Shown here piece after piece: positions 1 through 59,721 of a DNA stretch of 59,721 bases. This stretch comes from a virus. Its lineage: Duplodnaviria > Caudoviricetes. Each line of letters begins with the position of its first letter. Position 1 is the first letter of the stretch. A program made the position numbers and the translations under genes. The notes below the pieces were generated by a model that worked only from the letters and a program-made list of their open reading frames with translations, did no database searches and had not been told where the DNA came from. The stretch is taken from the IMG/VR virus record IMGVR_UViG_3300033153_014453, positions 1 through 59,721 of that record; one strand, 5' to 3'.

Positions 1-240
<240 letters not shown>

Positions 241-263
241 TTTTGTTCTCCTTTTGGCACTTC

Positions 264-698
264 TTATGATTTAACCCGAACCATTCGGGCATAAAAATGT
301 TTCCCTATTAATAATTCGATTGGATAAAAAGGACGATTTCGATGCAATACTCCTACTTCGAGTTTAAAGTTATTTTCATCAAACCATTTGAGCCATTCAT
401 ATAATTGAGCTTCAGCTTTTTCTCCACGGCCAAGAACGGCAACACAAGGATGTTTGTGATAGGCATCCGGTGGTATCCAAACATCTCCATTCTTATCCAA
501 TCGATCCCATGTTTCTTCATCATACCATTCATAATCAGGGTAACATCCATTATATGCAATTACTCCTACACATTCTCGCCCAAATCCAACTTCTCCATTA
601 AGTTCTAAGCGAAGGTTATTTTTATTACACCAATCTATCATCCATTTGATTTTTTCTTCGTGATCCATATCTCTCCCAGATCGCTTCTCGGTGTTCAT
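264..698 (-). CDS. Hypothetical phage protein
   Basis: 144-aa ORF in the early operon with RBS. Confidence 0.7.
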   Translation of the reverse strand: MNTEKRSGRDMDHEEKIKWMIDWCNKNNLRLELNGEVGFGRECVGVIAYNGCYPDYEWYDEETWDRLDKNGDVWIPPDAYHKHPCVAVLGRGEKAEAQLYEWLKWFDENNFKLEVGVLHRNRPFYPIELLIGKHFYARMVRVKS

Positions 699-721
699 TC
701 CCTATTCCTCATATTTTTTGT

Positions 722-973
722 TTAAAACCTCAAATCAGGGTAATCTTTCATTCCATTTTCGAACCATCTTTTCCATTCTTTAGCCCAATCAGGGCGATAT
801 TCAGAAGGATGAAGTAAAACCATTTCCGGGTTCTCGTCATAACAATTGAAGATAGGACATCTATAACATAGACCACCTTGGAAGGGAGGTTCTTTTTTGC
901 CTGGGCAATCTTTTGGGCATTTAGTAGGAAATTCTTCTCCGCCGATTATTATGGTTTCTTTTTTAGATCTCAT
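722..973 (-). CDS. Small Cys-rich protein
   Basis: CPKDC...CYRCPIFNC. Confidence 0.7.
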   Translation of the reverse strand: MRSKKETIIIGGEEFPTKCPKDCPGKKEPPFQGGLCYRCPIFNCYDENPEMVLLHPSEYRPDWAKEWKRWFENGMKDYPDLRF

Positions 974-1307
974 CTTGTAGCCTCTTCATAACACTTATTA
1001 CTTTCTTGCCCTCTAACGGTGAAGGCAACTTATTATATCTCTCCCAAAATTCTTTTTGTTCTGTTTCATTCATCGGTTCAATATCGAATTCTCCTATGTG
1101 GGTTTTATCTTTATCATATTTATCGTCCCAAAAACGTGGATCCGTGCATTTTTTCATGAGATATGGTTTTAATGCTTTAAGAGCATTAGGGATCATGTGA
1201 GTCATTATGCCTTTTATTCCTACCAAGTATTCAATGTCTAGGTAAACATGAGACATATCTGTGTGAAGAATTCCAGTTGTGAGATTGCGTAATCTTTGAA
1301 TGTCCAT
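963..1307 (-). CDS. Hypothetical phage protein
   Basis: 114-aa ORF with RBS, co-oriented. Confidence 0.7.
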   Translation of the reverse strand: MDIQRLRNLTTGILHTDMSHVYLDIEYLVGIKGIMTHMIPNALKALKPYLMKKCTDPRFWDDKYDKDKTHIGEFDIEPMNETEQKEFWERYNKLPSPLEGKKVISVMKRLQDEI

Positions 1308-1412
1308 TTTGGTTTCCTTCTTTTTTATCTAAGATTATTGTAATGCCTACGAAGCGTTATTAATTGTTTCTTTTTCTTTATTTATCACTTTCCCCTTATT
1401 TTTATTTAGGAA

Positions 1413-1796
1413 CTAAACAATATATTCCTCAAGTATTATCACATTTTCCATACTTTTTTCTAATCCTTCTTCCCAACCCTCCCATTTTTCTGCCCATTCT
1501 TTTAATGCAAAGTGGATTTCTGCTATTATTCTTTTTGCTTCTGGTTCTGAGGGTGTTTTGGTTATTACTATTCTGTTATCTTTTTCGCTTTCCATTCCTT
1601 GTAGGTATATGCTTTTATCTTCATAAGACAACCACGGGCCAATTGTGCTATATATACTCCACCCGTTTGAGGCTAGGAATTGTTTATACCCACTGTATTC
1701 ATTGTTACGTCTAAATCTTTCATCCATTTCTAGGATTTTAAACAGGATACGGTTGTTGTAGTTAACTAAATGATAACGTAATTTTGGAGTTTTCAT
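1413..1796 (-). CDS. Hypothetical protein
   Basis: 127-aa ORF, co-oriented. Confidence 0.65.
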   Translation of the reverse strand: MKTPKLRYHLVNYNNRILFKILEMDERFRRNNEYSGYKQFLASNGWSIYSTIGPWLSYEDKSIYLQGMESEKDNRIVITKTPSEPEAKRIIAEIHFALKEWAEKWEGWEEGLEKSMENVIILEEYIV

Positions 1797-1819
1797 TTTA
1801 TAAATCCTTAAAGAGTAAT

Positions 1820-2071
1820 TTACTTTATTTTAAAATCTCTCCAAAGTTTCTCAAGTTTAGATACTAGTTCACTTGGAATATAACCATGACCATAACCATC
1901 TTGGGTAAAATAATGACATAAAGTAGGCTGTTCATTTTCGTCGTTTATCATATAAACAATATTTCCATGGTATTCCTTTTTGTATTTTCCTGTTTTTGGA
2001 TCGGGGTCTAGGTTTATTCCGTCTAGTGAACAGATTAATTTTAGTACCTTTAAATCTTTTATAAAATTCAT
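1820..2071 (-). CDS. Hypothetical protein
   Basis: 83-aa ORF, co-oriented. Confidence 0.6.
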   Translation of the reverse strand: MNFIKDLKVLKLICSLDGINLDPDPKTGKYKKEYHGNIVYMINDENEQPTLCHYFTQDGYGHGYIPSELVSKLEKLWRDFKIK

Positions 2072-2079
2072 TTCTAATT

Positions 2080-2979
2080 CTAATCCTCCATAAAAGGATC
2101 CCAGGATTTTACTTCATAAAGTGTGTTTCTTAAATCTTCTACTAATTGCTCATTATTAGCAGTACACAAAGGCATATAAGAGCAATCTTTAAAATAAGCT
2201 CTACAATTCCAATCCTTGCGCCAAAAGGAGTTTTTTCTACAAGAGTTTATTTGATTTATTATATCTATGGTAGATTTTTTCCATTCATTAAGAGCAAAAG
2301 TAGGATAGCTTCCTTGAAGTTTTATTAAATGCTTCCCAGGATCAAAACGTTTGCTTATGCCTAGGATGTCTAGGGATACTTTTATTTTATCTAATGTCCT
2401 TCCAGTAAAGGCTTGGATTAAGAAAGTATAACCCATAAGTTGAGGATTAGGGTTTATTGTGAAGTTATTAACATATTGAGAAGTTTTGTGGTCTGTGATT
2501 ATTATGTAATCATTGTTTTCAGTTACTAGGTCTATTTTTCCTGCAAAGAAAACTCCAGGTGCGAGTTCTTCCATTAAAGGGAGTTCTACATAAGAAATTT
2601 TTTCATTTAAAGTATGATATTTGTCAAAATAAGCAGTTAAAAGAGAAGAACCGAAGATTAAAGTATAGATAGGATTTTTGTTCCTATCAGTTGGCTGTTC
2701 TTCAAAAGGAGCAAAGTTAGATTGGAATATTTGTATTGATTTTTCATTTTTGTTAGGATCATTTGAAGAATACCAAAATTCTAATGCTTTATGAATTGCT
2801 CGACCGAATTCTAGTTTGTAGGTTTCTTCGCTTTTTCTTGTTAAGCCTAGTTCATGGCGGTTGTAGTAATAAAACTGACATCTTCTGAAGTTGTTAAGCA
2901 TTGAGTTATCATAGACGTAGATGTTTTGTTCACGAAGCTTTTTGAGAACTTCTTTTTTTGAGGCTTTTTCTAAGAGCAT
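2080..2979 (-). CDS. PD-(D/E)XK exonuclease, Cas4/AddB-like with probable Fe-S cluster
   Basis: FGRAIH, GKIDLV...DHKT and QLMGY motifs; one N-terminal plus three C-terminal Cys. Confidence 0.85.
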   Translation of the reverse strand: MLLEKASKKEVLKKLREQNIYVYDNSMLNNFRRCQFYYYNRHELGLTRKSEETYKLEFGRAIHKALEFWYSSNDPNKNEKSIQIFQSNFAPFEEQPTDRNKNPIYTLIFGSSLLTAYFDKYHTLNEKISYVELPLMEELAPGVFFAGKIDLVTENNDYIIITDHKTSQYVNNFTINPNPQLMGYTFLIQAFTGRTLDKIKVSLDILGISKRFDPGKHLIKLQGSYPTFALNEWKKSTIDIINQINSCRKNSFWRKDWNCRAYFKDCSYMPLCTANNEQLVEDLRNTLYEVKSWDPFMED

Positions 2980-3007
2980 TTAGATACCTTTCTAAGTTTA
3001 AGTTTAA

Positions 3008-3859
3008 TTATATTTTAAAAGGAAGCTCTTCACATTGAAAACCAGCAGCTCCTTTATGACCTCCACCGCCGAAAGATTTAGCTATTTTACCACAATCTAT
3101 GTTTTCTTTTGTAGAATACAAAGAAACAGTCCATTTGTTAGCTGGAAGTCTTAAGCGAACAAAAGTAATCATAAGATCGTGCTTTTCCGGATCGTAAACT
3201 GAATTGAAGAGTTTAGAATTAGCAAGACCTTTATTTGCACAAATTGCTTTTAGACCATTTAATTCTGTTTCAAAAGCGTAACGGTTACAGAATTTTTCAT
3301 TTTGTGTTTCTTCGTACTCTATGAGTAATTTACCATTTTTCATTATTTTATTATAAAGTGTTGGATTATTGTCAAATAAATCATGCCATAACGCTTGGTT
3401 ATCAGGAAGCGTATTTTTAATGTTCCTCATTCCGTATTGAAAGGGAAGTACATAAGGACTACTATGATCCCAAACATCATATCTTCCAAGCAGATAAATT
3501 ACATCTGGTGTTAAGGCATATTTGCTATGAACATATTCCCAGGTAAGTTCACATCCAGCTTTGTCTATAGCAAGTAGTTGGCCACCAGAAGCCAAAAAAC
3601 CTCTTTTATGTGCTTCATCTAAAGCTGTTTTATGATGGTCAATCCAATGTAGTTTACATATGTTATTAAGTTTTTCCATATCTTCAAATGGTTGTAAAGT
3701 AAAATCAACCATGAAAACTTTTTCATCCTTTACAATTCTATTCCATGGAAATTTATCTCCATAATTAATTCCGAACATTTCACAATCTGGATATGCGTGT
3801 TTTATAATAGCTCCTGAACAGTGACCATCAAGATCTGCTGAATGATAGAAGCATTTCAT
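3008..3859 (-). CDS. DHH/DHHA1 phosphoesterase (NrnA/NrnB-like)
   Basis: DLDG, MVDF, WIDHH and GGGGHKGAAGF motifs. Confidence 0.92.
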   Translation of the reverse strand: MKCFYHSADLDGHCSGAIIKHAYPDCEMFGINYGDKFPWNRIVKDEKVFMVDFTLQPFEDMEKLNNICKLHWIDHHKTALDEAHKRGFLASGGQLLAIDKAGCELTWEYVHSKYALTPDVIYLLGRYDVWDHSSPYVLPFQYGMRNIKNTLPDNQALWHDLFDNNPTLYNKIMKNGKLLIEYEETQNEKFCNRYAFETELNGLKAICANKGLANSKLFNSVYDPEKHDLMITFVRLRLPANKWTVSLYSTKENIDCGKIAKSFGGGGHKGAAGFQCEELPFKI

Positions 3860-4260
3860 TTTTTATTCTCCCTTCTGTTGTTTTCTGACTTTGGACGTTC
3901 GTCTATTAGATTCTTTGGATCTATTGAGATGATTCCATTACATAAGTAAAGATCGTATGAAATAATAATTGGTTCTACTGGTGTTTCATTAATATATTTA
4001 ATCTTTTCCGGTTCTATGTAAAAATTAGGACACCAATCTCCGCAAGGAGCAAGAGAATAAAATGGAGAGGTATAAACAACGGAATAAGTATAAGTATGGG
4101 GATCTTGAACATAAACATGGGAATAATCCTGGTTTTGACACTCGAAATAGTCCCCACAGTAAAGATTTGTTATTTTTATTCCCTGCTTACATAATTGAAG
4201 TTTGAATTTCCCCGCCCGCTCTATGTGAAGAAAGCCATTTTTATCTATTTTTATTTTCAT
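3856..4260 (-). CDS. Hypothetical protein, paralogue of 4266-4580
   Basis: Shared MKIKIDKNGFLxIERAGKFK and CGDWCP. Confidence 0.75.
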   Translation of the reverse strand: MKIKIDKNGFLHIERAGKFKLQLCKQGIKITNLYCGDYFECQNQDYSHVYVQDPHTYTYSVVYTSPFYSLAPCGDWCPNFYIEPEKIKYINETPVEPIIISYDLYLCNGIISIDPKNLIDERPKSENNRRENKK

Positions 4261-4265
4261 TTTAA

Positions 4266-4580
4266 TTATCCTTCTAAACGTTCATCTATAAGTTCTTCGG
4301 GCTTAAGAATATACAAAATGTTGCATATATTTACTATGATACAATCATCTTCAGTTTTATTTGGCTCTATAAAACTAGGACACCAATCTCCGCATTGTTT
4401 AAAGTCAAATGATAGCACAAGTGTAGAATCTGATGGTTGTGTTGAGTTATTAGTTGCTGAATAAAAAACTTTACCCAGTGGATTTATAGCATTTATTATT
4501 CCATTTTTACAAAATTGAGCTTTAAACTTCCCTGCTCGTTCTATAAAAAGAAAGCCATTTTTATCTATTTTTATTTTCAT
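4266..4580 (-). CDS. Hypothetical protein, paralogue of 3856-4260
   Basis: Same shared motifs. Confidence 0.75.
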   Translation of the reverse strand: MKIKIDKNGFLFIERAGKFKAQFCKNGIINAINPLGKVFYSATNNSTQPSDSTLVLSFDFKQCGDWCPSFIEPNKTEDDCIIVNICNILYILKPEELIDERLEG

Positions 4581-4998
4581 TTTTTACCATCCTATCATAA
4601 AGCACAACATTAACGGTAGCGGCTAAGTTCATGCACCCATTAGTGGGAATATAAACAATATCCCTACACCAGGGCAAAATCCTGTTTCCTAAGGTTGCAT
4701 CTTCAGCCCCGAATACATAAAAAGCTCTTTTGGGGTGCTCATATTCGGGCAGCGGGATACCTTCATCAATTAATTCAATAGCGACGGGAACACAATCATA
4801 GGGCAAAACCGAATGGAGGTCATCAACACGCAAGAAAGGAATACGTTGATAGTGTTTCATTGCATCAGTAAGGGTCCATCCGATACGTCTACCACTAATT
4901 ACTAACATTGCAGCATTGAAAACACCAACCGCTCGCATTGCTGCGCCAACGTTGTTTTTATTTTTTGGATTGTCTAATGCTATTATTGCGTAGCCCAT
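4561..4998 (-). CDS. Minimal SpoU/TrmH-family (SPOUT) RNA methyltransferase
   Basis: NNVGAAMRA, VFGAEDATL and IPTNGCMNLAATV motifs. Confidence 0.9.
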   Translation of the reverse strand: MGYAIIALDNPKNKNNVGAAMRAVGVFNAAMLVISGRRIGWTLTDAMKHYQRIPFLRVDDLHSVLPYDCVPVAIELIDEGIPLPEYEHPKRAFYVFGAEDATLGNRILPWCRDIVYIPTNGCMNLAATVNVVLYDRMVKNENKNR

Positions 4999-5033
4999 TT
5001 TGAATCTTAGTTAATGATTATCATTTAGATATT

Positions 5034-5178
5034 TTATTTTTGTTTTTCATTTTTCTTGATCCATCTTCCTTTCTTATCTCTTGGCCAGTTTTTTCTTTCA
5101 TCTTTCATTATTTTGTATAGATATTCTTTATATCCATTTAGCTGAAAATTATTCTCCACCAATTATTATAGTTTCCAT
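5034..5178 (-). pseudogene. Chimeric gene remnant
   Basis: METIIIGGE*FSAK mirrors ETIIIGGEEFPTK of 722-973; another frame carries an orphan C-terminus ...WPRDKKGRWIKK. Confidence 0.6.
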
Positions 5179-5205
5179 TTTAATTCCCTTTCCTTCTGAA
5201 GAAAG

Positions 5206-5475
5206 TTAATACTCCAACATCTCCCTTGCCCTTTTCTTCACGGTTCGCAGTTGGTAAACCGTGCAAGGACAAGATTCAAGTTTTTTAGATCTCGGGAACC
5301 ATGAAAAACAAACATTGCATTGGACACTCGCCCCGAATCCAAGGCTTGTATTTAAAGGACATTTACGACGCTGGATCTCTGGCGGTTGTTTGAGCCACTT
5401 TTTTACTGCTCTTTTTTCTCCTTCACTGAGCCCAACTTTATCCAAGCCCAATGTCTTCAAAGTTCTCCGTCCCAT
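5206..5475 (-). CDS. Small basic Cys-rich protein
   Basis: CP...CNVC...CPC. Confidence 0.65.
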   Translation of the reverse strand: MGRRTLKTLGLDKVGLSEGEKRAVKKWLKQPPEIQRRKCPLNTSLGFGASVQCNVCFSWFPRSKKLESCPCTVYQLRTVKKRAREMLEY

Positions 5476-5548
5476 TTGAGGGCCTCTATGTTATTTTCAT
5501 TTTTTAACTCCTAGATTATTCTAAGGTTATTCTAAAACCTCTTATAAT

Positions 5549-5743
5549 CTAAGCCAACGAGACCATAAATAATCCATTACGCATCCACCACCAAGAGTAA
5601 AGATCCCACCAAAATACTCCCTGATACCATTTTCCACCTATTAAACAAGTATCCTTTTCGCACCAACCGAGATGTATTAATTGAATCTCGAAAGTGGAAG
5701 GATGCTCTCCTTCGGTTTTCATCTCGAATGGAATAATTTTCAT
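5549..5743 (-). CDS. Small Trp-rich protein
   Basis: ORF with AGGAG RBS. Confidence 0.5.
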   Translation of the reverse strand: MKIIPFEMKTEGEHPSTFEIQLIHLGWCEKDTCLIGGKWYQGVFWWDLYSWWWMRNGLFMVSLA

Positions 5744-5788
5744 GCTAGTTCTCCTAGTTATTATTATATTATATAGTTATTTACTACT

Positions 5789-6223
5789 TTAGCGCATAAC
5801 TCCTCGTTTTTCTCGTAAAAGTTCTAAAATAACTTTCCTCATAAGTTCTTTTTCTAAGGCTTTTTTCTTAGAAGAAGATCTTTTTTTCTTTTTAACATTT
5901 AAATGCTCGAAATCTGTTGTACGTTCTTTTTCTAAAGCCGCATCAAGAGAAGAAGAAGTTAAAGGATAAAGATTAATTAAATCCTCAGGAGTTTTTCCTG
6001 TAGGGATTACATGATTCTTTGGAGCAAGAAAAGAATTATCTTCATCTGAGTCTAGGAATTTTAGCTTGTAGTTATTGTTTATTTCTTCAATTACAAGAAC
6101 ACAATAACCTCTTTTTTCAGGTGGGTCTAGTAAAATGCCTAATTCTCCTTTTCTAGCAAAGCGTTTTATAGGAGAATAAAGCAAAGGATTGTAAGGTTTT
6201 AGTCTTGTTTTTGATTTTTGCAT
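5789..6223 (-). CDS. Hypothetical protein
   Basis: 144-aa ORF with basic C-terminus. Confidence 0.65.
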   Translation of the reverse strand: MQKSKTRLKPYNPLLYSPIKRFARKGELGILLDPPEKRGYCVLVIEEINNNYKLKFLDSDEDNSFLAPKNHVIPTGKTPEDLINLYPLTSSSLDAALEKERTTDFEHLNVKKKKRSSSKKKALEKELMRKVILELLREKRGVMR

Positions 6224-6236
6224 TTTAGTTAGGATT

Positions 6237-6437
6237 CTAATTAGGGTTAAAGAATTTTTCTATTAAGATATTTTTAATAATATGATAAGCAAGAAAAAGA
6301 AATAATCCAAGAGAAAAAAATTTGAGAAAAAGAATAAAATCAAGCTCGTGGTTTGTTAAAAGCATAATTAGTAAAGAAGCTAAAGCTATGTCTAAGATCC
6401 ATAGGCATTGAGATAGGAGCTTAAATAAGAGTTTCAT
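6237..6437 (-). CDS. Small two-TM membrane protein
   Basis: Two hydrophobic stretches. Confidence 0.6.
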   Translation of the reverse strand: MKLLFKLLSQCLWILDIALASLLIMLLTNHELDFILFLKFFSLGLFLFLAYHIIKNILIEKFFNPN

Positions 6438-6508
6438 TTATTGAGTTGTTCCTTTCATAGTAATTGATAATGTGTATGATAAGTTATTTCTTGTTAAAAT
6501 CCTTCTTA

Positions 6509-6633
6509 AGAACAAACCCCTTCCAGGCTATGGAATGCTTAGATAAGTATCTTAAAATAAGCACTAGGCCTTTCATCAAGAGTTTGTTCCAGGTGTCTCT
6601 CCAAGCGGGCGCTACTTATCATAGAGACTACCC
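6509..6633 (-). ncRNA. Candidate structured RNA with two abutting kink-turn hairpins
   Basis: GUCUC-UAU-GAU-AAGU..GCUU-GGA-GAGAC and GGAACAAACUCUU-GAU-GAA-AGGC..GCCU-GGA-AGGGGUUUGUUCU; G-U pairs form only on the - strand. Confidence 0.65.
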
Positions 6634-6665
6634 AGGGGAGCAAAAAGTAGAAAACCAAGCAAGGT

Positions 6666-7019
6666 TTAAGATTTAGATCTTATTCTTATTTCTGGAATAT
6701 CTTTTGTTATTTCCATAACAGCAGTTTCTATTCCTTTTAACAAAAGCGTTGATAACACATTACTTATTGCTTGATACATTCTTTTTATGCTAGTTTTATT
6801 CAGAAGTTTTTCCATTTTTTCTATTTCTTCTGTTATATACTTAGGAATAGATACTTCTAAAAGGATCTTCTCTTGTTCATTAAGTTTAGAAGAGTTTTCT
6901 TTTGTTAATCTTAAAGCATCACTTACTATGAAAGCTAGGAAACTTATTTCTAAATTTTCAGTAGAGAAGTTTATATCTTTAAGCAAGGTTTTTGTATCTT
7001 TAGGAGTGATTTTTTTCAC
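6666..7019 (-). CDS. Hypothetical protein
   Basis: 117-aa ORF, GTG start with AGGAG RBS. Confidence 0.6.
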   Translation of the reverse strand: MKKITPKDTKTLLKDINFSTENLEISFLAFIVSDALRLTKENSSKLNEQEKILLEVSIPKYITEEIEKMEKLLNKTSIKRMYQAISNVLSTLLLKGIETAVMEITKDIPEIRIRSKS

Positions 7020-7030
7020 TGAGAGCTCCT

Positions 7031-7759
7031 TTAGGAAAAAGATAATTGTTTTATGAAATATTCTAAGTGATTTATTTTTTCTTTAAAAGGCTTAAGGTGC
7101 ATAGTTTCAGGAGAGGTTTTGAAGATTTTTACTACAGGCAAGAGTAAGTTTAGCTTATTTACTCCTGTTTGGGAGATTTTTAAATAAGCCCGAGTTGAGG
7201 TAAGGAAAGGAGTTAAGAGTAGTAAGAACTCATAACTTAGTTTAGAAATTAAATATTTAATTGTAGTATTTATCGGAGGATGGAAATTCATACAATTTCT
7301 ACAAAATAATGGATAAGTCATATAATTAAGACAATCTTTGTTTTTGTGAATATTAATAAGCTCGTCAAAAAATAAAGTTTTAAGATCTTCTAAAGATTTA
7401 CCTAAAAATGGCAAGGTGGAAGTTAAGTTTTTATTTAAGTTTTCTCTTTTTGGAAGTTTTATTATAAGATCATTTGCTTGATTCAAAAGGCCTGCTAAGT
7501 TTGTAAAGGTTTTTCTTTGTGTTTGAGCTATTTCTTCTAGTTCAATTAGAGTTAAATTATAACTAGGATCAAAGGATTTTTTCTTCATGCAATCATCAAG
7601 AATTGAGTACATAAAGCTAAAAACTATTTCAAGATATATTTTAGAAGTTTTATTAGCTCTTGCTTTTAGGATTTCTTCTTGAAGAGAGAGGTTAGATTTA
7701 AATACTTCTATGGTTTCTATTATTTCTTTTTGCTCTTTTTCCATTTTTTGTTCTTTCAT
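7031..7759 (-). CDS. Hypothetical helical protein
   Basis: 242-aa ORF. Confidence 0.65.
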   Translation of the reverse strand: MKEQKMEKEQKEIIETIEVFKSNLSLQEEILKARANKTSKIYLEIVFSFMYSILDDCMKKKSFDPSYNLTLIELEEIAQTQRKTFTNLAGLLNQANDLIIKLPKRENLNKNLTSTLPFLGKSLEDLKTLFFDELINIHKNKDCLNYMTYPLFCRNCMNFHPPINTTIKYLISKLSYEFLLLLTPFLTSTRAYLKISQTGVNKLNLLLPVVKIFKTSPETMHLKPFKEKINHLEYFIKQLSFS

Positions 7760-7928
7760 TTTTTTCCTCTTTTTCTTCTTCTTCTTCCATTACATCTTCA
7801 GGATCGGTTAAATAAAACCAATCTTCTTGTTCTTCTTCATTGAAACAAATATCCAATGGGTCTTTTGGTTCTAAGGTAGCAAAAAAGGATTTTCCATTTT
7901 GAGTGAAGAAGTTAAAAAGACTTAGCAT
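7698..7928 (-). CDS. Small acidic protein
   Basis: Glu/Asp-rich; RBS favours ATG at 7928. Confidence 0.5.
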   Translation of the reverse strand: MLSLFNFFTQNGKSFFATLEPKDPLDICFNEEEQEDWFYLTDPEDVMEEEEEKEEKNERTKNGKRAKRNNRNHRSI

Positions 7929-8036
7929 TTGCGCCCCTTTCATTAGATTTAAGGTTAAGGTTAAGATTGGAATCTAAAAAAGAAAGGTTTTTTTATTTTT
8001 TATTTTTTAGCTTTTTAACTTTTTCTTACTTCTTAG

Positions 8037-8390
8037 CTAAACTTCTTGCTCCAAGATCCCAAGCTCTGCTAGCTTAGCAACAACCTTAGGATCGTTTTTT
8101 ATTTTTTCTTCTATTTTTTTGAGAAAACTCTCAGGAGAGGATTTTTCAAGAGGAGCTTTTTTATAGGAAGGTTTTTTCTTTAGCTTTATTATCTGATCTG
8201 GAATAGCATTAGCAACAAGAGTTGAGAACTCTTCATCTAGGGAATTTAATTTTTCCCTGTAGGCTTCTATTTTTTTGAAGCAATTTTTTATTGCTTCTTT
8301 TAATTCTTGTTTTTCTTTAAGGATCTCATTCATCCTTGTGCGTTGTTGTTTTATTATTAAGTGTTCTTTTTGATTTAGTGTAAGAGGCAT
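8037..8390 (-). CDS. Coiled-coil hypothetical protein
   Basis: First ORF after the consensus promoter at 8472-8500. Confidence 0.65.
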   Translation of the reverse strand: MPLTLNQKEHLIIKQQRTRMNEILKEKQELKEAIKNCFKKIEAYREKLNSLDEEFSTLVANAIPDQIIKLKKKPSYKKAPLEKSSPESFLKKIEEKIKNDPKVVAKLAELGILEQEV

Positions 8391-8471
8391 TTTTCTTACC
8401 TTTTGTTAAGAGGTTTTAGAAGGGGAGTTTTCGTTTTTCCATTTTATGCTACAAGGTGTAAAGTTTGGCGT

Positions 8472-8500
8472 ATTATAGCATGAAATGGAATAAATGTCAA
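8472..8500 (-). promoter_or_regulatory. Consensus sigma70 promoter
   Basis: TTGACA-17 bp-TATAAT with extended TG. Confidence 0.9.
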
Positions 8501-8601
8501 GTGGGAAATTCATTAAGGATTCTAATAAGTTAGGGAGAAGACTATAGGTCATAACTACTTAATAGCTACATTATAGTTACATTATAGCTATTAATTTATG
8601 T

Positions 8602-9072
8602 TTAAATTCTCAAATAAATAGGCATATCCTTCTTGTTTAATTGCTTAACCTTCCCATTCGGATAACAAATAACTACTTCAGTTATAACCTCAACTTCTTC
8701 TGCACATACAGTTGAGATACATTCCCCCATAGATATAGTAGCTTTACTTCTTTCATAAAACACGGAATAATTGTTATAAAAATCATCTAACAATGCTGGA
8801 TTACCTATTGCTAACGGTCGAATTATTTTTCCTTTTAGTTTTACAAGAAGTATCTTAACAGGGGAATTATGACGTTTTGCGTAACGTTTGGCTATGCCTG
8901 TGGTTGTAAACGGATCATTATAACAAAAAATCCCCATAGTTCCTTTGAGTGCTTTTGTTGTTTTTCCTTTTAAATAACGCTTGACATACTTTTTCGGCAT
9001 GCAGTCCTTTAGTAATGAATAATGGCCTTTTGAGACTAATTTGTAAGCATAAATTTCTTGTTCTTTTTTCAT
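8602..9072 (-). CDS. Hypothetical protein, tandem paralogue 3
   Basis: AYKLVSKGHYS...KRYL...GIF. Confidence 0.75.
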   Translation of the reverse strand: MKKEQEIYAYKLVSKGHYSLLKDCMPKKYVKRYLKGKTTKALKGTMGIFCYNDPFTTTGIAKRYAKRHNSPVKILLVKLKGKIIRPLAIGNPALLDDFYNNYSVFYERSKATISMGECISTVCAEEVEVITEVVICYPNGKVKQLNKKDMPIYLRI

Positions 9073-9169
9073 TTTTAGTTCTCCTTTGTTATTTCAAGAG
9101 GTTAGCAAGATACCTATTTAGGCGTAGCTACATTATAACTATTTTTTCGAGTTTTTAATTTTTCACCTA

Positions 9170-9613
9170 TTATCTTATTACCTCTTTACCATTCCTAAAC
9201 ACTTTAACAATTTCAACTGGCCTAACTGCATCTACTACATAAGTCCCAGTAAAACTTTGAAAATCTTTTATTGGGTATCTTATGTTGGAACATTGGCATG
9301 TAAGTAGTTTCTTTATATGATCAGTGTAGAATTGTTCAACCTTATCAACAGGGCCAATACTTATTGGTATGTAAATATTTCCTATTATTTCTACCATTAG
9401 AATTTTAGTTATCTTACTATCTGCTAAACTCCATAACTTAGCTGGTTGGATTGCTTGTTTTTCTGTAGCATAAATAAAAGTCCCAAGGGTATTTTTAGGA
9501 GCCCTAGTTATTTTGTTTAATAAGTATCTTTTTCTGTAGTTTTTTGGATAACATTTCTTATATAGAGAATAATGTCCTGCCGAAACTACTTTATAAGCTA
9601 TTTTACCTTTCAT
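9170..9613 (-). CDS. Hypothetical protein, tandem paralogue 2
   Basis: AYKVVSAGHYS...KRYLLNKIT...GTF. Confidence 0.75.
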   Translation of the reverse strand: MKGKIAYKVVSAGHYSLYKKCYPKNYRKRYLLNKITRAPKNTLGTFIYATEKQAIQPAKLWSLADSKITKILMVEIIGNIYIPISIGPVDKVEQFYTDHIKKLLTCQCSNIRYPIKDFQSFTGTYVVDAVRPVEIVKVFRNGKEVIR

Positions 9614-9616
9614 TTT

Positions 9617-10048
9617 TTATCTTCCTTTCTTTTTTGTTTCTTTTCCATTTTCAAATACATGTAAAACTTCAATAGGTTTAATCACATCTGCCAAGTGGGT
9701 ATCCAAGCGAGAAGAAAAATCATTAACCCAAAATCTTACATATTTGATTTTATATTTTTTGTAAAATTCTTCTAAATCATCAACAAACCCAACCCTAATT
9801 GGTATGTAAATATCACCAAGCACTTCTACTCTTAGGACTTTTGTTATTGTATTTTCGGTAGACGATCTTACTTTAGCTTTATGGATTGCTTCCTTTAATG
9901 TTTTATGGATAAAAATTCCCATACTATTTTTAGGTGCTTTTGTTATTTTATTTAATAAATACCTTTTTCTATACTTTTTAGGATAAGAACAATTGCGTAT
10001 TGAATAATGGCCCTTAGATACTACCTTATAAGCTATTTTTCTTTCCAT
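9617..10048 (-). CDS. Hypothetical protein, tandem paralogue 1
   Basis: AYKVVSKGHYS...KRYLLNKIT...GIF. Confidence 0.75.
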   Translation of the reverse strand: MERKIAYKVVSKGHYSIRNCSYPKKYRKRYLLNKITKAPKNSMGIFIHKTLKEAIHKAKVRSSTENTITKVLRVEVLGDIYIPIRVGFVDDLEEFYKKYKIKYVRFWVNDFSSRLDTHLADVIKPIEVLHVFENGKETKKKGR

Positions 10049-10715
10049 TTCTTATTTTCCTTTCTTCAAAAAGTAACTCACTAAGAACAAAATTTTCTCG
10101 ACTATTTAATGGCTTTGAGTTTTTATATCTATTTAATCTTCTTTTAAGAATAAAAATTCTTAACTTTCTAAAACCTTCTTCAAAAGATTTATTAGGTAAG
10201 AAAAAGTTTTTTTGTGTCCAACATTTATTACATTCAGGACATACTAAAATGCCACTTATTTCACTTAAAGGAATCTTTTCACTTCTAGGAAAGACATTTT
10301 TTATGTAAGGTTTCTTGTAAATATAACTTTCACATATTTGACATTTATTAGCATCTCTTAGTTTTATTAATGCTTCTATGGCCCATTTAGGTTTAGCTAG
10401 GGATCTAGACGTGAAAAGATAAATACTTACTCTTCTATCACAAGCGAATCTTCCGAAGGTTTTTAGCTTGTAGATAGAAGCAAATTCCAGAGAAGTTTTA
10501 TCTTTTTCTTTTTCATATTGGATTTTGTTATAAGCTGATTTGTTTTTGGTTGAGATTATGGAAGGTTTTAATGGTTTAGGTTTTTGCTTATTTTCATTTT
10601 TAGTAAGGTTTTTAGGTTTTTTTTCTTTTTCTTTTTCTTTTAAGACTTGTTTTATAGATTTTTTAGGTTTTAGCAAGTTTAGAAGATCGTCTTGGTTGTT
10701 ATTAGTTGTGTTCAT
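10026..10715 (-). CDS. Basic protein with degenerate HNH-like Zn-binding domain
   Basis: RDANKCQIC...LVCPECN; catalytic His not evident. Confidence 0.55.
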   Translation of the reverse strand: MNTTNNNQDDLLNLLKPKKSIKQVLKEKEKEKKPKNLTKNENKQKPKPLKPSIISTKNKSAYNKIQYEKEKDKTSLEFASIYKLKTFGRFACDRRVSIYLFTSRSLAKPKWAIEALIKLRDANKCQICESYIYKKPYIKNVFPRSEKIPLSEISGILVCPECNKCWTQKNFFLPNKSFEEGFRKLRIFILKRRLNRYKNSKPLNSRENFVLSELLFEERKIRNGKKNSL

Positions 10716-10751
10716 TTTAAGGGCTCCTTTGATGAAGTAATAAATAGTTAT

Positions 10752-11144
10752 TTAATTATAAGTATAAGGCTCAATAAAGTCTTTGTAATATTCTTTTTGT
10801 ATTTCATATTCTGGCAAAGAAGTAAAAAATTCTCTTAAATAAGGAGTTAAAAGTTTAAATGTTCTATTGTCAAGTTTTAAATTTATGGGCTCAAAGAAAA
10901 AATCCCCATCTGGTAAAGGAATTACTTTTACTGAACCGAGATAAAAATCATGGAAATTTCTTAACCAAAAAGGCACATTTTTTGCTAAAGGTGAATTTAT
11001 AAAAACACCTATTTCATAAAAATGTGTTTCTGGATATGGGTTTTTTAGCTTTTCTTCTTTGAAGTTTTTTCTATTAGATATGAATCTTATCTTGAAATGG
11101 CAATTTTTTACTTCTTCTTTTGTTAAGGAAAAGAATGTTATCAT
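10752..11144 (-). CDS. Hypothetical protein
   Basis: ORF with AAAGGAG RBS. Confidence 0.65.
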   Translation of the reverse strand: MITFFSLTKEEVKNCHFKIRFISNRKNFKEEKLKNPYPETHFYEIGVFINSPLAKNVPFWLRNFHDFYLGSVKVIPLPDGDFFFEPINLKLDNRTFKLLTPYLREFFTSLPEYEIQKEYYKDFIEPYTYN

Positions 11145-11171
11145 TTTTAGGCTCCTTTCTTAATCAAGATC

Positions 11172-11684
11172 TTAATTAAGATTTGTCAAAATTATTTCCC
11201 CTGATTTTATTTTTTCTTTTGCTTCTTTATTGGTTAAGTTTAGGAAAAGGTTTCTTATTTTGGAAGTTGTTTTTGAGTAGTTATAGTAATACTTATCTAA
11301 GAATATTTTACCCTCATAAATGGCACTTATTATTTTTCCATAGTGTAACAAATAAGTAGTTTCATTTGTTGTTATTATGAAAGCATTTTTTATAGGGTTT
11401 CCTTTTTTATTATAAAGAAAAGAAATTTGCATGTTTAATCTAGGTGGAATTTCTCTTCTTATTTCAGTTGGTCCTTTTGTTGTCATTCCTACAGGCATAG
11501 TCCAATAATCAGAGCCTTCACTTGAGAATCTAATAACCACGGTTTCATTACACAAATAAACATTCATCGGAGGTTTATCTGCAAAAGGTGTAAACCATCC
11601 TACCCATTTACAGATTGGACAGTCATGTTTATAAGGTTCCAGGACTTCTATTTTACAGGTTGTTTTTTCGTTTTTATTTTTCAT
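11172..11684 (-). CDS. Hypothetical two-domain phage protein
   Basis: N-terminal HDCPIC domain; C-terminal domain with YNYSKTTSK motif. Confidence 0.65.
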   Translation of the reverse strand: MKNKNEKTTCKIEVLEPYKHDCPICKWVGWFTPFADKPPMNVYLCNETVVIRFSSEGSDYWTMPVGMTTKGPTEIRREIPPRLNMQISFLYNKKGNPIKNAFIITTNETTYLLHYGKIISAIYEGKIFLDKYYYNYSKTTSKIRNLFLNLTNKEAKEKIKSGEIILTNLN

Positions 11685-11724
11685 TCTTTTTGCTCCTTTC
11701 TTTTAGTTTTCTTTTAGTTTTCTT

Positions 11725-12186
11725 TTAGTTTATAATTTCCAAAATGGTAAATTCTTCACAAATGCCTATATCTAATTTACATTTAGGACCAAAAATGATC
11801 TCTGCTTGGCATAGACGATAAATGCAGTTTTTGTATTTTATTTTAGTAATCACTCTTTCTTTGCTTAGCTTTGGAAAAAGTTCATTCCATCTTTTAAATG
11901 CTTTCCAAGTATCGGAAAGATTAAAGAAAAAAGACAATCCTTGGTCTTGAGGCGGGTAATAATCGTATAAATCATCAACAGTTTCTAGATTTAGAATTTT
12001 TGCTCTATGTTCTTTATCAAAGGTTATTTTTATATTTTTGTAACCTAATTGGCATTTACGTTTGTTGGTTACTTTATTTATTCTTAAATCAACCGAAAGT
12101 AAGGGTCTTATATTTAGCGTGGAGAAAATCTTATAGCCATATCCTGATTTTTTGTACGGATTTTTTAGAGAGCCTTTTATTTCCAT
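11725..12186 (-). CDS. Hypothetical protein (GYK...GLSFF pattern)
   Basis: ORF with RBS; loosely resembles the 8602-10048 family. Confidence 0.6.
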   Translation of the reverse strand: MEIKGSLKNPYKKSGYGYKIFSTLNIRPLLSVDLRINKVTNKRKCQLGYKNIKITFDKEHRAKILNLETVDDLYDYYPPQDQGLSFFFNLSDTWKAFKRWNELFPKLSKERVITKIKYKNCIYRLCQAEIIFGPKCKLDIGICEEFTILEIIN

Positions 12187-12220
12187 TTTTTCTTTGGCTC
12201 CTTTCTTTTTATTTTTAATT

Positions 12221-12880
12221 TTATTTTTCTATAATTTCACGCCTAATAGGCATAACAAATCCTATTGTTCCATAACTGCCATGAAATACTTCAATCATAG
12301 CATTAGGATCTTTTTCTTGTTGTAAAAAAGAGACATTTTTTCTAGTCAGTTTTTTAAATAAATAATAAAATAACTGGAAGTATTTTTCCTGAAGATAAGT
12401 TTTCTGTAAAATGGAAGATTGCAGGATTCTAAGCGGACGATATTCTTGACTTGGATTATCTAAATCAGGTTCTTGATATAAGCAAGAAGTAACAACAAGG
12501 GTTTTTCTCTTTGAGTGCATTATTTTCCAGTTCAAAATTGTATTATCATTTACTTTAGGTATGAATTTGCATTCATAGTGCCTTTCTGGTAATTGTTTCC
12601 ATGAAAAAACGGTATTTCTAAAAAATGGTTTCAAAGCAAAATTAAAATCAGGATTATCGTTTTTGTTTTCTAGAACTTTAATTAGATTTTTTCTTACATT
12701 GTAGTTATTCCTTCTATCAGTAGAATCAATGGAAAGTATTTTGTTTTTTATTGCTTCTTTTATGATCCATCTTTTGATTATAAACTTTTTATCTGAAACC
12801 CATTCAGAGTAAATAAAAAGTTCATCTTCATACGTAATTTTCATCCTAAGATGATTTTTTCTTGTTTTCGTAATTTCCAT
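12221..12880 (-). CDS. Hypothetical protein ending GFVMPIR
   Basis: ORF with RBS. Confidence 0.65.
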   Translation of the reverse strand: MEITKTRKNHLRMKITYEDELFIYSEWVSDKKFIIKRWIIKEAIKNKILSIDSTDRRNNYNVRKNLIKVLENKNDNPDFNFALKPFFRNTVFSWKQLPERHYECKFIPKVNDNTILNWKIMHSKRKTLVVTSCLYQEPDLDNPSQEYRPLRILQSSILQKTYLQEKYFQLFYYLFKKLTRKNVSFLQQEKDPNAMIEVFHGSYGTIGFVMPIRREIIEK

Positions 12881-12922
12881 TTTTTGGCTCCTTTCTTTTT
12901 TTCTTTTGGTTTTTAAAAATAC

Positions 12923-13291
12923 TTAACTTGTAATGTGCATAAGAATTTCTTTTTTTATTTTTTCTATTTCCTTTTTTGTAGTGCTTAAGGGTCCGTTTCC
13001 AGCAGAAAGAAAATTTTCTAAATAATCTTTTGCACAATTATGCTCTCCTAAGATGGAGCAGTCAAAAATTATTTCCAATGCTTCACACATTTGATCAAGG
13101 CCAATGCATTTATATACTAATTCCCGTGATGAAACGATCTTTTCTAAGAGTGTAATTTCATCTTCTGATAGGTCTCTTATGTCACATTTTACGACAATTC
13201 CTCTATTTTTAAGGTCTTTCAAAAACAGTAAAGGTTCTGCAATAGGATCATTTTTTGCGTCTTTTTGGTAAATGAAATTTACTTTTTTCAT
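12923..13291 (-). CDS. Hypothetical protein
   Basis: ORF with RBS. Confidence 0.6.
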   Translation of the reverse strand: MKKVNFIYQKDAKNDPIAEPLLFLKDLKNRGIVVKCDIRDLSEDEITLLEKIVSSRELVYKCIGLDQMCEALEIIFDCSILGEHNCAKDYLENFLSAGNGPLSTTKKEIEKIKKEILMHITS

Positions 13292-13325
13292 GGATTTATT
13301 CCTTTCTTTTCTTATAAAGTAAAGT

Positions 13326-13649
13326 TTAAAAACTTTTTTCTATCCACCAACAAAAGAACTCTTCTAAATAATTTCTCAAATCATATTTATAATTTAAGTA
13401 TTGTGAATACTTTCCGTGAAAGTGTAATTTAAAATCTAAAGGTTTCTTCTTTGGAATTATAAGAGAAAAATCTGCATAGCCTTCATAAAAACCATACTCG
13501 TCTATGCAGTGGAAGCTATTTTCGCATTTAAAATATTTCCCCTTGTCAGTAATTTCCCAATTACAATCAATGCCACTCCCATGAGGAATGTCAGTAAAAA
13601 GTTTCTTATCCTTTTCTTTTACATTGTGAAAATTTAAGTAATTACTCAT
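13326..13649 (-). CDS. Hypothetical phage protein (PHGSGID motif)
   Basis: ORF overlapping the upstream stop, with RBS. Confidence 0.7.
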   Translation of the reverse strand: MSNYLNFHNVKEKDKKLFTDIPHGSGIDCNWEITDKGKYFKCENSFHCIDEYGFYEGYADFSLIIPKKKPLDFKLHFHGKYSQYLNYKYDLRNYLEEFFCWWIEKSF

Positions 13650-13957
13650 TTTTCTTTACTCCTTTCTGATTTTTTCTTAGCTTGGGTTTTTTCCATTTTT
13701 ATGGTTTGCAGGTAAGAAAAATTTTCCTGTATGCCCAAAATGCCATTTTTATCAAAAATTACTATATTACCACGACTTCTATCATAAATAGTATATCTTA
13801 CATGTCCACCGAATTCATATTCACCAATAGGAACCCATAAATGAGGTTCTTTTGCTTTTTTCCATTCTTCATAGGTCATTTTTATTGCTTCCAGGCCATA
13901 AATATGCTCATGGCCTGGAAAAAGCATTTCTAGTTTATAACTTAAAGATTCGTCCAT
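13646..13957 (-). CDS. Hypothetical protein B', paralogue of 14615-14938
   Basis: HEH...EW..K.P.LWV...YT.YD..SRG. Confidence 0.7.
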   Translation of the reverse strand: MDESLSYKLEMLFPGHEHIYGLEAIKMTYEEWKKAKEPHLWVPIGEYEFGGHVRYTIYDRSRGNIVIFDKNGILGIQENFSYLQTIKMEKTQAKKKSERSKEK

Positions 13958-13975
13958 TTTTATTTCCTTTCTAAA

Positions 13976-14024
13976 GTAAAAAACCTCTTAGCAGTTTTTA
14001 GAAAAATTAACTGCTAAGAGGTTT
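13976..14024 (-). terminator. Intrinsic terminator
   Basis: Perfect 16-bp stem 13981-13996/14009-14024 ending in a U-run on the - strand. Confidence 0.75.
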
Positions 14025-14068
14025 AAGGGTAAGATTAAATTTTTATACATTAAGAAAAATAAGAAAAA

Positions 14069-14377
14069 CTAGATCTCAATCGTGTAGGATTCCGGAACTT
14101 GAATGTTCCGCCACTCGTTGAGTTTTTGTTTTAACGCTTTTACTTCATTCTCCGCCCAAGCAATAGCTTCTTGCGGACGGTTAAACAGAGGCGATGTTAT
14201 GCAATCGTATCTCCTATTATTGTATCCAAGTCTAAAACTCGGATCTGAAGGCGGGATGGTTTCACCTAGAATGCGTGGAAAAATAAATGCGTCTGGATAA
14301 TCGCCTTGGTCAACAACAGTAATTTTGGCCATGATTTGGCCGGTGGCTTTCTTTTCAAATTCTATTTTCAATTTCAT
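14069..14377 (-). CDS. Hypothetical protein A', paralogue of 14956-15228
   Basis: EA.AWA...VPE.YTI; RBS favours ATG at 14377. Confidence 0.7.
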   Translation of the reverse strand: MKLKIEFEKKATGQIMAKITVVDQGDYPDAFIFPRILGETIPPSDPSFRLGYNNRRYDCITSPLFNRPQEAIAWAENEVKALKQKLNEWRNIQVPESYTIEI

Positions 14378-14403
14378 CTTTTGTTCTCCTTTCTTTCTTA
14401 AGG

Positions 14404-14595
14404 TTAAAATGTCCAAACCCGGCCGATGGGATTGTGTGATACTGGGATGCAGTTAATCTGAGAAGTAATACGTTTGTTGTCGATTTTTTCAATCAAATCG
14501 TTTTCCCTTTGCTTGGAAGCAACATATTTACTCCCAGCAAAGTTCATTCTGATTGTTTTGAAGCTAGTTTTTGGTTTGCGCCCGAATGTTTTCAT
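14404..14595 (-). CDS. Small basic protein
   Basis: AAAGGAG RBS before ATG at 14595. Confidence 0.6.
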   Translation of the reverse strand: MKTFGRKPKTSFKTIRMNFAGSKYVASKQRENDLIEKIDNKRITSQINCIPVSHNPIGRVWTF

Positions 14596-14614
14596 TTTCT
14601 TTGCTCCTTTCATT

Positions 14615-14938
14615 TTAAGGTTTTTCTGGTAGGATAAACAATTTTGGTTGTGCTCTAGTGTAACACGGTCCTAGTCCTACTATAGTTGCTGTCTCATTTG
14701 AGACAAAATCTTTACCTATGTTAACTATTTTGTTGTCCCTAATAAGCAAAAGGTATCCCCTGCTTAAATCGTCATATAATGTATATTCTTTGTACTTTTC
14801 TGTTTCCACCCACAAGTAGGGCCTTTTTTGCTTCTCCCACTCTTGGGGAGGCATTGAAATGGTGGTCCCTTCAAAAAAAAGATGCTCATGTTCTTTGCCG
14901 AAATGTTTTTCCAATTCTCTTATAATTTCGTTTTGCAT
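14615..14938 (-). CDS. Hypothetical protein B
   Basis: Paralogue of 13646-13957. Confidence 0.7.
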   Translation of the reverse strand: MQNEIIRELEKHFGKEHEHLFFEGTTISMPPQEWEKQKRPYLWVETEKYKEYTLYDDLSRGYLLLIRDNKIVNIGKDFVSNETATIVGLGPCYTRAQPKLFILPEKP

Positions 14939-14955
14939 TTTTTACTCCTTTCTTT

Positions 14956-15228
14956 TTAAAGATTAATTGTATAATCCTCTGGAACCTTCGGCGATCTCGA
15001 TTCAATCGCCCGTTTGATCTCATTTATTCTTTCTTTCGCCCATGCTTCCGCTTCTTCAGAGGTTAAAAAAAATCCTGAATTTATGTAATACTTTTTATTA
15101 TGTTTCGTTAATTCGTTAATCCCATTTTTTCGCCAACCTAACCTTTTCAGCCAAACGGCTGTCTCATCAGTTGCAAGTTTACAATAAAGTTTTCTTCCGC
15201 ATGACCTAAATGTTACGTGAATTTTCAT
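14956..15228 (-). CDS. Hypothetical protein A
   Basis: Paralogue of 14069-14377. Confidence 0.7.
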   Translation of the reverse strand: MKIHVTFRSCGRKLYCKLATDETAVWLKRLGWRKNGINELTKHNKKYYINSGFFLTSEEAEAWAKERINEIKRAIESRSPKVPEDYTINL

Positions 15229-15272
15229 TTTCTTTGCTCCCTTCTTTTTAAGATTAACAAATAATCCCTCAT

Positions 15273-15305
15273 TCCTACTAGCAAACGAAATGCTTGCTAG
15301 TAGGA
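15273..15305 (-). other. Intergenic hairpin without U-tract (possible processing or stability site)
   Basis: 12-bp stem TCCTACTAGCAA/TTGCTAGTAGGA. Confidence 0.6.
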
Positions 15306-15312
15306 TGAAAGA

Positions 15313-15588
15313 TTATTCTTTTTTCTTAGCTTGTTTGAAGGCTATGGAAATAGTAACTTCCACGCCTTCGATGATTTCACTCTTTGAAAAACTTTTCCCT
15401 CGCTCATTGATAGATTCAATAAGCGGGGAAATTTTATTTTCTTCCTGATTAAACTTCTCCCATGCAGCAGAGAGAATCTCTTCCGCTGCATGAGCGCTTT
15501 TCTCCAGGATGGTTTTTTTCTCATCCTGGAGAAGTTTTAACAATTCCAACTTTTCTTTTGCTGAAAGTTTTTCTAAGTTAATTCCCAT
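15313..15588 (-). CDS. Hypothetical protein
   Basis: Strong RBS; first gene after the promoter at 15736-15764. Confidence 0.7.
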   Translation of the reverse strand: MGINLEKLSAKEKLELLKLLQDEKKTILEKSAHAAEEILSAAWEKFNQEENKISPLIESINERGKSFSKSEIIEGVEVTISIAFKQAKKKE

Positions 15589-15617
15589 TTTTTGCTCCTT
15601 TCTTTCTTGAGGTTAAT

Positions 15618-15668
15618 AAAAACAAAAAGGCCCTTAGCAGTTATTAACTAATAACTACTAAGAACCTT
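15618..15668 (-). terminator. Intrinsic terminator in an early leader
   Basis: 19-bp stem with G-U pairs on the - strand, followed by a U-rich tract. Confidence 0.7.
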
Positions 15669-15735
15669 ACCTTGTTGCTTATTTGATGAATTAAATTTAA
15701 AATACATTCGACTTCTCTTTTCTGGATTTTTCTGT

Positions 15736-15764
15736 ATCTTATCTTTTCTTTTTCCAAAAGTCAA
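15736..15764 (-). promoter_or_regulatory. sigma70-like promoter
   Basis: TTGACT-17 bp-TAAGAT. Confidence 0.7.
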
Positions 15765-15793
15765 GCATTTTTTCAGTTTTTTCTTAGATTCCG

Positions 15794-16261
15794 GGAAAAA
15801 ACTGAGCAATTTTTTGTTCGAGGATTCTTAATGATTTCAAGAGGTTACTGACCTAAAGTGTAAAAGTGTGCTTTTTAAGGACTAATAGGGGGTTTATGGC
15901 AAAGGGAGTGAGGTAGGGTATGGAAGACTTAGGTATGATTGGGAAGGCTTAAGAAGGAACATAATGGGCTATAAAGGATTAGGAAGGCTCCCTAAGAGTG
16001 GAACAAAGCGGCAATAGTGGAATATGAGTAGTAAGTGTACTAATACATACTATATATATATTATTATTATTATTTATTAGTATATATTAGTATTTATTAG
16101 TATTCTTACCCTTTCCTCCCTTTAACCCAATCTTCCTAAGTTTAACTAACCCTTCCTAACCCATGACCCTTCTAGTCCTTAAAAAGCAAGGTTTCGCATT
16201 TTACCTCGATAACCTATTGATTTCACTCATGATCCAGGTTTACAAAAATGCTCACTTTTCC
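15794..16261. other. Putative replication origin: long degenerate inverted repeat around an AT-rich core
   Basis: Arms 15794-15943 and 16126-16261; perfect 16-bp core 15869-15884/16173-16188; IHF-like sites; three 10-bp repeats at 16071-16100. Confidence 0.6.
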
Positions 16262-16394
16262 AGCGATAGAAAAAAGAAAGAATTCTAAGATTTAGAGCAA
16301 AGTAAAGGAAAGAAAAAATTAAAGAAAAGAAAAATAAGCAAGGAAAATAAGAAAAAAGAAAAATAAGAAAAAGAAAAATTAAGAATAAAGGAAT

Positions 16395-16428
16395 AAAAAA
16401 TCTCCCAGGTAAAAATAACCTGGGAGAT
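16395..16428 (-). terminator. Intrinsic terminator of the 16447-17048 cassette
   Basis: 11-bp stem ATCTCCCAGGT/ACCTGGGAGAT plus U-tract. Confidence 0.8.
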
Positions 16429-16446
16429 AAGAAAAGAGAAAAATTA

Positions 16447-16692
16447 CTAGATCCGAAGTTTCTTTCTAGCCCATGCGTGGGCTAGACTTATAATATCTCC
16501 CTCCGTGCCAGTGTCGGCATCGAAGGGATCCAATTCTTGGCACCACTCTACGTCACCGGCCTCTATATGTCGGATGACAGAGCGACCAAATTGAATCAGA
16601 TCAGCGGCGGCCATAGTCAAACCGCCATCCGAGGCCACCCAATTCTCCTGGACGGCCTCAATAATTTCTTTAATTTCTTTGATCTCTTCCAT
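16447..16692 (-). CDS. Small acidic protein
   Basis: AAAGGAG RBS; GC-richer than the genome. Confidence 0.7.
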   Translation of the reverse strand: MEEIKEIKEIIEAVQENWVASDGGLTMAAADLIQFGRSVIRHIEAGDVEWCQELDPFDADTGTEGDIISLAHAWARKKLRI

Positions 16693-16730
16693 AATTTACA
16701 CTCCTTTCTATTTTTTCTATGATTAATAAA

Positions 16731-17048
16731 CTACAGGACCGCACACTCCATGAACGCATGATCCTGCGTTTGAGAGACTATTTTAAAACCCGCTCGTTTG
16801 TATACAGCAATACGGGTTTTTCCTCGTCCATCCGCAAGCGTCGGCTCACAATAGAGCTTTTTAATCCCTGCTTGACGAGCCGAAGCTAAAATAATGCCCC
16901 ATGCTAGACGTAGGGCATTTAGGTTTCCATGACCTTTCCCGGATACGCTAGTCAAACCATCCTCGCCTCGGCGGGACAATTCGACCTCTCCATCGGCGCC
17001 AAGGTACGCTTCAATTGAGCCGATGAAATATCTCCGAGGTTTGGTCAT
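16731..17048 (-). CDS. Putative GNAT-fold acetyltransferase
   Basis: GKGHG, ARQAGIKKLYCE and AVYKRAGF resemble GNAT motifs A/B. Confidence 0.55.
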   Translation of the reverse strand: MTKPRRYFIGSIEAYLGADGEVELSRRGEDGLTSVSGKGHGNLNALRLAWGIILASARQAGIKKLYCEPTLADGRGKTRIAVYKRAGFKIVSQTQDHAFMECAVL

Positions 17049-17080
17049 GATTTTCCTTCTTTCTATTCTTATTTTCTCTC

Positions 17081-17109
17081 ATAATCTCATATCTTCCCTT
17101 GAATGTCAA
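17081..17109 (-). promoter_or_regulatory. sigma70-like promoter of the GNAT cassette
   Basis: TTGACA-17 bp-GATTAT with extended TG. Confidence 0.7.
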
Positions 17110-17500
17110 GAAAAAAATCCTCTTTTCTAAACTTTTCTATTTGTTTTTTCCGCCTATTACTTTTTCACTTCTCTTTTTTCTCCCAGGAGTATTTTTCACT
17201 CTTGTCTTCTTTTGCTTAGCTTCTACTTCCTGGCTCTTTTTCTAAAAAGCATGCTTCTAAAAATAAGCATTCTTTTTTTCTTTCCTTGGCCTTCCGATCA
17301 ACCGGATTTTTGAAAGCGGACGCACAAACCCGGGAAGTGTACCCAAATATAAATTTTATAAAATTTTAATTTTTTAATTTTATAAAATTAAATTTTTATT
17401 TTTTCTATAATTTTTTCTAGAAATTAAAAGTGGAAATTAGGGAAAAAGAAGAAAAAAAGGAAAAAAGGAAAAACCTTCCATTTAGCACGCTTAAAATACC

Positions 17501-17551
17501 AACTTCCACTAAAGGTAATAACTTTCACTAAAACTAACAACTTCCACTAAA
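17501..17551 (+). repeat. Three direct repeats AACTT(C/T)CACTAAA with 19-bp period
   Basis: Copies at 17501, 17520 and 17539. Confidence 0.85.
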
Positions 17552-17598
17552 ATACCTAAAAACCTAGAAAACTTCTCACACAAGTTACCATAAAAAAC

Positions 17599-17627
17599 TT
17601 GACAAACCCATAAAAAGCATTCATAAT
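17599..17627 (+). promoter_or_regulatory. sigma70-like promoter of the morphogenesis operon
   Basis: TTGACA-17 bp-CATAAT, overlapped by inverted repeat AAACCCAT/ATGGGTTT. Confidence 0.75.
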
Positions 17628-17722
17628 GGGTTTAAGGATAGTCCTTAAGTAAGGAAAGAAGAAAAATAGGAAAATAAGAAATAAAAATAAAAAATAAGAA
17701 AAATTTCTAAATCTTACTCCTT

Positions 17723-18322
17723 ATGCGCTTATCAGATACTCATAAAGAAATAGCTAGACTAATGGCCAGTGGGCTTAAGAATAAAGAAATAAGCCAACTA
17801 GTAGGAATGACTCCTCAGAGGATTAGTATTTTAAGGCATAATCCTTTAATGAGAGCAGAAATTGAGAAAGTTAGAAAACTAAGAGATGAAGGTTACGTTA
17901 AGGTTATAGAGGTTTTTACCAAGAATAGTGAAAAGATAGCTAATGAGCTAGTGAAAATGGTAGATGATCCTAATGTTCCACATGTGGTTAGGAAACAAGC
18001 AGCGGAGGTTATTATAAGTAAGTTAGAAAGTAAATTAATGGAAAGAGAAAGAAGAAGTGAGAGGGTAGAAGAAAGCAATGAAGAAGAATGGACATTTGAA
18101 CAAGTGCTAAGAGTTAGTAAGAAAGAAAGAAAAAAAGAAGAAAAAGAAGAAAAAGAAATAGATGAAAGTGATGTAACTGATGTTGAGTTTTTTGTAGAAG
18201 AAAAAAAAGAAAAGAAAAAAGAAAAAGAAAAAAAAGAAAAAATTTCCTTACCTGATATAAAACAAGATAACAGGGAAGTTTTTATAAATCCTAAGCTAAA
18301 AGAAGTCTTAGGCTTAGGTTAG
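17723..18322 (+). CDS. terS: Probable terminase small subunit (N-terminal HTH)
   Basis: HTH GLKNKEISQLVGMTPQRIS; position upstream of terL. Confidence 0.6.
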   Translation: MRLSDTHKEIARLMASGLKNKEISQLVGMTPQRISILRHNPLMRAEIEKVRKLRDEGYVKVIEVFTKNSEKIANELVKMVDDPNVPHVVRKQAAEVIISKLESKLMERERRSERVEESNEEEWTFEQVLRVSKKERKKEEKEEKEIDESDVTDVEFFVEEKKEKKKEKEKKEKISLPDIKQDNREVFINPKLKEVLGLG

Positions 18323-18353
18323 GAAAAAATTAAAAATTTCTTAGAAAATCCTT

Positions 18354-18539
18354 ATGCCAGAACCAAGAAAAGGCGAAAAAAGGTCAGAATATATCTCAAG
18401 ATGCGTGGAGTTTCTTATTAAAAAAGAAGGCCTTGAGAGAGATCATGCTTTAGGTAAGTGTTATGGAATGTGGAGAAGTAAAGATAAGAAAAAGAAAATA
18501 AGAAAAGTTGCTAAGAGGAAAATAAGAAAAAAGAAATAA
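18354..18539 (+). CDS. Small basic phage protein (MPxPRKGE..YISRC type)
   Basis: Motif seen in phage head modules. Confidence 0.65.
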   Translation: MPEPRKGEKRSEYISRCVEFLIKKEGLERDHALGKCYGMWRSKDKKKKIRKVAKRKIRKKK

Positions 18540-18581
18540 GAAATAAGAAATAAGAAATAAAATTTTAAATTCTTCTCTTAA

Positions 18582-20366
18582 ATGAACTCAACTACTATAA
18601 AAAACCTAGCAAAAATCTTCGCAGATTATGAACTCTACGCTAGAACTTTGCTTAAAATAAGAACAAAAAAACAAAAACTCACAAATCTTGCTTTTAACAA
18701 TCCTCAAAAACGCTTACATCAAGCAATAGAATCTCACATAAAAAAAGCCCCTGATACTTTACCAAGAGTAATAGTCTTAAAAGCTCGCCAAGAAGGGATT
18801 TCTACCTATGCAGAAGGTAGAATCTTTTGGTATACTCACACAAATGAAAACACTGAAAGCAGAATAATCGCTCATGAAAATGAAGCAGGTGAGAATATTT
18901 TCAAAATGTGTAGGCTTTTTTATGAAGAACTACCTGCTAAACTAAGACCTATGCTTAAATATTCGACAAAAAAAGAACTTACTTTTGAAAATCCTAATAA
19001 AAAAACCTATCTTTCTAACCCAGGTCTTAGAAGTAAGCTCTCAGTTCTAACTGCTGGAAAAAAAGAAGCAGGTAGAAGTCAAGCCTTACATCATTTGCAT
19101 GCCTCAGAATTAGCTTCCTGGCAATTTCCTGAAAACATCGTTCCTGCACTTTTACCTACCATTCCGCTTACAAAAAATAATTTCATAATTTATGAATCCA
19201 CCGCTAAAGGCGTTGGTAATTTTTTTCACAAAGAATGGCTAGCAGCCGAACAAGGAGAAAGTAATTTTTTTCCTCATTTTATTCCTTGGTTCGAGCTTCC
19301 TGAGTATAGCGCTCAGTTCAACACCGAAAAAGATAAGGCTATTTTTATAGAAGCCTTAACAGAAGAAGAAAAGGAACTGATAGCTCTATACTCCCTTACA
19401 CCGGAACAACTTCTGTGGCGTAGGCTAGAGATTAGAAATCTCAGCGGCGATGTGGAATTGTTCCGGCAGGAATTTCCATGCTCTCCTGAAGAGGCTTTTA
19501 TAGTAACTGGATCGCCTATTTTTGACAGAATAGCCTTAAGAGAAATGTCCAGAGCAGTAAAAAAGCCTATTTGGAGAGGGTTTGTAGATATAAGGCAAAA
19601 ACTAGTAGCAGATGAAAAAGGAGAATTAAAAATATGGGAGTTTCCTAAGAGAAATTCAGAATATGTAATAGGCGCTGATATAGCAGATGGTGGTGAGGAT
19701 GGAGATTATTCTTGTGCTATTGTTTGGAAAAAAGCAAAATTCCCTTTCATAGCTCACCAAGTAGCAGAATGGCATGGAAGAGTAGATCCTTATTCTTTTG
19801 CTAAGATTTTAGACAAGCTAGGAAATTATTACAACATAGCACTTATAGCTCCAGAAACTAATTCCTTTGGCCAAGGAACTGCTTATGAGCTTAGCAAAAC
19901 TTATGGAAGACTTTTCAGACCAGTAAGAGTTGATAAACTAGGAGCTACTTATAAAGATATCCTAGGCTGGCAAACTACTTTGCATTCTAAAAAGCTCCTA
20001 GTAGCTTATATGTCTCATTGTGTTGCTAAGAAGCTAATTTTCATAAACTCAATAGACCTAATCCGTGAATGTATGACATTCGTGAGAGATAGCTTAAACA
20101 CTGCTGGAAGCGCTGCTGGAAAAGGTCATGATGACAGAGTAATGGCTGCTATGATAGGGCTTTATGCTTTACAGCAAGAAATGCTAAACTTAGATGAATC
20201 AGATGTTAGTATCATGTTCTCCTCAACTGCTGATCCTGTTCCTAAGGAAAAAATACTCTCTAAAGTTAAACTCATGAATGAGATGCAATATAGAATAGAT
20301 CCAGATTTAGAACAGATAATAGAAGAGCCTTATGAAAGTTATGGTAATTCTTGGCTTAATTTATAA
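18582..20366 (+). CDS. terL: Terminase large subunit
   Basis: LKARQEGIS, LHASE, YESTAKG, IGADIA and HDDRVMA motifs. Confidence 0.95.
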   Translation: MNSTTIKNLAKIFADYELYARTLLKIRTKKQKLTNLAFNNPQKRLHQAIESHIKKAPDTLPRVIVLKARQEGISTYAEGRIFWYTHTNENTESRIIAHENEAGENIFKMCRLFYEELPAKLRPMLKYSTKKELTFENPNKKTYLSNPGLRSKLSVLTAGKKEAGRSQALHHLHASELASWQFPENIVPALLPTIPLTKNNFIIYESTAKGVGNFFHKEWLAAEQGESNFFPHFIPWFELPEYSAQFNTEKDKAIFIEALTEEEKELIALYSLTPEQLLWRRLEIRNLSGDVELFRQEFPCSPEEAFIVTGSPIFDRIALREMSRAVKKPIWRGFVDIRQKLVADEKGELKIWEFPKRNSEYVIGADIADGGEDGDYSCAIVWKKAKFPFIAHQVAEWHGRVDPYSFAKILDKLGNYYNIALIAPETNSFGQGTAYELSKTYGRLFRPVRVDKLGATYKDILGWQTTLHSKKLLVAYMSHCVAKKLIFINSIDLIRECMTFVRDSLNTAGSAAGKGHDDRVMAAMIGLYALQQEMLNLDESDVSIMFSSTADPVPKEKILSKVKLMNEMQYRIDPDLEQIIEEPYESYGNSWLNL

Positions 20367-20379
20367 GCAGAGGTAAGTC

Positions 20380-20931
20380 ATGGTAGAAAAAGAAAAAGAA
20401 AAAAACCTAACAAAAGAAGACCTAAACAAAGCAGCAGAGTTAATTGCACTTCAACTACCTGATAGAGCAATAGAACTCTTAAAAAGCATCCAAAAAGATC
20501 ATAAAATAGAATTCTGGCAGCTAATTTGTGGGATTTTACTAGAAGTAGAAACCGAAGGTAGGCTAAGTGCTTTCACGCTTGATCCTTCTTGGGAAAAAGG
20601 TTTAAAACAAGAAGAGCTTATTTGTAAAAGGTGTGGAAAAAAATTTAAACCTAGATGCATAGGCCAGCCTTATTGTAGTAATGAATGTGGGTTAGCTGCT
20701 GAGGAAGAAAAAAGAAAAAATCAAGAAAAAGAAAAAAAAGAAAAAGAAGAAAAAAACCCTCTTAAAGAAAAAGAACCCTTAGAGGAATCAAATGAACCAA
20801 TTAATACAAATAACCCTACTAACAAGTTCAATAATCTCAATGATAACAATCCTCCTAGTTCTAAGCCTAAACCTAATATTATGGAGGAGCTTTCTAAACT
20901 CGGAGCAAAGAAAAAATCAAGAAAAAAATAA
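20380..20931 (+). CDS. Zn-finger protein
   Basis: CKRCGKKF...YCSNEC. Confidence 0.65.
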   Translation: MVEKEKEKNLTKEDLNKAAELIALQLPDRAIELLKSIQKDHKIEFWQLICGILLEVETEGRLSAFTLDPSWEKGLKQEELICKRCGKKFKPRCIGQPYCSNECGLAAEEEKRKNQEKEKKEKEEKNPLKEKEPLEESNEPINTNNPTNKFNNLNDNNPPSSKPKPNIMEELSKLGAKKKSRKK

Positions 20932-21148
20932 CCAAAAAACCAAAAAATCTTTCTTAAAAAATATTTTTTCTCCTAACCTTGACTCAACTACTGATGTGAT
21001 AATAAGAAAAGAATCAGACCTAGTAGATCAATTTTCAGATAACTCAATAACTCATGAACAATTAGAGTGGGCTTACGAAATGGGAGCTAAAACTGAAGAA
21101 GAAGCTAAAGATTTAATATCCCAAGTAACCAAGGAATTAAATCCTTAA
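20792..21148 (+). CDS. Single-pass membrane protein
   Basis: N-terminal hydrophobic helix; GAGG RBS. Confidence 0.55.
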   Translation: MNQLIQITLLTSSIISMITILLVLSLNLILWRSFLNSEQRKNQEKNNQKTKKSFLKNIFSPNLDSTTDVIIRKESDLVDQFSDNSITHEQLEWAYEMGAKTEEEAKDLISQVTKELNP

Positions 21149-21169
21149 CAAGGAGTTAAATCCTTAAAA

Positions 21170-22336
21170 ATGACTATAATAGAAAACGAAGTAGATCTAA
21201 TAGGCAAAGAAGACATCGCTTTTGGTGATTCCTCACAAACCTGGGATCGTAAAGGTTACACAGGTACTACTGTTCCTGTTCATTACATAGATGCATCTGT
21301 AATTCCTGCTCCTACTTCTTTAGGAGGTTTCATAGGAGATCACTTACATGCTCAAAACACAGATACATCTACTACTGCGAGTTCTTACGTAATAGGTTCT
21401 AAACTAGAACTTTCTTCTAGTGGTCTTACTGCTAAGAGAACTTTTACTTTCCCTGATTCAGGAAATCAACAATTAGTAGGCTCTAATGACTTAGCTTCTA
21501 CTTCTAACTCAAAAGGAGCTTCTTTAGTAGGTTTAGAAGACAGTGGAAGTTATTACTCAAGTGATAACATAGAAGATGCTTTACAAGAAGTAGGTTATTC
21601 TATTTACACTTTAGAAAGCTCTACTTTTAACCGAGGAATGAAAATAGGCTTCAAGCTAGGTTATTCTTCTTCCGATACCATCACCATCGGAGGTGGAATC
21701 TGGGCTCATGCAGGTACTACTAACCAACATGTAAAACTTACTTCTCAAATAACCTTTACCCTAGGACCAAGTGGTTCTAATAGTGCTTCTTCTAACTTAG
21801 GAGCAAATGAAATTCATTACATCTACATAGATGACTCTGCTGTAGTAGCTCTTGCTTCTAGTACATTAACTGAAAATGAGTTTTTAAATTCTACCATAGC
21901 TCCTACCTACAACCATGCAAAAGTAGGTTTCTATAATGGTAATGATAGATGTATAGGAGCAATAAGAACAGATGATTCTGGAAATATATTACAATTCTCA
22001 GTTTTTGGAGATAACTTCTATCGCTATGCTTCTCCTTTAGCTGAATTCACAACTGCTGCTGCTCCTGTTGCTTATAGCTCTCTTGATGTCTCAAGCTCGG
22101 TTCCTAGATTTGCAACCAGGGTTCGTATAAGAATAACAAACGTAACAGGTGGAACTAGTTTGTTTTTTGATACTTCTTCTACAAGTGTAACTCCTGAGGC
22201 TTATACTATGGACTCTGCTAATAAAGCCTATACTTTTGATGTTCCTACCAACAACACTCAGTCAATCTACTGGTATGCAAGTGCTGCTAATAATGTAGAC
22301 ATAGACGTTGTTGGTTATTATATGGATGAGTTATAA
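21170..22336 (+). CDS. Ser/Thr-rich fibre or virion appendage protein
   Basis: HAQNTD, RTFTFPD and GASLVGLED..IEDALQE fibre motifs. Confidence 0.7.
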   Translation: MTIIENEVDLIGKEDIAFGDSSQTWDRKGYTGTTVPVHYIDASVIPAPTSLGGFIGDHLHAQNTDTSTTASSYVIGSKLELSSSGLTAKRTFTFPDSGNQQLVGSNDLASTSNSKGASLVGLEDSGSYYSSDNIEDALQEVGYSIYTLESSTFNRGMKIGFKLGYSSSDTITIGGGIWAHAGTTNQHVKLTSQITFTLGPSGSNSASSNLGANEIHYIYIDDSAVVALASSTLTENEFLNSTIAPTYNHAKVGFYNGNDRCIGAIRTDDSGNILQFSVFGDNFYRYASPLAEFTTAAAPVAYSSLDVSSSVPRFATRVRIRITNVTGGTSLFFDTSSTSVTPEAYTMDSANKAYTFDVPTNNTQSIYWYASAANNVDIDVVGYYMDEL

Positions 22337-24175
22337 ATGAAAGATAAACCAGATAAGAAAACACTTAGTTCTAGTTCTAGTTCTAGTTCTAGTTCCAAAA
22401 CTCCTACCAAAGAACAACTAGAAGAAATAGCTCGTTTAGAAAAAGTAAAAACTAACTTAGAAAAACTAGAAGAACTAAAACTAGTAAACAAACTTAATAC
22501 TATGTTCCTAGAAGCTGCTACCTTTAAGGAGCAGATTTCTAAAAACTGGGAAAAGTTTGTTTCCTTCCTACGAGGCGAAGGACAATGGCCTAAGTTAAGA
22601 CCTTCTCATAAAGTAAGTGCTGTTTTTAATTTCTTACTAGAAAACATCGAGCGCAAAACTGCTCTTTTATCTGATGCTAAACCTATTCCAAAAGTAACTC
22701 CTCGTGCAGATGCTTATCAAGACACAGCTGATTTGCTTAATATTGTTTTTGAGCTTATTTTTCAAGATTCCAGCTTCCTAGAAGCAAACAAAGACTTAAT
22801 AGAAAACGCTCAAGTTTTTGGAACAGGTTTCTTAGGTACTTACTATGACAAAGAAGCAGATTTTGGATCAGGTGAAATAATAATCCCTGCTCATGATCCA
22901 AGGGCTTGTTATTTTGATCCTATGGTTTTGAAATCTTATCTCCTAACCAAAGGAGAATTCTTCATCACAGAAGATGTTTGGAGCTTAGAAAAAGCTCGTG
23001 ATGTTTTTCCAGATAGAGCAGATGAGATAAAGCCTAACAACAAAATAAATATCCTTACAAATGATCAAAGACAAAATCCTTTGCTAAAAGTCTTTCGTCA
23101 AGTATGGAGGCCTAATTATCAACAAACCCAGCAATCTTTGCTTCCAAGAGTAAGTATAAAAGAATTCTGGTGGCGAGATAGAAGCAAGGATTCTAATGGA
23201 AATTATAAGTTTAGAAATGCTTCCAGGAAAACTATCCTTATAAATGATTCCATAGTAGTAGACGATGGAGATAACCCTTATTATGATTCAGAATTCCCAG
23301 TAGAAATGCTCGTCTGGCATACAGATTTCGAATCTGGTTGGGGATGGGGTGATGTTGAGCTTTTAAAATCTCCGCAAGAAGTACATAATAAGCTAATTGC
23401 TACTATCCTAGAAAACCTTCTTCTTATGAGCAATGCAATCTGGATAGGAGATGAAAATGCACTTAGCAAAGAAAACTGGCGGCGCTTAACAAACGCTCCT
23501 GGAAGTATCATAAAAAAGCGCCCTGGAACTGAGCTTAGACGTGAACAGGGAGTAGCTATTCCTGAGCATATCTTCAAAATGGTCGAATACATAGAGCGTG
23601 CTGATGAGAAGATCTCAGGCCTAGTAGACGTTCTTCGTGGAATAAGAACAGGCCAAGTTTCTAGTGGCGTAGGAATAGAAAGCCTTCAATTAATGGCTCA
23701 AGCTCTTATTAGATTAAGATCTCGCTCAATAGAAGCCTTACACGAGCGTTTAGGAAGAAAAATAATCTCAAGAATCTTCCAATACTATGAACCAAAAAAG
23801 ATCTTTGAAATCTTAAAACTAAAATCCGATTCAGAGCCAGATATAAAAGCAATAGAATCAGAGCTCTTAAAACAAACATCCAAGCGTAGAAGAACTGCTT
23901 GGAAAGATGTTATTTTCAAAGTAGAACCTGGAAGCATGCTTTCTATTACAAAGACTCAAAGACAAGTAGTTAGTTTTAAGTTAAGAGAAATAGGCGCCAT
24001 AGATGACAAAGCCTTGCTTGATGATCTTGAGTATCCTAACAGGGAAAAAGTCCTAGCAAGAGTAGAAAAAAAGCGCCAAGATGCAGCTAATAAAGAAATA
24101 GAATCCCAACAAGGAAGTGCTAGTACGCAGTTTCCGCATCAAAAAGGAGGTTCTCCTGCTGGGAGATTCATGTAA
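22337..24175 (+). CDS. Portal protein (P22-like)
   Basis: 612 aa; WGWGDVELLKSPQ, ISGLVDVLRG...SGVGI; position in head module. Confidence 0.85.
   Translation: MKDKPDKKTLSSSSSSSSSSKTPTKEQLEEIARLEKVKTNLEKLEELKLVNKLNTMFLEAATFKEQISKNWEKFVSFLRGEGQWPKLRPSHKVSAVFNFLLENIERKTALLSDAKPIPKVTPRADAYQDTADLLNIVFELIFQDSSFLEANKDLIENAQVFGTGFLGTYYDKEADFGSGEIIIPAHDPRACYFDPMVLKSYLLTKGEFFITEDVWSLEKARDVFPDRADEIKPNNKINILTNDQRQNPLLKVFRQVWRPNYQQTQQSLLPRVSIKEFWWRDRSKDSNGNYKFRNASRKTILINDSIVVDDGDNPYYDSEFPVEMLVWHTDFESGWGWGDVELLKSPQEVHNKLIATILENLLLMSNAIWIGDENALSKENWRRLTNAPGSIIKKRPGTELRREQGVAIPEHIFKMVEYIERADEKISGLVDVLRGIRTGQVSSGVGIESLQLMAQALIRLRSRSIEALHERLGRKIISRIFQYYEPKKIFEILKLKSDSEPDIKAIESELLKQTSKRRRTAWKDVIFKVEPGSMLSITKTQRQVVSFKLREIGAIDDKALLDDLEYPNREKVLARVEKKRQDAANKEIESQQGSASTQFPHQKGGSPAGRFM
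22367..22396 (+). repeat. (AGTTCT)4-AGTTCC in-frame repeat encoding poly-Ser
   Basis: Read directly from the sequence. Confidence 0.9.
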
Positions 24176-24178
24176 GCA

Positions 24179-24547
24179 ATGGAACTAGAAGTCCTACCAC
24201 CTGAAGAGATTTTTGCTTATTTGGATGAAATAAAAAAAGTAAACTACCAACTAAATCATTGGTTAGATATTATAAAACTTGTTCTTAATAATAAAGCTAG
24301 GCTTATTCTTTGTAGAAAAAATGCCAAACCTATTGGTGTACTTATAGCTGAAACTACTACTGAGAATTTTTTCATAATCTTAGTTATCTCAAAAAACAAA
24401 GCTAAGGTTAATTTTCAAGAATTTTACAAAGAGTTAAAAAGGCTAAATTATAAAAAAATAGCCTTCTACTCTGCACGTAATAGTAAAGCAATAGAAAGAG
24501 CTTTCAAGGTAAATCACATAACAAGCGTTTTCGAAAAGGAGCTTTAA
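24179..24547 (+). CDS. Putative GNAT-like protein of the morphogenesis module
   Basis: Size and beta-strand/helix pattern; position. Confidence 0.4.
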   Translation: MELEVLPPEEIFAYLDEIKKVNYQLNHWLDIIKLVLNNKARLILCRKNAKPIGVLIAETTTENFFIILVISKNKAKVNFQEFYKELKRLNYKKIAFYSARNSKAIERAFKVNHITSVFEKEL

Positions 24548-24548
24548 A

Positions 24549-25388
24549 ATGGGAGGTTTTGGTGGAGGCAGCGAAGGAACAGCAAGAGGAGCAAGTGTAG
24601 CTGTTGGAGATATAGATGTTAGTCCTAGAGCAGAAATAAGTACTGAAATAGAAGGTGGTGGTAATATAAGTAGCTCTGCTGAAGTAGGACTAGGTATAGG
24701 AGCTGATTACTCTTCTATGCCTGATTATCATTCGCCTGCTGAAGTAGGAAGAGCTGATATGAGTAGAGAAACAGCAGTTACAGGAGGAGGTCCAGAAATA
24801 GGTTCTCCCTTGAATGAAAAACTTATAAATACGGCATTCTCTTTAGCAGGCCCAGCAGGTTGGTTAGCTAAAGGTATATATCATGCAGCTAAAAAAAGCG
24901 GAAAACTAGGTGAAGGAATTGGAGAAGATGGTGGTTTTTCTCCTGAGCCTGGAGAACACGTAAGAGAAGGTCAAGGAACTAAACTCCCAGTCGCTCCTGA
25001 ACCTAGTCCTACTTATGCTCCTGTTCAAACAATAGCTGAAAAACCAACTGAACCTGATTCTATTTTTGGTCCACTTACTGGGGAACTTCCCGTTACATCA
25101 GAAGAAACAGTGGCTCCTATAGAACCTGAAGTAATCTCTGCTCCTCCTAGTTATCAGGCTAAAATTCCACTTACTCCTGAACAAATTGATATAGCTAACA
25201 AACGAAAACAAGCAGAAGCATTAAGAAAACAAGCAGATCTCGCAGAAGAAGAAGCTAATCTTTTAGAACTCTTATCAGCAAGAGATGTTGCTTATACAAG
25301 AGGAAGAAGAATAGTACCTAGAACTGCTCTTGAACGTAGATTAGGTGTGCCTCCAGTGTTAGGAGCAGCTAAGCATAGGACGGCATAA
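24549..25388 (+). CDS. Gly/Pro/Glu-rich probable virion protein
   Basis: MGGFGGGS start; low complexity. Confidence 0.55.
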   Translation: MGGFGGGSEGTARGASVAVGDIDVSPRAEISTEIEGGGNISSSAEVGLGIGADYSSMPDYHSPAEVGRADMSRETAVTGGGPEIGSPLNEKLINTAFSLAGPAGWLAKGIYHAAKKSGKLGEGIGEDGGFSPEPGEHVREGQGTKLPVAPEPSPTYAPVQTIAEKPTEPDSIFGPLTGELPVTSEETVAPIEPEVISAPPSYQAKIPLTPEQIDIANKRKQAEALRKQADLAEEEANLLELLSARDVAYTRGRRIVPRTALERRLGVPPVLGAAKHRTA

Positions 25389-25460
25389 GAAATAAGAAAT
25401 AAACAATAAGCAAAAATAAAAATATCTACCTTTTAACTTTCTACCCTTAAGGAGAAAAAA

Positions 25461-25859
25461 ATGCCAGTTGATGAAATAAACTACATGAATGAAATAGCTG
25501 CTATGCCAGGAGAAAACACTGCTGAAATGCCTCCTGCTGAAATGCCAATGGAAGAACCTTCCGTTGATACTACTACTCCTCCTACTAGCGAAGGCTCTCA
25601 ACTAGGAGGTCCTGGAATAGATACTCCTCAAGAAAAAGCAGCTATAGCTAAACTAATCCAAGGTGGAATCTTTATGCGTCAAGCAACTCAACATGATCCA
25701 TCTATTCGTTACATCTTGGATCAACACTTAGAAAAAATGTTCTTAGACATTGCTAATCACTATGGCGTTGCTGAAGAAGGAAAACTTGCCCTTAAGCAAG
25801 CGAAAATGCGAGTAGCTGAAAAACGCCGAAATAGGTTAGCAGGTCCTCCTATTGGCTAA
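25461..25859 (+). CDS. Hypothetical head-module protein
   Basis: AAGGAG RBS; Pro/Met-rich N-terminus. Confidence 0.7.
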   Translation: MPVDEINYMNEIAAMPGENTAEMPPAEMPMEEPSVDTTTPPTSEGSQLGGPGIDTPQEKAAIAKLIQGGIFMRQATQHDPSIRYILDQHLEKMFLDIANHYGVAEEGKLALKQAKMRVAEKRRNRLAGPPIG

Positions 25860-25864
25860 GGCTA

Positions 25865-25904
25865 GAAAGCTAGAAGAAAATTAAATTTTCTAGCTTTCCT
25901 TCTT
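25865..25904 (+). terminator. Possible weak terminator
   Basis: 11-bp stem GAAAGCTAGAA/TTCTAGCTTTC followed by pyrimidines. Confidence 0.45.
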
Positions 25905-25976
25905 ACTAACTTCTAACCTCTGGAGATTCTATGGACTCTAAATAGAGCAACCAGAGAACAACGAAGGAGCTAAAAG

Positions 25977-26801
25977 ATGACTGAGAAAGATAAGGAAACA
26001 AGAAATGACGACCAAACTGAAAACTTTACAAAAGTTGATCCTAATTCTCTTCCCGATGAGCTGAAAGACATTTATAAAAGTCTTCAAGCTGATTACACTA
26101 AAAAAACTCAATCTCTTGCCGAGATGAGAAAGGAATGGGAAAAAGAAAAAAACCAACTAATGGATCAACTAAAAGTCCTCGGTGCTTATGAAAATGAAAT
26201 CCAGCGCTGGCGAACATGGTACGAGGAATTGGAAAAAGAAGCTAATGCAGGAGAGATAACTGATCCTAACAGAAGCAACGATCTAGATAATCTTTTAGAT
26301 GATGCTACAAATTCTAACTCTGATCCTGGTTCTACTTCTGATGCTACTAAACAAATTGCTGCTCTTAAAAAAGAAATCGAAGCTCTAACAGGTCAGCTCT
26401 CTTCCTTGCATGAAGCTATCAAAACAACAGATGACAGAACTGCTCGTATGTTTACTTATCAATCACAGTTATCCGATCTTGAAAAAGAATATGCTGAACT
26501 TGCAAAGAGCTTAGGCAAAGATAACTTGGAACTTGATAGAGTGAAACTTCTCCAGTATGCAAAAGAACACGGAATAACTGATCTCAAGCGTGCTTATCAG
26601 GAAGTCTATGCTGATGATATTATAGAAAAGCGTGCAAGAGATAGGCTCCGTGAACTTGAACAAGAACGCAGAACTAGAGGCATTCATTCTACAGGTAGAA
26701 AAGTAGTCTTCAAGCCTAGCTCTGAGAAACCGAGGTCTTTTTCTGAAGCAACTGAACAAGTTTTAAATGAACTATCAAAAGATGGGATGCTTGGGATGTA
26801 G
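25977..26801 (+). CDS. Capsid scaffolding protein
   Basis: LQADYTKKTQSLAE motif; acidic coiled coil just before the capsid gene. Confidence 0.85.
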   Translation: MTEKDKETRNDDQTENFTKVDPNSLPDELKDIYKSLQADYTKKTQSLAEMRKEWEKEKNQLMDQLKVLGAYENEIQRWRTWYEELEKEANAGEITDPNRSNDLDNLLDDATNSNSDPGSTSDATKQIAALKKEIEALTGQLSSLHEAIKTTDDRTARMFTYQSQLSDLEKEYAELAKSLGKDNLELDRVKLLQYAKEHGITDLKRAYQEVYADDIIEKRARDRLRELEQERRTRGIHSTGRKVVFKPSSEKPRSFSEATEQVLNELSKDGMLGM

Positions 26802-26880
26802 GAAAAAAGAAAATAAGAAAAAGTTTTATTTCTTATTTACTTGCTTATTTTCCTCTCCTAAGCACAAGGAGGTTTAAAAA

Positions 26881-27801
26881 ATGGCTCTTACCTATGATCA
26901 AATTGATGCTCATGTACGTAAAAAGTACATTCCTGTTCTTCAGGATGCTTTCTATTACTCTAATCCTCTTGTTAGTATTCTCACTGACAAATCCAAGGTA
27001 ACTTTCGATTCTGGTAAAACTATTGACATTCCTATCCTGTATGGAGAGGAAAATTCTGGATGGTATACTGGGCTTGATACCTTTAACATTGACACCAAAG
27101 AAGTTACCACTCTTGCTGAATTTGATTGGTATAACTTCTATGTCAATGTTACCCTCACTGGTGAAGATATGCTCAAGGTAGAAGGTGATGAAAAAATCAT
27201 CTCCCTTGTAGAAACCAGGATGGAGAATGCAAGCAAGACGGCTAACCGAAAACTCAATATGGCCATGTACACTTCTGGTGGGAGTAAAGCAATTAAAACT
27301 CTCACTGATGCTATAGGTATTTCTGGTACTTATGGTGGGATCTCTAAGGATGACTACTCCTGGTGGCAAGGAAATGTGAATGCCACTGGAGGAGCATTTA
27401 CTATGCAAATGCTCATGGATGTCTATGGAGATTGCTGTGACGGGCCTATTCAGCCGGATTTGATTATCACAACGCAGAATATTTATAATGAAATCTGGTC
27501 TCGTGTACAGCCTGCTCAGAGGGGAAATCTCGAAAATACACCTACTCTTGCTCGTATTGGTTATACCGGGATTTCTTTTAACAATGCTACTATTGTAGTA
27601 GACAAATATTGTCCCGCTGGGCATATTTTTGTTCTTAATACCGAATTCTGGAAACTTGTTGTACATAAGAAACGCAATATGTATTGGACCGAACCTAAGG
27701 TTCCCATCAACCAAGATGCTTATGTCCGGCAACTCTTGTGGCGAGGAGCACTTATTTGTGCTGCACCTAGATGGCAAGGGTATGTTGCTAATGTTTCTTA
27801 G
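26881..27801 (+). CDS. Major capsid protein
   Basis: 306 aa after scaffold; strong RBS; GTYGGI, PDLIITT patterns. Confidence 0.88.
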   Translation: MALTYDQIDAHVRKKYIPVLQDAFYYSNPLVSILTDKSKVTFDSGKTIDIPILYGEENSGWYTGLDTFNIDTKEVTTLAEFDWYNFYVNVTLTGEDMLKVEGDEKIISLVETRMENASKTANRKLNMAMYTSGGSKAIKTLTDAIGISGTYGGISKDDYSWWQGNVNATGGAFTMQMLMDVYGDCCDGPIQPDLIITTQNIYNEIWSRVQPAQRGNLENTPTLARIGYTGISFNNATIVVDKYCPAGHIFVLNTEFWKLVVHKKRNMYWTEPKVPINQDAYVRQLLWRGALICAAPRWQGYVANVS

Positions 27802-27870
27802 CTGATGTTTTTTGGAAATTTAAAACTTAACCTTAGAATGGTTTTTCTTTCTCTTAACTTCTTCCTGTTG

Positions 27871-27904
27871 TCTCCTGGGGCTCAAGCCAATGAGCCCCTA
27901 GAGA
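27871..27904 (+). other. GC-rich hairpin after the capsid gene
   Basis: GGGGCTCA/TGAGCCCC stem; no U-tract. Confidence 0.55.
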
Positions 27905-27934
27905 TAGCCTAAAAATCGAAAGGAGACTTTACAA

Positions 27935-28687
27935 ATGGCTAATGAGTATTCCGAATATCAAACTACTCCTGGTTACATCATCAAACCCCAGCAGGGGATT
28001 TATGAAATTTCTGCTACTCAGAAAGCTACCCTTGGAACTCGTATTGAGTTCAACGATGGAAGAGTTTTCTACTATGCAAAAGCAGGAAGTTCTAATCTCT
28101 CAGCAGGAAAACTCGTAATGAGCGAAGGTGTGGCTCAGGTAAATAAAAGCGTAAGTGCTGCTGTTAGTGTAGGAGAGTATTCCGTAACTGTAGCTACTTC
28201 TAGTGCTATCACTACTGCCCAAGAGGGTTTCTTGCAGGTAAACGACTCTGATGGAGAAGGTTTGCAATATAAGATCAAAACTTGCGCAGCTAATAGTACT
28301 ACTTCTACCTATACTGATTTTACTCTTTATGATCCTGTTTCCAAGGCTCTTACTACTAACAGCCAGGTAACTGTTGTTTACAATCCTTTCAAGAATCTTG
28401 TTGTAACTGGAACTACCAAGATAGGCAAAGTAGTAGGCGTTCCTCCTGTAGATGTTACTGCTGATTACTACTTCTGGTGTCAAACCTGGGGATTGGCTAA
28501 TATTCTCTGTGATGGCACTCCTGCTGCTGATACTTTGGTAACTCTTGGTTCCGTTGCGGGTTCTTTTGGAGCTTTAGATGTAGCTACTGGTTCTGCTGGA
28601 GTAACTAATGTTCCTATTGGTAGAACTTATGGAACTGTAGGAGTAGATACTGAATACAAGCCTGTGTGGCTTTCTCTTATTAGGTAG
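27935..28687 (+). CDS. Capsid cement or auxiliary capsid protein
   Basis: LGTR..DGRVFYYAKA and YFWCQTWG motifs. Confidence 0.7.
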   Translation: MANEYSEYQTTPGYIIKPQQGIYEISATQKATLGTRIEFNDGRVFYYAKAGSSNLSAGKLVMSEGVAQVNKSVSAAVSVGEYSVTVATSSAITTAQEGFLQVNDSDGEGLQYKIKTCAANSTTSTYTDFTLYDPVSKALTTNSQVTVVYNPFKNLVVTGTTKIGKVVGVPPVDVTADYYFWCQTWGLANILCDGTPAADTLVTLGSVAGSFGALDVATGSAGVTNVPIGRTYGTVGVDTEYKPVWLSLIR

Positions 28688-28697
28688 GAGGTTCTAA

Positions 28698-28952
28698 ATG
28701 GCTATTACAAGATCTACCAAATTCTTCACCTATAGTTCCAACAAAGTAATGGGCCTAGATCTCGTTACTCATGATGGGAGTTCTACTACTGTAAATCTCC
28801 CAGTAGGGACTATAGAAATGGCTTTTGTTCTCCAGCAAGTAGGGACTAATTCTACGGGTACTACTGTTTCATGGAGCGATTCTACTGTTACTTTCTCTGC
28901 TGCTGGAGCCGATGGTTCAACTGATTATGTTCTTTATGTAGGGACTGCATAG
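28698..28952 (+). CDS. Small Ser/Thr-rich virion protein
   Basis: AGGAGG RBS; beta-rich. Confidence 0.65.
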   Translation: MAITRSTKFFTYSSNKVMGLDLVTHDGSSTTVNLPVGTIEMAFVLQQVGTNSTGTTVSWSDSTVTFSAAGADGSTDYVLYVGTA

Positions 28953-28996
28953 AAGTAAGAAGTAAGAACAAAAAGTAAACCTAGGAGCTCAACCTT

Positions 28997-30601
28997 ATGC
29001 AATCGCTGGCATCATATAGCTTAATAGCACTAAGTGCAGTTTTTATCTTAGGCTGGTTAGTTTTTGAAACTTACCAAATACCAAGGAGGTTTTTTATAGC
29101 CGTTGGAAGTTTTTTGCTATTGCTATCTGGAGCGCTATTTGGTGCCAGCGATTTTTTAAATTTTCATCCCTTGATAGGATGGTTGTTAGTTAGTTATATT
29201 ATTTGGTGTTTTGTTAGTAATTTCATCTCATCCAGACCTGATATTGGAGTAAGTGGTTTAGCAAGTATTATAATTCCTGTTTTTGTTTGTTTGTTTTTTA
29301 GCCAAGAAAATATAACTCTTGGAATGCAGTTAGTAGTTCTTAGTTCTATTCCTAATTGTGTTTATGCTATTATTCAGAAAAACTTCAAATATGAACCATT
29401 AAAGTATAGCACTAACAAAACTCATTGGTATCCCATAGGATTTCTTGGTAATACTAACATGCTAGGTGTATGGCTAGTTCCTCAGTTTTTCCTAGCTATT
29501 TGGCTTTCAGAAAATATAAATTTGAATTATTTCTTTCTTAGCTTGCTTATTGTTTATGTTATTTACTTAACAAAATGTAGATCTGCTTTAGTAGGATTGA
29601 CAGTAGGTATTATCTACTTAGCAATCCAATCAAAAGTTTTATTCTCCATTGGAGCTTTGATGTTAGTTGTTATTCTTTGCATAGCTGCCTTGGAAGATAA
29701 AAACAGGATAAAAAATATTTTTAACTTCCTTACAGATAAAAAAACCTTAAAAGAAAGACTTAACTACTGGAAAATAGCTCTCCTTGGAATAAAGCTAAAT
29801 CCTATTTTTGGCTATGGAACAGGAGTTTTTAAAATTTTTATTCCTTACATCCAAAGAGAGTTGAATGATAAAACAAATGGTAAGTTTTTAAAAAAAGAAA
29901 ACTACGCATGTCCTTATCCACGATATGTGCATAATGATTTCTTACAAGAAGCTCTTAATCATGGAATCATAGGTCTTAGTTTATTTCTTGCTTTGAATGT
30001 TATTACTATAATCTTTTGCAAATCTTCTATTCTAAGTGCTTGTTTGATAAGTTTACTTACTACTGGTTTGTTTTTTCATGGATTTTCTATCATAGGAATA
30101 AACATCCTTTACTGGTTTGTGTTTTTTACTTGTAATGTTTTCTCTTTTCAAGTATGTGAGTTTTCTACTACTTGGATTTATTTAAGCATTCCTATTAGTT
30201 TTGCATTTTGTATTCTTAGCTTAAAAGAACTTCTTTCAAGTTACTACTTCCAACAATTCATGCTTAAATCCAAACCAGAAGGCTTAGTAAAAGCTCTTAA
30301 ACTATTTCCTTTCTCTGGCACGTTTAATACTTTTCTCTTAGTAACTGCAATGCAGAAGAATAAAATCTTACTCTCTCTAAAAGCCTGTATGAGAACTCTT
30401 GGTACTTATGACGGAGACCAACGCTTATGGGAGCTTTGGTATAATTTAGGATATGTTTTTCTTAGATCAAACAATCTTGACCTTGCAGAAGCATGTTATA
30501 AAGAATCTCTCTCCTTCTGGCCTGAGTATGAAGGCGCAAAGAACGGTTTAGAAATAATCTCCGCAATAAGAAACCGCATGATAAGTGAATCTCAGGGGTA
30601 A
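28997..30601 (+). CDS. O-antigen ligase / O-oligosaccharyltransferase-like (Wzy_C) membrane protein with C-terminal TPR
   Basis: Many TM segments; GFLGNTN, LTKCRSA, RLNYW..NPIFGYG and HNDFLQ..GIIG; TPR WYNLG..A..Y..L..P. Confidence 0.85.
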   Translation: MQSLASYSLIALSAVFILGWLVFETYQIPRRFFIAVGSFLLLLSGALFGASDFLNFHPLIGWLLVSYIIWCFVSNFISSRPDIGVSGLASIIIPVFVCLFFSQENITLGMQLVVLSSIPNCVYAIIQKNFKYEPLKYSTNKTHWYPIGFLGNTNMLGVWLVPQFFLAIWLSENINLNYFFLSLLIVYVIYLTKCRSALVGLTVGIIYLAIQSKVLFSIGALMLVVILCIAALEDKNRIKNIFNFLTDKKTLKERLNYWKIALLGIKLNPIFGYGTGVFKIFIPYIQRELNDKTNGKFLKKENYACPYPRYVHNDFLQEALNHGIIGLSLFLALNVITIIFCKSSILSACLISLLTTGLFFHGFSIIGINILYWFVFFTCNVFSFQVCEFSTTWIYLSIPISFAFCILSLKELLSSYYFQQFMLKSKPEGLVKALKLFPFSGTFNTFLLVTAMQKNKILLSLKACMRTLGTYDGDQRLWELWYNLGYVFLRSNNLDLAEACYKESLSFWPEYEGAKNGLEIISAIRNRMISESQG

Positions 30602-30605
30602 CTAA

Positions 30606-30995
30606 ATGTCTCGTCCTGGATTTTGGTTAGGAAAAATAATCTCAGATGAAAAGAAAGTAAGAAAATATCTCTCTTTTTACGTTCATCATAGAAACCTCTA
30701 CAACATGGGCGAAGGTGAGATTGCTTTTCTTAGACGCTTACCTGGATTTCAAACAAGCGCTATTGCTTGGTTGTTTATAAAAGAGCTCTTTCCTACTGCT
30801 TCTAATTGGTGGATGCTTGTTTTGCCTGTAGTTATAATAATAAAAGTCTTAGCTAACTGGTCGTTAGGTAAATGGCTTTATAAACAAAAATTTCCAGACG
30901 TTCAAAGCGATTGGCATAATCATGTAGATCCAGTTGCTAGAACGCTTAGTAAAAAACTCTTAAACAACGAGGGGATTACTTATGAGCGGTTATAG
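30606..30995 (+). CDS. Membrane protein
   Basis: Hydrophobic segments. Confidence 0.6.
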   Translation: MSRPGFWLGKIISDEKKVRKYLSFYVHHRNLYNMGEGEIAFLRRLPGFQTSAIAWLFIKELFPTASNWWMLVLPVVIIIKVLANWSLGKWLYKQKFPDVQSDWHNHVDPVARTLSKKLLNNEGITYERL

Positions 30996-31371
30996 AGACA
31001 TTCACGTACATCAACTTTGGTTAGCAACAACCATTCCTGCTGGGACTACTGTTACTTCTAATGCAATTGATCTAGGAACTTATGGGCAGAATTATGATTT
31101 CTCTATCCAAGTAGCAATCTCTGGTGCAGGAACAAGTGTTTGTATGGGTTATTTGCTTTCTAATGATGGAATAAACTTTGTAAGATCTACCAATAGTAAT
31201 AACATAGTAGCAGGATCTACTGCTTTTCATGATAAGTGTGGAGTAAATAAAAATGGAAAAGATCTAGTTAGATTTACTCCTGTACCTTTAGCTAGATTTA
31301 TGAAAATCGAAGCCTGGGAATCATTAGGAGCAAGTGATGCTACACTGACTGCTTATCTTGCTACTCAATAA
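30982..31371 (+). CDS. Beta-sandwich virion decoration protein
   Basis: TSNAIDL..SNDGINF..ARFMKI pattern. Confidence 0.65.
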   Translation: MSGYRDIHVHQLWLATTIPAGTTVTSNAIDLGTYGQNYDFSIQVAISGAGTSVCMGYLLSNDGINFVRSTNSNNIVAGSTAFHDKCGVNKNGKDLVRFTPVPLARFMKIEAWESLGASDATLTAYLATQ

Positions 31372-31381
31372 GAGGTTCATA

Positions 31382-32422
31382 ATGAAAAAAATAATCTGGC
31401 TAGTTAGTTTTTTTCTTATCTTTTTCTTAGCAACTAGTTCTCACGCTAGAAGAGCAGTGCTTCCACAAGATTTAGTATCAGATAACAAAATCTCAGGTGG
31501 AAAAACAGTAAGTATTTCTTCTGATGGTAAGAAGTTTAGCTTTACTACTCCTACTAGTGCAAATGTAGATCAAGATGCTGATTACACTTGGAGTGGATTT
31601 AATACCTTCAACGGAACTGTTTATATAGACGTTTCTGCTACTAGTCCATTTGTTATAAGAACTGGTGGTGGTACTATATTTCAGATTGATAATAACGGAG
31701 CTTATACTGCTTATCCTAGTGATAATTATCATGTTGCTACTAAGAAATATGTTGATGATCATGCTGGAGGGTTAAATACTGATAATGACTATACCTGGAG
31801 CGGTGCTCAGACTTTTAATGGAACGGTCTACATAGATGTTTCATCCGCCAGTCCTTTCGTAATAAGAGCCAGCGGAAATACAATGTTCCAAAGCGATGAC
31901 TCCGGAACTACTGTATACGACAAAAACGGAGACTGGGTTTATTCTACAATAAGTGGAATCCAGGGCTTATCTACTGCCAGCGGCTTTGATGAAATGGAAG
32001 CCGAAAAAGGTATTTTTGGAATCAACACTACTGAAATAAGCTCTGATACTACGCTTACACTTGATCAGACCAGGGGTATTAGATTTTTAGTCACCTCAAC
32101 TTCCACGGTAACAGGTCCTCCGCTTAGTTGTTCGCCTATTTCTGGTAACACGGTTCCTCCTATGAGATTTCATCTTGTAGGTAATTCTGGCCTTACGCTT
32201 TTTGCTAATAGTTCTACTATTCCTATTTATTACTCAGCAGGAACAGATTTCAAATCCGCTGATGCTGTTTGGATAAACCCAGGTAGTTATGGAACCGTTT
32301 TAGGAATGGATACTGTAGTAACTGGATCTACGGCTTATTATGTGGTTTATTACATATCTTTCCCGTTTGATGGAACAAGAAAAAGCGGTTGTACACTTTA
32401 TGCAGTGGGAGATGGGAGCTAA
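31382..32422 (+). CDS. Fibre-like protein with Sec signal peptide and internal repeat
   Basis: MKKIIWLVSFFLIFFLATSSHA signal; two YTWSG..TFNGTVYIDVS..SPFVIR repeats; ATKKYVD. Confidence 0.75.
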   Translation: MKKIIWLVSFFLIFFLATSSHARRAVLPQDLVSDNKISGGKTVSISSDGKKFSFTTPTSANVDQDADYTWSGFNTFNGTVYIDVSATSPFVIRTGGGTIFQIDNNGAYTAYPSDNYHVATKKYVDDHAGGLNTDNDYTWSGAQTFNGTVYIDVSSASPFVIRASGNTMFQSDDSGTTVYDKNGDWVYSTISGIQGLSTASGFDEMEAEKGIFGINTTEISSDTTLTLDQTRGIRFLVTSTSTVTGPPLSCSPISGNTVPPMRFHLVGNSGLTLFANSSTIPIYYSAGTDFKSADAVWINPGSYGTVLGMDTVVTGSTAYYVVYYISFPFDGTRKSGCTLYAVGDGS

Positions 32423-32423
32423 A

Positions 32424-32522
32424 ATGAAACAAAAAACCAAAGAACTAATCTCAATCTTTGTTTGGTCTTTTTGTTTATGTGTTAGCTTGTTTTTCTTGTG
32501 TTTTATTATTTCTAGCACTTAA
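32424..32522 (+). CDS. 32-aa membrane peptide
   Basis: GGGAG RBS; single hydrophobic helix. Confidence 0.4.
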   Translation: MKQKTKELISIFVWSFCLCVSLFFLCFIISST

Positions 32523-32537
32523 GGAGGAAAAAGAAAG

Positions 32538-32975
32538 ATGGGAGAAGTAACCTGGACTAGCTATGGTTCATGGCAGACGGCTATTAGTTCTGATCTTGAT
32601 AGTTTGGCTGGTGGTGGCTTGGCTATCAGCTCGGCGATTGATAATAGTAGTAATAAAGATCTTTTCATAGACATTGAAGTGTATCTTGCAACAGTGGATC
32701 TTTCCGCCCAAACCAATCCAGCAATCTACATTTGGTTGATTGCCAGGACGGATGGAACCAATTTTGAAGATGGCGGATCTAGTGTGGAACCCGCCCGTGC
32801 TCCTGATGCAATAGTACCTCTGCGAGAAGTTAACGCTGCACAACGTGTATTTGCTCGAATGCTTATGGCTACCCCGGACCAGTTCAAGATTCTCGTACGG
32901 AACAAGACTGGCGTTACACTTGCGGCAAGTGGAAATACAGTAAAATACAACCTCTATGGAGAGACGGTGGCATAG
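32538..32975 (+). CDS. Beta-sandwich virion protein
   Basis: AGGAGG RBS; SSAIDNS..DGTNFED pattern. Confidence 0.7.
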   Translation: MGEVTWTSYGSWQTAISSDLDSLAGGGLAISSAIDNSSNKDLFIDIEVYLATVDLSAQTNPAIYIWLIARTDGTNFEDGGSSVEPARAPDAIVPLREVNAAQRVFARMLMATPDQFKILVRNKTGVTLAASGNTVKYNLYGETVA

Positions 32976-32977
32976 TT

Positions 32978-33799
32978 ATGTTTAAATTCATTAGAAATCC
33001 TAATCCTCACAAAAAACCTCCCTATGGTAGCAGGATTGATCCTACACATCCACTGGCTCAAGGATTAGTGGGGTGTTGGTTGATGAATGAAGGTGGTGGG
33101 AGTAAGATTTTTGATTTAATGTTAGGCATAGGAGGAGTTGCTGGATCAGGATCTCCCTCTCCTAGTTGGGACAGCAAAGGTATTTATTTTCCTGGGGTTA
33201 ATTCTTCATGTTTCTATTATACTTCTCATCCGATTCAGGATATAGTCAACCAATGCTCTGTTGTCTTTTGTTTCAGGACCATTGATACGAGTTATGCTAA
33301 GAATGGAAGAATCATTTCGACAAAAGATAGTTGGAGTTCTGCAAGTGGTTTTGAAGTCTCATACAACCCTGATACAAACAAACTCGAAGTGATTGGAAGT
33401 GGCTCGTCAGCTCACAGTATTTATGAGGCTGCTCTGAATGATGGTCTTTGTCATAATATTGAGATTATTTTTGATGGTACAAGTGATAAAGTATTCATAG
33501 ATGGCATAGAAAATTCCACTGGTTCAATAGATACACTTACTGTATCCACTGAGGATCTTGGTATAGGAGATAGAGGCCCTAGTGCTAATTCAATAGAGCC
33601 ATTTAAAGGAATACTTCATTATTTGTATGTTTTTCGGAGGGCTTTGGCTGAATCAGAAATCGCTCATCTCTCCGCCGAACCCTACTCCTTCATTCTCGTT
33701 CCCCAATACTGGTACATGGTAGATTTTGGAGTTGTTTCTTCACCACCCGGACCACCTGATCCTGGACCTACCGGGTTTCAAGGATTAAGGATATTTTGA
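32978..33799 (+). CDS. LamG/concanavalin-A-like lectin domain protein
   Basis: GLVGCWLMNEG..LGIG..FKG..VFRRAL..EI. Confidence 0.85.
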   Translation: MFKFIRNPNPHKKPPYGSRIDPTHPLAQGLVGCWLMNEGGGSKIFDLMLGIGGVAGSGSPSPSWDSKGIYFPGVNSSCFYYTSHPIQDIVNQCSVVFCFRTIDTSYAKNGRIISTKDSWSSASGFEVSYNPDTNKLEVIGSGSSAHSIYEAALNDGLCHNIEIIFDGTSDKVFIDGIENSTGSIDTLTVSTEDLGIGDRGPSANSIEPFKGILHYLYVFRRALAESEIAHLSAEPYSFILVPQYWYMVDFGVVSSPPGPPDPGPTGFQGLRIF

Positions 33800-34188
33800 T
33801 GAATAAACGGGTACAGATTTTAAGTATTACTTTTATTGTATTTTTCATTATGTCATCGCCAGTTCTAAGCAGCCCATTCTTAGTTTGTGATCCGCAAAGC
33901 GGTGTTACAAGTTATATTGTTTATATTGATGATTACAACACAGAAGTTCCTGCACGAATACTTTCAGATGGAAAAGGGCAGCTTTATTTTGACCTTGAAC
34001 CTTTAAATCTTTCAAACGGATGGCATAGAGCAAGAGTAGCAGCTAAAAATAATTATGGAACTAGCAACTTTGTAATATTTGATTTTAAATGGCCACGTGT
34101 TAGCAATGGGAAATTAAGAATAAGGATAGATAATAATAAATCTTTCCCGAAAATAAGTATTAACGGAAATGGAAGATTTAGAAAATAA
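33799..34188 (+). CDS. Secreted FN3/Ig-like protein
   Basis: Signal peptide, then SPFLVCDP..G.H.ARVAAKN.YGTS. Confidence 0.7.
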   Translation: MNKRVQILSITFIVFFIMSSPVLSSPFLVCDPQSGVTSYIVYIDDYNTEVPARILSDGKGQLYFDLEPLNLSNGWHRARVAAKNNYGTSNFVIFDFKWPRVSNGKLRIRIDNNKSFPKISINGNGRFRK

Positions 34189-34208
34189 AAAAGAAAGGCT
34201 ATTCTAAA

Positions 34209-34505
34209 ATGACTCTTGATCCTCAGGTTTTGGGTAATATTTGTGGAGCCTTAATAGTAGGAGGTTACAGTGGGTTGAAAGTAGTTGCATATTTTAAAAA
34301 ACGAAATCAAAATGGAGTAATAAGCAATACAGAAAACAAATGCCCAGATCCTACTTGTCATGCAAGTGTCGAATCAATGGCAGAAAATATGAAAGAAATA
34401 AGAAACTCAATTCAAAACGAGATTTTTCCTAAAATAAACAAAACAGCTGAAGATGTAGCTACAATAAAAGGATGGATAAGAGGAATAAAAGGAAGTAAGA
34501 TCTAA
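34209..34505 (+). CDS. Holin-like membrane protein
   Basis: N-terminal TM plus coiled coil, directly before the peptidase. Confidence 0.45.
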   Translation: MTLDPQVLGNICGALIVGGYSGLKVVAYFKKRNQNGVISNTENKCPDPTCHASVESMAENMKEIRNSIQNEIFPKINKTAEDVATIKGWIRGIKGSKI

Positions 34506-34519
34506 AAAGAGAGCCAGTT

Positions 34520-35113
34520 ATGACTAAGTGTAAAGAAATAAAAACTGGGAATAAGCTCATAGAATGTACTTCTAATATTTGGATACTTGCTAAGGAGAGT
34601 GATTACTTAAATGGCAGAGATAAAAATGCCATAAAAGGTTTTCTTAGAAGCATAGAAGATACCTTTAGGCATGCTTACAGAAAAAAGCATAAACTTTTTC
34701 TTAATCCTACTGGTTTAGGAATAAGAAATGATTGCTTAGGAAGAGGTTATTTCGGAGCTAAGCGAGGAAATAGATTACACAAAGGACTTGATATTTTATG
34801 CTTTCCAGGGCAATATGTAGGTGCTATAATAGATGGTAGAATAGAAAGAAATGGTTTAGTTTATAATGATACTCAGAAATATAAACTTATAGTAATAAAA
34901 TCCGGCCTTTGGGAAGTTAAACAAATGTATTGTGAGCTTAAAGATAGGTTAATAGGCAAATCAGTAAATGCAGGAGAAGAAATAGCTATAGCTCAGGATA
35001 TAACTGAAAGAAAAGATTACAAAGAAAAAGGAATGCTTCCTCATTTGCATATAGAAGTAAGATTCGAAGGCAAGTTAGTAGACCCAGAGCCTTTGATTTT
35101 TGGAGGTTTTTAA
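34520..35113 (+). CDS. M23-family peptidase (endolysin)
   Basis: HKGLD and HLHIE motifs. Confidence 0.9.
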   Translation: MTKCKEIKTGNKLIECTSNIWILAKESDYLNGRDKNAIKGFLRSIEDTFRHAYRKKHKLFLNPTGLGIRNDCLGRGYFGAKRGNRLHKGLDILCFPGQYVGAIIDGRIERNGLVYNDTQKYKLIVIKSGLWEVKQMYCELKDRLIGKSVNAGEEIAIAQDITERKDYKEKGMLPHLHIEVRFEGKLVDPEPLIFGGF

Positions 35114-35116
35114 GTT

Positions 35117-35668
35117 ATGGATGAGAAGTTAAAATTATATAATCTTAGCAAGCCTTATATTAATACCGGAGATTGTATTATTTGGAGATCTTATTCTACT
35201 ATAGGAAGTTTAATTAGGTTTTTCTCTAAAGCAGATGTAAATCATGCTTCTTTAGTTATAAAACCAAAAGAATATGTAGGGTTAGTAGATAGGAGATTTC
35301 TACTAGAAGCTCTTGAATTCGGAGTAGTTCCTAGATTGCTTTCTGAAAGGTTGAAAAATTTTAAAGGAAAAGTGTGGTGGTTGCCTTTAAAGAAGAAATA
35401 CGAAGATAAAAGAAATTCAATAGCTGAATGGGCTATTCAAGAAATAGCTAAAGGAAAAGGTTATGATTATAAAAGCCTTTTCAAGCAAATCTTAGGAAGA
35501 GTCTCAATAGAAACTGGAAAATATTTTTGTTCAGAATTCGTGCATGCTTCTTTAGTTTTTGGTGCTAGTATTGCGCTACCTATGAAAGCAGCTAGACCTG
35601 GAGATTTAGAAAATTTAGGAGTTTATGAAAAAAGAATTCTTATTTATGATAACATAGGAGAAAGCTAA
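35117..35668 (+). CDS. Permuted papain-like (YiiX/YebB-type NlpC/P60) amidase
   Basis: GD, NHAS, YDY and FCSEFV in permuted order. Confidence 0.85.
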   Translation: MDEKLKLYNLSKPYINTGDCIIWRSYSTIGSLIRFFSKADVNHASLVIKPKEYVGLVDRRFLLEALEFGVVPRLLSERLKNFKGKVWWLPLKKKYEDKRNSIAEWAIQEIAKGKGYDYKSLFKQILGRVSIETGKYFCSEFVHASLVFGASIALPMKAARPGDLENLGVYEKRILIYDNIGES

Positions 35669-36469
35669 ATGCCAACTCATGTAACAGAATCTACAGGTGC
35701 AAGTGTAACTGCTACTTGGCAATTTGAATCAGGGAGCAAGGCAGAGTTTAAATCTGGTAGTACATTAGAAACAAAATCTGGAAGCACATTGGCTTGTGGT
35801 GGAGATTTTGATTTAACAGGAGATTTTATAGAAATCTCAGAAGGCGGAACTGGAGCTACTACTGCTGCTGGTGCTAGAAGTAATTTAGAAGCGGCTAAGA
35901 GCGGAAGTAATAGTGATATAACTGAACTTAGTGGCTTGACTACTCCTTTATCTGTAGCTCAAGGTGGAACTGGGGCAACTATACTTACTTCAGGTGGGAT
36001 TCTAATAGGTAATGATACAAGTGCAATTTCTACGGCAAGTACTTCTACCAGCAATGCTGAATTGGTTACTGATATTAACGGAACGCCTAAATGGGTAGAG
36101 CATAAAGAATACATAGGTGTAATGTGTGTAGACCCGGATACTTCTATAACTGCTACAAGTAACGTAGCTCAGTTTCATTTTCCTTTTGATGGTTATGTAA
36201 CAAATACTTTTGCTGGTGTGAATGTAGCCGGTACAGGAACGACTATTCCTATAATAAATATAGAAATTGAAGGTAGTAGTATTTTTACTACTAAACTAAC
36301 AATAGATTCTGGTGAAACTAAATCTTCTACTGCTAGTACGCCAGCTGTTATTAATACTGGAACAAGTAATTTTTCCAAATGGGATCTTTGTAGTATTCAT
36401 GTAGATTGTACTGGGACAACTCCGCCTGAAGGATTAGTTGTGACACTTACTACAGTAAAAACGGGTTAA
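35669..36469 (+). CDS. Tail fibre protein
   Basis: GGTGATT..ARSNL..SDITELSGLTTPLSVAQGGTGAT. Confidence 0.8.
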   Translation: MPTHVTESTGASVTATWQFESGSKAEFKSGSTLETKSGSTLACGGDFDLTGDFIEISEGGTGATTAAGARSNLEAAKSGSNSDITELSGLTTPLSVAQGGTGATILTSGGILIGNDTSAISTASTSTSNAELVTDINGTPKWVEHKEYIGVMCVDPDTSITATSNVAQFHFPFDGYVTNTFAGVNVAGTGTTIPIINIEIEGSSIFTTKLTIDSGETKSSTASTPAVINTGTSNFSKWDLCSIHVDCTGTTPPEGLVVTLTTVKTG

Positions 36470-36472
36470 GAA

Positions 36473-37192
36473 ATGATAATAATAAATGCTGCACGTAAAG
36501 TGACATATAGTCCCTGGGAGGCTTGGGATGAGACATCTGAAAGTGGTCTTGCTTCTGATGACACTTTTGTCTGTCTTTTTGAGAACCCCAGTGCGGGGGG
36601 AGATGAGACTGGGCAAGGCCTAGGTCTAAGCGGATCCGATCTTGTGCTTACCCAGTCTGGTAATGTAGCCGGGGCAACGGGAAGTCCTCCGTATCGAAGC
36701 CTTGATGGTAGTGATGATTACTTCACTGCTACGGATAATTTATTTTTGCAGATAGGTCCTGGTGATTATGATGGAGTATTTTCCATAATTCTGAAATTGG
36801 CAAATGTGAACTTCGCTGATGGTGATTATTTTATCTATATCATAGGAGATGGTAATAATTACTTCTACCTCAAAAGTGATGCGGGCAAGTTACATTTTTA
36901 TTGGGAGGATAATAGCTATGTTCATACCAATGCTACTACTACAAATAGTTTTCCCACTTCTGGACCTTTGTATTTGTACATAATTGGTGAGGGTGGTTCG
37001 AGTAATACAGCGGCTTTTTCTACACAGAAGGAGACAAGTTTATCCAATATTCCTGCTGGTAACAAGGTAAGTGGTAGTGGTGCATGGAGCAACATTTCCC
37101 AACTTGGAGCCAACTATATCGTGGGGTATTCAACGAGCGGTCAGATGGATGCCTATTACGTTGTGTTATCTAAGCTGAACTTGCTTGCATAG
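36473..37192 (+). CDS. LamG-like receptor-binding protein
   Basis: SLDGSDDY motif; beta-rich; GC-richer. Confidence 0.6.
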   Translation: MIIINAARKVTYSPWEAWDETSESGLASDDTFVCLFENPSAGGDETGQGLGLSGSDLVLTQSGNVAGATGSPPYRSLDGSDDYFTATDNLFLQIGPGDYDGVFSIILKLANVNFADGDYFIYIIGDGNNYFYLKSDAGKLHFYWEDNSYVHTNATTTNSFPTSGPLYLYIIGEGGSSNTAAFSTQKETSLSNIPAGNKVSGSGAWSNISQLGANYIVGYSTSGQMDAYYVVLSKLNLLA

Positions 37193-37204
37193 GAGCCTAA
37201 GAAG

Positions 37205-37603
37205 ATGCCTCAATGGATAAAATTTCAGCTCAAGGAAAGACCTTTCTACGATCCTCGAACAGGCGAGATCCTGCAATCTATTGAGGGCCGAAAAAATCAT
37301 CCCCGGAAAGATCCCTTTGAGGGCGGAGGTAAGATTTACCCTGAGATTCACGGCAAGATCCTGGAACGATACGAAAGTGGGGACACTTTGCTTATACAGA
37401 TAGATAACGAGATTCCGTGGGAAGTTATAAACGAAAAGGAAGAAATTCTCACATATAAAAAGGTGAAAGAAAATAGAATTCCTGTGAAAAGGTTACGAGT
37501 AACTCATGAATCCAATTTTGTAAAGGAAGAGCAAGTTAAGGAATTAATTGATGTACTAAAGCCAATCGATAAAGAAGGTATTGTAGAAGGAGAAACAAAG
37601 TGA
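37205..37603 (+). CDS. Hypothetical protein, possible fibre chaperone
   Basis: RBS; follows the receptor-binding gene. Confidence 0.55.
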   Translation: MPQWIKFQLKERPFYDPRTGEILQSIEGRKNHPRKDPFEGGGKIYPEIHGKILERYESGDTLLIQIDNEIPWEVINEKEEILTYKKVKENRIPVKRLRVTHESNFVKEEQVKELIDVLKPIDKEGIVEGETK

Positions 37604-38502
37604 ATCTCCATTTAATGAGCTTAAATATAAGACAATTCTGTCCTGATTTGAGTATTCCTGTTATTAGACAGAGAATAAATATAAGATACAAACAGCTTTT
37701 AAGAGCTGAAGATTGGGAGTTTTTAAGTGATAATACTACGGTAATTCTTAAGGCTAGATATGATTCAGCAGATGGAGAAACAGTAGCTATAGATCAATAT
37801 GGAACTAATGTTACAGGAACTAGTACGGTTTTTTCTAGTTTAGAATCAGGTTACTTCTTTCGCTTTGGGACTGAAAGCCAGGCTTATGAAGTTTCTACCA
37901 TAAATAGCGATACTAGCCTAACCTTAGCTACTTCCTATGGTGGAACTACTCAAACAGCTAGTAGTTTTTCTTATTTTAAGTCTATTTATTCTCCACCTGT
38001 AGGAGATGTAGCAGAGATTGTTGATATAGTTTATCAACAACCCTTGAGAGAAGTTACTCTTAGCTACTTAGATTCCATAGATCCAGAAAGATCTACTACT
38101 GGTTCTCCTAGGTATTATAGAATAGTAGACAAAACAAAATCAAGTGGAGTTGTTAGATTCGAAATCTGGCCTATTCCTGATCAGGATTATGTTGTTAGGG
38201 TTTTTTATAAGAAACTAGTCTCAGAACTAACCTCTAACAACGATGAACCAGTTTTTGATCCTGAAGTTTTAGAAGCAGGTGCTTTATGGGATTGTTATAG
38301 GATAGAATTTACACTTACTAAAAATCCTGCTTACATAGGCTTAGCTCGTGATGCTCAAAAGGAGTTTACAATTTTGTATCATAAACTCTTACAAGAAGAC
38401 TCCAGAACTTCGTCTTTGCCTAGTAGAGTTATAGATGTAAGTAGCGGAACTAGGTATGATGATAATTTCTTACTAAGCCATGATGTAGAGGTTCTTGAGT
38501 AA
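37600..38502 (+). CDS. Tail adaptor/ring protein 1
   Basis: GSPRYY..IWPIPD..Y..L..P; inserted beta domain. Confidence 0.7.
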   Translation: MNLHLMSLNIRQFCPDLSIPVIRQRINIRYKQLLRAEDWEFLSDNTTVILKARYDSADGETVAIDQYGTNVTGTSTVFSSLESGYFFRFGTESQAYEVSTINSDTSLTLATSYGGTTQTASSFSYFKSIYSPPVGDVAEIVDIVYQQPLREVTLSYLDSIDPERSTTGSPRYYRIVDKTKSSGVVRFEIWPIPDQDYVVRVFYKKLVSELTSNNDEPVFDPEVLEAGALWDCYRIEFTLTKNPAYIGLARDAQKEFTILYHKLLQEDSRTSSLPSRVIDVSSGTRYDDNFLLSHDVEVLE

Positions 38503-39215
38503 TGAGAGTTTCAGAGATATTAGACATAGTTCAAAATAAACTAACCGAGGATGGAGTTTATAGAAGTAGGAGTTTTCTTCTAACTGGTTTGAATGATGGT
38601 TACAGATTATCTGCTGTTTTTGCATTATTTAATGAGAAAAGTGCAATAATAGATGTAAATGGAAGCAGAAATTATAATCTGCTTCCAAATGATGCTCAAG
38701 GTGAGTGTTTTGCTCCTTTGTATGTAGCCAATGCTAATACTGGTAAAAAAGTAAACCCAGTTTCAGTTGATGAATTTCCTTTTTATTCTACGCCTTGGTT
38801 AGGAAAATTAAATGAAACTGATGGAGAGAGCTTGTATTATACTTTACTAAGCCCTTATCATAGCGCATTTGTAACTCTTGTACTTTGTCCTATACAAAAC
38901 ATAGGACGAACGCAGCTAAAAATAATCGGCGCTTATGTTCCTAAAACATTAACTGAAGACAGCACTCCAGAAATTCCAGAAGAATTTACTGATGTTTTGA
39001 TTTATTATACGCTTTTTTATGCTTTTTCTAACGAACCTGGTAGAAGTAGCCAGATGTTAGAAAATTACAAACTCTTTGGTGAAAGACTTAGTGAGATGAC
39101 TACTTTCATGAGAGCTAGATTTCCGGGTGGTAGAGATTACGAACCAAGGCCTATTGAGTTTACTTTTAGTTATACTCCTACTAAAGAGCAACAATATCAA
39201 GAAGGCGAAATGTAA
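38502..39215 (+). CDS. Tail adaptor/ring protein 2
   Basis: N-terminal helices LNDG; PEIPEEF..LIYY. Confidence 0.7.
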   Translation: MRVSEILDIVQNKLTEDGVYRSRSFLLTGLNDGYRLSAVFALFNEKSAIIDVNGSRNYNLLPNDAQGECFAPLYVANANTGKKVNPVSVDEFPFYSTPWLGKLNETDGESLYYTLLSPYHSAFVTLVLCPIQNIGRTQLKIIGAYVPKTLTEDSTPEIPEEFTDVLIYYTLFYAFSNEPGRSSQMLENYKLFGERLSEMTTFMRARFPGGRDYEPRPIEFTFSYTPTKEQQYQEGEM

Positions 39216-39229
39216 AAGAGAATCAGCTT

Positions 39230-40306
39230 ATGAATGTCTATGATCTTATAACACAAATAGGAGAAGAACTTAACGAAGATTTTACTAATGCTCCTGTATG
39301 GACTAGGGATGAGATTTTAGGTTATATAAGAGAGATTGTAAGAGTTTTTTCTTCGCTTACTAGAATAGTAGATAAGCAAGCAATTCTTCAAGTTGATGCA
39401 ACTACTGGAGAATGTTCAGTTCCTAGTGATTTTAATGAGGCTTTTTATTTAGAGTTTAACGGAATTCCCTTAGATATAGTAAAACCAAATGAGCTAGATT
39501 TTATAGATACTGCTTGGGGGCTTAATTCAACTGCTGCTAGTCCAAGTGCAGCCACAGTTTATAACTCTGGTAAGGATGCAAAAGTAAAACTAGTTCCAGT
39601 TCCTAGTGTAGTTGCAGGAGTTATTGGATCTAGTGTTTTATATGAGATTTATTTAAGCAGTCCTAATAGTAATGTTTGGAAAGTTGAGTCTAGGAATGGA
39701 AGATTAGTAACAAGTATATCTTCTGGTACAGTTGGAAGTTATACATTGCCAGGAGATGGAAATTATTGGGATCTTAGCATAGATAACGATGGAAGATTGA
39801 TAACTACTATTACTGCCAGTAGTGATTATGATGTTATTACACTTAGTGATAGTGGTGATAATAATATATATAGATTAACATGTAACATAGATGGAGAATT
39901 AGTACTAAGGTCTATTTCTTATGGTAAAGTTGTAAGAATGACAATAGATGGAATTGATCAGTATTTTAGTTCTAATTATGGAATAATAGTTGATTCACAT
40001 GCTACAGGGGTTACTACTAATTTACAGCATGTAATAAATCAAAATTATCCTTTTGGTACTACGATTTATAATAGGATAGGCGATGACGCTTGTATTTGTT
40101 TTTATAAAGGAAACATTCAAGATACACCAACGGGAATGAGCGAGTTGTTTGTTTCTGATGCTTATATTCCTATAATAAAGCATGGAGTCCTTTCAAAGGC
40201 TTATTCTCATGATGGACCGGGAAGAGATGAGAATAAGTCTAAGATTTTATGGGCTATTTTTCTTTCTGAGTGTAGAACTTTAAAAAATCTCTTCCAGAGG
40301 CAGTAG
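39230..40306 (+). CDS. Tail adaptor/ring protein 3 with triple repeat insertion
   Basis: WTRDEILGYI..LVPVP..GVLSKAY. Confidence 0.7.
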   Translation: MNVYDLITQIGEELNEDFTNAPVWTRDEILGYIREIVRVFSSLTRIVDKQAILQVDATTGECSVPSDFNEAFYLEFNGIPLDIVKPNELDFIDTAWGLNSTAASPSAATVYNSGKDAKVKLVPVPSVVAGVIGSSVLYEIYLSSPNSNVWKVESRNGRLVTSISSGTVGSYTLPGDGNYWDLSIDNDGRLITTITASSDYDVITLSDSGDNNIYRLTCNIDGELVLRSISYGKVVRMTIDGIDQYFSSNYGIIVDSHATGVTTNLQHVINQNYPFGTTIYNRIGDDACICFYKGNIQDTPTGMSELFVSDAYIPIIKHGVLSKAYSHDGPGRDENKSKILWAIFLSECRTLKNLFQRQ

Positions 40307-40339
40307 AAATAAGAATAGAAATAAGAAAAAGCAAGAAAA

Positions 40340-42166
40340 ATGAGTTTACTAATAAACGCATTTGAAGGTGGTTGGCAAAACAAAGCTCGTCATGAAAGAA
40401 TGAAAGACGATGCTGTTTATATGATAAAGGATATATCTTTTCATATAACAGGAAGGCTTACGTGTAGAGATCTACATGGAAGGAATAGTTATTTTTCTTC
40501 TATGTCTTACACTGAGCCGATAAGTAATGTTTTTCAGGTAGATGTAGAGGGAAGAAATAAAAGGTTAATTTACTACACAGTAGGAAACACTTTATATTGT
40601 TGGAACTCTGTTACTAATGATACTAGAATTATTTCTTCAAATATAACTCCAGGGACGCATTTTAGCTACACTGCACTAAAACCAGAGCTTAGTGATTATA
40701 CTTATATCTTCATGACTGATGGTATAAGTATGCTATCTGATAATGGTACTTCAACTAAAACCTGGGGAATAGATCCCCCTAATGGAGTACCTACTGTTGG
40801 ATTAAGTGCGGAAAGTGGTTATTTAACTGTTGGGAGTTATAGATATGTTTACACTTTCTATGATGCAAACACTGGAACTGAAAGTGATCCATCTCCTGCT
40901 AGTGCTAGTTTTAGCGTTAATAACAATGAAGCTATTCTAGTTTCTGATATACAAACATCTGATAATGAGAGAGTTACTTCCAGAAGATTATATAGAACTC
41001 TAGCCGATGGTGGGAGTTATTACTTAGTAGCTACAATTCCTGATAATGTTACTACTTCTTTTACAGATAGAATGGCTGATTCTGAACTTTCAGTAAAAGC
41101 TACTACTGATCAAGGAGTTCCTCCTATAGGTGATATTGTTGTTACTTATATGAATATTATCTTACTAAGTGGCGATCCTAATTACCCTAACAGGCTTTAT
41201 TTTTCCATTCCTACTAAGCCTGATAATTTTCCTAGTTCTTATTATGTAGATGTAGGAACCTCTGATGATAGGATTGTGAACTTAGTAAAGTTTTCTAATA
41301 CTGTTTTTATAATAAAAGAAGGCGGAATTGAGAGGCTTTATGGCACTGATCCGGATTCTTTTATATCTTATCCTACTAGATCAGATGTAGGAACCTACGC
41401 TCGTTGGAGTGCAGCAGTAGGAACTGATGGGATTTATTTCCTTGGTTATGATGGGATTTATAGATTTAACGGAGAGCGGTCAGTTAAGATAAGCACGGCT
41501 ATAGATAGTATATTTGGAAAAAAACCTGATAGTTTGTATGATATAATAGATAAAGATTCTGCTGGTGATATTGCTAGAGGATGTTTTTTGAATGGAGTTT
41601 ATTATTTGCTTGTTCCTATGAAAAGTGTAGATGGCAGTGTTGAGAATAAGATAATAGCTTTTAATACTGTAGACAATGTTTGGAATTTGTTTGATATAAA
41701 TGCTAATTATATAACAGCAGATCAAGGAAGAGGAATTTTGTATGGTTGTATGAGTGATTTAGAAAATGATGGTTTTTATACTGTTTATGAACTAATGAGT
41801 GAGTCTTCTAGTTCTTTTGATGATCCTAATCCTATGTTTGTTACTAAGAGTTTTGACATAAGAAACATAGGTGATTATAGCACTGAGACTAAGCAAGTAG
41901 GTGGTGGGATAGTAGTAAAAGGTAATCAAGACATAGGATGGTTGAGAGAATTTAGAGTAGATGGCAAAGGTGATTGGAAGTTTGAGTTTTATTTAGACAG
42001 GGAGTTAAGACATACTAGAACTATTACTGGGTTGAATAATAGTAATATAAACACTTGGTATGATTTTGAGCCTAAATTAAAAGGAAGATATTTGTATATA
42101 AAAGCCACTGCTCAAGGAACTAAGCAACCTGATAGTTGTTATATAAATGAAATAGAAGTTAAGTAA
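40340..42166 (+). CDS. Tail nozzle / DNA stabilisation protein (beta-propeller)
   Basis: 608 aa; NRLYFS..P..FP and GIYFLGYDGIYRFNG. Confidence 0.75.
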   Translation: MSLLINAFEGGWQNKARHERMKDDAVYMIKDISFHITGRLTCRDLHGRNSYFSSMSYTEPISNVFQVDVEGRNKRLIYYTVGNTLYCWNSVTNDTRIISSNITPGTHFSYTALKPELSDYTYIFMTDGISMLSDNGTSTKTWGIDPPNGVPTVGLSAESGYLTVGSYRYVYTFYDANTGTESDPSPASASFSVNNNEAILVSDIQTSDNERVTSRRLYRTLADGGSYYLVATIPDNVTTSFTDRMADSELSVKATTDQGVPPIGDIVVTYMNIILLSGDPNYPNRLYFSIPTKPDNFPSSYYVDVGTSDDRIVNLVKFSNTVFIIKEGGIERLYGTDPDSFISYPTRSDVGTYARWSAAVGTDGIYFLGYDGIYRFNGERSVKISTAIDSIFGKKPDSLYDIIDKDSAGDIARGCFLNGVYYLLVPMKSVDGSVENKIIAFNTVDNVWNLFDINANYITADQGRGILYGCMSDLENDGFYTVYELMSESSSSFDDPNPMFVTKSFDIRNIGDYSTETKQVGGGIVVKGNQDIGWLREFRVDGKGDWKFEFYLDRELRHTRTITGLNNSNINTWYDFEPKLKGRYLYIKATAQGTKQPDSCYINEIEVK

Positions 42167-42194
42167 TAAAAAGTAATAAATAGGAGTTTTCTAA

Positions 42195-42488
42195 ATGCCA
42201 GGCGATGCTCCTTATAGAATAGAAAGCGATGATCCAAGAGATTGGAAAGTAGAGATAAATAACATCTTTGCTTTTATTTATACTAGAATCAGCAAACTAG
42301 AAGGAAGACAAGGAGATAGTAAGTTTTATGGAAACATAATAACAGAAAATGATTTAATAATAGATGAAAACTCAAAAGGAGTTATTTTCAAAGATAACCA
42401 AGACCCAGCCAGATATTGGCGTTTAAATATAACAGCTACAGGAACTAGTCCTACAATAAATTTAACTTACTTAGGTCCTTCGTACTAA
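42195..42488 (+). CDS. Small tail needle/plug-like protein
   Basis: Follows the nozzle gene; helix plus fibre-like motif. Confidence 0.55.
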   Translation: MPGDAPYRIESDDPRDWKVEINNIFAFIYTRISKLEGRQGDSKFYGNIITENDLIIDENSKGVIFKDNQDPARYWRLNITATGTSPTINLTYLGPSY

Positions 42489-42502
42489 GGAGGTAAACAA
42501 CT

Positions 42503-43450
42503 ATGGCTTTTGATTGGGGTATGATTAAAACTTTCGCTGATGTAGCAATAGGTGCTTATGGTTTGTATGAAAATAGAAAAGCACTTAAAGATGCTGAAAG
42601 ATTAGAACAACAAGCTATTGCTCAAGGAGCTAGTAGAATAGAACTAAGCAAGGATTTATATAATCTTGAACTAGCAAAAACAAGAGAGCAGTTAGCTACT
42701 AGGAGAGATTTGAAGGAAATAGCTAGAAGAAACTTGCAGCTAGCTGAAAGCATGTATGATGATGAAAGTGCTAGAAGAGTAACTGGTTTAATGAGAGCCT
42801 TGCTAGAAGGAGCAGAGCCTAAAGAGTTAAATGTTTTTCAGCCTTATTTTAGACAAGTGGATGAGAGCTTGATGGAAGAGCTTAGAGGAATAGATAGTGA
42901 TTATAGAAAGGCTAAAGAACAAATAGCCTTAAACACTCCTCCTGGTGGCGTTAGGACTAGATTACTTGCAGAGCTTACCACTAAAGCTATGGATTTGAAA
43001 GGAAAAGCTCAAAGAGAGGCGTTGCAAAGAAAGGAAAAACTTAATCTTAGTCTAAAAAATGAATGGCTAAATAAAGCTATGACATTTGGTGAAATGCAGC
43101 CTAGTAAGTTAGCTTCTGCTAGAACATCTGTAGGTAGTTTACTAGCTGGAAGTCCTTTACCTGATTATGCTGGAGCTAGAAGTTCTCTTAGTGGAGTTGG
43201 TCCTACGAGTAGTGAGTTATTAGCAGATGCACTTAGTAGAAGAAAAGACGCTGAAAGTTCTATAAAAGACATTTCTGGATTACTTCATGATATTTGGGGG
43301 ACAGAGCAAAAGACTAATAAAGATGAGCCTGTTATAAATGTTATCTTAGGAAGTTCTTCTAATGAACCTATTAAAAGTACAGAATTAGTAGAACCTAAAA
43401 GGAAGGCAAAGACAACTACTTTATTTAGTGATCTAACTATGTTCGACTAA
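42503..43450 (+). CDS. Probable internal virion (ejection) protein
   Basis: Helical Ala/Leu/Glu-rich; position. Confidence 0.6.
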   Translation: MAFDWGMIKTFADVAIGAYGLYENRKALKDAERLEQQAIAQGASRIELSKDLYNLELAKTREQLATRRDLKEIARRNLQLAESMYDDESARRVTGLMRALLEGAEPKELNVFQPYFRQVDESLMEELRGIDSDYRKAKEQIALNTPPGGVRTRLLAELTTKAMDLKGKAQREALQRKEKLNLSLKNEWLNKAMTFGEMQPSKLASARTSVGSLLAGSPLPDYAGARSSLSGVGPTSSELLADALSRRKDAESSIKDISGLLHDIWGTEQKTNKDEPVINVILGSSSNEPIKSTELVEPKRKAKTTTLFSDLTMFD

Positions 43451-43466
43451 TGATTAGGAGTAAAAA

Positions 43467-44504
43467 ATGACATTCGCTGGTGCATTTGCAGAAGGATGGT
43501 TAGGTGCAGAAAAAGCTACCAGAGAAAAAGCACAAAAGCAAGAGACTGAGAGAGATAAACAAGCTCTTAGTGTTTATACTAAACTTCTACAAGGGGGCTG
43601 GAAACCTATTGATCCAAGTAAAGGATCTTCTGAGGGAAGTGTTGTTCAAGTAGGTAAACTTGGATTTTTAGAAGAGCCTCCTGGTAGGGAAGGTGAACTA
43701 GCTGTTAGAATGAGAGAGCTTGCTCTTAAGGAAAAAACTGCTGAGCTTAATCATATTTTGGCGCAATTGAAGGTAAAAGGTGCTATAGATGAAGCTGAGT
43801 TTAGAGCATTAAAACAAAAATGGGAAGCTGATTTATATAAACAAAGAGTAGAAGGCAACAAAATAGGTCTTTCGAGGGATGAAATAAGAAGGGATATAGA
43901 GAGTATAAAAAGAGAAACAGAAAAAATAAAACAAAAACGTGCAGCTGAAGGTGGGGGTTACAGAAAGCCATTTAAGGTTAGAATCGGAAATAAAGATGTT
44001 TTTGTCAGACCTGTTCCAGTAAGGGATGAAATAACTGGAGAAGAATATTATACTCCAATTGAAGTAGAAGGTAAACCTGCTATTGGTGAGCCTAAGCCTG
44101 AGACTGAACGAGAAATAGAAGCTAGAAAAGCTAGGGTTCAAGTTACGTTGCAGAAGTTAGAAAGTATCATAAATAGTGAAAAAGGCACTATTGAAGATAA
44201 GATAGGCAGCATTGAAACATTTAATAGACTAGCACCTAGGTATTATATGTATGTACCAGAAAAAACAGTAGGTAAAGGCAGAGCAAGACGTGTTGTAATT
44301 CCTAAAATTCCAGGAAGTAAGAGATTATCAGTTAAAGAACTAAGTGATAAAGCCTTTTCTTTACAAATGCGTCCAGAAGAAGCGTTGTTGAAATTACTCT
44401 TAGCTGCTCCAGGACCTATGACTGAGCGAAGAAAAGAAGATATAAAAGCCTTAGCTAAACATCTTGGGATTGATATTAAGAATGTTTTGAAGGGAAGAGA
44501 ATAA
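43467..44504 (+). CDS. Probable internal virion (ejection) protein
   Basis: FAGAFAEGW start; coiled coil. Confidence 0.6.
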   Translation: MTFAGAFAEGWLGAEKATREKAQKQETERDKQALSVYTKLLQGGWKPIDPSKGSSEGSVVQVGKLGFLEEPPGREGELAVRMRELALKEKTAELNHILAQLKVKGAIDEAEFRALKQKWEADLYKQRVEGNKIGLSRDEIRRDIESIKRETEKIKQKRAAEGGGYRKPFKVRIGNKDVFVRPVPVRDEITGEEYYTPIEVEGKPAIGEPKPETEREIEARKARVQVTLQKLESIINSEKGTIEDKIGSIETFNRLAPRYYMYVPEKTVGKGRARRVVIPKIPGSKRLSVKELSDKAFSLQMRPEEALLKLLLAAPGPMTERRKEDIKALAKHLGIDIKNVLKGRE

Positions 44505-47500
44505 TGGAAGATATTCTTAGTCAGCCTTTAGAAGAGCTTATTGTTAAGAGGTTTTCTAAAAAAGAAGATACTAGTGATGAAACTACAAGAAAACAGAAAG
44601 ATCATTCTGTTGTTGATGATATTTTATCTAAGCCTCTTGGAGAACTTATTAGCAAAGAAGAACCAGAAGTTAAAGGCCAGCAAATAAAAGAGCCAATAGA
44701 AAAGCCTGAGGTAAAAAAACCTGAAACAAAAGAACAAATAATCCAAGGACCTAGGCTTTCTGAACTTGATGTTGATAAATATCCTGTTTTTATTGCAGGA
44801 GCTGGAGAGAAGTTTATTGCTTCCAAAAAGCCCGAGTTAGCCAGTAAAAAGATGGAAAAGCTAGTAGCTGAATTAGCTACTGCTGCTAGTTTGTATGATT
44901 ATGCAGAGTATCTTAGGAGCTTAGGTTATGATGAAGAAAAGGTAAAAGAATTAGCTTCTGGTTTCAAAACAGAGGCTATTGAACCGGATCCTTGGTTTGA
45001 TCCTGTAGATGCAGCACTTGTAGCTTTTACTAGTGGTGGTTATTTAGCTGCTAAAGGTGCAAAAGCAGCCGGAAAAGAATTAAGTTCTCGTTTGTTGAGC
45101 GCTCTGAAATCAGGTAGCAAAGCTGCTGTTGGTAGTGTTATTTCTGAGTTTCCTACAGGATTAATAGCTGATAAACTAGCTAGCGAACATCATCCGACAC
45201 TCGCCTTTTTAACATCTATTGGTATAGGTTTAGCTAGTGGATTGCTTAGTCCTAAGAAGATACTTAAACTAGGCTTGAAAGAAGAAGTAAGAAAAGCTGT
45301 AGAAGAATTTCCAGACGAGACTAAGAAGCTTATTTCTAAAGATGATCTAGGCATAATAATCGGCGAAGATGCTGAGGTCTATCTTAGCAAATTGCCTCGC
45401 AAGAGAGAGCCTGGAGAAGTTATAAGTGGAATTCCTAAAAGACAAGAAGCTACAATTGTGCCTTTACCTGGTCAGAAGGAAGTTAGCAAACATATAGTAC
45501 CTGAAGCAGAAAAAATAAAACAAGCTGCTCTTAAAACTCCTCTTCCATCTAAAGAGCCATTAGATTCTGGAAAAAGTGTTCTTGAGAATATAAATAAAAT
45601 AAGAAAAGCTGCTGGGTTGCCTACTTATAAGCTACCAGAAACACCTAGTAGCACGATAGAAAAACTTGCAACTAAAGGAAGAAACACTGAAGAAATAGTT
45701 GATGATATTTTAATGAAAGATAATAGTATTAAAATAACCGATCCTAATGCTACTAGGATAAAAATAAACAAAATTTATGAAGGTGGAAGAGCTAAGGAAA
45801 TCATAAAAACAAAAACTGGAATTTGGTTAAATGTTGTTAATAAGAATGGGAAAAATATTTTAAAACCTATTACTGAGAAAGATATTGAAAAGTTAACTAG
45901 ATCAGATCCTAGCGTTACTACTGATTTTCTAGGCGCTTCTACGCTTTATAATTTCATAGCCAAGAATCTAACTAAGCCTTTTAAGGCTTATAAAAAACCT
46001 CCAATAGAACTAAGCGGGGATTATATTAGAAAATACGGCAAATCAGGGATGCATGTAATAGTAAAGCAATCTACTAGAAAAGTTCGAGATCCAGTTACTA
46101 AGCGAACAATTGAACTAAAACGCCCTGCTGTTACTGCTTTAATGAGAGATGTTGTAGAAGATATAGAAGATCCTAAGTATCGCACGGAAGCAGGAGCACT
46201 TATTAGTGAGTTTTGGCAGAATCCTGATAGGTTATTTGAAAGAATGGGAAAAGGAGTTAGAGAGCTTTTCTGGAGGCCATTTAAGAGAGCTGATAAGTTA
46301 ATAAGTGTTGAGAGAAAAAGAATTGAGAAGTGGTTAGGTGGGTTAAGAAGAAAGCTAGGAATCAGAAGCGCAAAAAGGGTAGGAATCTATGGAATAGCCC
46401 AACAAACAGGTGGAATGGCTAGATTGAAAGCTATGGGTGTAAAAGAAATTCCTAAACTTACTAAACGAGAAATGAAAGTTTACCAAGAGTTTAGGAATGC
46501 TTTTGAAGATTTTCATAAAAGACTATCTTATGCTAGAGTTCTAAGCGGAGAACCTCCTTTACCTGAGGTGGAGAATTATTTTACCTTTGTTATAGATATG
46601 GCCAGAATGGAAAAAGCTGGATTGAATGTACTTACGGCTAAGCAAAATGATATTTTGAGGTATATTCTTCCTAGCACAACTGGATTTAGATTTGCTAAGA
46701 CAAGAGATTTGAGAAAACTTTATCCTTTAGAACTAGATGCTTTTGAGATTTTTAGAAAATATTACCCTAGTGCTTTAAGGCATATTCATTATTCTCCAGT
46801 TATTGCTATGGGAAAAGAACTACTAGGAAAACTTCCTAGTGGGAAAAATCCTGGAGAGTTTTTCAGACTACAAGACAAGGCTCCTTGGGCACATAAGTAT
46901 CTTTCTGAGTATTTAACTGCCATGGCTGGTGTTAAGCCTAAGTGGATGATGAGTAATACTGTAGCTGATAGAGCATTGACTAAGTTAAACAAAAACATCC
47001 CAGGTGCTTTGTTAGTGTTAAATTTAAGAACTTTTCTTCTACAGCCAACAGCTGTAGTAGGAGCTATAGGTTATTTAGGACCTAAGTATATGACTGAAGG
47101 TATTGCAGGTCTTATGCAAGAAGGTGCTTTTAGAATTATGAAAAAACGCATGAAAGCATTAGGAGGTGCAAAAGGAGCAAGTGAACTTGCTGATACATTA
47201 GATCCTAGATCAATGGATGCTAATGTAACGGCATTATTAGAAGCTATTGGACAAGGAAAATTTGCTAATATAAAAAGACAAGCGACAAAAATAGGTATGT
47301 TATTTACTACGGTTTTAGACAAAATAACTGCAACCGCTGTATGGCATGCTGCTTTTAAGAAAGCTAGAAATTTCTATGGAATAACTGATTTGCAAGAAGC
47401 TGCCGAATTTGCAGATGATGTAGTTACCAGAACTCAAGCCTCGGGGGCTCTTGCTGATTTGCCCAAGATAATGCGTTATACGCCTGGAAAAAGTTTGATG

Positions 47501-48082
47501 CTTCTACAGACGTTTGTTAATAACCATTGGAACATGATGTGGCATGATATTGCAGGATTTAAAAGTCCAGCTGCAAAAGGAATTAGTAAAAAAATAGTTT
47601 CGTCTAAACGAGTGTTGGATTTTTTAATAGCTGCTACACTTACGAATATTCTTTATGAAGATTATCTTGATATGAATTCTCCTTACCCTACACCTATAAG
47701 AGCATTTCAAGAAGCACGTGAAGAAGGAGCGGAGATTCCTAGTGCATTGTGGAAAGCTGCATTGGAAAATTTAGAACTAGTACCTGGCATTGGAAGTAGC
47801 ATGAAATATGGATCAGGTATGTTGGGAGTTTATAGTAGTTTAGGAGAAAATATTATAGATTTTACAAGAGATCCTTCTTTATTAGGAGCTGGAGAATTAG
47901 TAGGAACGCTTAGAGGAATACCAGGAACTATGCCGGTGTTTAGGTATTATGAGCGTTACGAACAAGGACAACCTTTGTGGAGTAGACTAGGTGGCAAGAG
48001 AGTAGAGCCATTAGATACAAATATCTCTGGCGGAATAGGCGGAATAGAAGGCTTAGGTGGGTTGGAAGGGATAGAAAAATAA
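44504..48082 (+). CDS. Large internal virion (ejection) protein
   Basis: 1192 aa; last gene of the operon; ADDVVTRTQ..LQTF pattern. Confidence 0.7.
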   Translation: MEDILSQPLEELIVKRFSKKEDTSDETTRKQKDHSVVDDILSKPLGELISKEEPEVKGQQIKEPIEKPEVKKPETKEQIIQGPRLSELDVDKYPVFIAGAGEKFIASKKPELASKKMEKLVAELATAASLYDYAEYLRSLGYDEEKVKELASGFKTEAIEPDPWFDPVDAALVAFTSGGYLAAKGAKAAGKELSSRLLSALKSGSKAAVGSVISEFPTGLIADKLASEHHPTLAFLTSIGIGLASGLLSPKKILKLGLKEEVRKAVEEFPDETKKLISKDDLGIIIGEDAEVYLSKLPRKREPGEVISGIPKRQEATIVPLPGQKEVSKHIVPEAEKIKQAALKTPLPSKEPLDSGKSVLENINKIRKAAGLPTYKLPETPSSTIEKLATKGRNTEEIVDDILMKDNSIKITDPNATRIKINKIYEGGRAKEIIKTKTGIWLNVVNKNGKNILKPITEKDIEKLTRSDPSVTTDFLGASTLYNFIAKNLTKPFKAYKKPPIELSGDYIRKYGKSGMHVIVKQSTRKVRDPVTKRTIELKRPAVTALMRDVVEDIEDPKYRTEAGALISEFWQNPDRLFERMGKGVRELFWRPFKRADKLISVERKRIEKWLGGLRRKLGIRSAKRVGIYGIAQQTGGMARLKAMGVKEIPKLTKREMKVYQEFRNAFEDFHKRLSYARVLSGEPPLPEVENYFTFVIDMARMEKAGLNVLTAKQNDILRYILPSTTGFRFAKTRDLRKLYPLELDAFEIFRKYYPSALRHIHYSPVIAMGKELLGKLPSGKNPGEFFRLQDKAPWAHKYLSEYLTAMAGVKPKWMMSNTVADRALTKLNKNIPGALLVLNLRTFLLQPTAVVGAIGYLGPKYMTEGIAGLMQEGAFRIMKKRMKALGGAKGASELADTLDPRSMDANVTALLEAIGQGKFANIKRQATKIGMLFTTVLDKITATAVWHAAFKKARNFYGITDLQEAAEFADDVVTRTQASGALADLPKIMRYTPGKSLMLLQTFVNNHWNMMWHDIAGFKSPAAKGISKKIVSSKRVLDFLIAATLTNILYEDYLDMNSPYPTPIRAFQEAREEGAEIPSALWKAALENLELVPGIGSSMKYGSGMLGVYSSLGENIIDFTRDPSLLGAGELVGTLRGIPGTMPVFRYYERYEQGQPLWSRLGGKRVEPLDTNISGGIGGIEGLGGLEGIEK

Positions 48083-48090
48083 ACTAAGAA

Positions 48091-48342
48091 TTATTTATAT
48101 TTTACAGAAATATAACCATTATTATCAAGAACTAGGGTTAGATATTTATGTGACTGATGTCTAGTCCTAGTTTTTGTTTTCTTTTTTATAGGCAATCTAG
48201 TATTTATTAGAATAACATCTTCTATGCTAGTAGTTAAAATATAAGTTTCTATCTTAGTTTTTGTCAAAATATCTGCAATAGGTTCTAGTTTGTTGTAGAG
48301 GTTTTTTATTATTAAGTCCTTTTTATAACTCCTACTCATCAA
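48091..48342 (-). CDS. Small basic protein
   Basis: Overlaps the upstream stop. Confidence 0.45.
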   Translation of the reverse strand: MMSRSYKKDLIIKNLYNKLEPIADILTKTKIETYILTTSIEDVILINTRLPIKKKTKTRTRHQSHKYLTLVLDNNGYISVKYK

Positions 48343-49535
48343 AAACCCTCTGTAGGTTTGAAAATAAAATCCCTAGCTTTCTGATCATAAACAGGCGTGT
48401 CGATAAGTTTAGCTGCTGATAGGTCTTCTATTATTGTTTTTAGATTATTACTAGAAATCTTAGAACCATATTTTCTAAGCAAGGCACTTTTAGTTATTCC
48501 TTGTTTTCCTGCTTTTATTATCTCTGCGAGGATTGTGTCTTTGTATTTAAGAGTAGGATCTTCTACTACTCCTCTAAATGCTCCTGCCATAGAAGGTTCT
48601 ATTGTTTCTAGAAGTTTTTTACTTGTTTTCAAAGTAGCTTCATCTATTACTTTAGAATCATCTTTTGCAACTGATAGGATCATAGCTATTTTTAAAATAA
48701 GCTCTGCTTTTCTTGCATAGTAGCCTCTTAATCTTTCATCTTGCCATTCTTCTTTTCTTTTATTATACCAAACAATATAATCAGCCTTAGCTTGGTCAGT
48801 AAGGACGAATTTACCTTTTATTTTTGTTCCTATATGAATGAGATCATCTAAGAGATCTTCTTTTAATTTTTGTACTTCTTTTGTGATGAAATCTTCAGGA
48901 AAAGGAATTGATTTTTCATCTTCTTCTTCGTAGATATAAGTAAACCTACCTGTAAAACCGCCATCTATATCGTTAAGAGAAGTCCCAGTTACTAACCATT
49001 CAGGAGTTGAGCATAAAAGGACATTTATACATACATTTTTAAAAACAAACCTACCACCTGTTTTTGTGTAGTAATCTGTTTCATCCTTGCAAGTGTAAAG
49101 GTCTGTAAGCATAGTTACTAGTTCGCTTTTATTCAAATCTCCCATTAAGTTTTTCATCTCATCTGCATAAATAGTACAACAACAATCTCGGTTTTTGTTA
49201 GCAAGTGCAGAGAACCAGTCATAGATATACCAAGAAGTTCCTTTTCCTATAAGAACTTCAAGATCAGGAATTGCTTTTTTTAGTTTTTTATTTTTCAAAA
49301 ACTCAAAAACTCCTATGTTAGTAGCAGTTGATTTAGTAATACCTGTAGGGCCTACTATGCAAATGTAAAGATTAGGAAATGTTTTAAAATAGCCTCTGTC
49401 TAGATAGACATTTCTTCTAAGAACTGAAGCTATTAAAGACATAGCTGTCCAAACGTGGAAGGTAGTAGGCGCTTGTTGATATTGAGAGAATTTTACATAA
49501 GATTGAATCCAGTTAGGTTTGCATTTTCGAGGCAT
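48339..49535 (-). CDS. DUF3987-like AAA+ helicase with C-terminal winged helix
   Basis: PNLY..GPTGITKST (Walker A), YADEM (Walker B), GGFTGRF. Confidence 0.75.
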   Translation of the reverse strand: MPRKCKPNWIQSYVKFSQYQQAPTTFHVWTAMSLIASVLRRNVYLDRGYFKTFPNLYICIVGPTGITKSTATNIGVFEFLKNKKLKKAIPDLEVLIGKGTSWYIYDWFSALANKNRDCCCTIYADEMKNLMGDLNKSELVTMLTDLYTCKDETDYYTKTGGRFVFKNVCINVLLCSTPEWLVTGTSLNDIDGGFTGRFTYIYEEEDEKSIPFPEDFITKEVQKLKEDLLDDLIHIGTKIKGKFVLTDQAKADYIVWYNKRKEEWQDERLRGYYARKAELILKIAMILSVAKDDSKVIDEATLKTSKKLLETIEPSMAGAFRGVVEDPTLKYKDTILAEIIKAGKQGITKSALLRKYGSKISSNNLKTIIEDLSAAKLIDTPVYDQKARDFIFKPTEGF

Positions 49536-49552
49536 AAGTAAGAACTCCGGGT

Positions 49553-49837
49553 TTAGTTTAGTAAGGTAGAAATAGTTTTATTTGTGGTAGATTGAAGTTT
49601 TTCTAGTATAGCTTCTACTAGAGTTTCTTTGGATTTAGGAATTGGTTTATTTAATTTTGATAGAAGGTTTTTTTCTTGATGTTTTGTTCTTCTAATAAAA
49701 CAAATATGTCTCCATACGTAGTGGGCTATTTCGAGAATTTGCATAGCTTCAACTTGGAGCTCATCAAACAAAGCTAAGGCTTGTTCTTCAGATAAAGAAT
49801 AAATGTCTTCTTTAGAAGGTAAATAATTTGGTTTCAT
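49553..49837 (-). CDS. Hypothetical protein
   Basis: Co-oriented 94-aa ORF. Confidence 0.55.
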   Translation of the reverse strand: MKPNYLPSKEDIYSLSEEQALALFDELQVEAMQILEIAHYVWRHICFIRRTKHQEKNLLSKLNKPIPKSKETLVEAILEKLQSTTNKTISTLLN

Positions 49838-49840
49838 TTT

Positions 49841-50413
49841 TTACCTTTTAGTAGAAGTTTTATTTACAGTATAAGAATCAATTCCTAGTTTGCTTAACTC
49901 TTTACTACATTTCTCACAGTATTCTTTATTTATAGGAATCTTTTTCCCACATTTTAAACAATATACTTTTGTGCTTTTGTAGAATTTCTTATATTGCTTT
50001 CTATGGTTTTCTTTATTTAACCGCTTTGTTCTCTCTTTAGCACATTCAGGCGAGCAAGTTAGTTTATTAACTCTTCCTGTAAATAACTTCCCACACTCGG
50101 AGCATTTTTTTACTTTAATAGCATGAGCACCTGGTTTTATTTTCCCTTCTTTTATTAAAGAAACTAGTTTTCCTATGTATTTTCCACTTATTTCTGATTT
50201 CAAACATCCGCAGCTTTTTACTTTTTCTTGCATCAAATCATGTGTGGATGCGTAAGTTATATTTCCACAATCACATTTACATTTCCATGCAGCATATTTG
50301 TATGGGTTTTTTTCATGGTCTTTAGATACACGCTCAAGGATTGTTAGTCTGTTAAATCTCATTCCTGGTTTTAGATTTTTTGGGTTACGTATTACTGAGA
50401 GTTTTCTTCCCAT
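49841..50413 (-). CDS. Multi-Zn-finger protein related to phage HNH/AP2 N-terminal domains
   Basis: FNRLT..WKCKCDCG..SCGC plus further CxxC pairs. Confidence 0.7.
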   Translation of the reverse strand: MGRKLSVIRNPKNLKPGMRFNRLTILERVSKDHEKNPYKYAAWKCKCDCGNITYASTHDLMQEKVKSCGCLKSEISGKYIGKLVSLIKEGKIKPGAHAIKVKKCSECGKLFTGRVNKLTCSPECAKERTKRLNKENHRKQYKKFYKSTKVYCLKCGKKIPINKEYCEKCSKELSKLGIDSYTVNKTSTKR

Positions 50414-50425
50414 TTAGTGCTCCTT

Positions 50426-52837
50426 TTATTTTCCATACCAATTAGTTTTTGTTTTTCCCATATCTACAGGAATTGCTAGAATATCATCATGGATTGTTAT
50501 TTCTCTTAGTGTTTGCATATGGTAGATTATATAAGGTTTAAAGAATTCTACCTTATCAGGAGGTAGAGAAATAAGCAACTCATCATGCACTTGGGCTCTT
50601 AGTTTTACATAAGAAGGCTTTATGAGCCATATTCCTAGAAGGGCTAAGTTAATAGTATCAGCTACCGTAGATTGAGGAATTTGAGCATAGAAAGAATAAA
50701 GAGTTTTTGAATCTATTTTTCCAGTTATTATTCGTTTTCTTCCATAAAAGGTTGTTATTTGTCTTTCTTTTCTTATGGTATTTTCTACCCATTGATGATA
50801 AGCTGGAAGTTGAGGGACTACTCTAAAATAATCACTCATTAGTTTTCTGGCTTGTTCTACGGGTTTTTTTACTTGTTTGGCAAATTTTCTAATGCCCATC
50901 CGATAATTCGAACCATATACTGTGGCCTTTATATCTCTATACTGACTATCAGTAAGTTCGCTTATTTTCTTATGATGAACCCATTCTGCAACTACAGCAT
51001 GGATTTTTTCTCCTTTATTCATCCGGGCTTTTAGTTTTTCAGCTTTCATCTGATAAACAATCACAAAAGCCTCTGCTTGAGCTAGGTCTGGATCTAAGAA
51101 AACATCTCCATCATCTGGAATGAAGATTGTTCTTAGATATTTTGGAATATTTTGGATATTAGTACCTTCGTCTTTTTCATTAGCTTTTGAGCTTAGTCTG
51201 CCTGTGTTTGTTAAGCCATAAGAGGTTTTCATCCTTCCATCAGGAGAAAGTTTAGCAGATAGATAAGTTCCTAGGTCTTTTGATTTTAAAGTTCTAACAC
51301 AAAGAATTTGAGCTAAGAGTTTTCTAAATCTTGGAAACCTAGCCTCGAAATCTTCTAAGGTTTCTTCGTTTACTTTGAAATTTCCTTTTTCTGTTAACGG
51401 AACAGGTAAGCCTAGGTCTGCTAATAATTGGCCTACTTGTTTTGAAGAATTAGGATTTATTTCCCTTTTTGCCATTTTGTTAAGAATATCTTGAGCTATA
51501 GGAAGTTGTTCTTTTTCTATAAATTCTCGCCATTCAGACATTAGTTTAGTATCTACTTTAATACCTTCATGTTCCATTTGGAAAAGCGCTCTTCTTAGAG
51601 GCATTATATAACCAGTGAAGAAATCATAAAGGTTATAATCTTTTAGATCTCTTTTTAAGTTTAAGTAAGATCTATGAGTGCCTATTGCGTCTTTGCAGTT
51701 ATAGGTCCATAAAACTTGGTCTTTAGGTAGGTTTTTCTTCGACCAATCTTTTACGTCTTCTTTGTGATAGTTCATATCGGTATAGACTGACATTATAAAC
51801 CCAAGATCATGTCTAGCGTCTGGATGAATGAGTGCATGGGCATACATAGTGTCAAAATGAGGATGAGAAGGATAACCTAAGAGTGGAAGCAAAAAGTGCA
51901 TATCATAGTGCATATTTTGAGCTATTTTAGTAATGCTTGATTTTTGATAGATTTTACGCATTAAGTTTAAGAGCATTAATTGCTCTGGTTTTGTCCAGCG
52001 ATTTTTTAAGCCCTTGTAACGAAAGGGAATGCAAATTGCAGAATTTTCATTCTTAGTCCAACCAATGCAGGTTATTATTTGTTTATTAAAAGTTTCTATA
52101 TCAAAACAAGTTGAAGTAGAAGATTCATAGATGCTTGTTAAGAAATTCATACACTCAGTAAAAGTAGGATCTACAAGCATTTGGAGTTCGTCTTCTAGTG
52201 AGTTAGTTTTTAAACCAAAACCTATTTCAGCAAAGCGTTTTATATCATGGCGAACGTAAGGATAGAGGTTCATATTTCCACGTTGAAGATAAGAAGGATG
52301 TAAGGTAAGCATTACTTTTGCACTTACGCCTGGGATTTTGCAATCAACTACTGATCCTCTTTGGTTTAGGATTCCTTTTAGATTAGTAAGTGCTTCCATA
52401 GCATATTTGCCAAGGGCTAGGATTATGTAAGGGTTTACTTTTTTTAATTCTTCTTCTAAGTAAGGAATGAAATCATTTATTGTTAGGCCTAATTCTTCTA
52501 AGCGTTCTACTTTATTTCCTGGAGGTTGGATTTTTATTACATTTGTTATATACATAGTAGAACGAATTAAGCCTACTTCTGAGAGAAGTTTATCTAAAAG
52601 CATTCCTGCTTTGCCTATGAAATAAGCACAATTTTCGTTTTCTTCTTTTCCTAGGGATTCACCTACGATGCAGAGTTTAGTAGGTTTTACACAAGAGGGA
52701 AGAACTAAGTTAGTATTTGCTTTTTGACATTTTTCAGAAAGCAGGTTATAAGAAGAGAGATTTCTAGGATCATAAGCTAGATTAGTAGTTGAGTCGTTTA
52801 TATTATCTTGTATTGTATTTTGGATTTCTATTTCCAT
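50426..52837 (-). CDS. polA: Family A DNA polymerase with N-terminal UDG-like and 3'-5' exonuclease domains
   Basis: UDG GESLG/HPSY; Exo DIET, NMHYD, YNCKD; Pol DLAQAE, KATVYGSNY, VHDE. Confidence 0.93.
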   Translation of the reverse strand: MEIEIQNTIQDNINDSTTNLAYDPRNLSSYNLLSEKCQKANTNLVLPSCVKPTKLCIVGESLGKEENENCAYFIGKAGMLLDKLLSEVGLIRSTMYITNVIKIQPPGNKVERLEELGLTINDFIPYLEEELKKVNPYIILALGKYAMEALTNLKGILNQRGSVVDCKIPGVSAKVMLTLHPSYLQRGNMNLYPYVRHDIKRFAEIGFGLKTNSLEDELQMLVDPTFTECMNFLTSIYESSTSTCFDIETFNKQIITCIGWTKNENSAICIPFRYKGLKNRWTKPEQLMLLNLMRKIYQKSSITKIAQNMHYDMHFLLPLLGYPSHPHFDTMYAHALIHPDARHDLGFIMSVYTDMNYHKEDVKDWSKKNLPKDQVLWTYNCKDAIGTHRSYLNLKRDLKDYNLYDFFTGYIMPLRRALFQMEHEGIKVDTKLMSEWREFIEKEQLPIAQDILNKMAKREINPNSSKQVGQLLADLGLPVPLTEKGNFKVNEETLEDFEARFPRFRKLLAQILCVRTLKSKDLGTYLSAKLSPDGRMKTSYGLTNTGRLSSKANEKDEGTNIQNIPKYLRTIFIPDDGDVFLDPDLAQAEAFVIVYQMKAEKLKARMNKGEKIHAVVAEWVHHKKISELTDSQYRDIKATVYGSNYRMGIRKFAKQVKKPVEQARKLMSDYFRVVPQLPAYHQWVENTIRKERQITTFYGRKRIITGKIDSKTLYSFYAQIPQSTVADTINLALLGIWLIKPSYVKLRAQVHDELLISLPPDKVEFFKPYIIYHMQTLREITIHDDILAIPVDMGKTKTNWYGK

Positions 52838-52947
52838 TTTTTATTCCTAAAGAAAATGAGTTCTAGTAAAAGACCTATTTTGTCTAGGATGAAGATTATT
52901 ATTAAATGACCAGTTGGTAGTTTGAAGTCTTCTGATGAGAAACGCAT
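52828..52947 (-). CDS. 39-aa hydrophobic peptide
   Basis: MRFSSEDFKLPTGHLIIIFILDKIGLLLELIFF..., fills the intergenic gap. Confidence 0.4.
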   Translation of the reverse strand: MRFSSEDFKLPTGHLIIIFILDKIGLLLELIFFRNKKWK

Positions 52948-52955
52948 TTTTAAGT

Positions 52956-53111
52956 TTATCTTTCTATGGTAGTAAAAGTTAAGATTCCAAGAAAAAGCAA
53001 GAAGCTATAGGCTAGTTTTTCTCCTGGAGAAGTAAAAGAAAAAATTGCATGGTTAAAAGCTACAAAAATTGCAATGGGTAAACAGATACTTATTACTTTT
53101 GATAATCCCAT
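52956..53111 (-). CDS. Small membrane protein
   Basis: AAGGAG RBS before ATG at 53111; two hydrophobic segments. Confidence 0.5.
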   Translation of the reverse strand: MGLSKVISICLPIAIFVAFNHAIFSFTSPGEKLAYSFLLFLGILTFTTIER

Positions 53112-53122
53112 TTTTATGCTCC

Positions 53123-53329
53123 TTAATTTGCAAGTAGTAAAAGAAAGCATCCAATTGAGTATAGCATAAGGCCAACTATTACAGAAGAGTTTTTAACGCC
53201 TAGAATACAAATAAAAACACCTGTTAGCATTAACAAAACAGCAATTGCTACAATTACTTTGTCATCATATTTTGTTTTTGTAATTTCCTTTTTACATAAG
53301 CCTTTGAGCTTTTTGTAAAAACCTTGCAT
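53123..53329 (-). CDS. Small membrane protein
   Basis: GAGGAGG RBS; two TM segments. Confidence 0.55.
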   Translation of the reverse strand: MQGFYKKLKGLCKKEITKTKYDDKVIVAIAVLLMLTGVFICILGVKNSSVIVGLMLYSIGCFLLLLAN

Positions 53330-53553
53330 TTTTTTCCTCCTCTTATAAAGAAGAAATCTTTTTGGTTATAAGAAAAAACATCTATTCTTGCTCCTTTAAT
53401 AGTTGTTAAGCCATGGTATTGGAGAGCTAGTTTTAATTCTAAAGGAGCTAGTTCAGCAATACCTATAGGCTTAGGTAGAGGAGTTAATAAGATTAGATTC
53501 ATAAGAGCCAAGTTGCAAAGAATTAAAACTTGGATTATGAATCTAATTATCAT
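53254..53553 (-). CDS. Membrane-anchored protein
   Basis: N-terminal TM. Confidence 0.5.
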   Translation of the reverse strand: MIIRFIIQVLILCNLALMNLILLTPLPKPIGIAELAPLELKLALQYHGLTTIKGARIDVFSYNQKDFFFIRGGKKCKVFTKSSKAYVKRKLQKQNMMTK

Positions 53554-53794
53554 AGTTATTTTTAGCCTTACTTAAAATGTCTTCAAGAAAAGTTATATTA
53601 TTAGATTCTAAATAGTCCATATAAAACTCAATTGATTTTCGCAAAAAATGCGCCATCATTCCATGGTAGCCCTGGGTGTAATTGACTATTTTGTTATAAA
53701 CTTCTTTGGTGACTTTTACTCTTACTTCTTTTTGCTTCCTGGAAGGCTTTTTTTGTGTTTGGGTTTCTTGTACTTGGGTTTCGTCTTTTGACAT
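53543..53794 (-). CDS. Putative ribbon-helix-helix DNA-binding protein
   Basis: KEVRVKVTKEVYNKI..MAHFLRKSIEFY. Confidence 0.55.
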   Translation of the reverse strand: MSKDETQVQETQTQKKPSRKQKEVRVKVTKEVYNKIVNYTQGYHGMMAHFLRKSIEFYMDYLESNNITFLEDILSKAKNNYDN

Positions 53795-53854
53795 TTTTTG
53801 CTCCTTTCTTGGTTAGTAATTAAGTTAAGATTAAAATTAAAATAAAATCTAAAA

Positions 53855-54349
53855 CTAAGATAATTTCTTTGCTCCTGTTTCGGGATTTATATTATGAGTC
53901 TTTAAAATAGAAAGCAATCGGTTAATTTCTGTATGCAGTTTTGAGATTATTATTTCTTGTGTTTTTATTCCTAGATTTTGATTTTCATTATTAGTTGGAA
54001 ACAAGCCTTCTACTTTTGTTCGTGTGGTCCAAGAGTCTAGGATTCTTATGTCCCTTGTGTAATCTGTTTCTGCATTATGAGAAGGAACCGCGATACGTAT
54101 TTCTGTATTACATCCGGGGCAAGTTAGATTTTTTGTTTCAAAACTTGCTTTAGTTATGTTGTTTGATGAAAATAAAGGTGTTGGTATATTAGCAGAATAT
54201 TCCATTTTAATTAAAGAAACAGCTCCACAAGAGCAATCGAGTAAGAAGAAGCTAATAATCATTTGATTACTCAAGCGCTCTTCTTGTAAATGAATCCATT
54301 CTGTGTTCATCATATATTGATTACAAGAGCTTATCTTGATTACTTTCAT
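53855..54349 (-). CDS. Zn-ribbon protein
   Basis: CSCG..CPGC. Confidence 0.55.
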   Translation of the reverse strand: MKVIKISSCNQYMMNTEWIHLQEERLSNQMIISFFLLDCSCGAVSLIKMEYSANIPTPLFSSNNITKASFETKNLTCPGCNTEIRIAVPSHNAETDYTRDIRILDSWTTRTKVEGLFPTNNENQNLGIKTQEIIISKLHTEINRLLSILKTHNINPETGAKKLS

Positions 54350-54367
54350 AGCTCTCCTAAGGATAAG

Positions 54368-54571
54368 TTATAATTTTATAGTTTCGTTTTTAATATCTTC
54401 TAATGCGTGTAAGTAAAAATGCTTAGCTATTTGCTTATAAAGAGATACAAAACTAAAAACACGTTTAGGGTTATCTTCAAATGCTTGTATAACTGTATTG
54501 AAAAACTCGCTATGTTTATCTATTAGATCATACATGTATTTTGTTATTTTCTCATTTGTTTGAATACTCAT
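54368..54571 (-). CDS. Hypothetical protein
   Basis: Co-oriented ORF with RBS. Confidence 0.55.
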   Translation of the reverse strand: MSIQTNEKITKYMYDLIDKHSEFFNTVIQAFEDNPKRVFSFVSLYKQIAKHFYLHALEDIKNETIKL

Positions 54572-54826
54572 TTATTTTTCCCCTATAAAATTAATTGGAT
54601 TATTAGTTACTTCAACTTCGCCTAAGTTAGTTACTATAATAGTTGCTTTTTCTATATCAATATAAGGATCATCTTTGTATTGTTGAATGATAGATTTTAT
54701 TACATCTTCTTTTGTTTTTGCGATTACATACTCACGCTTGGTTAGTTTATCAATTCCTTTCAAAACTCCAGTTAGAATTCCTCCACTTTCTAATATTATA
54801 ATAGGATGAAAAAGAAATGCTCGCAT
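54572..54826 (-). CDS. Hypothetical protein
   Basis: Co-oriented ORF. Confidence 0.55.
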   Translation of the reverse strand: MRAFLFHPIIILESGGILTGVLKGIDKLTKREYVIAKTKEDVIKSIIQQYKDDPYIDIEKATIIVTNLGEVEVTNNPINFIGEK

Positions 54827-54828
54827 TT

Positions 54829-55074
54829 TTAGTTCCTTTCCTGGATTACTAACTGATAATAAACTCCTGATGACACGTCTCGATTTATTTCAGTAGTTGC
54901 TACTTTGGAGATTTCGTTTATTTCTATTTTAGTAGAAGATAAGTATGTATTTTTAAGTGTGGTATAAATTAAATTATATGCTTCTTCTACATTAGAAGCA
55001 ATCACATAAATTGATCTTAAATGTTCATTGTCTACCATGGAATGCGTTCTGTATAAGTTTCTAACTTCTGACAT
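54829..55074 (-). CDS. Hypothetical protein
   Basis: AGGAG RBS. Confidence 0.55.
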   Translation of the reverse strand: MSEVRNLYRTHSMVDNEHLRSIYVIASNVEEAYNLIYTTLKNTYLSSTKIEINEISKVATTEINRDVSSGVYYQLVIQERN

Positions 55075-55109
55075 TTTTACGCTCCTAAGTATTGTTTTGT
55101 TATTTAGTT

Positions 55110-55162
55110 TATCTAGCAGACCCTAGCTTAGGTGCGGCATTCTAAGTAAGGCCTGCTAGATA
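55110..55162 (-). other. Long intergenic hairpin (~21 bp) without U-tract
   Basis: UAUCUAGCAGGCCUUA-CUUAG..CUAAG-C-UAGGGUCUGCUAGAUA. Confidence 0.7.
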
Positions 55163-55204
55163 GTTAAAAGGTTAAGCTAAGAAGTTAACTAAGAAACAAG
55201 ACTA

Positions 55205-55465
55205 CTACAGCATGTTAAGAAGAGCTTCAAGTTCTTCTTCAGACTTGTCTTTGAGCTTTTCCTTGAGGATGGCCATAAGAGATTTGGGCTTTTGAGCAGC
55301 ACGGAAAGCATTAGTATACTTAGCCTTACGAGCTTTAAGATAAAGCTCAAAGATTTCAGCTTCGCCGTCTACTTGAAGAGCTTCTTCCATGGTTTCAGGA
55401 TACTCATAGTCGAAAGAGCCGATTTCTTTTCCTTGGGATTTTACGTTAATGGTCATAGTCTGCAT
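55205..55465 (-). CDS. Hypothetical protein, probably abundant
   Basis: AAGGAG RBS before ATG at 55465; follows ssb. Confidence 0.65.
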   Translation of the reverse strand: MQTMTINVKSQGKEIGSFDYEYPETMEEALQVDGEAEIFELYLKARKAKYTNAFRAAQKPKSLMAILKEKLKDKSEEELEALLNML

Positions 55466-55522
55466 AGTTGAATTCTCCTTTCTTTTCATTTAGTTAAAGG
55501 TTAAGGGTTAAAGGTTAAAGAT

Positions 55523-55969
55523 TTAATAAACAAACTTATCCACTTCATTACGCTTTTTACCACTAGGATCATCCACATAGGTCCCAGTCTCATCAGCAAC
55601 TTGCCTCGGGACTTCTTTTATCCGAACAGTTCCACCAGAGCCAACATATTCGTCAGTGTTAATATTACCTCCATCCCAAGGCTTGCCTACTGACTTGCAC
55701 AATGAAACCAGAAACCCAAGTCCTGAAGTATTTACTTCTCCAGTATTAGGATCAATACTAGGCAGAGGAGTATTGTAAAAAACAACAACCTCTGCATTAT
55801 CTTCAGGATGGTTAATTGCAAGTTGCCAGGTAAGCATATCCCGGCCGCTTGAGGATTTCTTAGCCTCTACGCCCTTGATGTAGAAACTATAAGTCCCATC
55901 AGGAACTGTTTTAAACTCATCAAGGTGCTTTACGTCATCATAGTTGACGCCAAGATTGATTACAGGCAT
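55523..55969 (-). CDS. Single-stranded DNA-binding protein (DUF669-like)
   Basis: VPDGTY..KKSSSGRDML..RNEV OB-fold pattern; downstream of the Sak4-like ATPase. Confidence 0.75.
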   Translation of the reverse strand: MPVINLGVNYDDVKHLDEFKTVPDGTYSFYIKGVEAKKSSSGRDMLTWQLAINHPEDNAEVVVFYNTPLPSIDPNTGEVNTSGLGFLVSLCKSVGKPWDGGNINTDEYVGSGGTVRIKEVPRQVADETGTYVDDPSGKKRNEVDKFVY

Positions 55970-56090
55970 TCAAAACTCCTTTCGTTTTGGTTAGAGGTTA
56001 GGTTGAAAAGTTAACTAAGAAACACGGTTTAGAGTTAAGCTAGAAGTTAAGCTGATAAATTACCTTTTTACTAAACTCTTGCCTATATGT

Positions 56091-56357
56091 TTAACCTTCT
56101 TCTGGCTCTGGCCAGGAAGGTTTAGGAAAATCTTCCAGCCAGTTAGAAGATTTAACATCTGAGATTATTTCCTTAATAGGTTTAGTTGATTCTTTTTTTC
56201 CTAGTTCTAAACAATCGTTTATTATTTTAGTAGTAACTTCTCTTGATGCTTTTATTACTACGGATTTCATTACTATGATAAAGTTATCATTTATTGATTT
56301 GGTTATTTTGATTTCCTCTGGGCTGGATATTATTTGCCAGTTGAAGTTGTTTTTCAT
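56091..56357 (-). CDS. Hypothetical protein
   Basis: GGAGG RBS. Confidence 0.45.
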   Translation of the reverse strand: MKNNFNWQIISSPEEIKITKSINDNFIIVMKSVVIKASREVTTKIINDCLELGKKESTKPIKEIISDVKSSNWLEDFPKPSWPEPEEG

Positions 56358-57150
56358 TTTTGTTTTCTTCCTCCTTTGTTTTTATATTATGTAATTTTTC
56401 AAATTCTTTTATAAGAATTTCTGCATCTGAAGGGATTTCTTCTTTGAAATCTAGTCTAGATTTAGCAGTTATCAAACCCGTGCCTTTCGTGCGTAGTAAG
56501 TATAGCTTGTTTTTTCCTTCTTGACGAATGAAAGAATGATAAACTTCATCAAAATAAAGCGAAAGACGATCGGCTAATTTGCCTGTAACTAGTGGTAAGC
56601 ACCAAGCATGATTTGAGATTTCATCTTTTCTATATTGTTCATGAGCTATACAAAGAAAATTTATGTTTAGGTTCTTAGCTGTAGTTATAAGTTCTACCAA
56701 CTTTGCCATTTGTTGTCCCCAATCAGGTTGAGTTGGTTGGCGACCTACATGTTTGTTTGTGAAGAGCACAAAATTAAGTACCAGTTCTGAAATAGTAGTA
56801 AGAGAATCAAAAACTATTGTTTTAGGTTCTAAGTTACCTAATTTTCCGGTTTTTTTGATTTCTTTGAGAATTCCATCTATTGTTAAGTAACCAACTGGTT
56901 GTGGAAGAGCTTTATACTTGTCTTGGATTTCTACTCTAAAGGTGTTATTTTTAATTTCTTCTGAAATTACTTTTGAGGATTTTATACTAAGCCATCCATC
57001 ATCGGTGTCTATGAGAAGAACAGGCCCTAGTTTTGCCCATGTGGAAGCAAAGATAGTTTTACCTGTTCCTGAAGGACCATAGACTAGGATGTTGTAATAT
57101 TCTTTTTTTAGTTTTCCTATTGGTACTGGATCCGGAATTTGGATTTGCAT
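56287..57150 (-). CDS. Sak4-like (AAA_24) ATPase recombinase
   Basis: YGPSGTGKT, IVFDSLT, IAHE and AKSR motifs. Confidence 0.85.
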   Translation of the reverse strand: MQIQIPDPVPIGKLKKEYYNILVYGPSGTGKTIFASTWAKLGPVLLIDTDDGWLSIKSSKVISEEIKNNTFRVEIQDKYKALPQPVGYLTIDGILKEIKKTGKLGNLEPKTIVFDSLTTISELVLNFVLFTNKHVGRQPTQPDWGQQMAKLVELITTAKNLNINFLCIAHEQYRKDEISNHAWCLPLVTGKLADRLSLYFDEVYHSFIRQEGKNKLYLLRTKGTGLITAKSRLDFKEEIPSDAEILIKEFEKLHNIKTKEEENKNEKQLQLANNIQPRGNQNNQINK

Positions 57151-57193
57151 TTTTTCTCCTAAGGATAAGGATAGAAGTTAAAAAGTTAAAAAT

Positions 57194-57823
57194 CTAAAGA
57201 TTTATTGCTCCTTGATTTAGTAAGGAATTCTTATAATCAATTAAAAGTGTTTTTACTATTTGTGTAAGCTGCAAAGGCTCTCCACAATCAGTGAATTTTC
57301 CTCCGGTTATACGAGAAAGTTCTTTTAAAAAGTCTGGATTGTAGTCTCTATGTGAAGAAACATTATTACTTATTCCAATTGTGTCTATGGGAATTTCCCT
57401 ATGTAAAGGTTGAGAAGCTGCTATTAGGATTTCTTCTTCCGAACTATCAGTTGGGTGTCCATCAGTTATGAGAATTATATGTCCTGCATCAAAAGACCAA
57501 GCATAGTTTAGAGCTTCTTTCATGTGTGTGCCACCTAAGGCAGTTATAACATCTATTTCTGATTCGTTTATTTGCCATAGTTCACTTTCAAAGGCGATGC
57601 AATTTTTGGTATACTTAAAGCATTGTTTTAAGGCTAGTTTTAAGCCTTCTATTTTTGGTCCTCTCATAGAGCCACTTATGTCTGCTAAGATAAAGCTAGG
57701 TTTTTGTTTTTTACTTGAGCTAAGAGAAAAACTTTTAAGCTCACTTAGAGTTTTGAATTTTTTACTAGCTTTTATCTTAGCAAGAGTTTGTTTTCCATTT
57801 GTTGGAAGATTTTTACTTTGCAC
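57194..57823 (-). CDS. vWA-domain protein
   Basis: MIDAS DISGSM; GGT; ITDGHP; TGGKF. Confidence 0.9.
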   Translation of the reverse strand: MQSKNLPTNGKQTLAKIKASKKFKTLSELKSFSLSSSKKQKPSFILADISGSMRGPKIEGLKLALKQCFKYTKNCIAFESELWQINESEIDVITALGGTHMKEALNYAWSFDAGHIILITDGHPTDSSEEEILIAASQPLHREIPIDTIGISNNVSSHRDYNPDFLKELSRITGGKFTDCGEPLQLTQIVKTLLIDYKNSLLNQGAINL

Positions 57824-57860
57824 CCTTGAGACCTCCTTTAAGTATGTTAATTTAAGTATA

Positions 57861-58157
57861 TCAATTTAACAAGAACTCTTCGAGTTTATATATCAATTCT
57901 GCGATTTCATCTCTTAAGGTAAAAATTCTACTTGCTGAAGTGTTTAGAACATCAGAGAAAGTTGGAGGTGATTTTTCTGTCAAGTCTTTTTGTTTAGAAG
58001 GTGCTTCTGCTCTGGTTTTTTCATCTTTCATTAAACGTGTTGTTAATGTTTCCATTTGGTCTCTAAGTGCAACTAAGGCTTCTATGGCATTATGGATTCG
58101 AATGTACTTTGGTTCTGCTGGTTCTGTTGGAATTCCCATTGTTGTTTTGTTACTCAT
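57861..58157 (-). CDS. Helical hypothetical protein
   Basis: AGGAGG RBS. Confidence 0.6.
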   Translation of the reverse strand: MSNKTTMGIPTEPAEPKYIRIHNAIEALVALRDQMETLTTRLMKDEKTRAEAPSKQKDLTEKSPPTFSDVLNTSASRIFTLRDEIAELIYKLEEFLLN

Positions 58158-58182
58158 TTTATGCCTCCTTTAAAGTTAAAGA

Positions 58183-58659
58183 TTAGCTTTTACCAGAAGC
58201 AAGAATGTTTTTATAAGCTATATTTATTCTCTTCATTTCATCCTCGCTTCCGCCCTGGTCTGGATGATACAACCTAGCCAAAGTCTTATAAGCAGCTTTT
58301 ACTAACTCCAAAGGCGCCCCTTCAAGCAAGAAAAGATCAGCATAATCGGAGCTTTCTAGTTCTCTTTCTGGAAAATCAACTAGTTGAACTTCATCGAAGA
58401 ATTTATCTAAAATAAAAACAAGAGTTTCTAGCTCGGATTCTTTTATGTACCAGTATTTGTTGGTGAAATCAAAAAACCTACTACTAGCAGGAATTGATTT
58501 TTTAAGTGTTTCTATAAAAGAAGGATTATAACCAGTAGCTATTTGAAGGACTGGTTGGTTGGAAAAAGGTGCCAAGTAAGGGTCTTTTTTTAGATATTTA
58601 ATAGTAGCTATAGAAAGACCTTTAGCTTTTTGTTGTTTTTGTGCACCTAGTTTTTGCAT
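58183..58659 (-). CDS. J-domain (DnaJ-like) protein with N-terminal extra domain
   Basis: KAAYKTLARLYHPD.GG...INIAY. Confidence 0.88.
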   Translation of the reverse strand: MQKLGAQKQQKAKGLSIATIKYLKKDPYLAPFSNQPVLQIATGYNPSFIETLKKSIPASSRFFDFTNKYWYIKESELETLVFILDKFFDEVQLVDFPERELESSDYADLFLLEGAPLELVKAAYKTLARLYHPDQGGSEDEMKRINIAYKNILASGKS

Positions 58660-58661
58660 CT

Positions 58662-59069
58662 TTATTCATCCCCTAATGGAAGGTTAAGAAAAGAAATACG
58701 TAAAGTATCACCGAAGGCTGGTGTTATTTCCAACAGGTTAGAGTCTCTAGGTACGTAATATCGTAAGAACATCGTTTTATGTTCTTCACACCATCCGCTC
58801 ATCCAATGTCTATGAGTATCTTCAACATACGAGTCTATATAGATGTGTATTATTTTTGAAGCTGCTGTTGGAAAACTTATCTTATAAGCCTCAGTAATTT
58901 CTTGCTGTAAAGGATCTATATAAAACTCAACTAATCTACCTCTCTTGAAAACTGGACAGAATGTAAACTCAGCTCTTCCTAGGTTTTCAGTAAATGGAAT
59001 GTATTTTAGTTTAAATGGTTTAATAGTTGCTGCATTTGGAAACATATTAAATGGTTTAAAGGTTTTCAT
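58662..59069 (-). CDS. Hypothetical protein
   Basis: Likely start ATG at 59069. Confidence 0.55.
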   Translation of the reverse strand: MKTFKPFNMFPNAATIKPFKLKYIPFTENLGRAEFTFCPVFKRGRLVEFYIDPLQQEITEAYKISFPTAASKIIHIYIDSYVEDTHRHWMSGWCEEHKTMFLRYYVPRDSNLLEITPAFGDTLRISFLNLPLGDE

Positions 59070-59319
59070 TTTTATAACCTTTCTGTTTGTAATTTTTACT
59101 TCTTCTTGTTTTATTTTTAAGCCATATAATTCTAGGATTAGAACGCTTAATTTTAAAAGGCTGTTTTTTTGATTTCTTAGGGTTATCAAAAATATAAATC
59201 CAGATGGTAGATTTCTTATTCCATTTTGTTATTTTTGCTTTATGAATGTTTCCATCATCAGTTTTGAATTTTATGTATTTTGGCTTATAAAGATGCTTAT
59301 GCTTGTAGCTCTTTGTCAT
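59056..59319 (-). CDS. Small basic protein
   Basis: Overlapping co-oriented ORF. Confidence 0.5.
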   Translation of the reverse strand: MTKSYKHKHLYKPKYIKFKTDDGNIHKAKITKWNKKSTIWIYIFDNPKKSKKQPFKIKRSNPRIIWLKNKTRRSKNYKQKGYKNENL

Positions 59320-59602
59320 AATGATAGCTTTCTAAGAGATAGTTGGTTTCTTCTATTTCATAGTTTATTTCTGCAATTAAATCATTTATGAAATCTTCCC
59401 AGTTGTTTAGTTGAGGTATTACATTAGACGGAAATTCTTTATAAATAACTCCATTATGTTCTCGTACTATCCATTTTACATTTAAGATTGTTAAATTTTC
59501 TCTTTCTCCTGGAGAATTCCAAGTAGAAGGAATAAAAGGTTGATAGGAGAATTCTATTTCTACAATTCTACTAAAAAGAAGAGTTTTTATTCTTGAGTGC
59601 AT
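59297..59602 (-). CDS. Hypothetical protein
   Basis: ATG directly after the GAAA repeat. Confidence 0.55.
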   Translation of the reverse strand: MHSRIKTLLFSRIVEIEFSYQPFIPSTWNSPGERENLTILNVKWIVREHNGVIYKEFPSNVIPQLNNWEDFINDLIAEINYEIEETNYLLESYHYDKELQA

Positions 59603-59603
59603 T

Positions 59604-59721
<118 letters not shown>

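Follow-up and report, generated by a model that had tools for sequence, protein, structure and literature searches.

The window, i.e., the whole stretch of DNA that was analysed, is an entire IMG/VR virus record of 59,721 bases with an estimated completeness of 90%, and its gene content points to a tailed phage of a bacterium. The genome has a GC content of 0.342, is 91% coding and carries an AAAGGAG-type Shine-Dalgarno motif ahead of 49 of its 61 genes. A structural arm is read rightward (with the terminase at 18582-20366), and the leftward arm encodes a family A DNA polymerase, a primase/helicase, a Sak4-like annealing protein, an exonuclease, a DHH phosphoesterase and a small SpoU-family methylase. 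The closest cultured phages are distant, with at most 31.7% identity in the terminase and at most about 28% in the polymerase. No tRNA or tmRNA genes were found in the window.

The SpoU-family RNA methylase (145 aa, 4561-4998 on the − strand; PF00588, E 1.8e-16) lacks the N-terminal substrate-binding domain and is encoded 1.5 kb downstream of the hairpin element described below; its relatives (47-68% identical) are found on 10 viral contigs and on 13 contigs from unrelated bacterial MAG lineages. Within the divergent intergenic region of 674 nt (17049-17722) lie three 24-nt direct repeats with 19 nt spacing (17490-17551) as well as AT-rich palindromes (17345-17412), which resemble operators or iterons placed where one arm gives way to the other.

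The element of interest at 6509-6633 is present as a single copy in the record, and the ORFs flanking it are all encoded on the − strand. The locus comprises the following features, given in the order of leftward transcription with the single + strand feature last:

8472-8500, − strand: sigma-70-type promoter, perfect 12/12 match (TTGACA, 17 nt, TATAAT with TG, i.e., an extended −10)
6666-7019, − strand: upstream 117-aa ORF, coding-like (0.415 bits/codon), of no family
6438-6665, − strand: spacer of 228 nt with GC 0.377 between the 117-aa and 66-aa ORFs
6591-6633, − strand: hairpin 1, kink-turn-like, metastable
6509-6590, − strand: hairpin 2, 82 nt, the robust core
6475-6484, − strand: perfect 10-nt complement of the bulged strand of hairpin 1 (6623-6614)
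6237-6437, − strand: downstream 66-aa hydrophobic ORF, doubtful as a gene
6464-6676, + strand: antisense 70-aa ORF with a TTG start, rejected as the selected element

The promoter at 8500-8472 is the nearest strong one upstream of the element, 1.85 kb away, and would drive transcription through it. Immediately before the element there is no promoter-like site, and the − strand has no terminator-like site between 5000 and 9000. Co-oriented ORFs on both sides and this promoter place the element between cistrons. We rejected an intrinsic terminator, given that no U run follows hairpin 2 and that the − strand shows no terminator-like site, and dropped an attP tRNA fragment that had been considered for the element.

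Upstream of the spacer, the 117-aa ORF yields an all-helical AlphaFold model of low confidence (pLDDT 52) with no sign of an L7Ae-like sheet; the neighbouring 144-aa ORF has a codon score of 0.361. On the downstream side, the earlier note had seen a gene for a 66-aa membrane protein. A hydrophobic ORF of this length is indeed present, with a Shine-Dalgarno motif ca. 12 nt from its AUG, but its coding signal is weak (0.017 bits/codon, below all 28 training genes), and a word-based search of a protein collection returned no candidate, itself included. This ORF may therefore be a U-rich non-coding stretch instead of a membrane gene, in which case the spacer would extend to 442 nt (6224-6665). The idea that the element regulates this ORF in cis is weakened accordingly because hairpin 2 ends 71 nt before the AUG and because the ORF itself is doubtful.

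Two hairpins on the transcribed strand and a competing helix

Every letter and pairing that had been listed for the − strand of 6509-6633 was borne out by direct reading. Hairpin 1 has an interrupted C stem of 9 bp (GGGU/ACCU and GUCUC/GAGAC) followed by a UAU bulge, the pairs G6620.A6600, A6619.G6601 and U6618.G6602, an NC stem of only four weak pairs (AAGU/GCUU) and a 7-nt loop. Hairpin 2 is built from a C stem of 13 bp including three G-U pairs, a GAU bulge and the pairs G6574.A6522, A6573.G6523 and A6572.G6524, beyond which AGGC/GCCU leads into an apical arm of 8 bp plus 4 bp. The full model comprises 48 pairs (36 Watson-Crick, 7 G-U and 5 G.A/A.G). As had been proposed, the G-U wobbles, i.e., 7 of the 48 pairs, exist only on the − strand, and the kink-turn reading is likewise possible only on this transcribed strand. 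The segment is also GC-rich for an AT-rich genome, as claimed before: its GC content of 0.44 compares with 0.342 for the genome and 0.31 locally, falls into the top 5.3% of all 125-nt windows and exceeds that of every listed non-coding gap (0.22-0.38).

A 70-codon open frame on the + strand spans the same segment, and the long stem is also an inverted repeat at the level of DNA, so that selection might conceivably act on this ORF (6464-6676) or on a DNA site (e.g., an origin or an inverted repeat bound by protein) and not on RNA. We consider this very improbable. The ORF begins with TTG, is antisense to all its neighbours and has a codon score of −0.055 bits/codon, which lies in the range of shadow ORFs. 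An exhaustive HMMER search against 1.84 billion representatives gave three matches, all to long repeat proteins, and BLASTP against one of these gave an E value of 15. Selection on this frame, which the earlier note had set against its own RNA reading, thus finds no backing in either codon score or credible relatives. As a DNA palindrome, the structure would contain mismatches at 7 of 48 pairs, and no iterons are present around the element. Mini-ORFs of 27-39 aa on the − strand were considered and dropped.

Folded as the exact 125 nt of the − strand, the element forms both hairpins in RNAfold (−40.3 kcal/mol; z −2.50), a stability that 1 shuffle in 200 equals. The same 125 nt of the + strand reach −31.7 kcal/mol (z −1.86; 8 of 200 shuffles), i.e., the element folds 8.6 kcal/mol better than its complement. 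With flanking sequence this stability signal is gone (z −0.57 when 166 nt are folded, −0.63 when 269 nt are), and at least 30 of 11,928 sliding 90-nt windows fold more stably than the element.

The two hairpins behave differently in context. Hairpin 2 is predicted in every context, with a pair probability of 0.997-0.999 in 269 nt, while that of hairpin 1 drops to 0.06-0.10 because it loses to a long-range helix between 6623-6614 and 6484-6475. This helix is a perfect 10 bp, has a probability of about 0.87 and encloses hairpin 2. Over these 269 nt, the long-range helix takes the place of hairpin 1 in the minimum-energy fold as well as in the centroid fold, with a gap of 2.5 kcal/mol. Predicted folds of the growing chain have hairpin 1 forming first and being displaced only after 6484-6475 has been made. 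Of 1000 shuffles, 45 contained a long-range helix of this length. Since the energy model credits neither sheared G.A pairs nor a bound protein, it may underrate hairpin 1. Neither of the alternative folds occupies the ribosome-binding region of the next ORF. Of the two abutting hairpins described in the earlier note, the second thus stands with a probability of about 1.0, whereas the first is not the favoured fold in context.

Kink-turn rules and chance frequency

Standard kink-turns combine a 3-nt bulge, tandem G.A/A.G pairs and a C helix; flanks are permissive if −1b:−1n is not G:C and 3b:3n is not Watson-Crick, and G at 3n favours folding (rules as laid out in the part of PMC8191799 available to us). 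Both by direct reading and by descriptor, hairpin 1 fits these rules with C:G at −1b:−1n, U.G at 3b:3n and G at 3n, and so does hairpin 2 with U:A, A.G and G at the same positions. The earlier claim that both loops match the K-turn consensus is therefore allowed by these published sequence rules, and the third pair of hairpin 2 is of the Kt-7 type A.G as described. From the same portion of PMC8191799 we note that U:A at −1b:−1n folds weakly in a Kt-7 context and that the HOLDH k-turn, which combines U:A with A.G, folds weakly in Mg2+ and folds with L7Ae.

How often would such loops arise by chance? A loose kink-turn descriptor matches 72 times in the window. A strict version (C stem of at least 5, NC stem of at least 4, span of at most 90) gave 10 matches compared to 8.22 ± 2.92 in a background of 200 dinucleotide shuffles, i.e., there is no enrichment. 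Among the 200 shuffles, 79 contained a match of the grade of hairpin 2 (C stem of at least 8), and 2.5 Mb of real loci had 0.38 such matches per 60 kb. One kink-turn-like loop by itself is thus no more than chance would produce here, and the motif carries little information. An abutting pair of strict matches on the same strand was seen in 1 of 200 shuffles (ca. 0.005 per window) and not once in 193 other loci with 2,507,269 bases. Such a pair is notable for one window, yet it is expected many times across a scan of this size because the element was picked from a very large one.

These results bear on whether the element is a genuine double kink-turn RNA bound by a host protein of the L7Ae family (of the YbxF/YlxQ type) or by another kink-turn binder. 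A bound protein would hold hairpin 1 in place against the long-range helix, and the RNA would thereby act as a two-state switch, a protein sponge or an RNP scaffold. The two loops comply with all sequence rules in the accessible part of PMC8191799, the abutting pair is rare in shuffles and in the 2.5 Mb of other loci, and the reading exists on the transcribed strand alone. It is also the only explanation to account for both rule-fitting loops and the competing partner of hairpin 1, whose bulged strand has a perfect 10-bp complement, with a helix of that length seen in only 45 of 1000 shuffles. Bacterial L7Ae homologues are counted among the K-turn binders in the excerpt of PMC4316175 that we could use.

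Against this interpretation, no gene of the L7Ae/L30e family (PF01248) was found in the phage at E ≤ 10, while the same search was positive in 9 of 14 control genomes. L7Ae/kink-turn recognition is best known from archaea and eukaryotes, and to our knowledge bacterial YbxF and YlxQ still have no clear role. Single motifs are at chance level, also at the grade of hairpin 2, the pair was picked from a very large scan, and none of the Rfam families matches, those of the kink-turn-bearing bacterial motifs included. Hairpin 1 has only a short and weak NC stem, and the switch would have no visible output, as either fold leaves the ribosome-binding region of the next ORF free. Altogether, we regard a protein-bound double kink-turn as unlikely. 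The more specific proposal that a dedicated double kink-turn RNA in the replication-arm operon of a phage captures a host L7Ae-family protein (YbxF/YlxQ type) as an mRNA switch or decoy appears less probable still. If true, bacterial viruses would gain their first described kink-turn RNP element (our literature searches turned up none), they would be shown to use the L7Ae/kink-turn recognition system, and RNA engineering would be offered a compact natural two-kink-turn module. In sum, the underlying sequence observation is accurate, and its reading as kink-turns is legitimate but unproven.

Relatives of the phage and of its element

Rfam returned no match for the whole window at the gathering threshold, and at E ≤ 10 the region of 6300-6800 gave only two irrelevant matches with E = 3. 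In line with the earlier note, no known family can be assigned; the covariance models without a match include drum, RAGATH-18, HOLDH, T-box, SAM-I and CD-box sRNAs. A covariance model built from the single sequence and the proposed structure, G.A pairs included, recovered only the element itself (160 bits) in 418,577 bases and nothing in another 223,994 bases. With filters off, the best other scores were 13.1 bits for locus L093 and 11.6 bits (E 0.4) for locus L116; the former (L093 4800-4935) is a plain terminator-like palindrome without GA pairs. Blastn and nhmmer searches with a 241-nt region against 10 loci gave nothing significant, and blastn against 50,697 phage records gave no match. 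Among DNA patterns, a 19-mer had no match, the core of hairpin 2 had eight viral matches of which the covariance model confirmed none, and the double kink-turn had none in genome contigs. Two kink-turn-like matches at L123 3704-3551 (− strand) are antisense to an ORF and show no fold (z +0.86), and we read them as chance. One DNA sequencing run contained a fraction of 0.06 of the words; it yielded only short fragments of a near relative, none of which was usable at the element. With no homologue in the searched collections, there is no sign of selection on the element.

The neighbouring proteins are similarly isolated. Those of 117 aa, 144 aa and 209 aa had no relatives in viral contigs, and the 242-aa neighbour had one homologue (P0001), which is 95% identical and encoded on a 4.5-kb metagenome contig. 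The 10 viral loci with the SpoU methylase share only that gene with the window and show no synteny, and the loci found with the DHH protein (L092 and L093) are not syntenic with the window either. Searching with the terminase, we found L012 as the only true relative in 80 viral loci and considered the best 80 of 285 metagenome relatives; among the matches listed, true relatives by this protein (47-55% identity) are L012 and L115-L124.

Only L116 among these relatives extends into the leftward arm. There, the homologues of the window genes at 10026-10715 and 58183-58659 lie 1.8 kb apart as opposed to about 11 kb in the window (comparing window 1-10026 plus 58660-59721 with L116:2612-4426), so that the whole block bearing the element is missing. 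This block of about 9-11 kb, which is replaced in L116, holds the methylase, DHH and exonuclease genes as well as the hairpin element. Judging from this genome comparison, the element sits in a lineage-specific accessory block.

Could the hairpins then have no function at all, i.e., be chance structures in a lineage-specific and poorly constrained spacer, for example of decayed or imported sequence, with a coincidental kink-turn look? An orphan element in an accessory block missing from L116 fits this explanation, as do the neighbouring small ORFs without relatives except for one 95% identical protein. Fold z-scores vanish with the flanks, many local folds in the genome are more stable, kink-turn-like motifs are as common as in shuffles by both the loose (72) and the strict count (10), and hairpin 1 is not the favoured fold. 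On the other hand, the GC content of 0.44 stands apart from that of the other listed spacers (0.22-0.38), the fold is strand-specific (z −2.5), the abutting pair is rare, and, with 91% of the genome coding, a spacer of at least 228 nt is unusual. Weighing these points, we see an absence of function as somewhat unlikely, though as a more serious contender than a protein-bound double kink-turn.

Other spacers of this phage and of L116 are structured as well. In the window, a cluster of the genome's most stable local folds lies at 15240-17030 on the − strand (including −44.3 kcal/mol at 15452-15541, −40.4 at 15242-15331 and −38.0 at 16572-16661), where near-perfect hairpins of 12-27 bp with GC of up to 0.57 adjoin the divergent control region and partly overlap ORFs of 81-105 aa; Rfam is silent here. 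Further stable hairpins on the − strand (−29 to −32 kcal/mol per 90 nt) are found at 55102-55191, 55722-55811 and 55862-55951, in or beside spacers of 130 nt and 317 nt in the replication arm. A G+C-rich spacer of 285 nt in L116 (L116:907-1190, − strand) forms four or five hairpins with −129.8 kcal/mol for 326 nt (z −3.75; none of 100 shuffles as stable). One of these, at 1154-1108, is a strong and compact kink-turn-like hairpin with a C stem of 10 bp, a UGU bulge, G.A/A.G pairs and then a Watson-Crick 3b:3n. This spacer has no Rfam match (eight weak ones, best E 0.23) and cannot be aligned to the element in the window (11.6 bits, E 0.4). The phage and its relative L116 thus hold several unclassified structured spacers that are worth revisiting. 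As it stands, the element at 6509-6633 is a single orphan sequence from a novel metagenomic phage, and its main value is that of a pointer.

A candidate processing or stability element and comparable systems

Our preferred but tentative reading, with the chances still somewhat against it, is that the element acts in cis as a structured spacer within the leftward polycistronic mRNA, most likely with a role in intercistronic processing or stability. We infer this role from position and shape only. With regard to position, the ORFs are co-oriented on the − strand, the 12/12 promoter lies 1.85 kb upstream, and there is neither a promoter-like site just ahead of the element nor a − strand terminator-like site around it. 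With regard to shape, hairpin 2 appears in every context, the fold is specific to the − strand (199 of 200 shuffles are worse) where the G-U pairs form, and the GC content is raised to 0.44. The + strand ORF lacks support, which also argues for this reading.

On the proposed course of events, the leftward transcript would carry the segment in the spacer after the 117-aa gene with the 82 nt of hairpin 2 as its stable core. Hairpin 1 would form first during transcription and then compete with the 10-bp helix to the stretch 25 nt downstream of hairpin 2. The long irregular hairpin could be cut by a host double-strand RNase or could block exonucleases, and the messages on either side might thereby gain their own ends and lifetimes in the manner of the RNase III signals of phage T7. 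The kink-turn-type loops would be compatible with a processing role, given that it is an internal loop that limits cleavage to a single strand; they may bind a host protein too, which the processing reading does not need.

Several observations speak against a processing or stability role. The element has no homologue, L116 is without the whole block, and the stability of the fold is not exceptional, with z-scores of −0.57 and −0.63 once flanks are included and no place in the top 30 windows. Under this reading, the two rule-fitting loops would be left unexplained as a coincidence. A T7-like series of sites is missing, as none of the operon's other spacers contributes a comparable hairpin to the 30 most stable windows.

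Among known systems, the archaeal L7Ae leaders and operators resemble the element in placing a kink-turn hairpin in an untranslated region of mRNA with a possible two-state design (as far as covered by the available parts of PMC5539422 and PMC6298567). They differ in that the host of this phage is bacterial by promoter and Shine-Dalgarno signals, that no L7Ae gene is present in cis, and that the kink-turns lie at least 71 nt from the next start codon and cover no ribosome-binding site. A translational operator of the L7Ae type was rejected on these grounds (the next AUG, at 6437, lies well past the end of hairpin 2 at 6509, and PF01248 is absent at E ≤ 10). Box C/D RNAs pair a C box (RUGAUGA) with a D box (CUGA) and additionally contain C'/D' and guides of 10-12 nt. 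We rejected a box C/D guide RNA because the element has no D-box CUGA (with UGGA and GGGA-type strands instead), no match to CD-box models and no L7Ae gene in the phage. Two close kink-turns are likewise a feature of box C/D sRNAs and of the double kink-turn module of euryarchaeal RNase P RNA, but the latter has both in one helix and the former pair C with D and C' with D', whereas the phage element has two separate hairpins (on what the accessible text of PMC5499556 describes).

If real, the kink-turns would join the kink-turn-bearing hairpins of mRNAs or ncRNAs, an already known kind. The intergenic drum, RAGATH-18, HOLDH and Actinomyces-1 RNAs of the Weinberg/Breaker set are similar as hairpin-type RNAs with a kink-turn from bacterial or phage-like sources, and HOLDH shares the combination of U:A and A.G with hairpin 2; they comprise many covarying members, unlike the single sequence found here that has no Rfam match even at E ≤ 10 (motifs as presented in the portion of PMC8191799 at hand). 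Kt-7 of H. marismortui is comparable in its C helix, 3-nt bulge, tandem G.A/A.G and G at 3n, as well as in the A.G pair of hairpin 2, and hairpin 1 shares C:G at −1b:−1n, which is common in standard kink-turns; compared to Kt-7, the phage element is known from its sequence pattern alone, and its hairpin 2 has U:A at −1b:−1n and would be a weak folder (same portion of PMC8191799).

The closest parallel to the processing or stability reading is phage T7, whose polycistronic mRNA precursor carries RNase III processing signals whose internal loops bring about cleavage of one strand only, leaving 3' hairpins that stabilise the RNA (according to the available sections of PMC3867540). Compared to these signals, the element in the window is a single site without a series, and its role is a candidate one only; what it has in common with them, on the account in those sections of PMC3867540, is an irregular hairpin with an internal loop that lies between the cistrons of a polycistronic phage mRNA.
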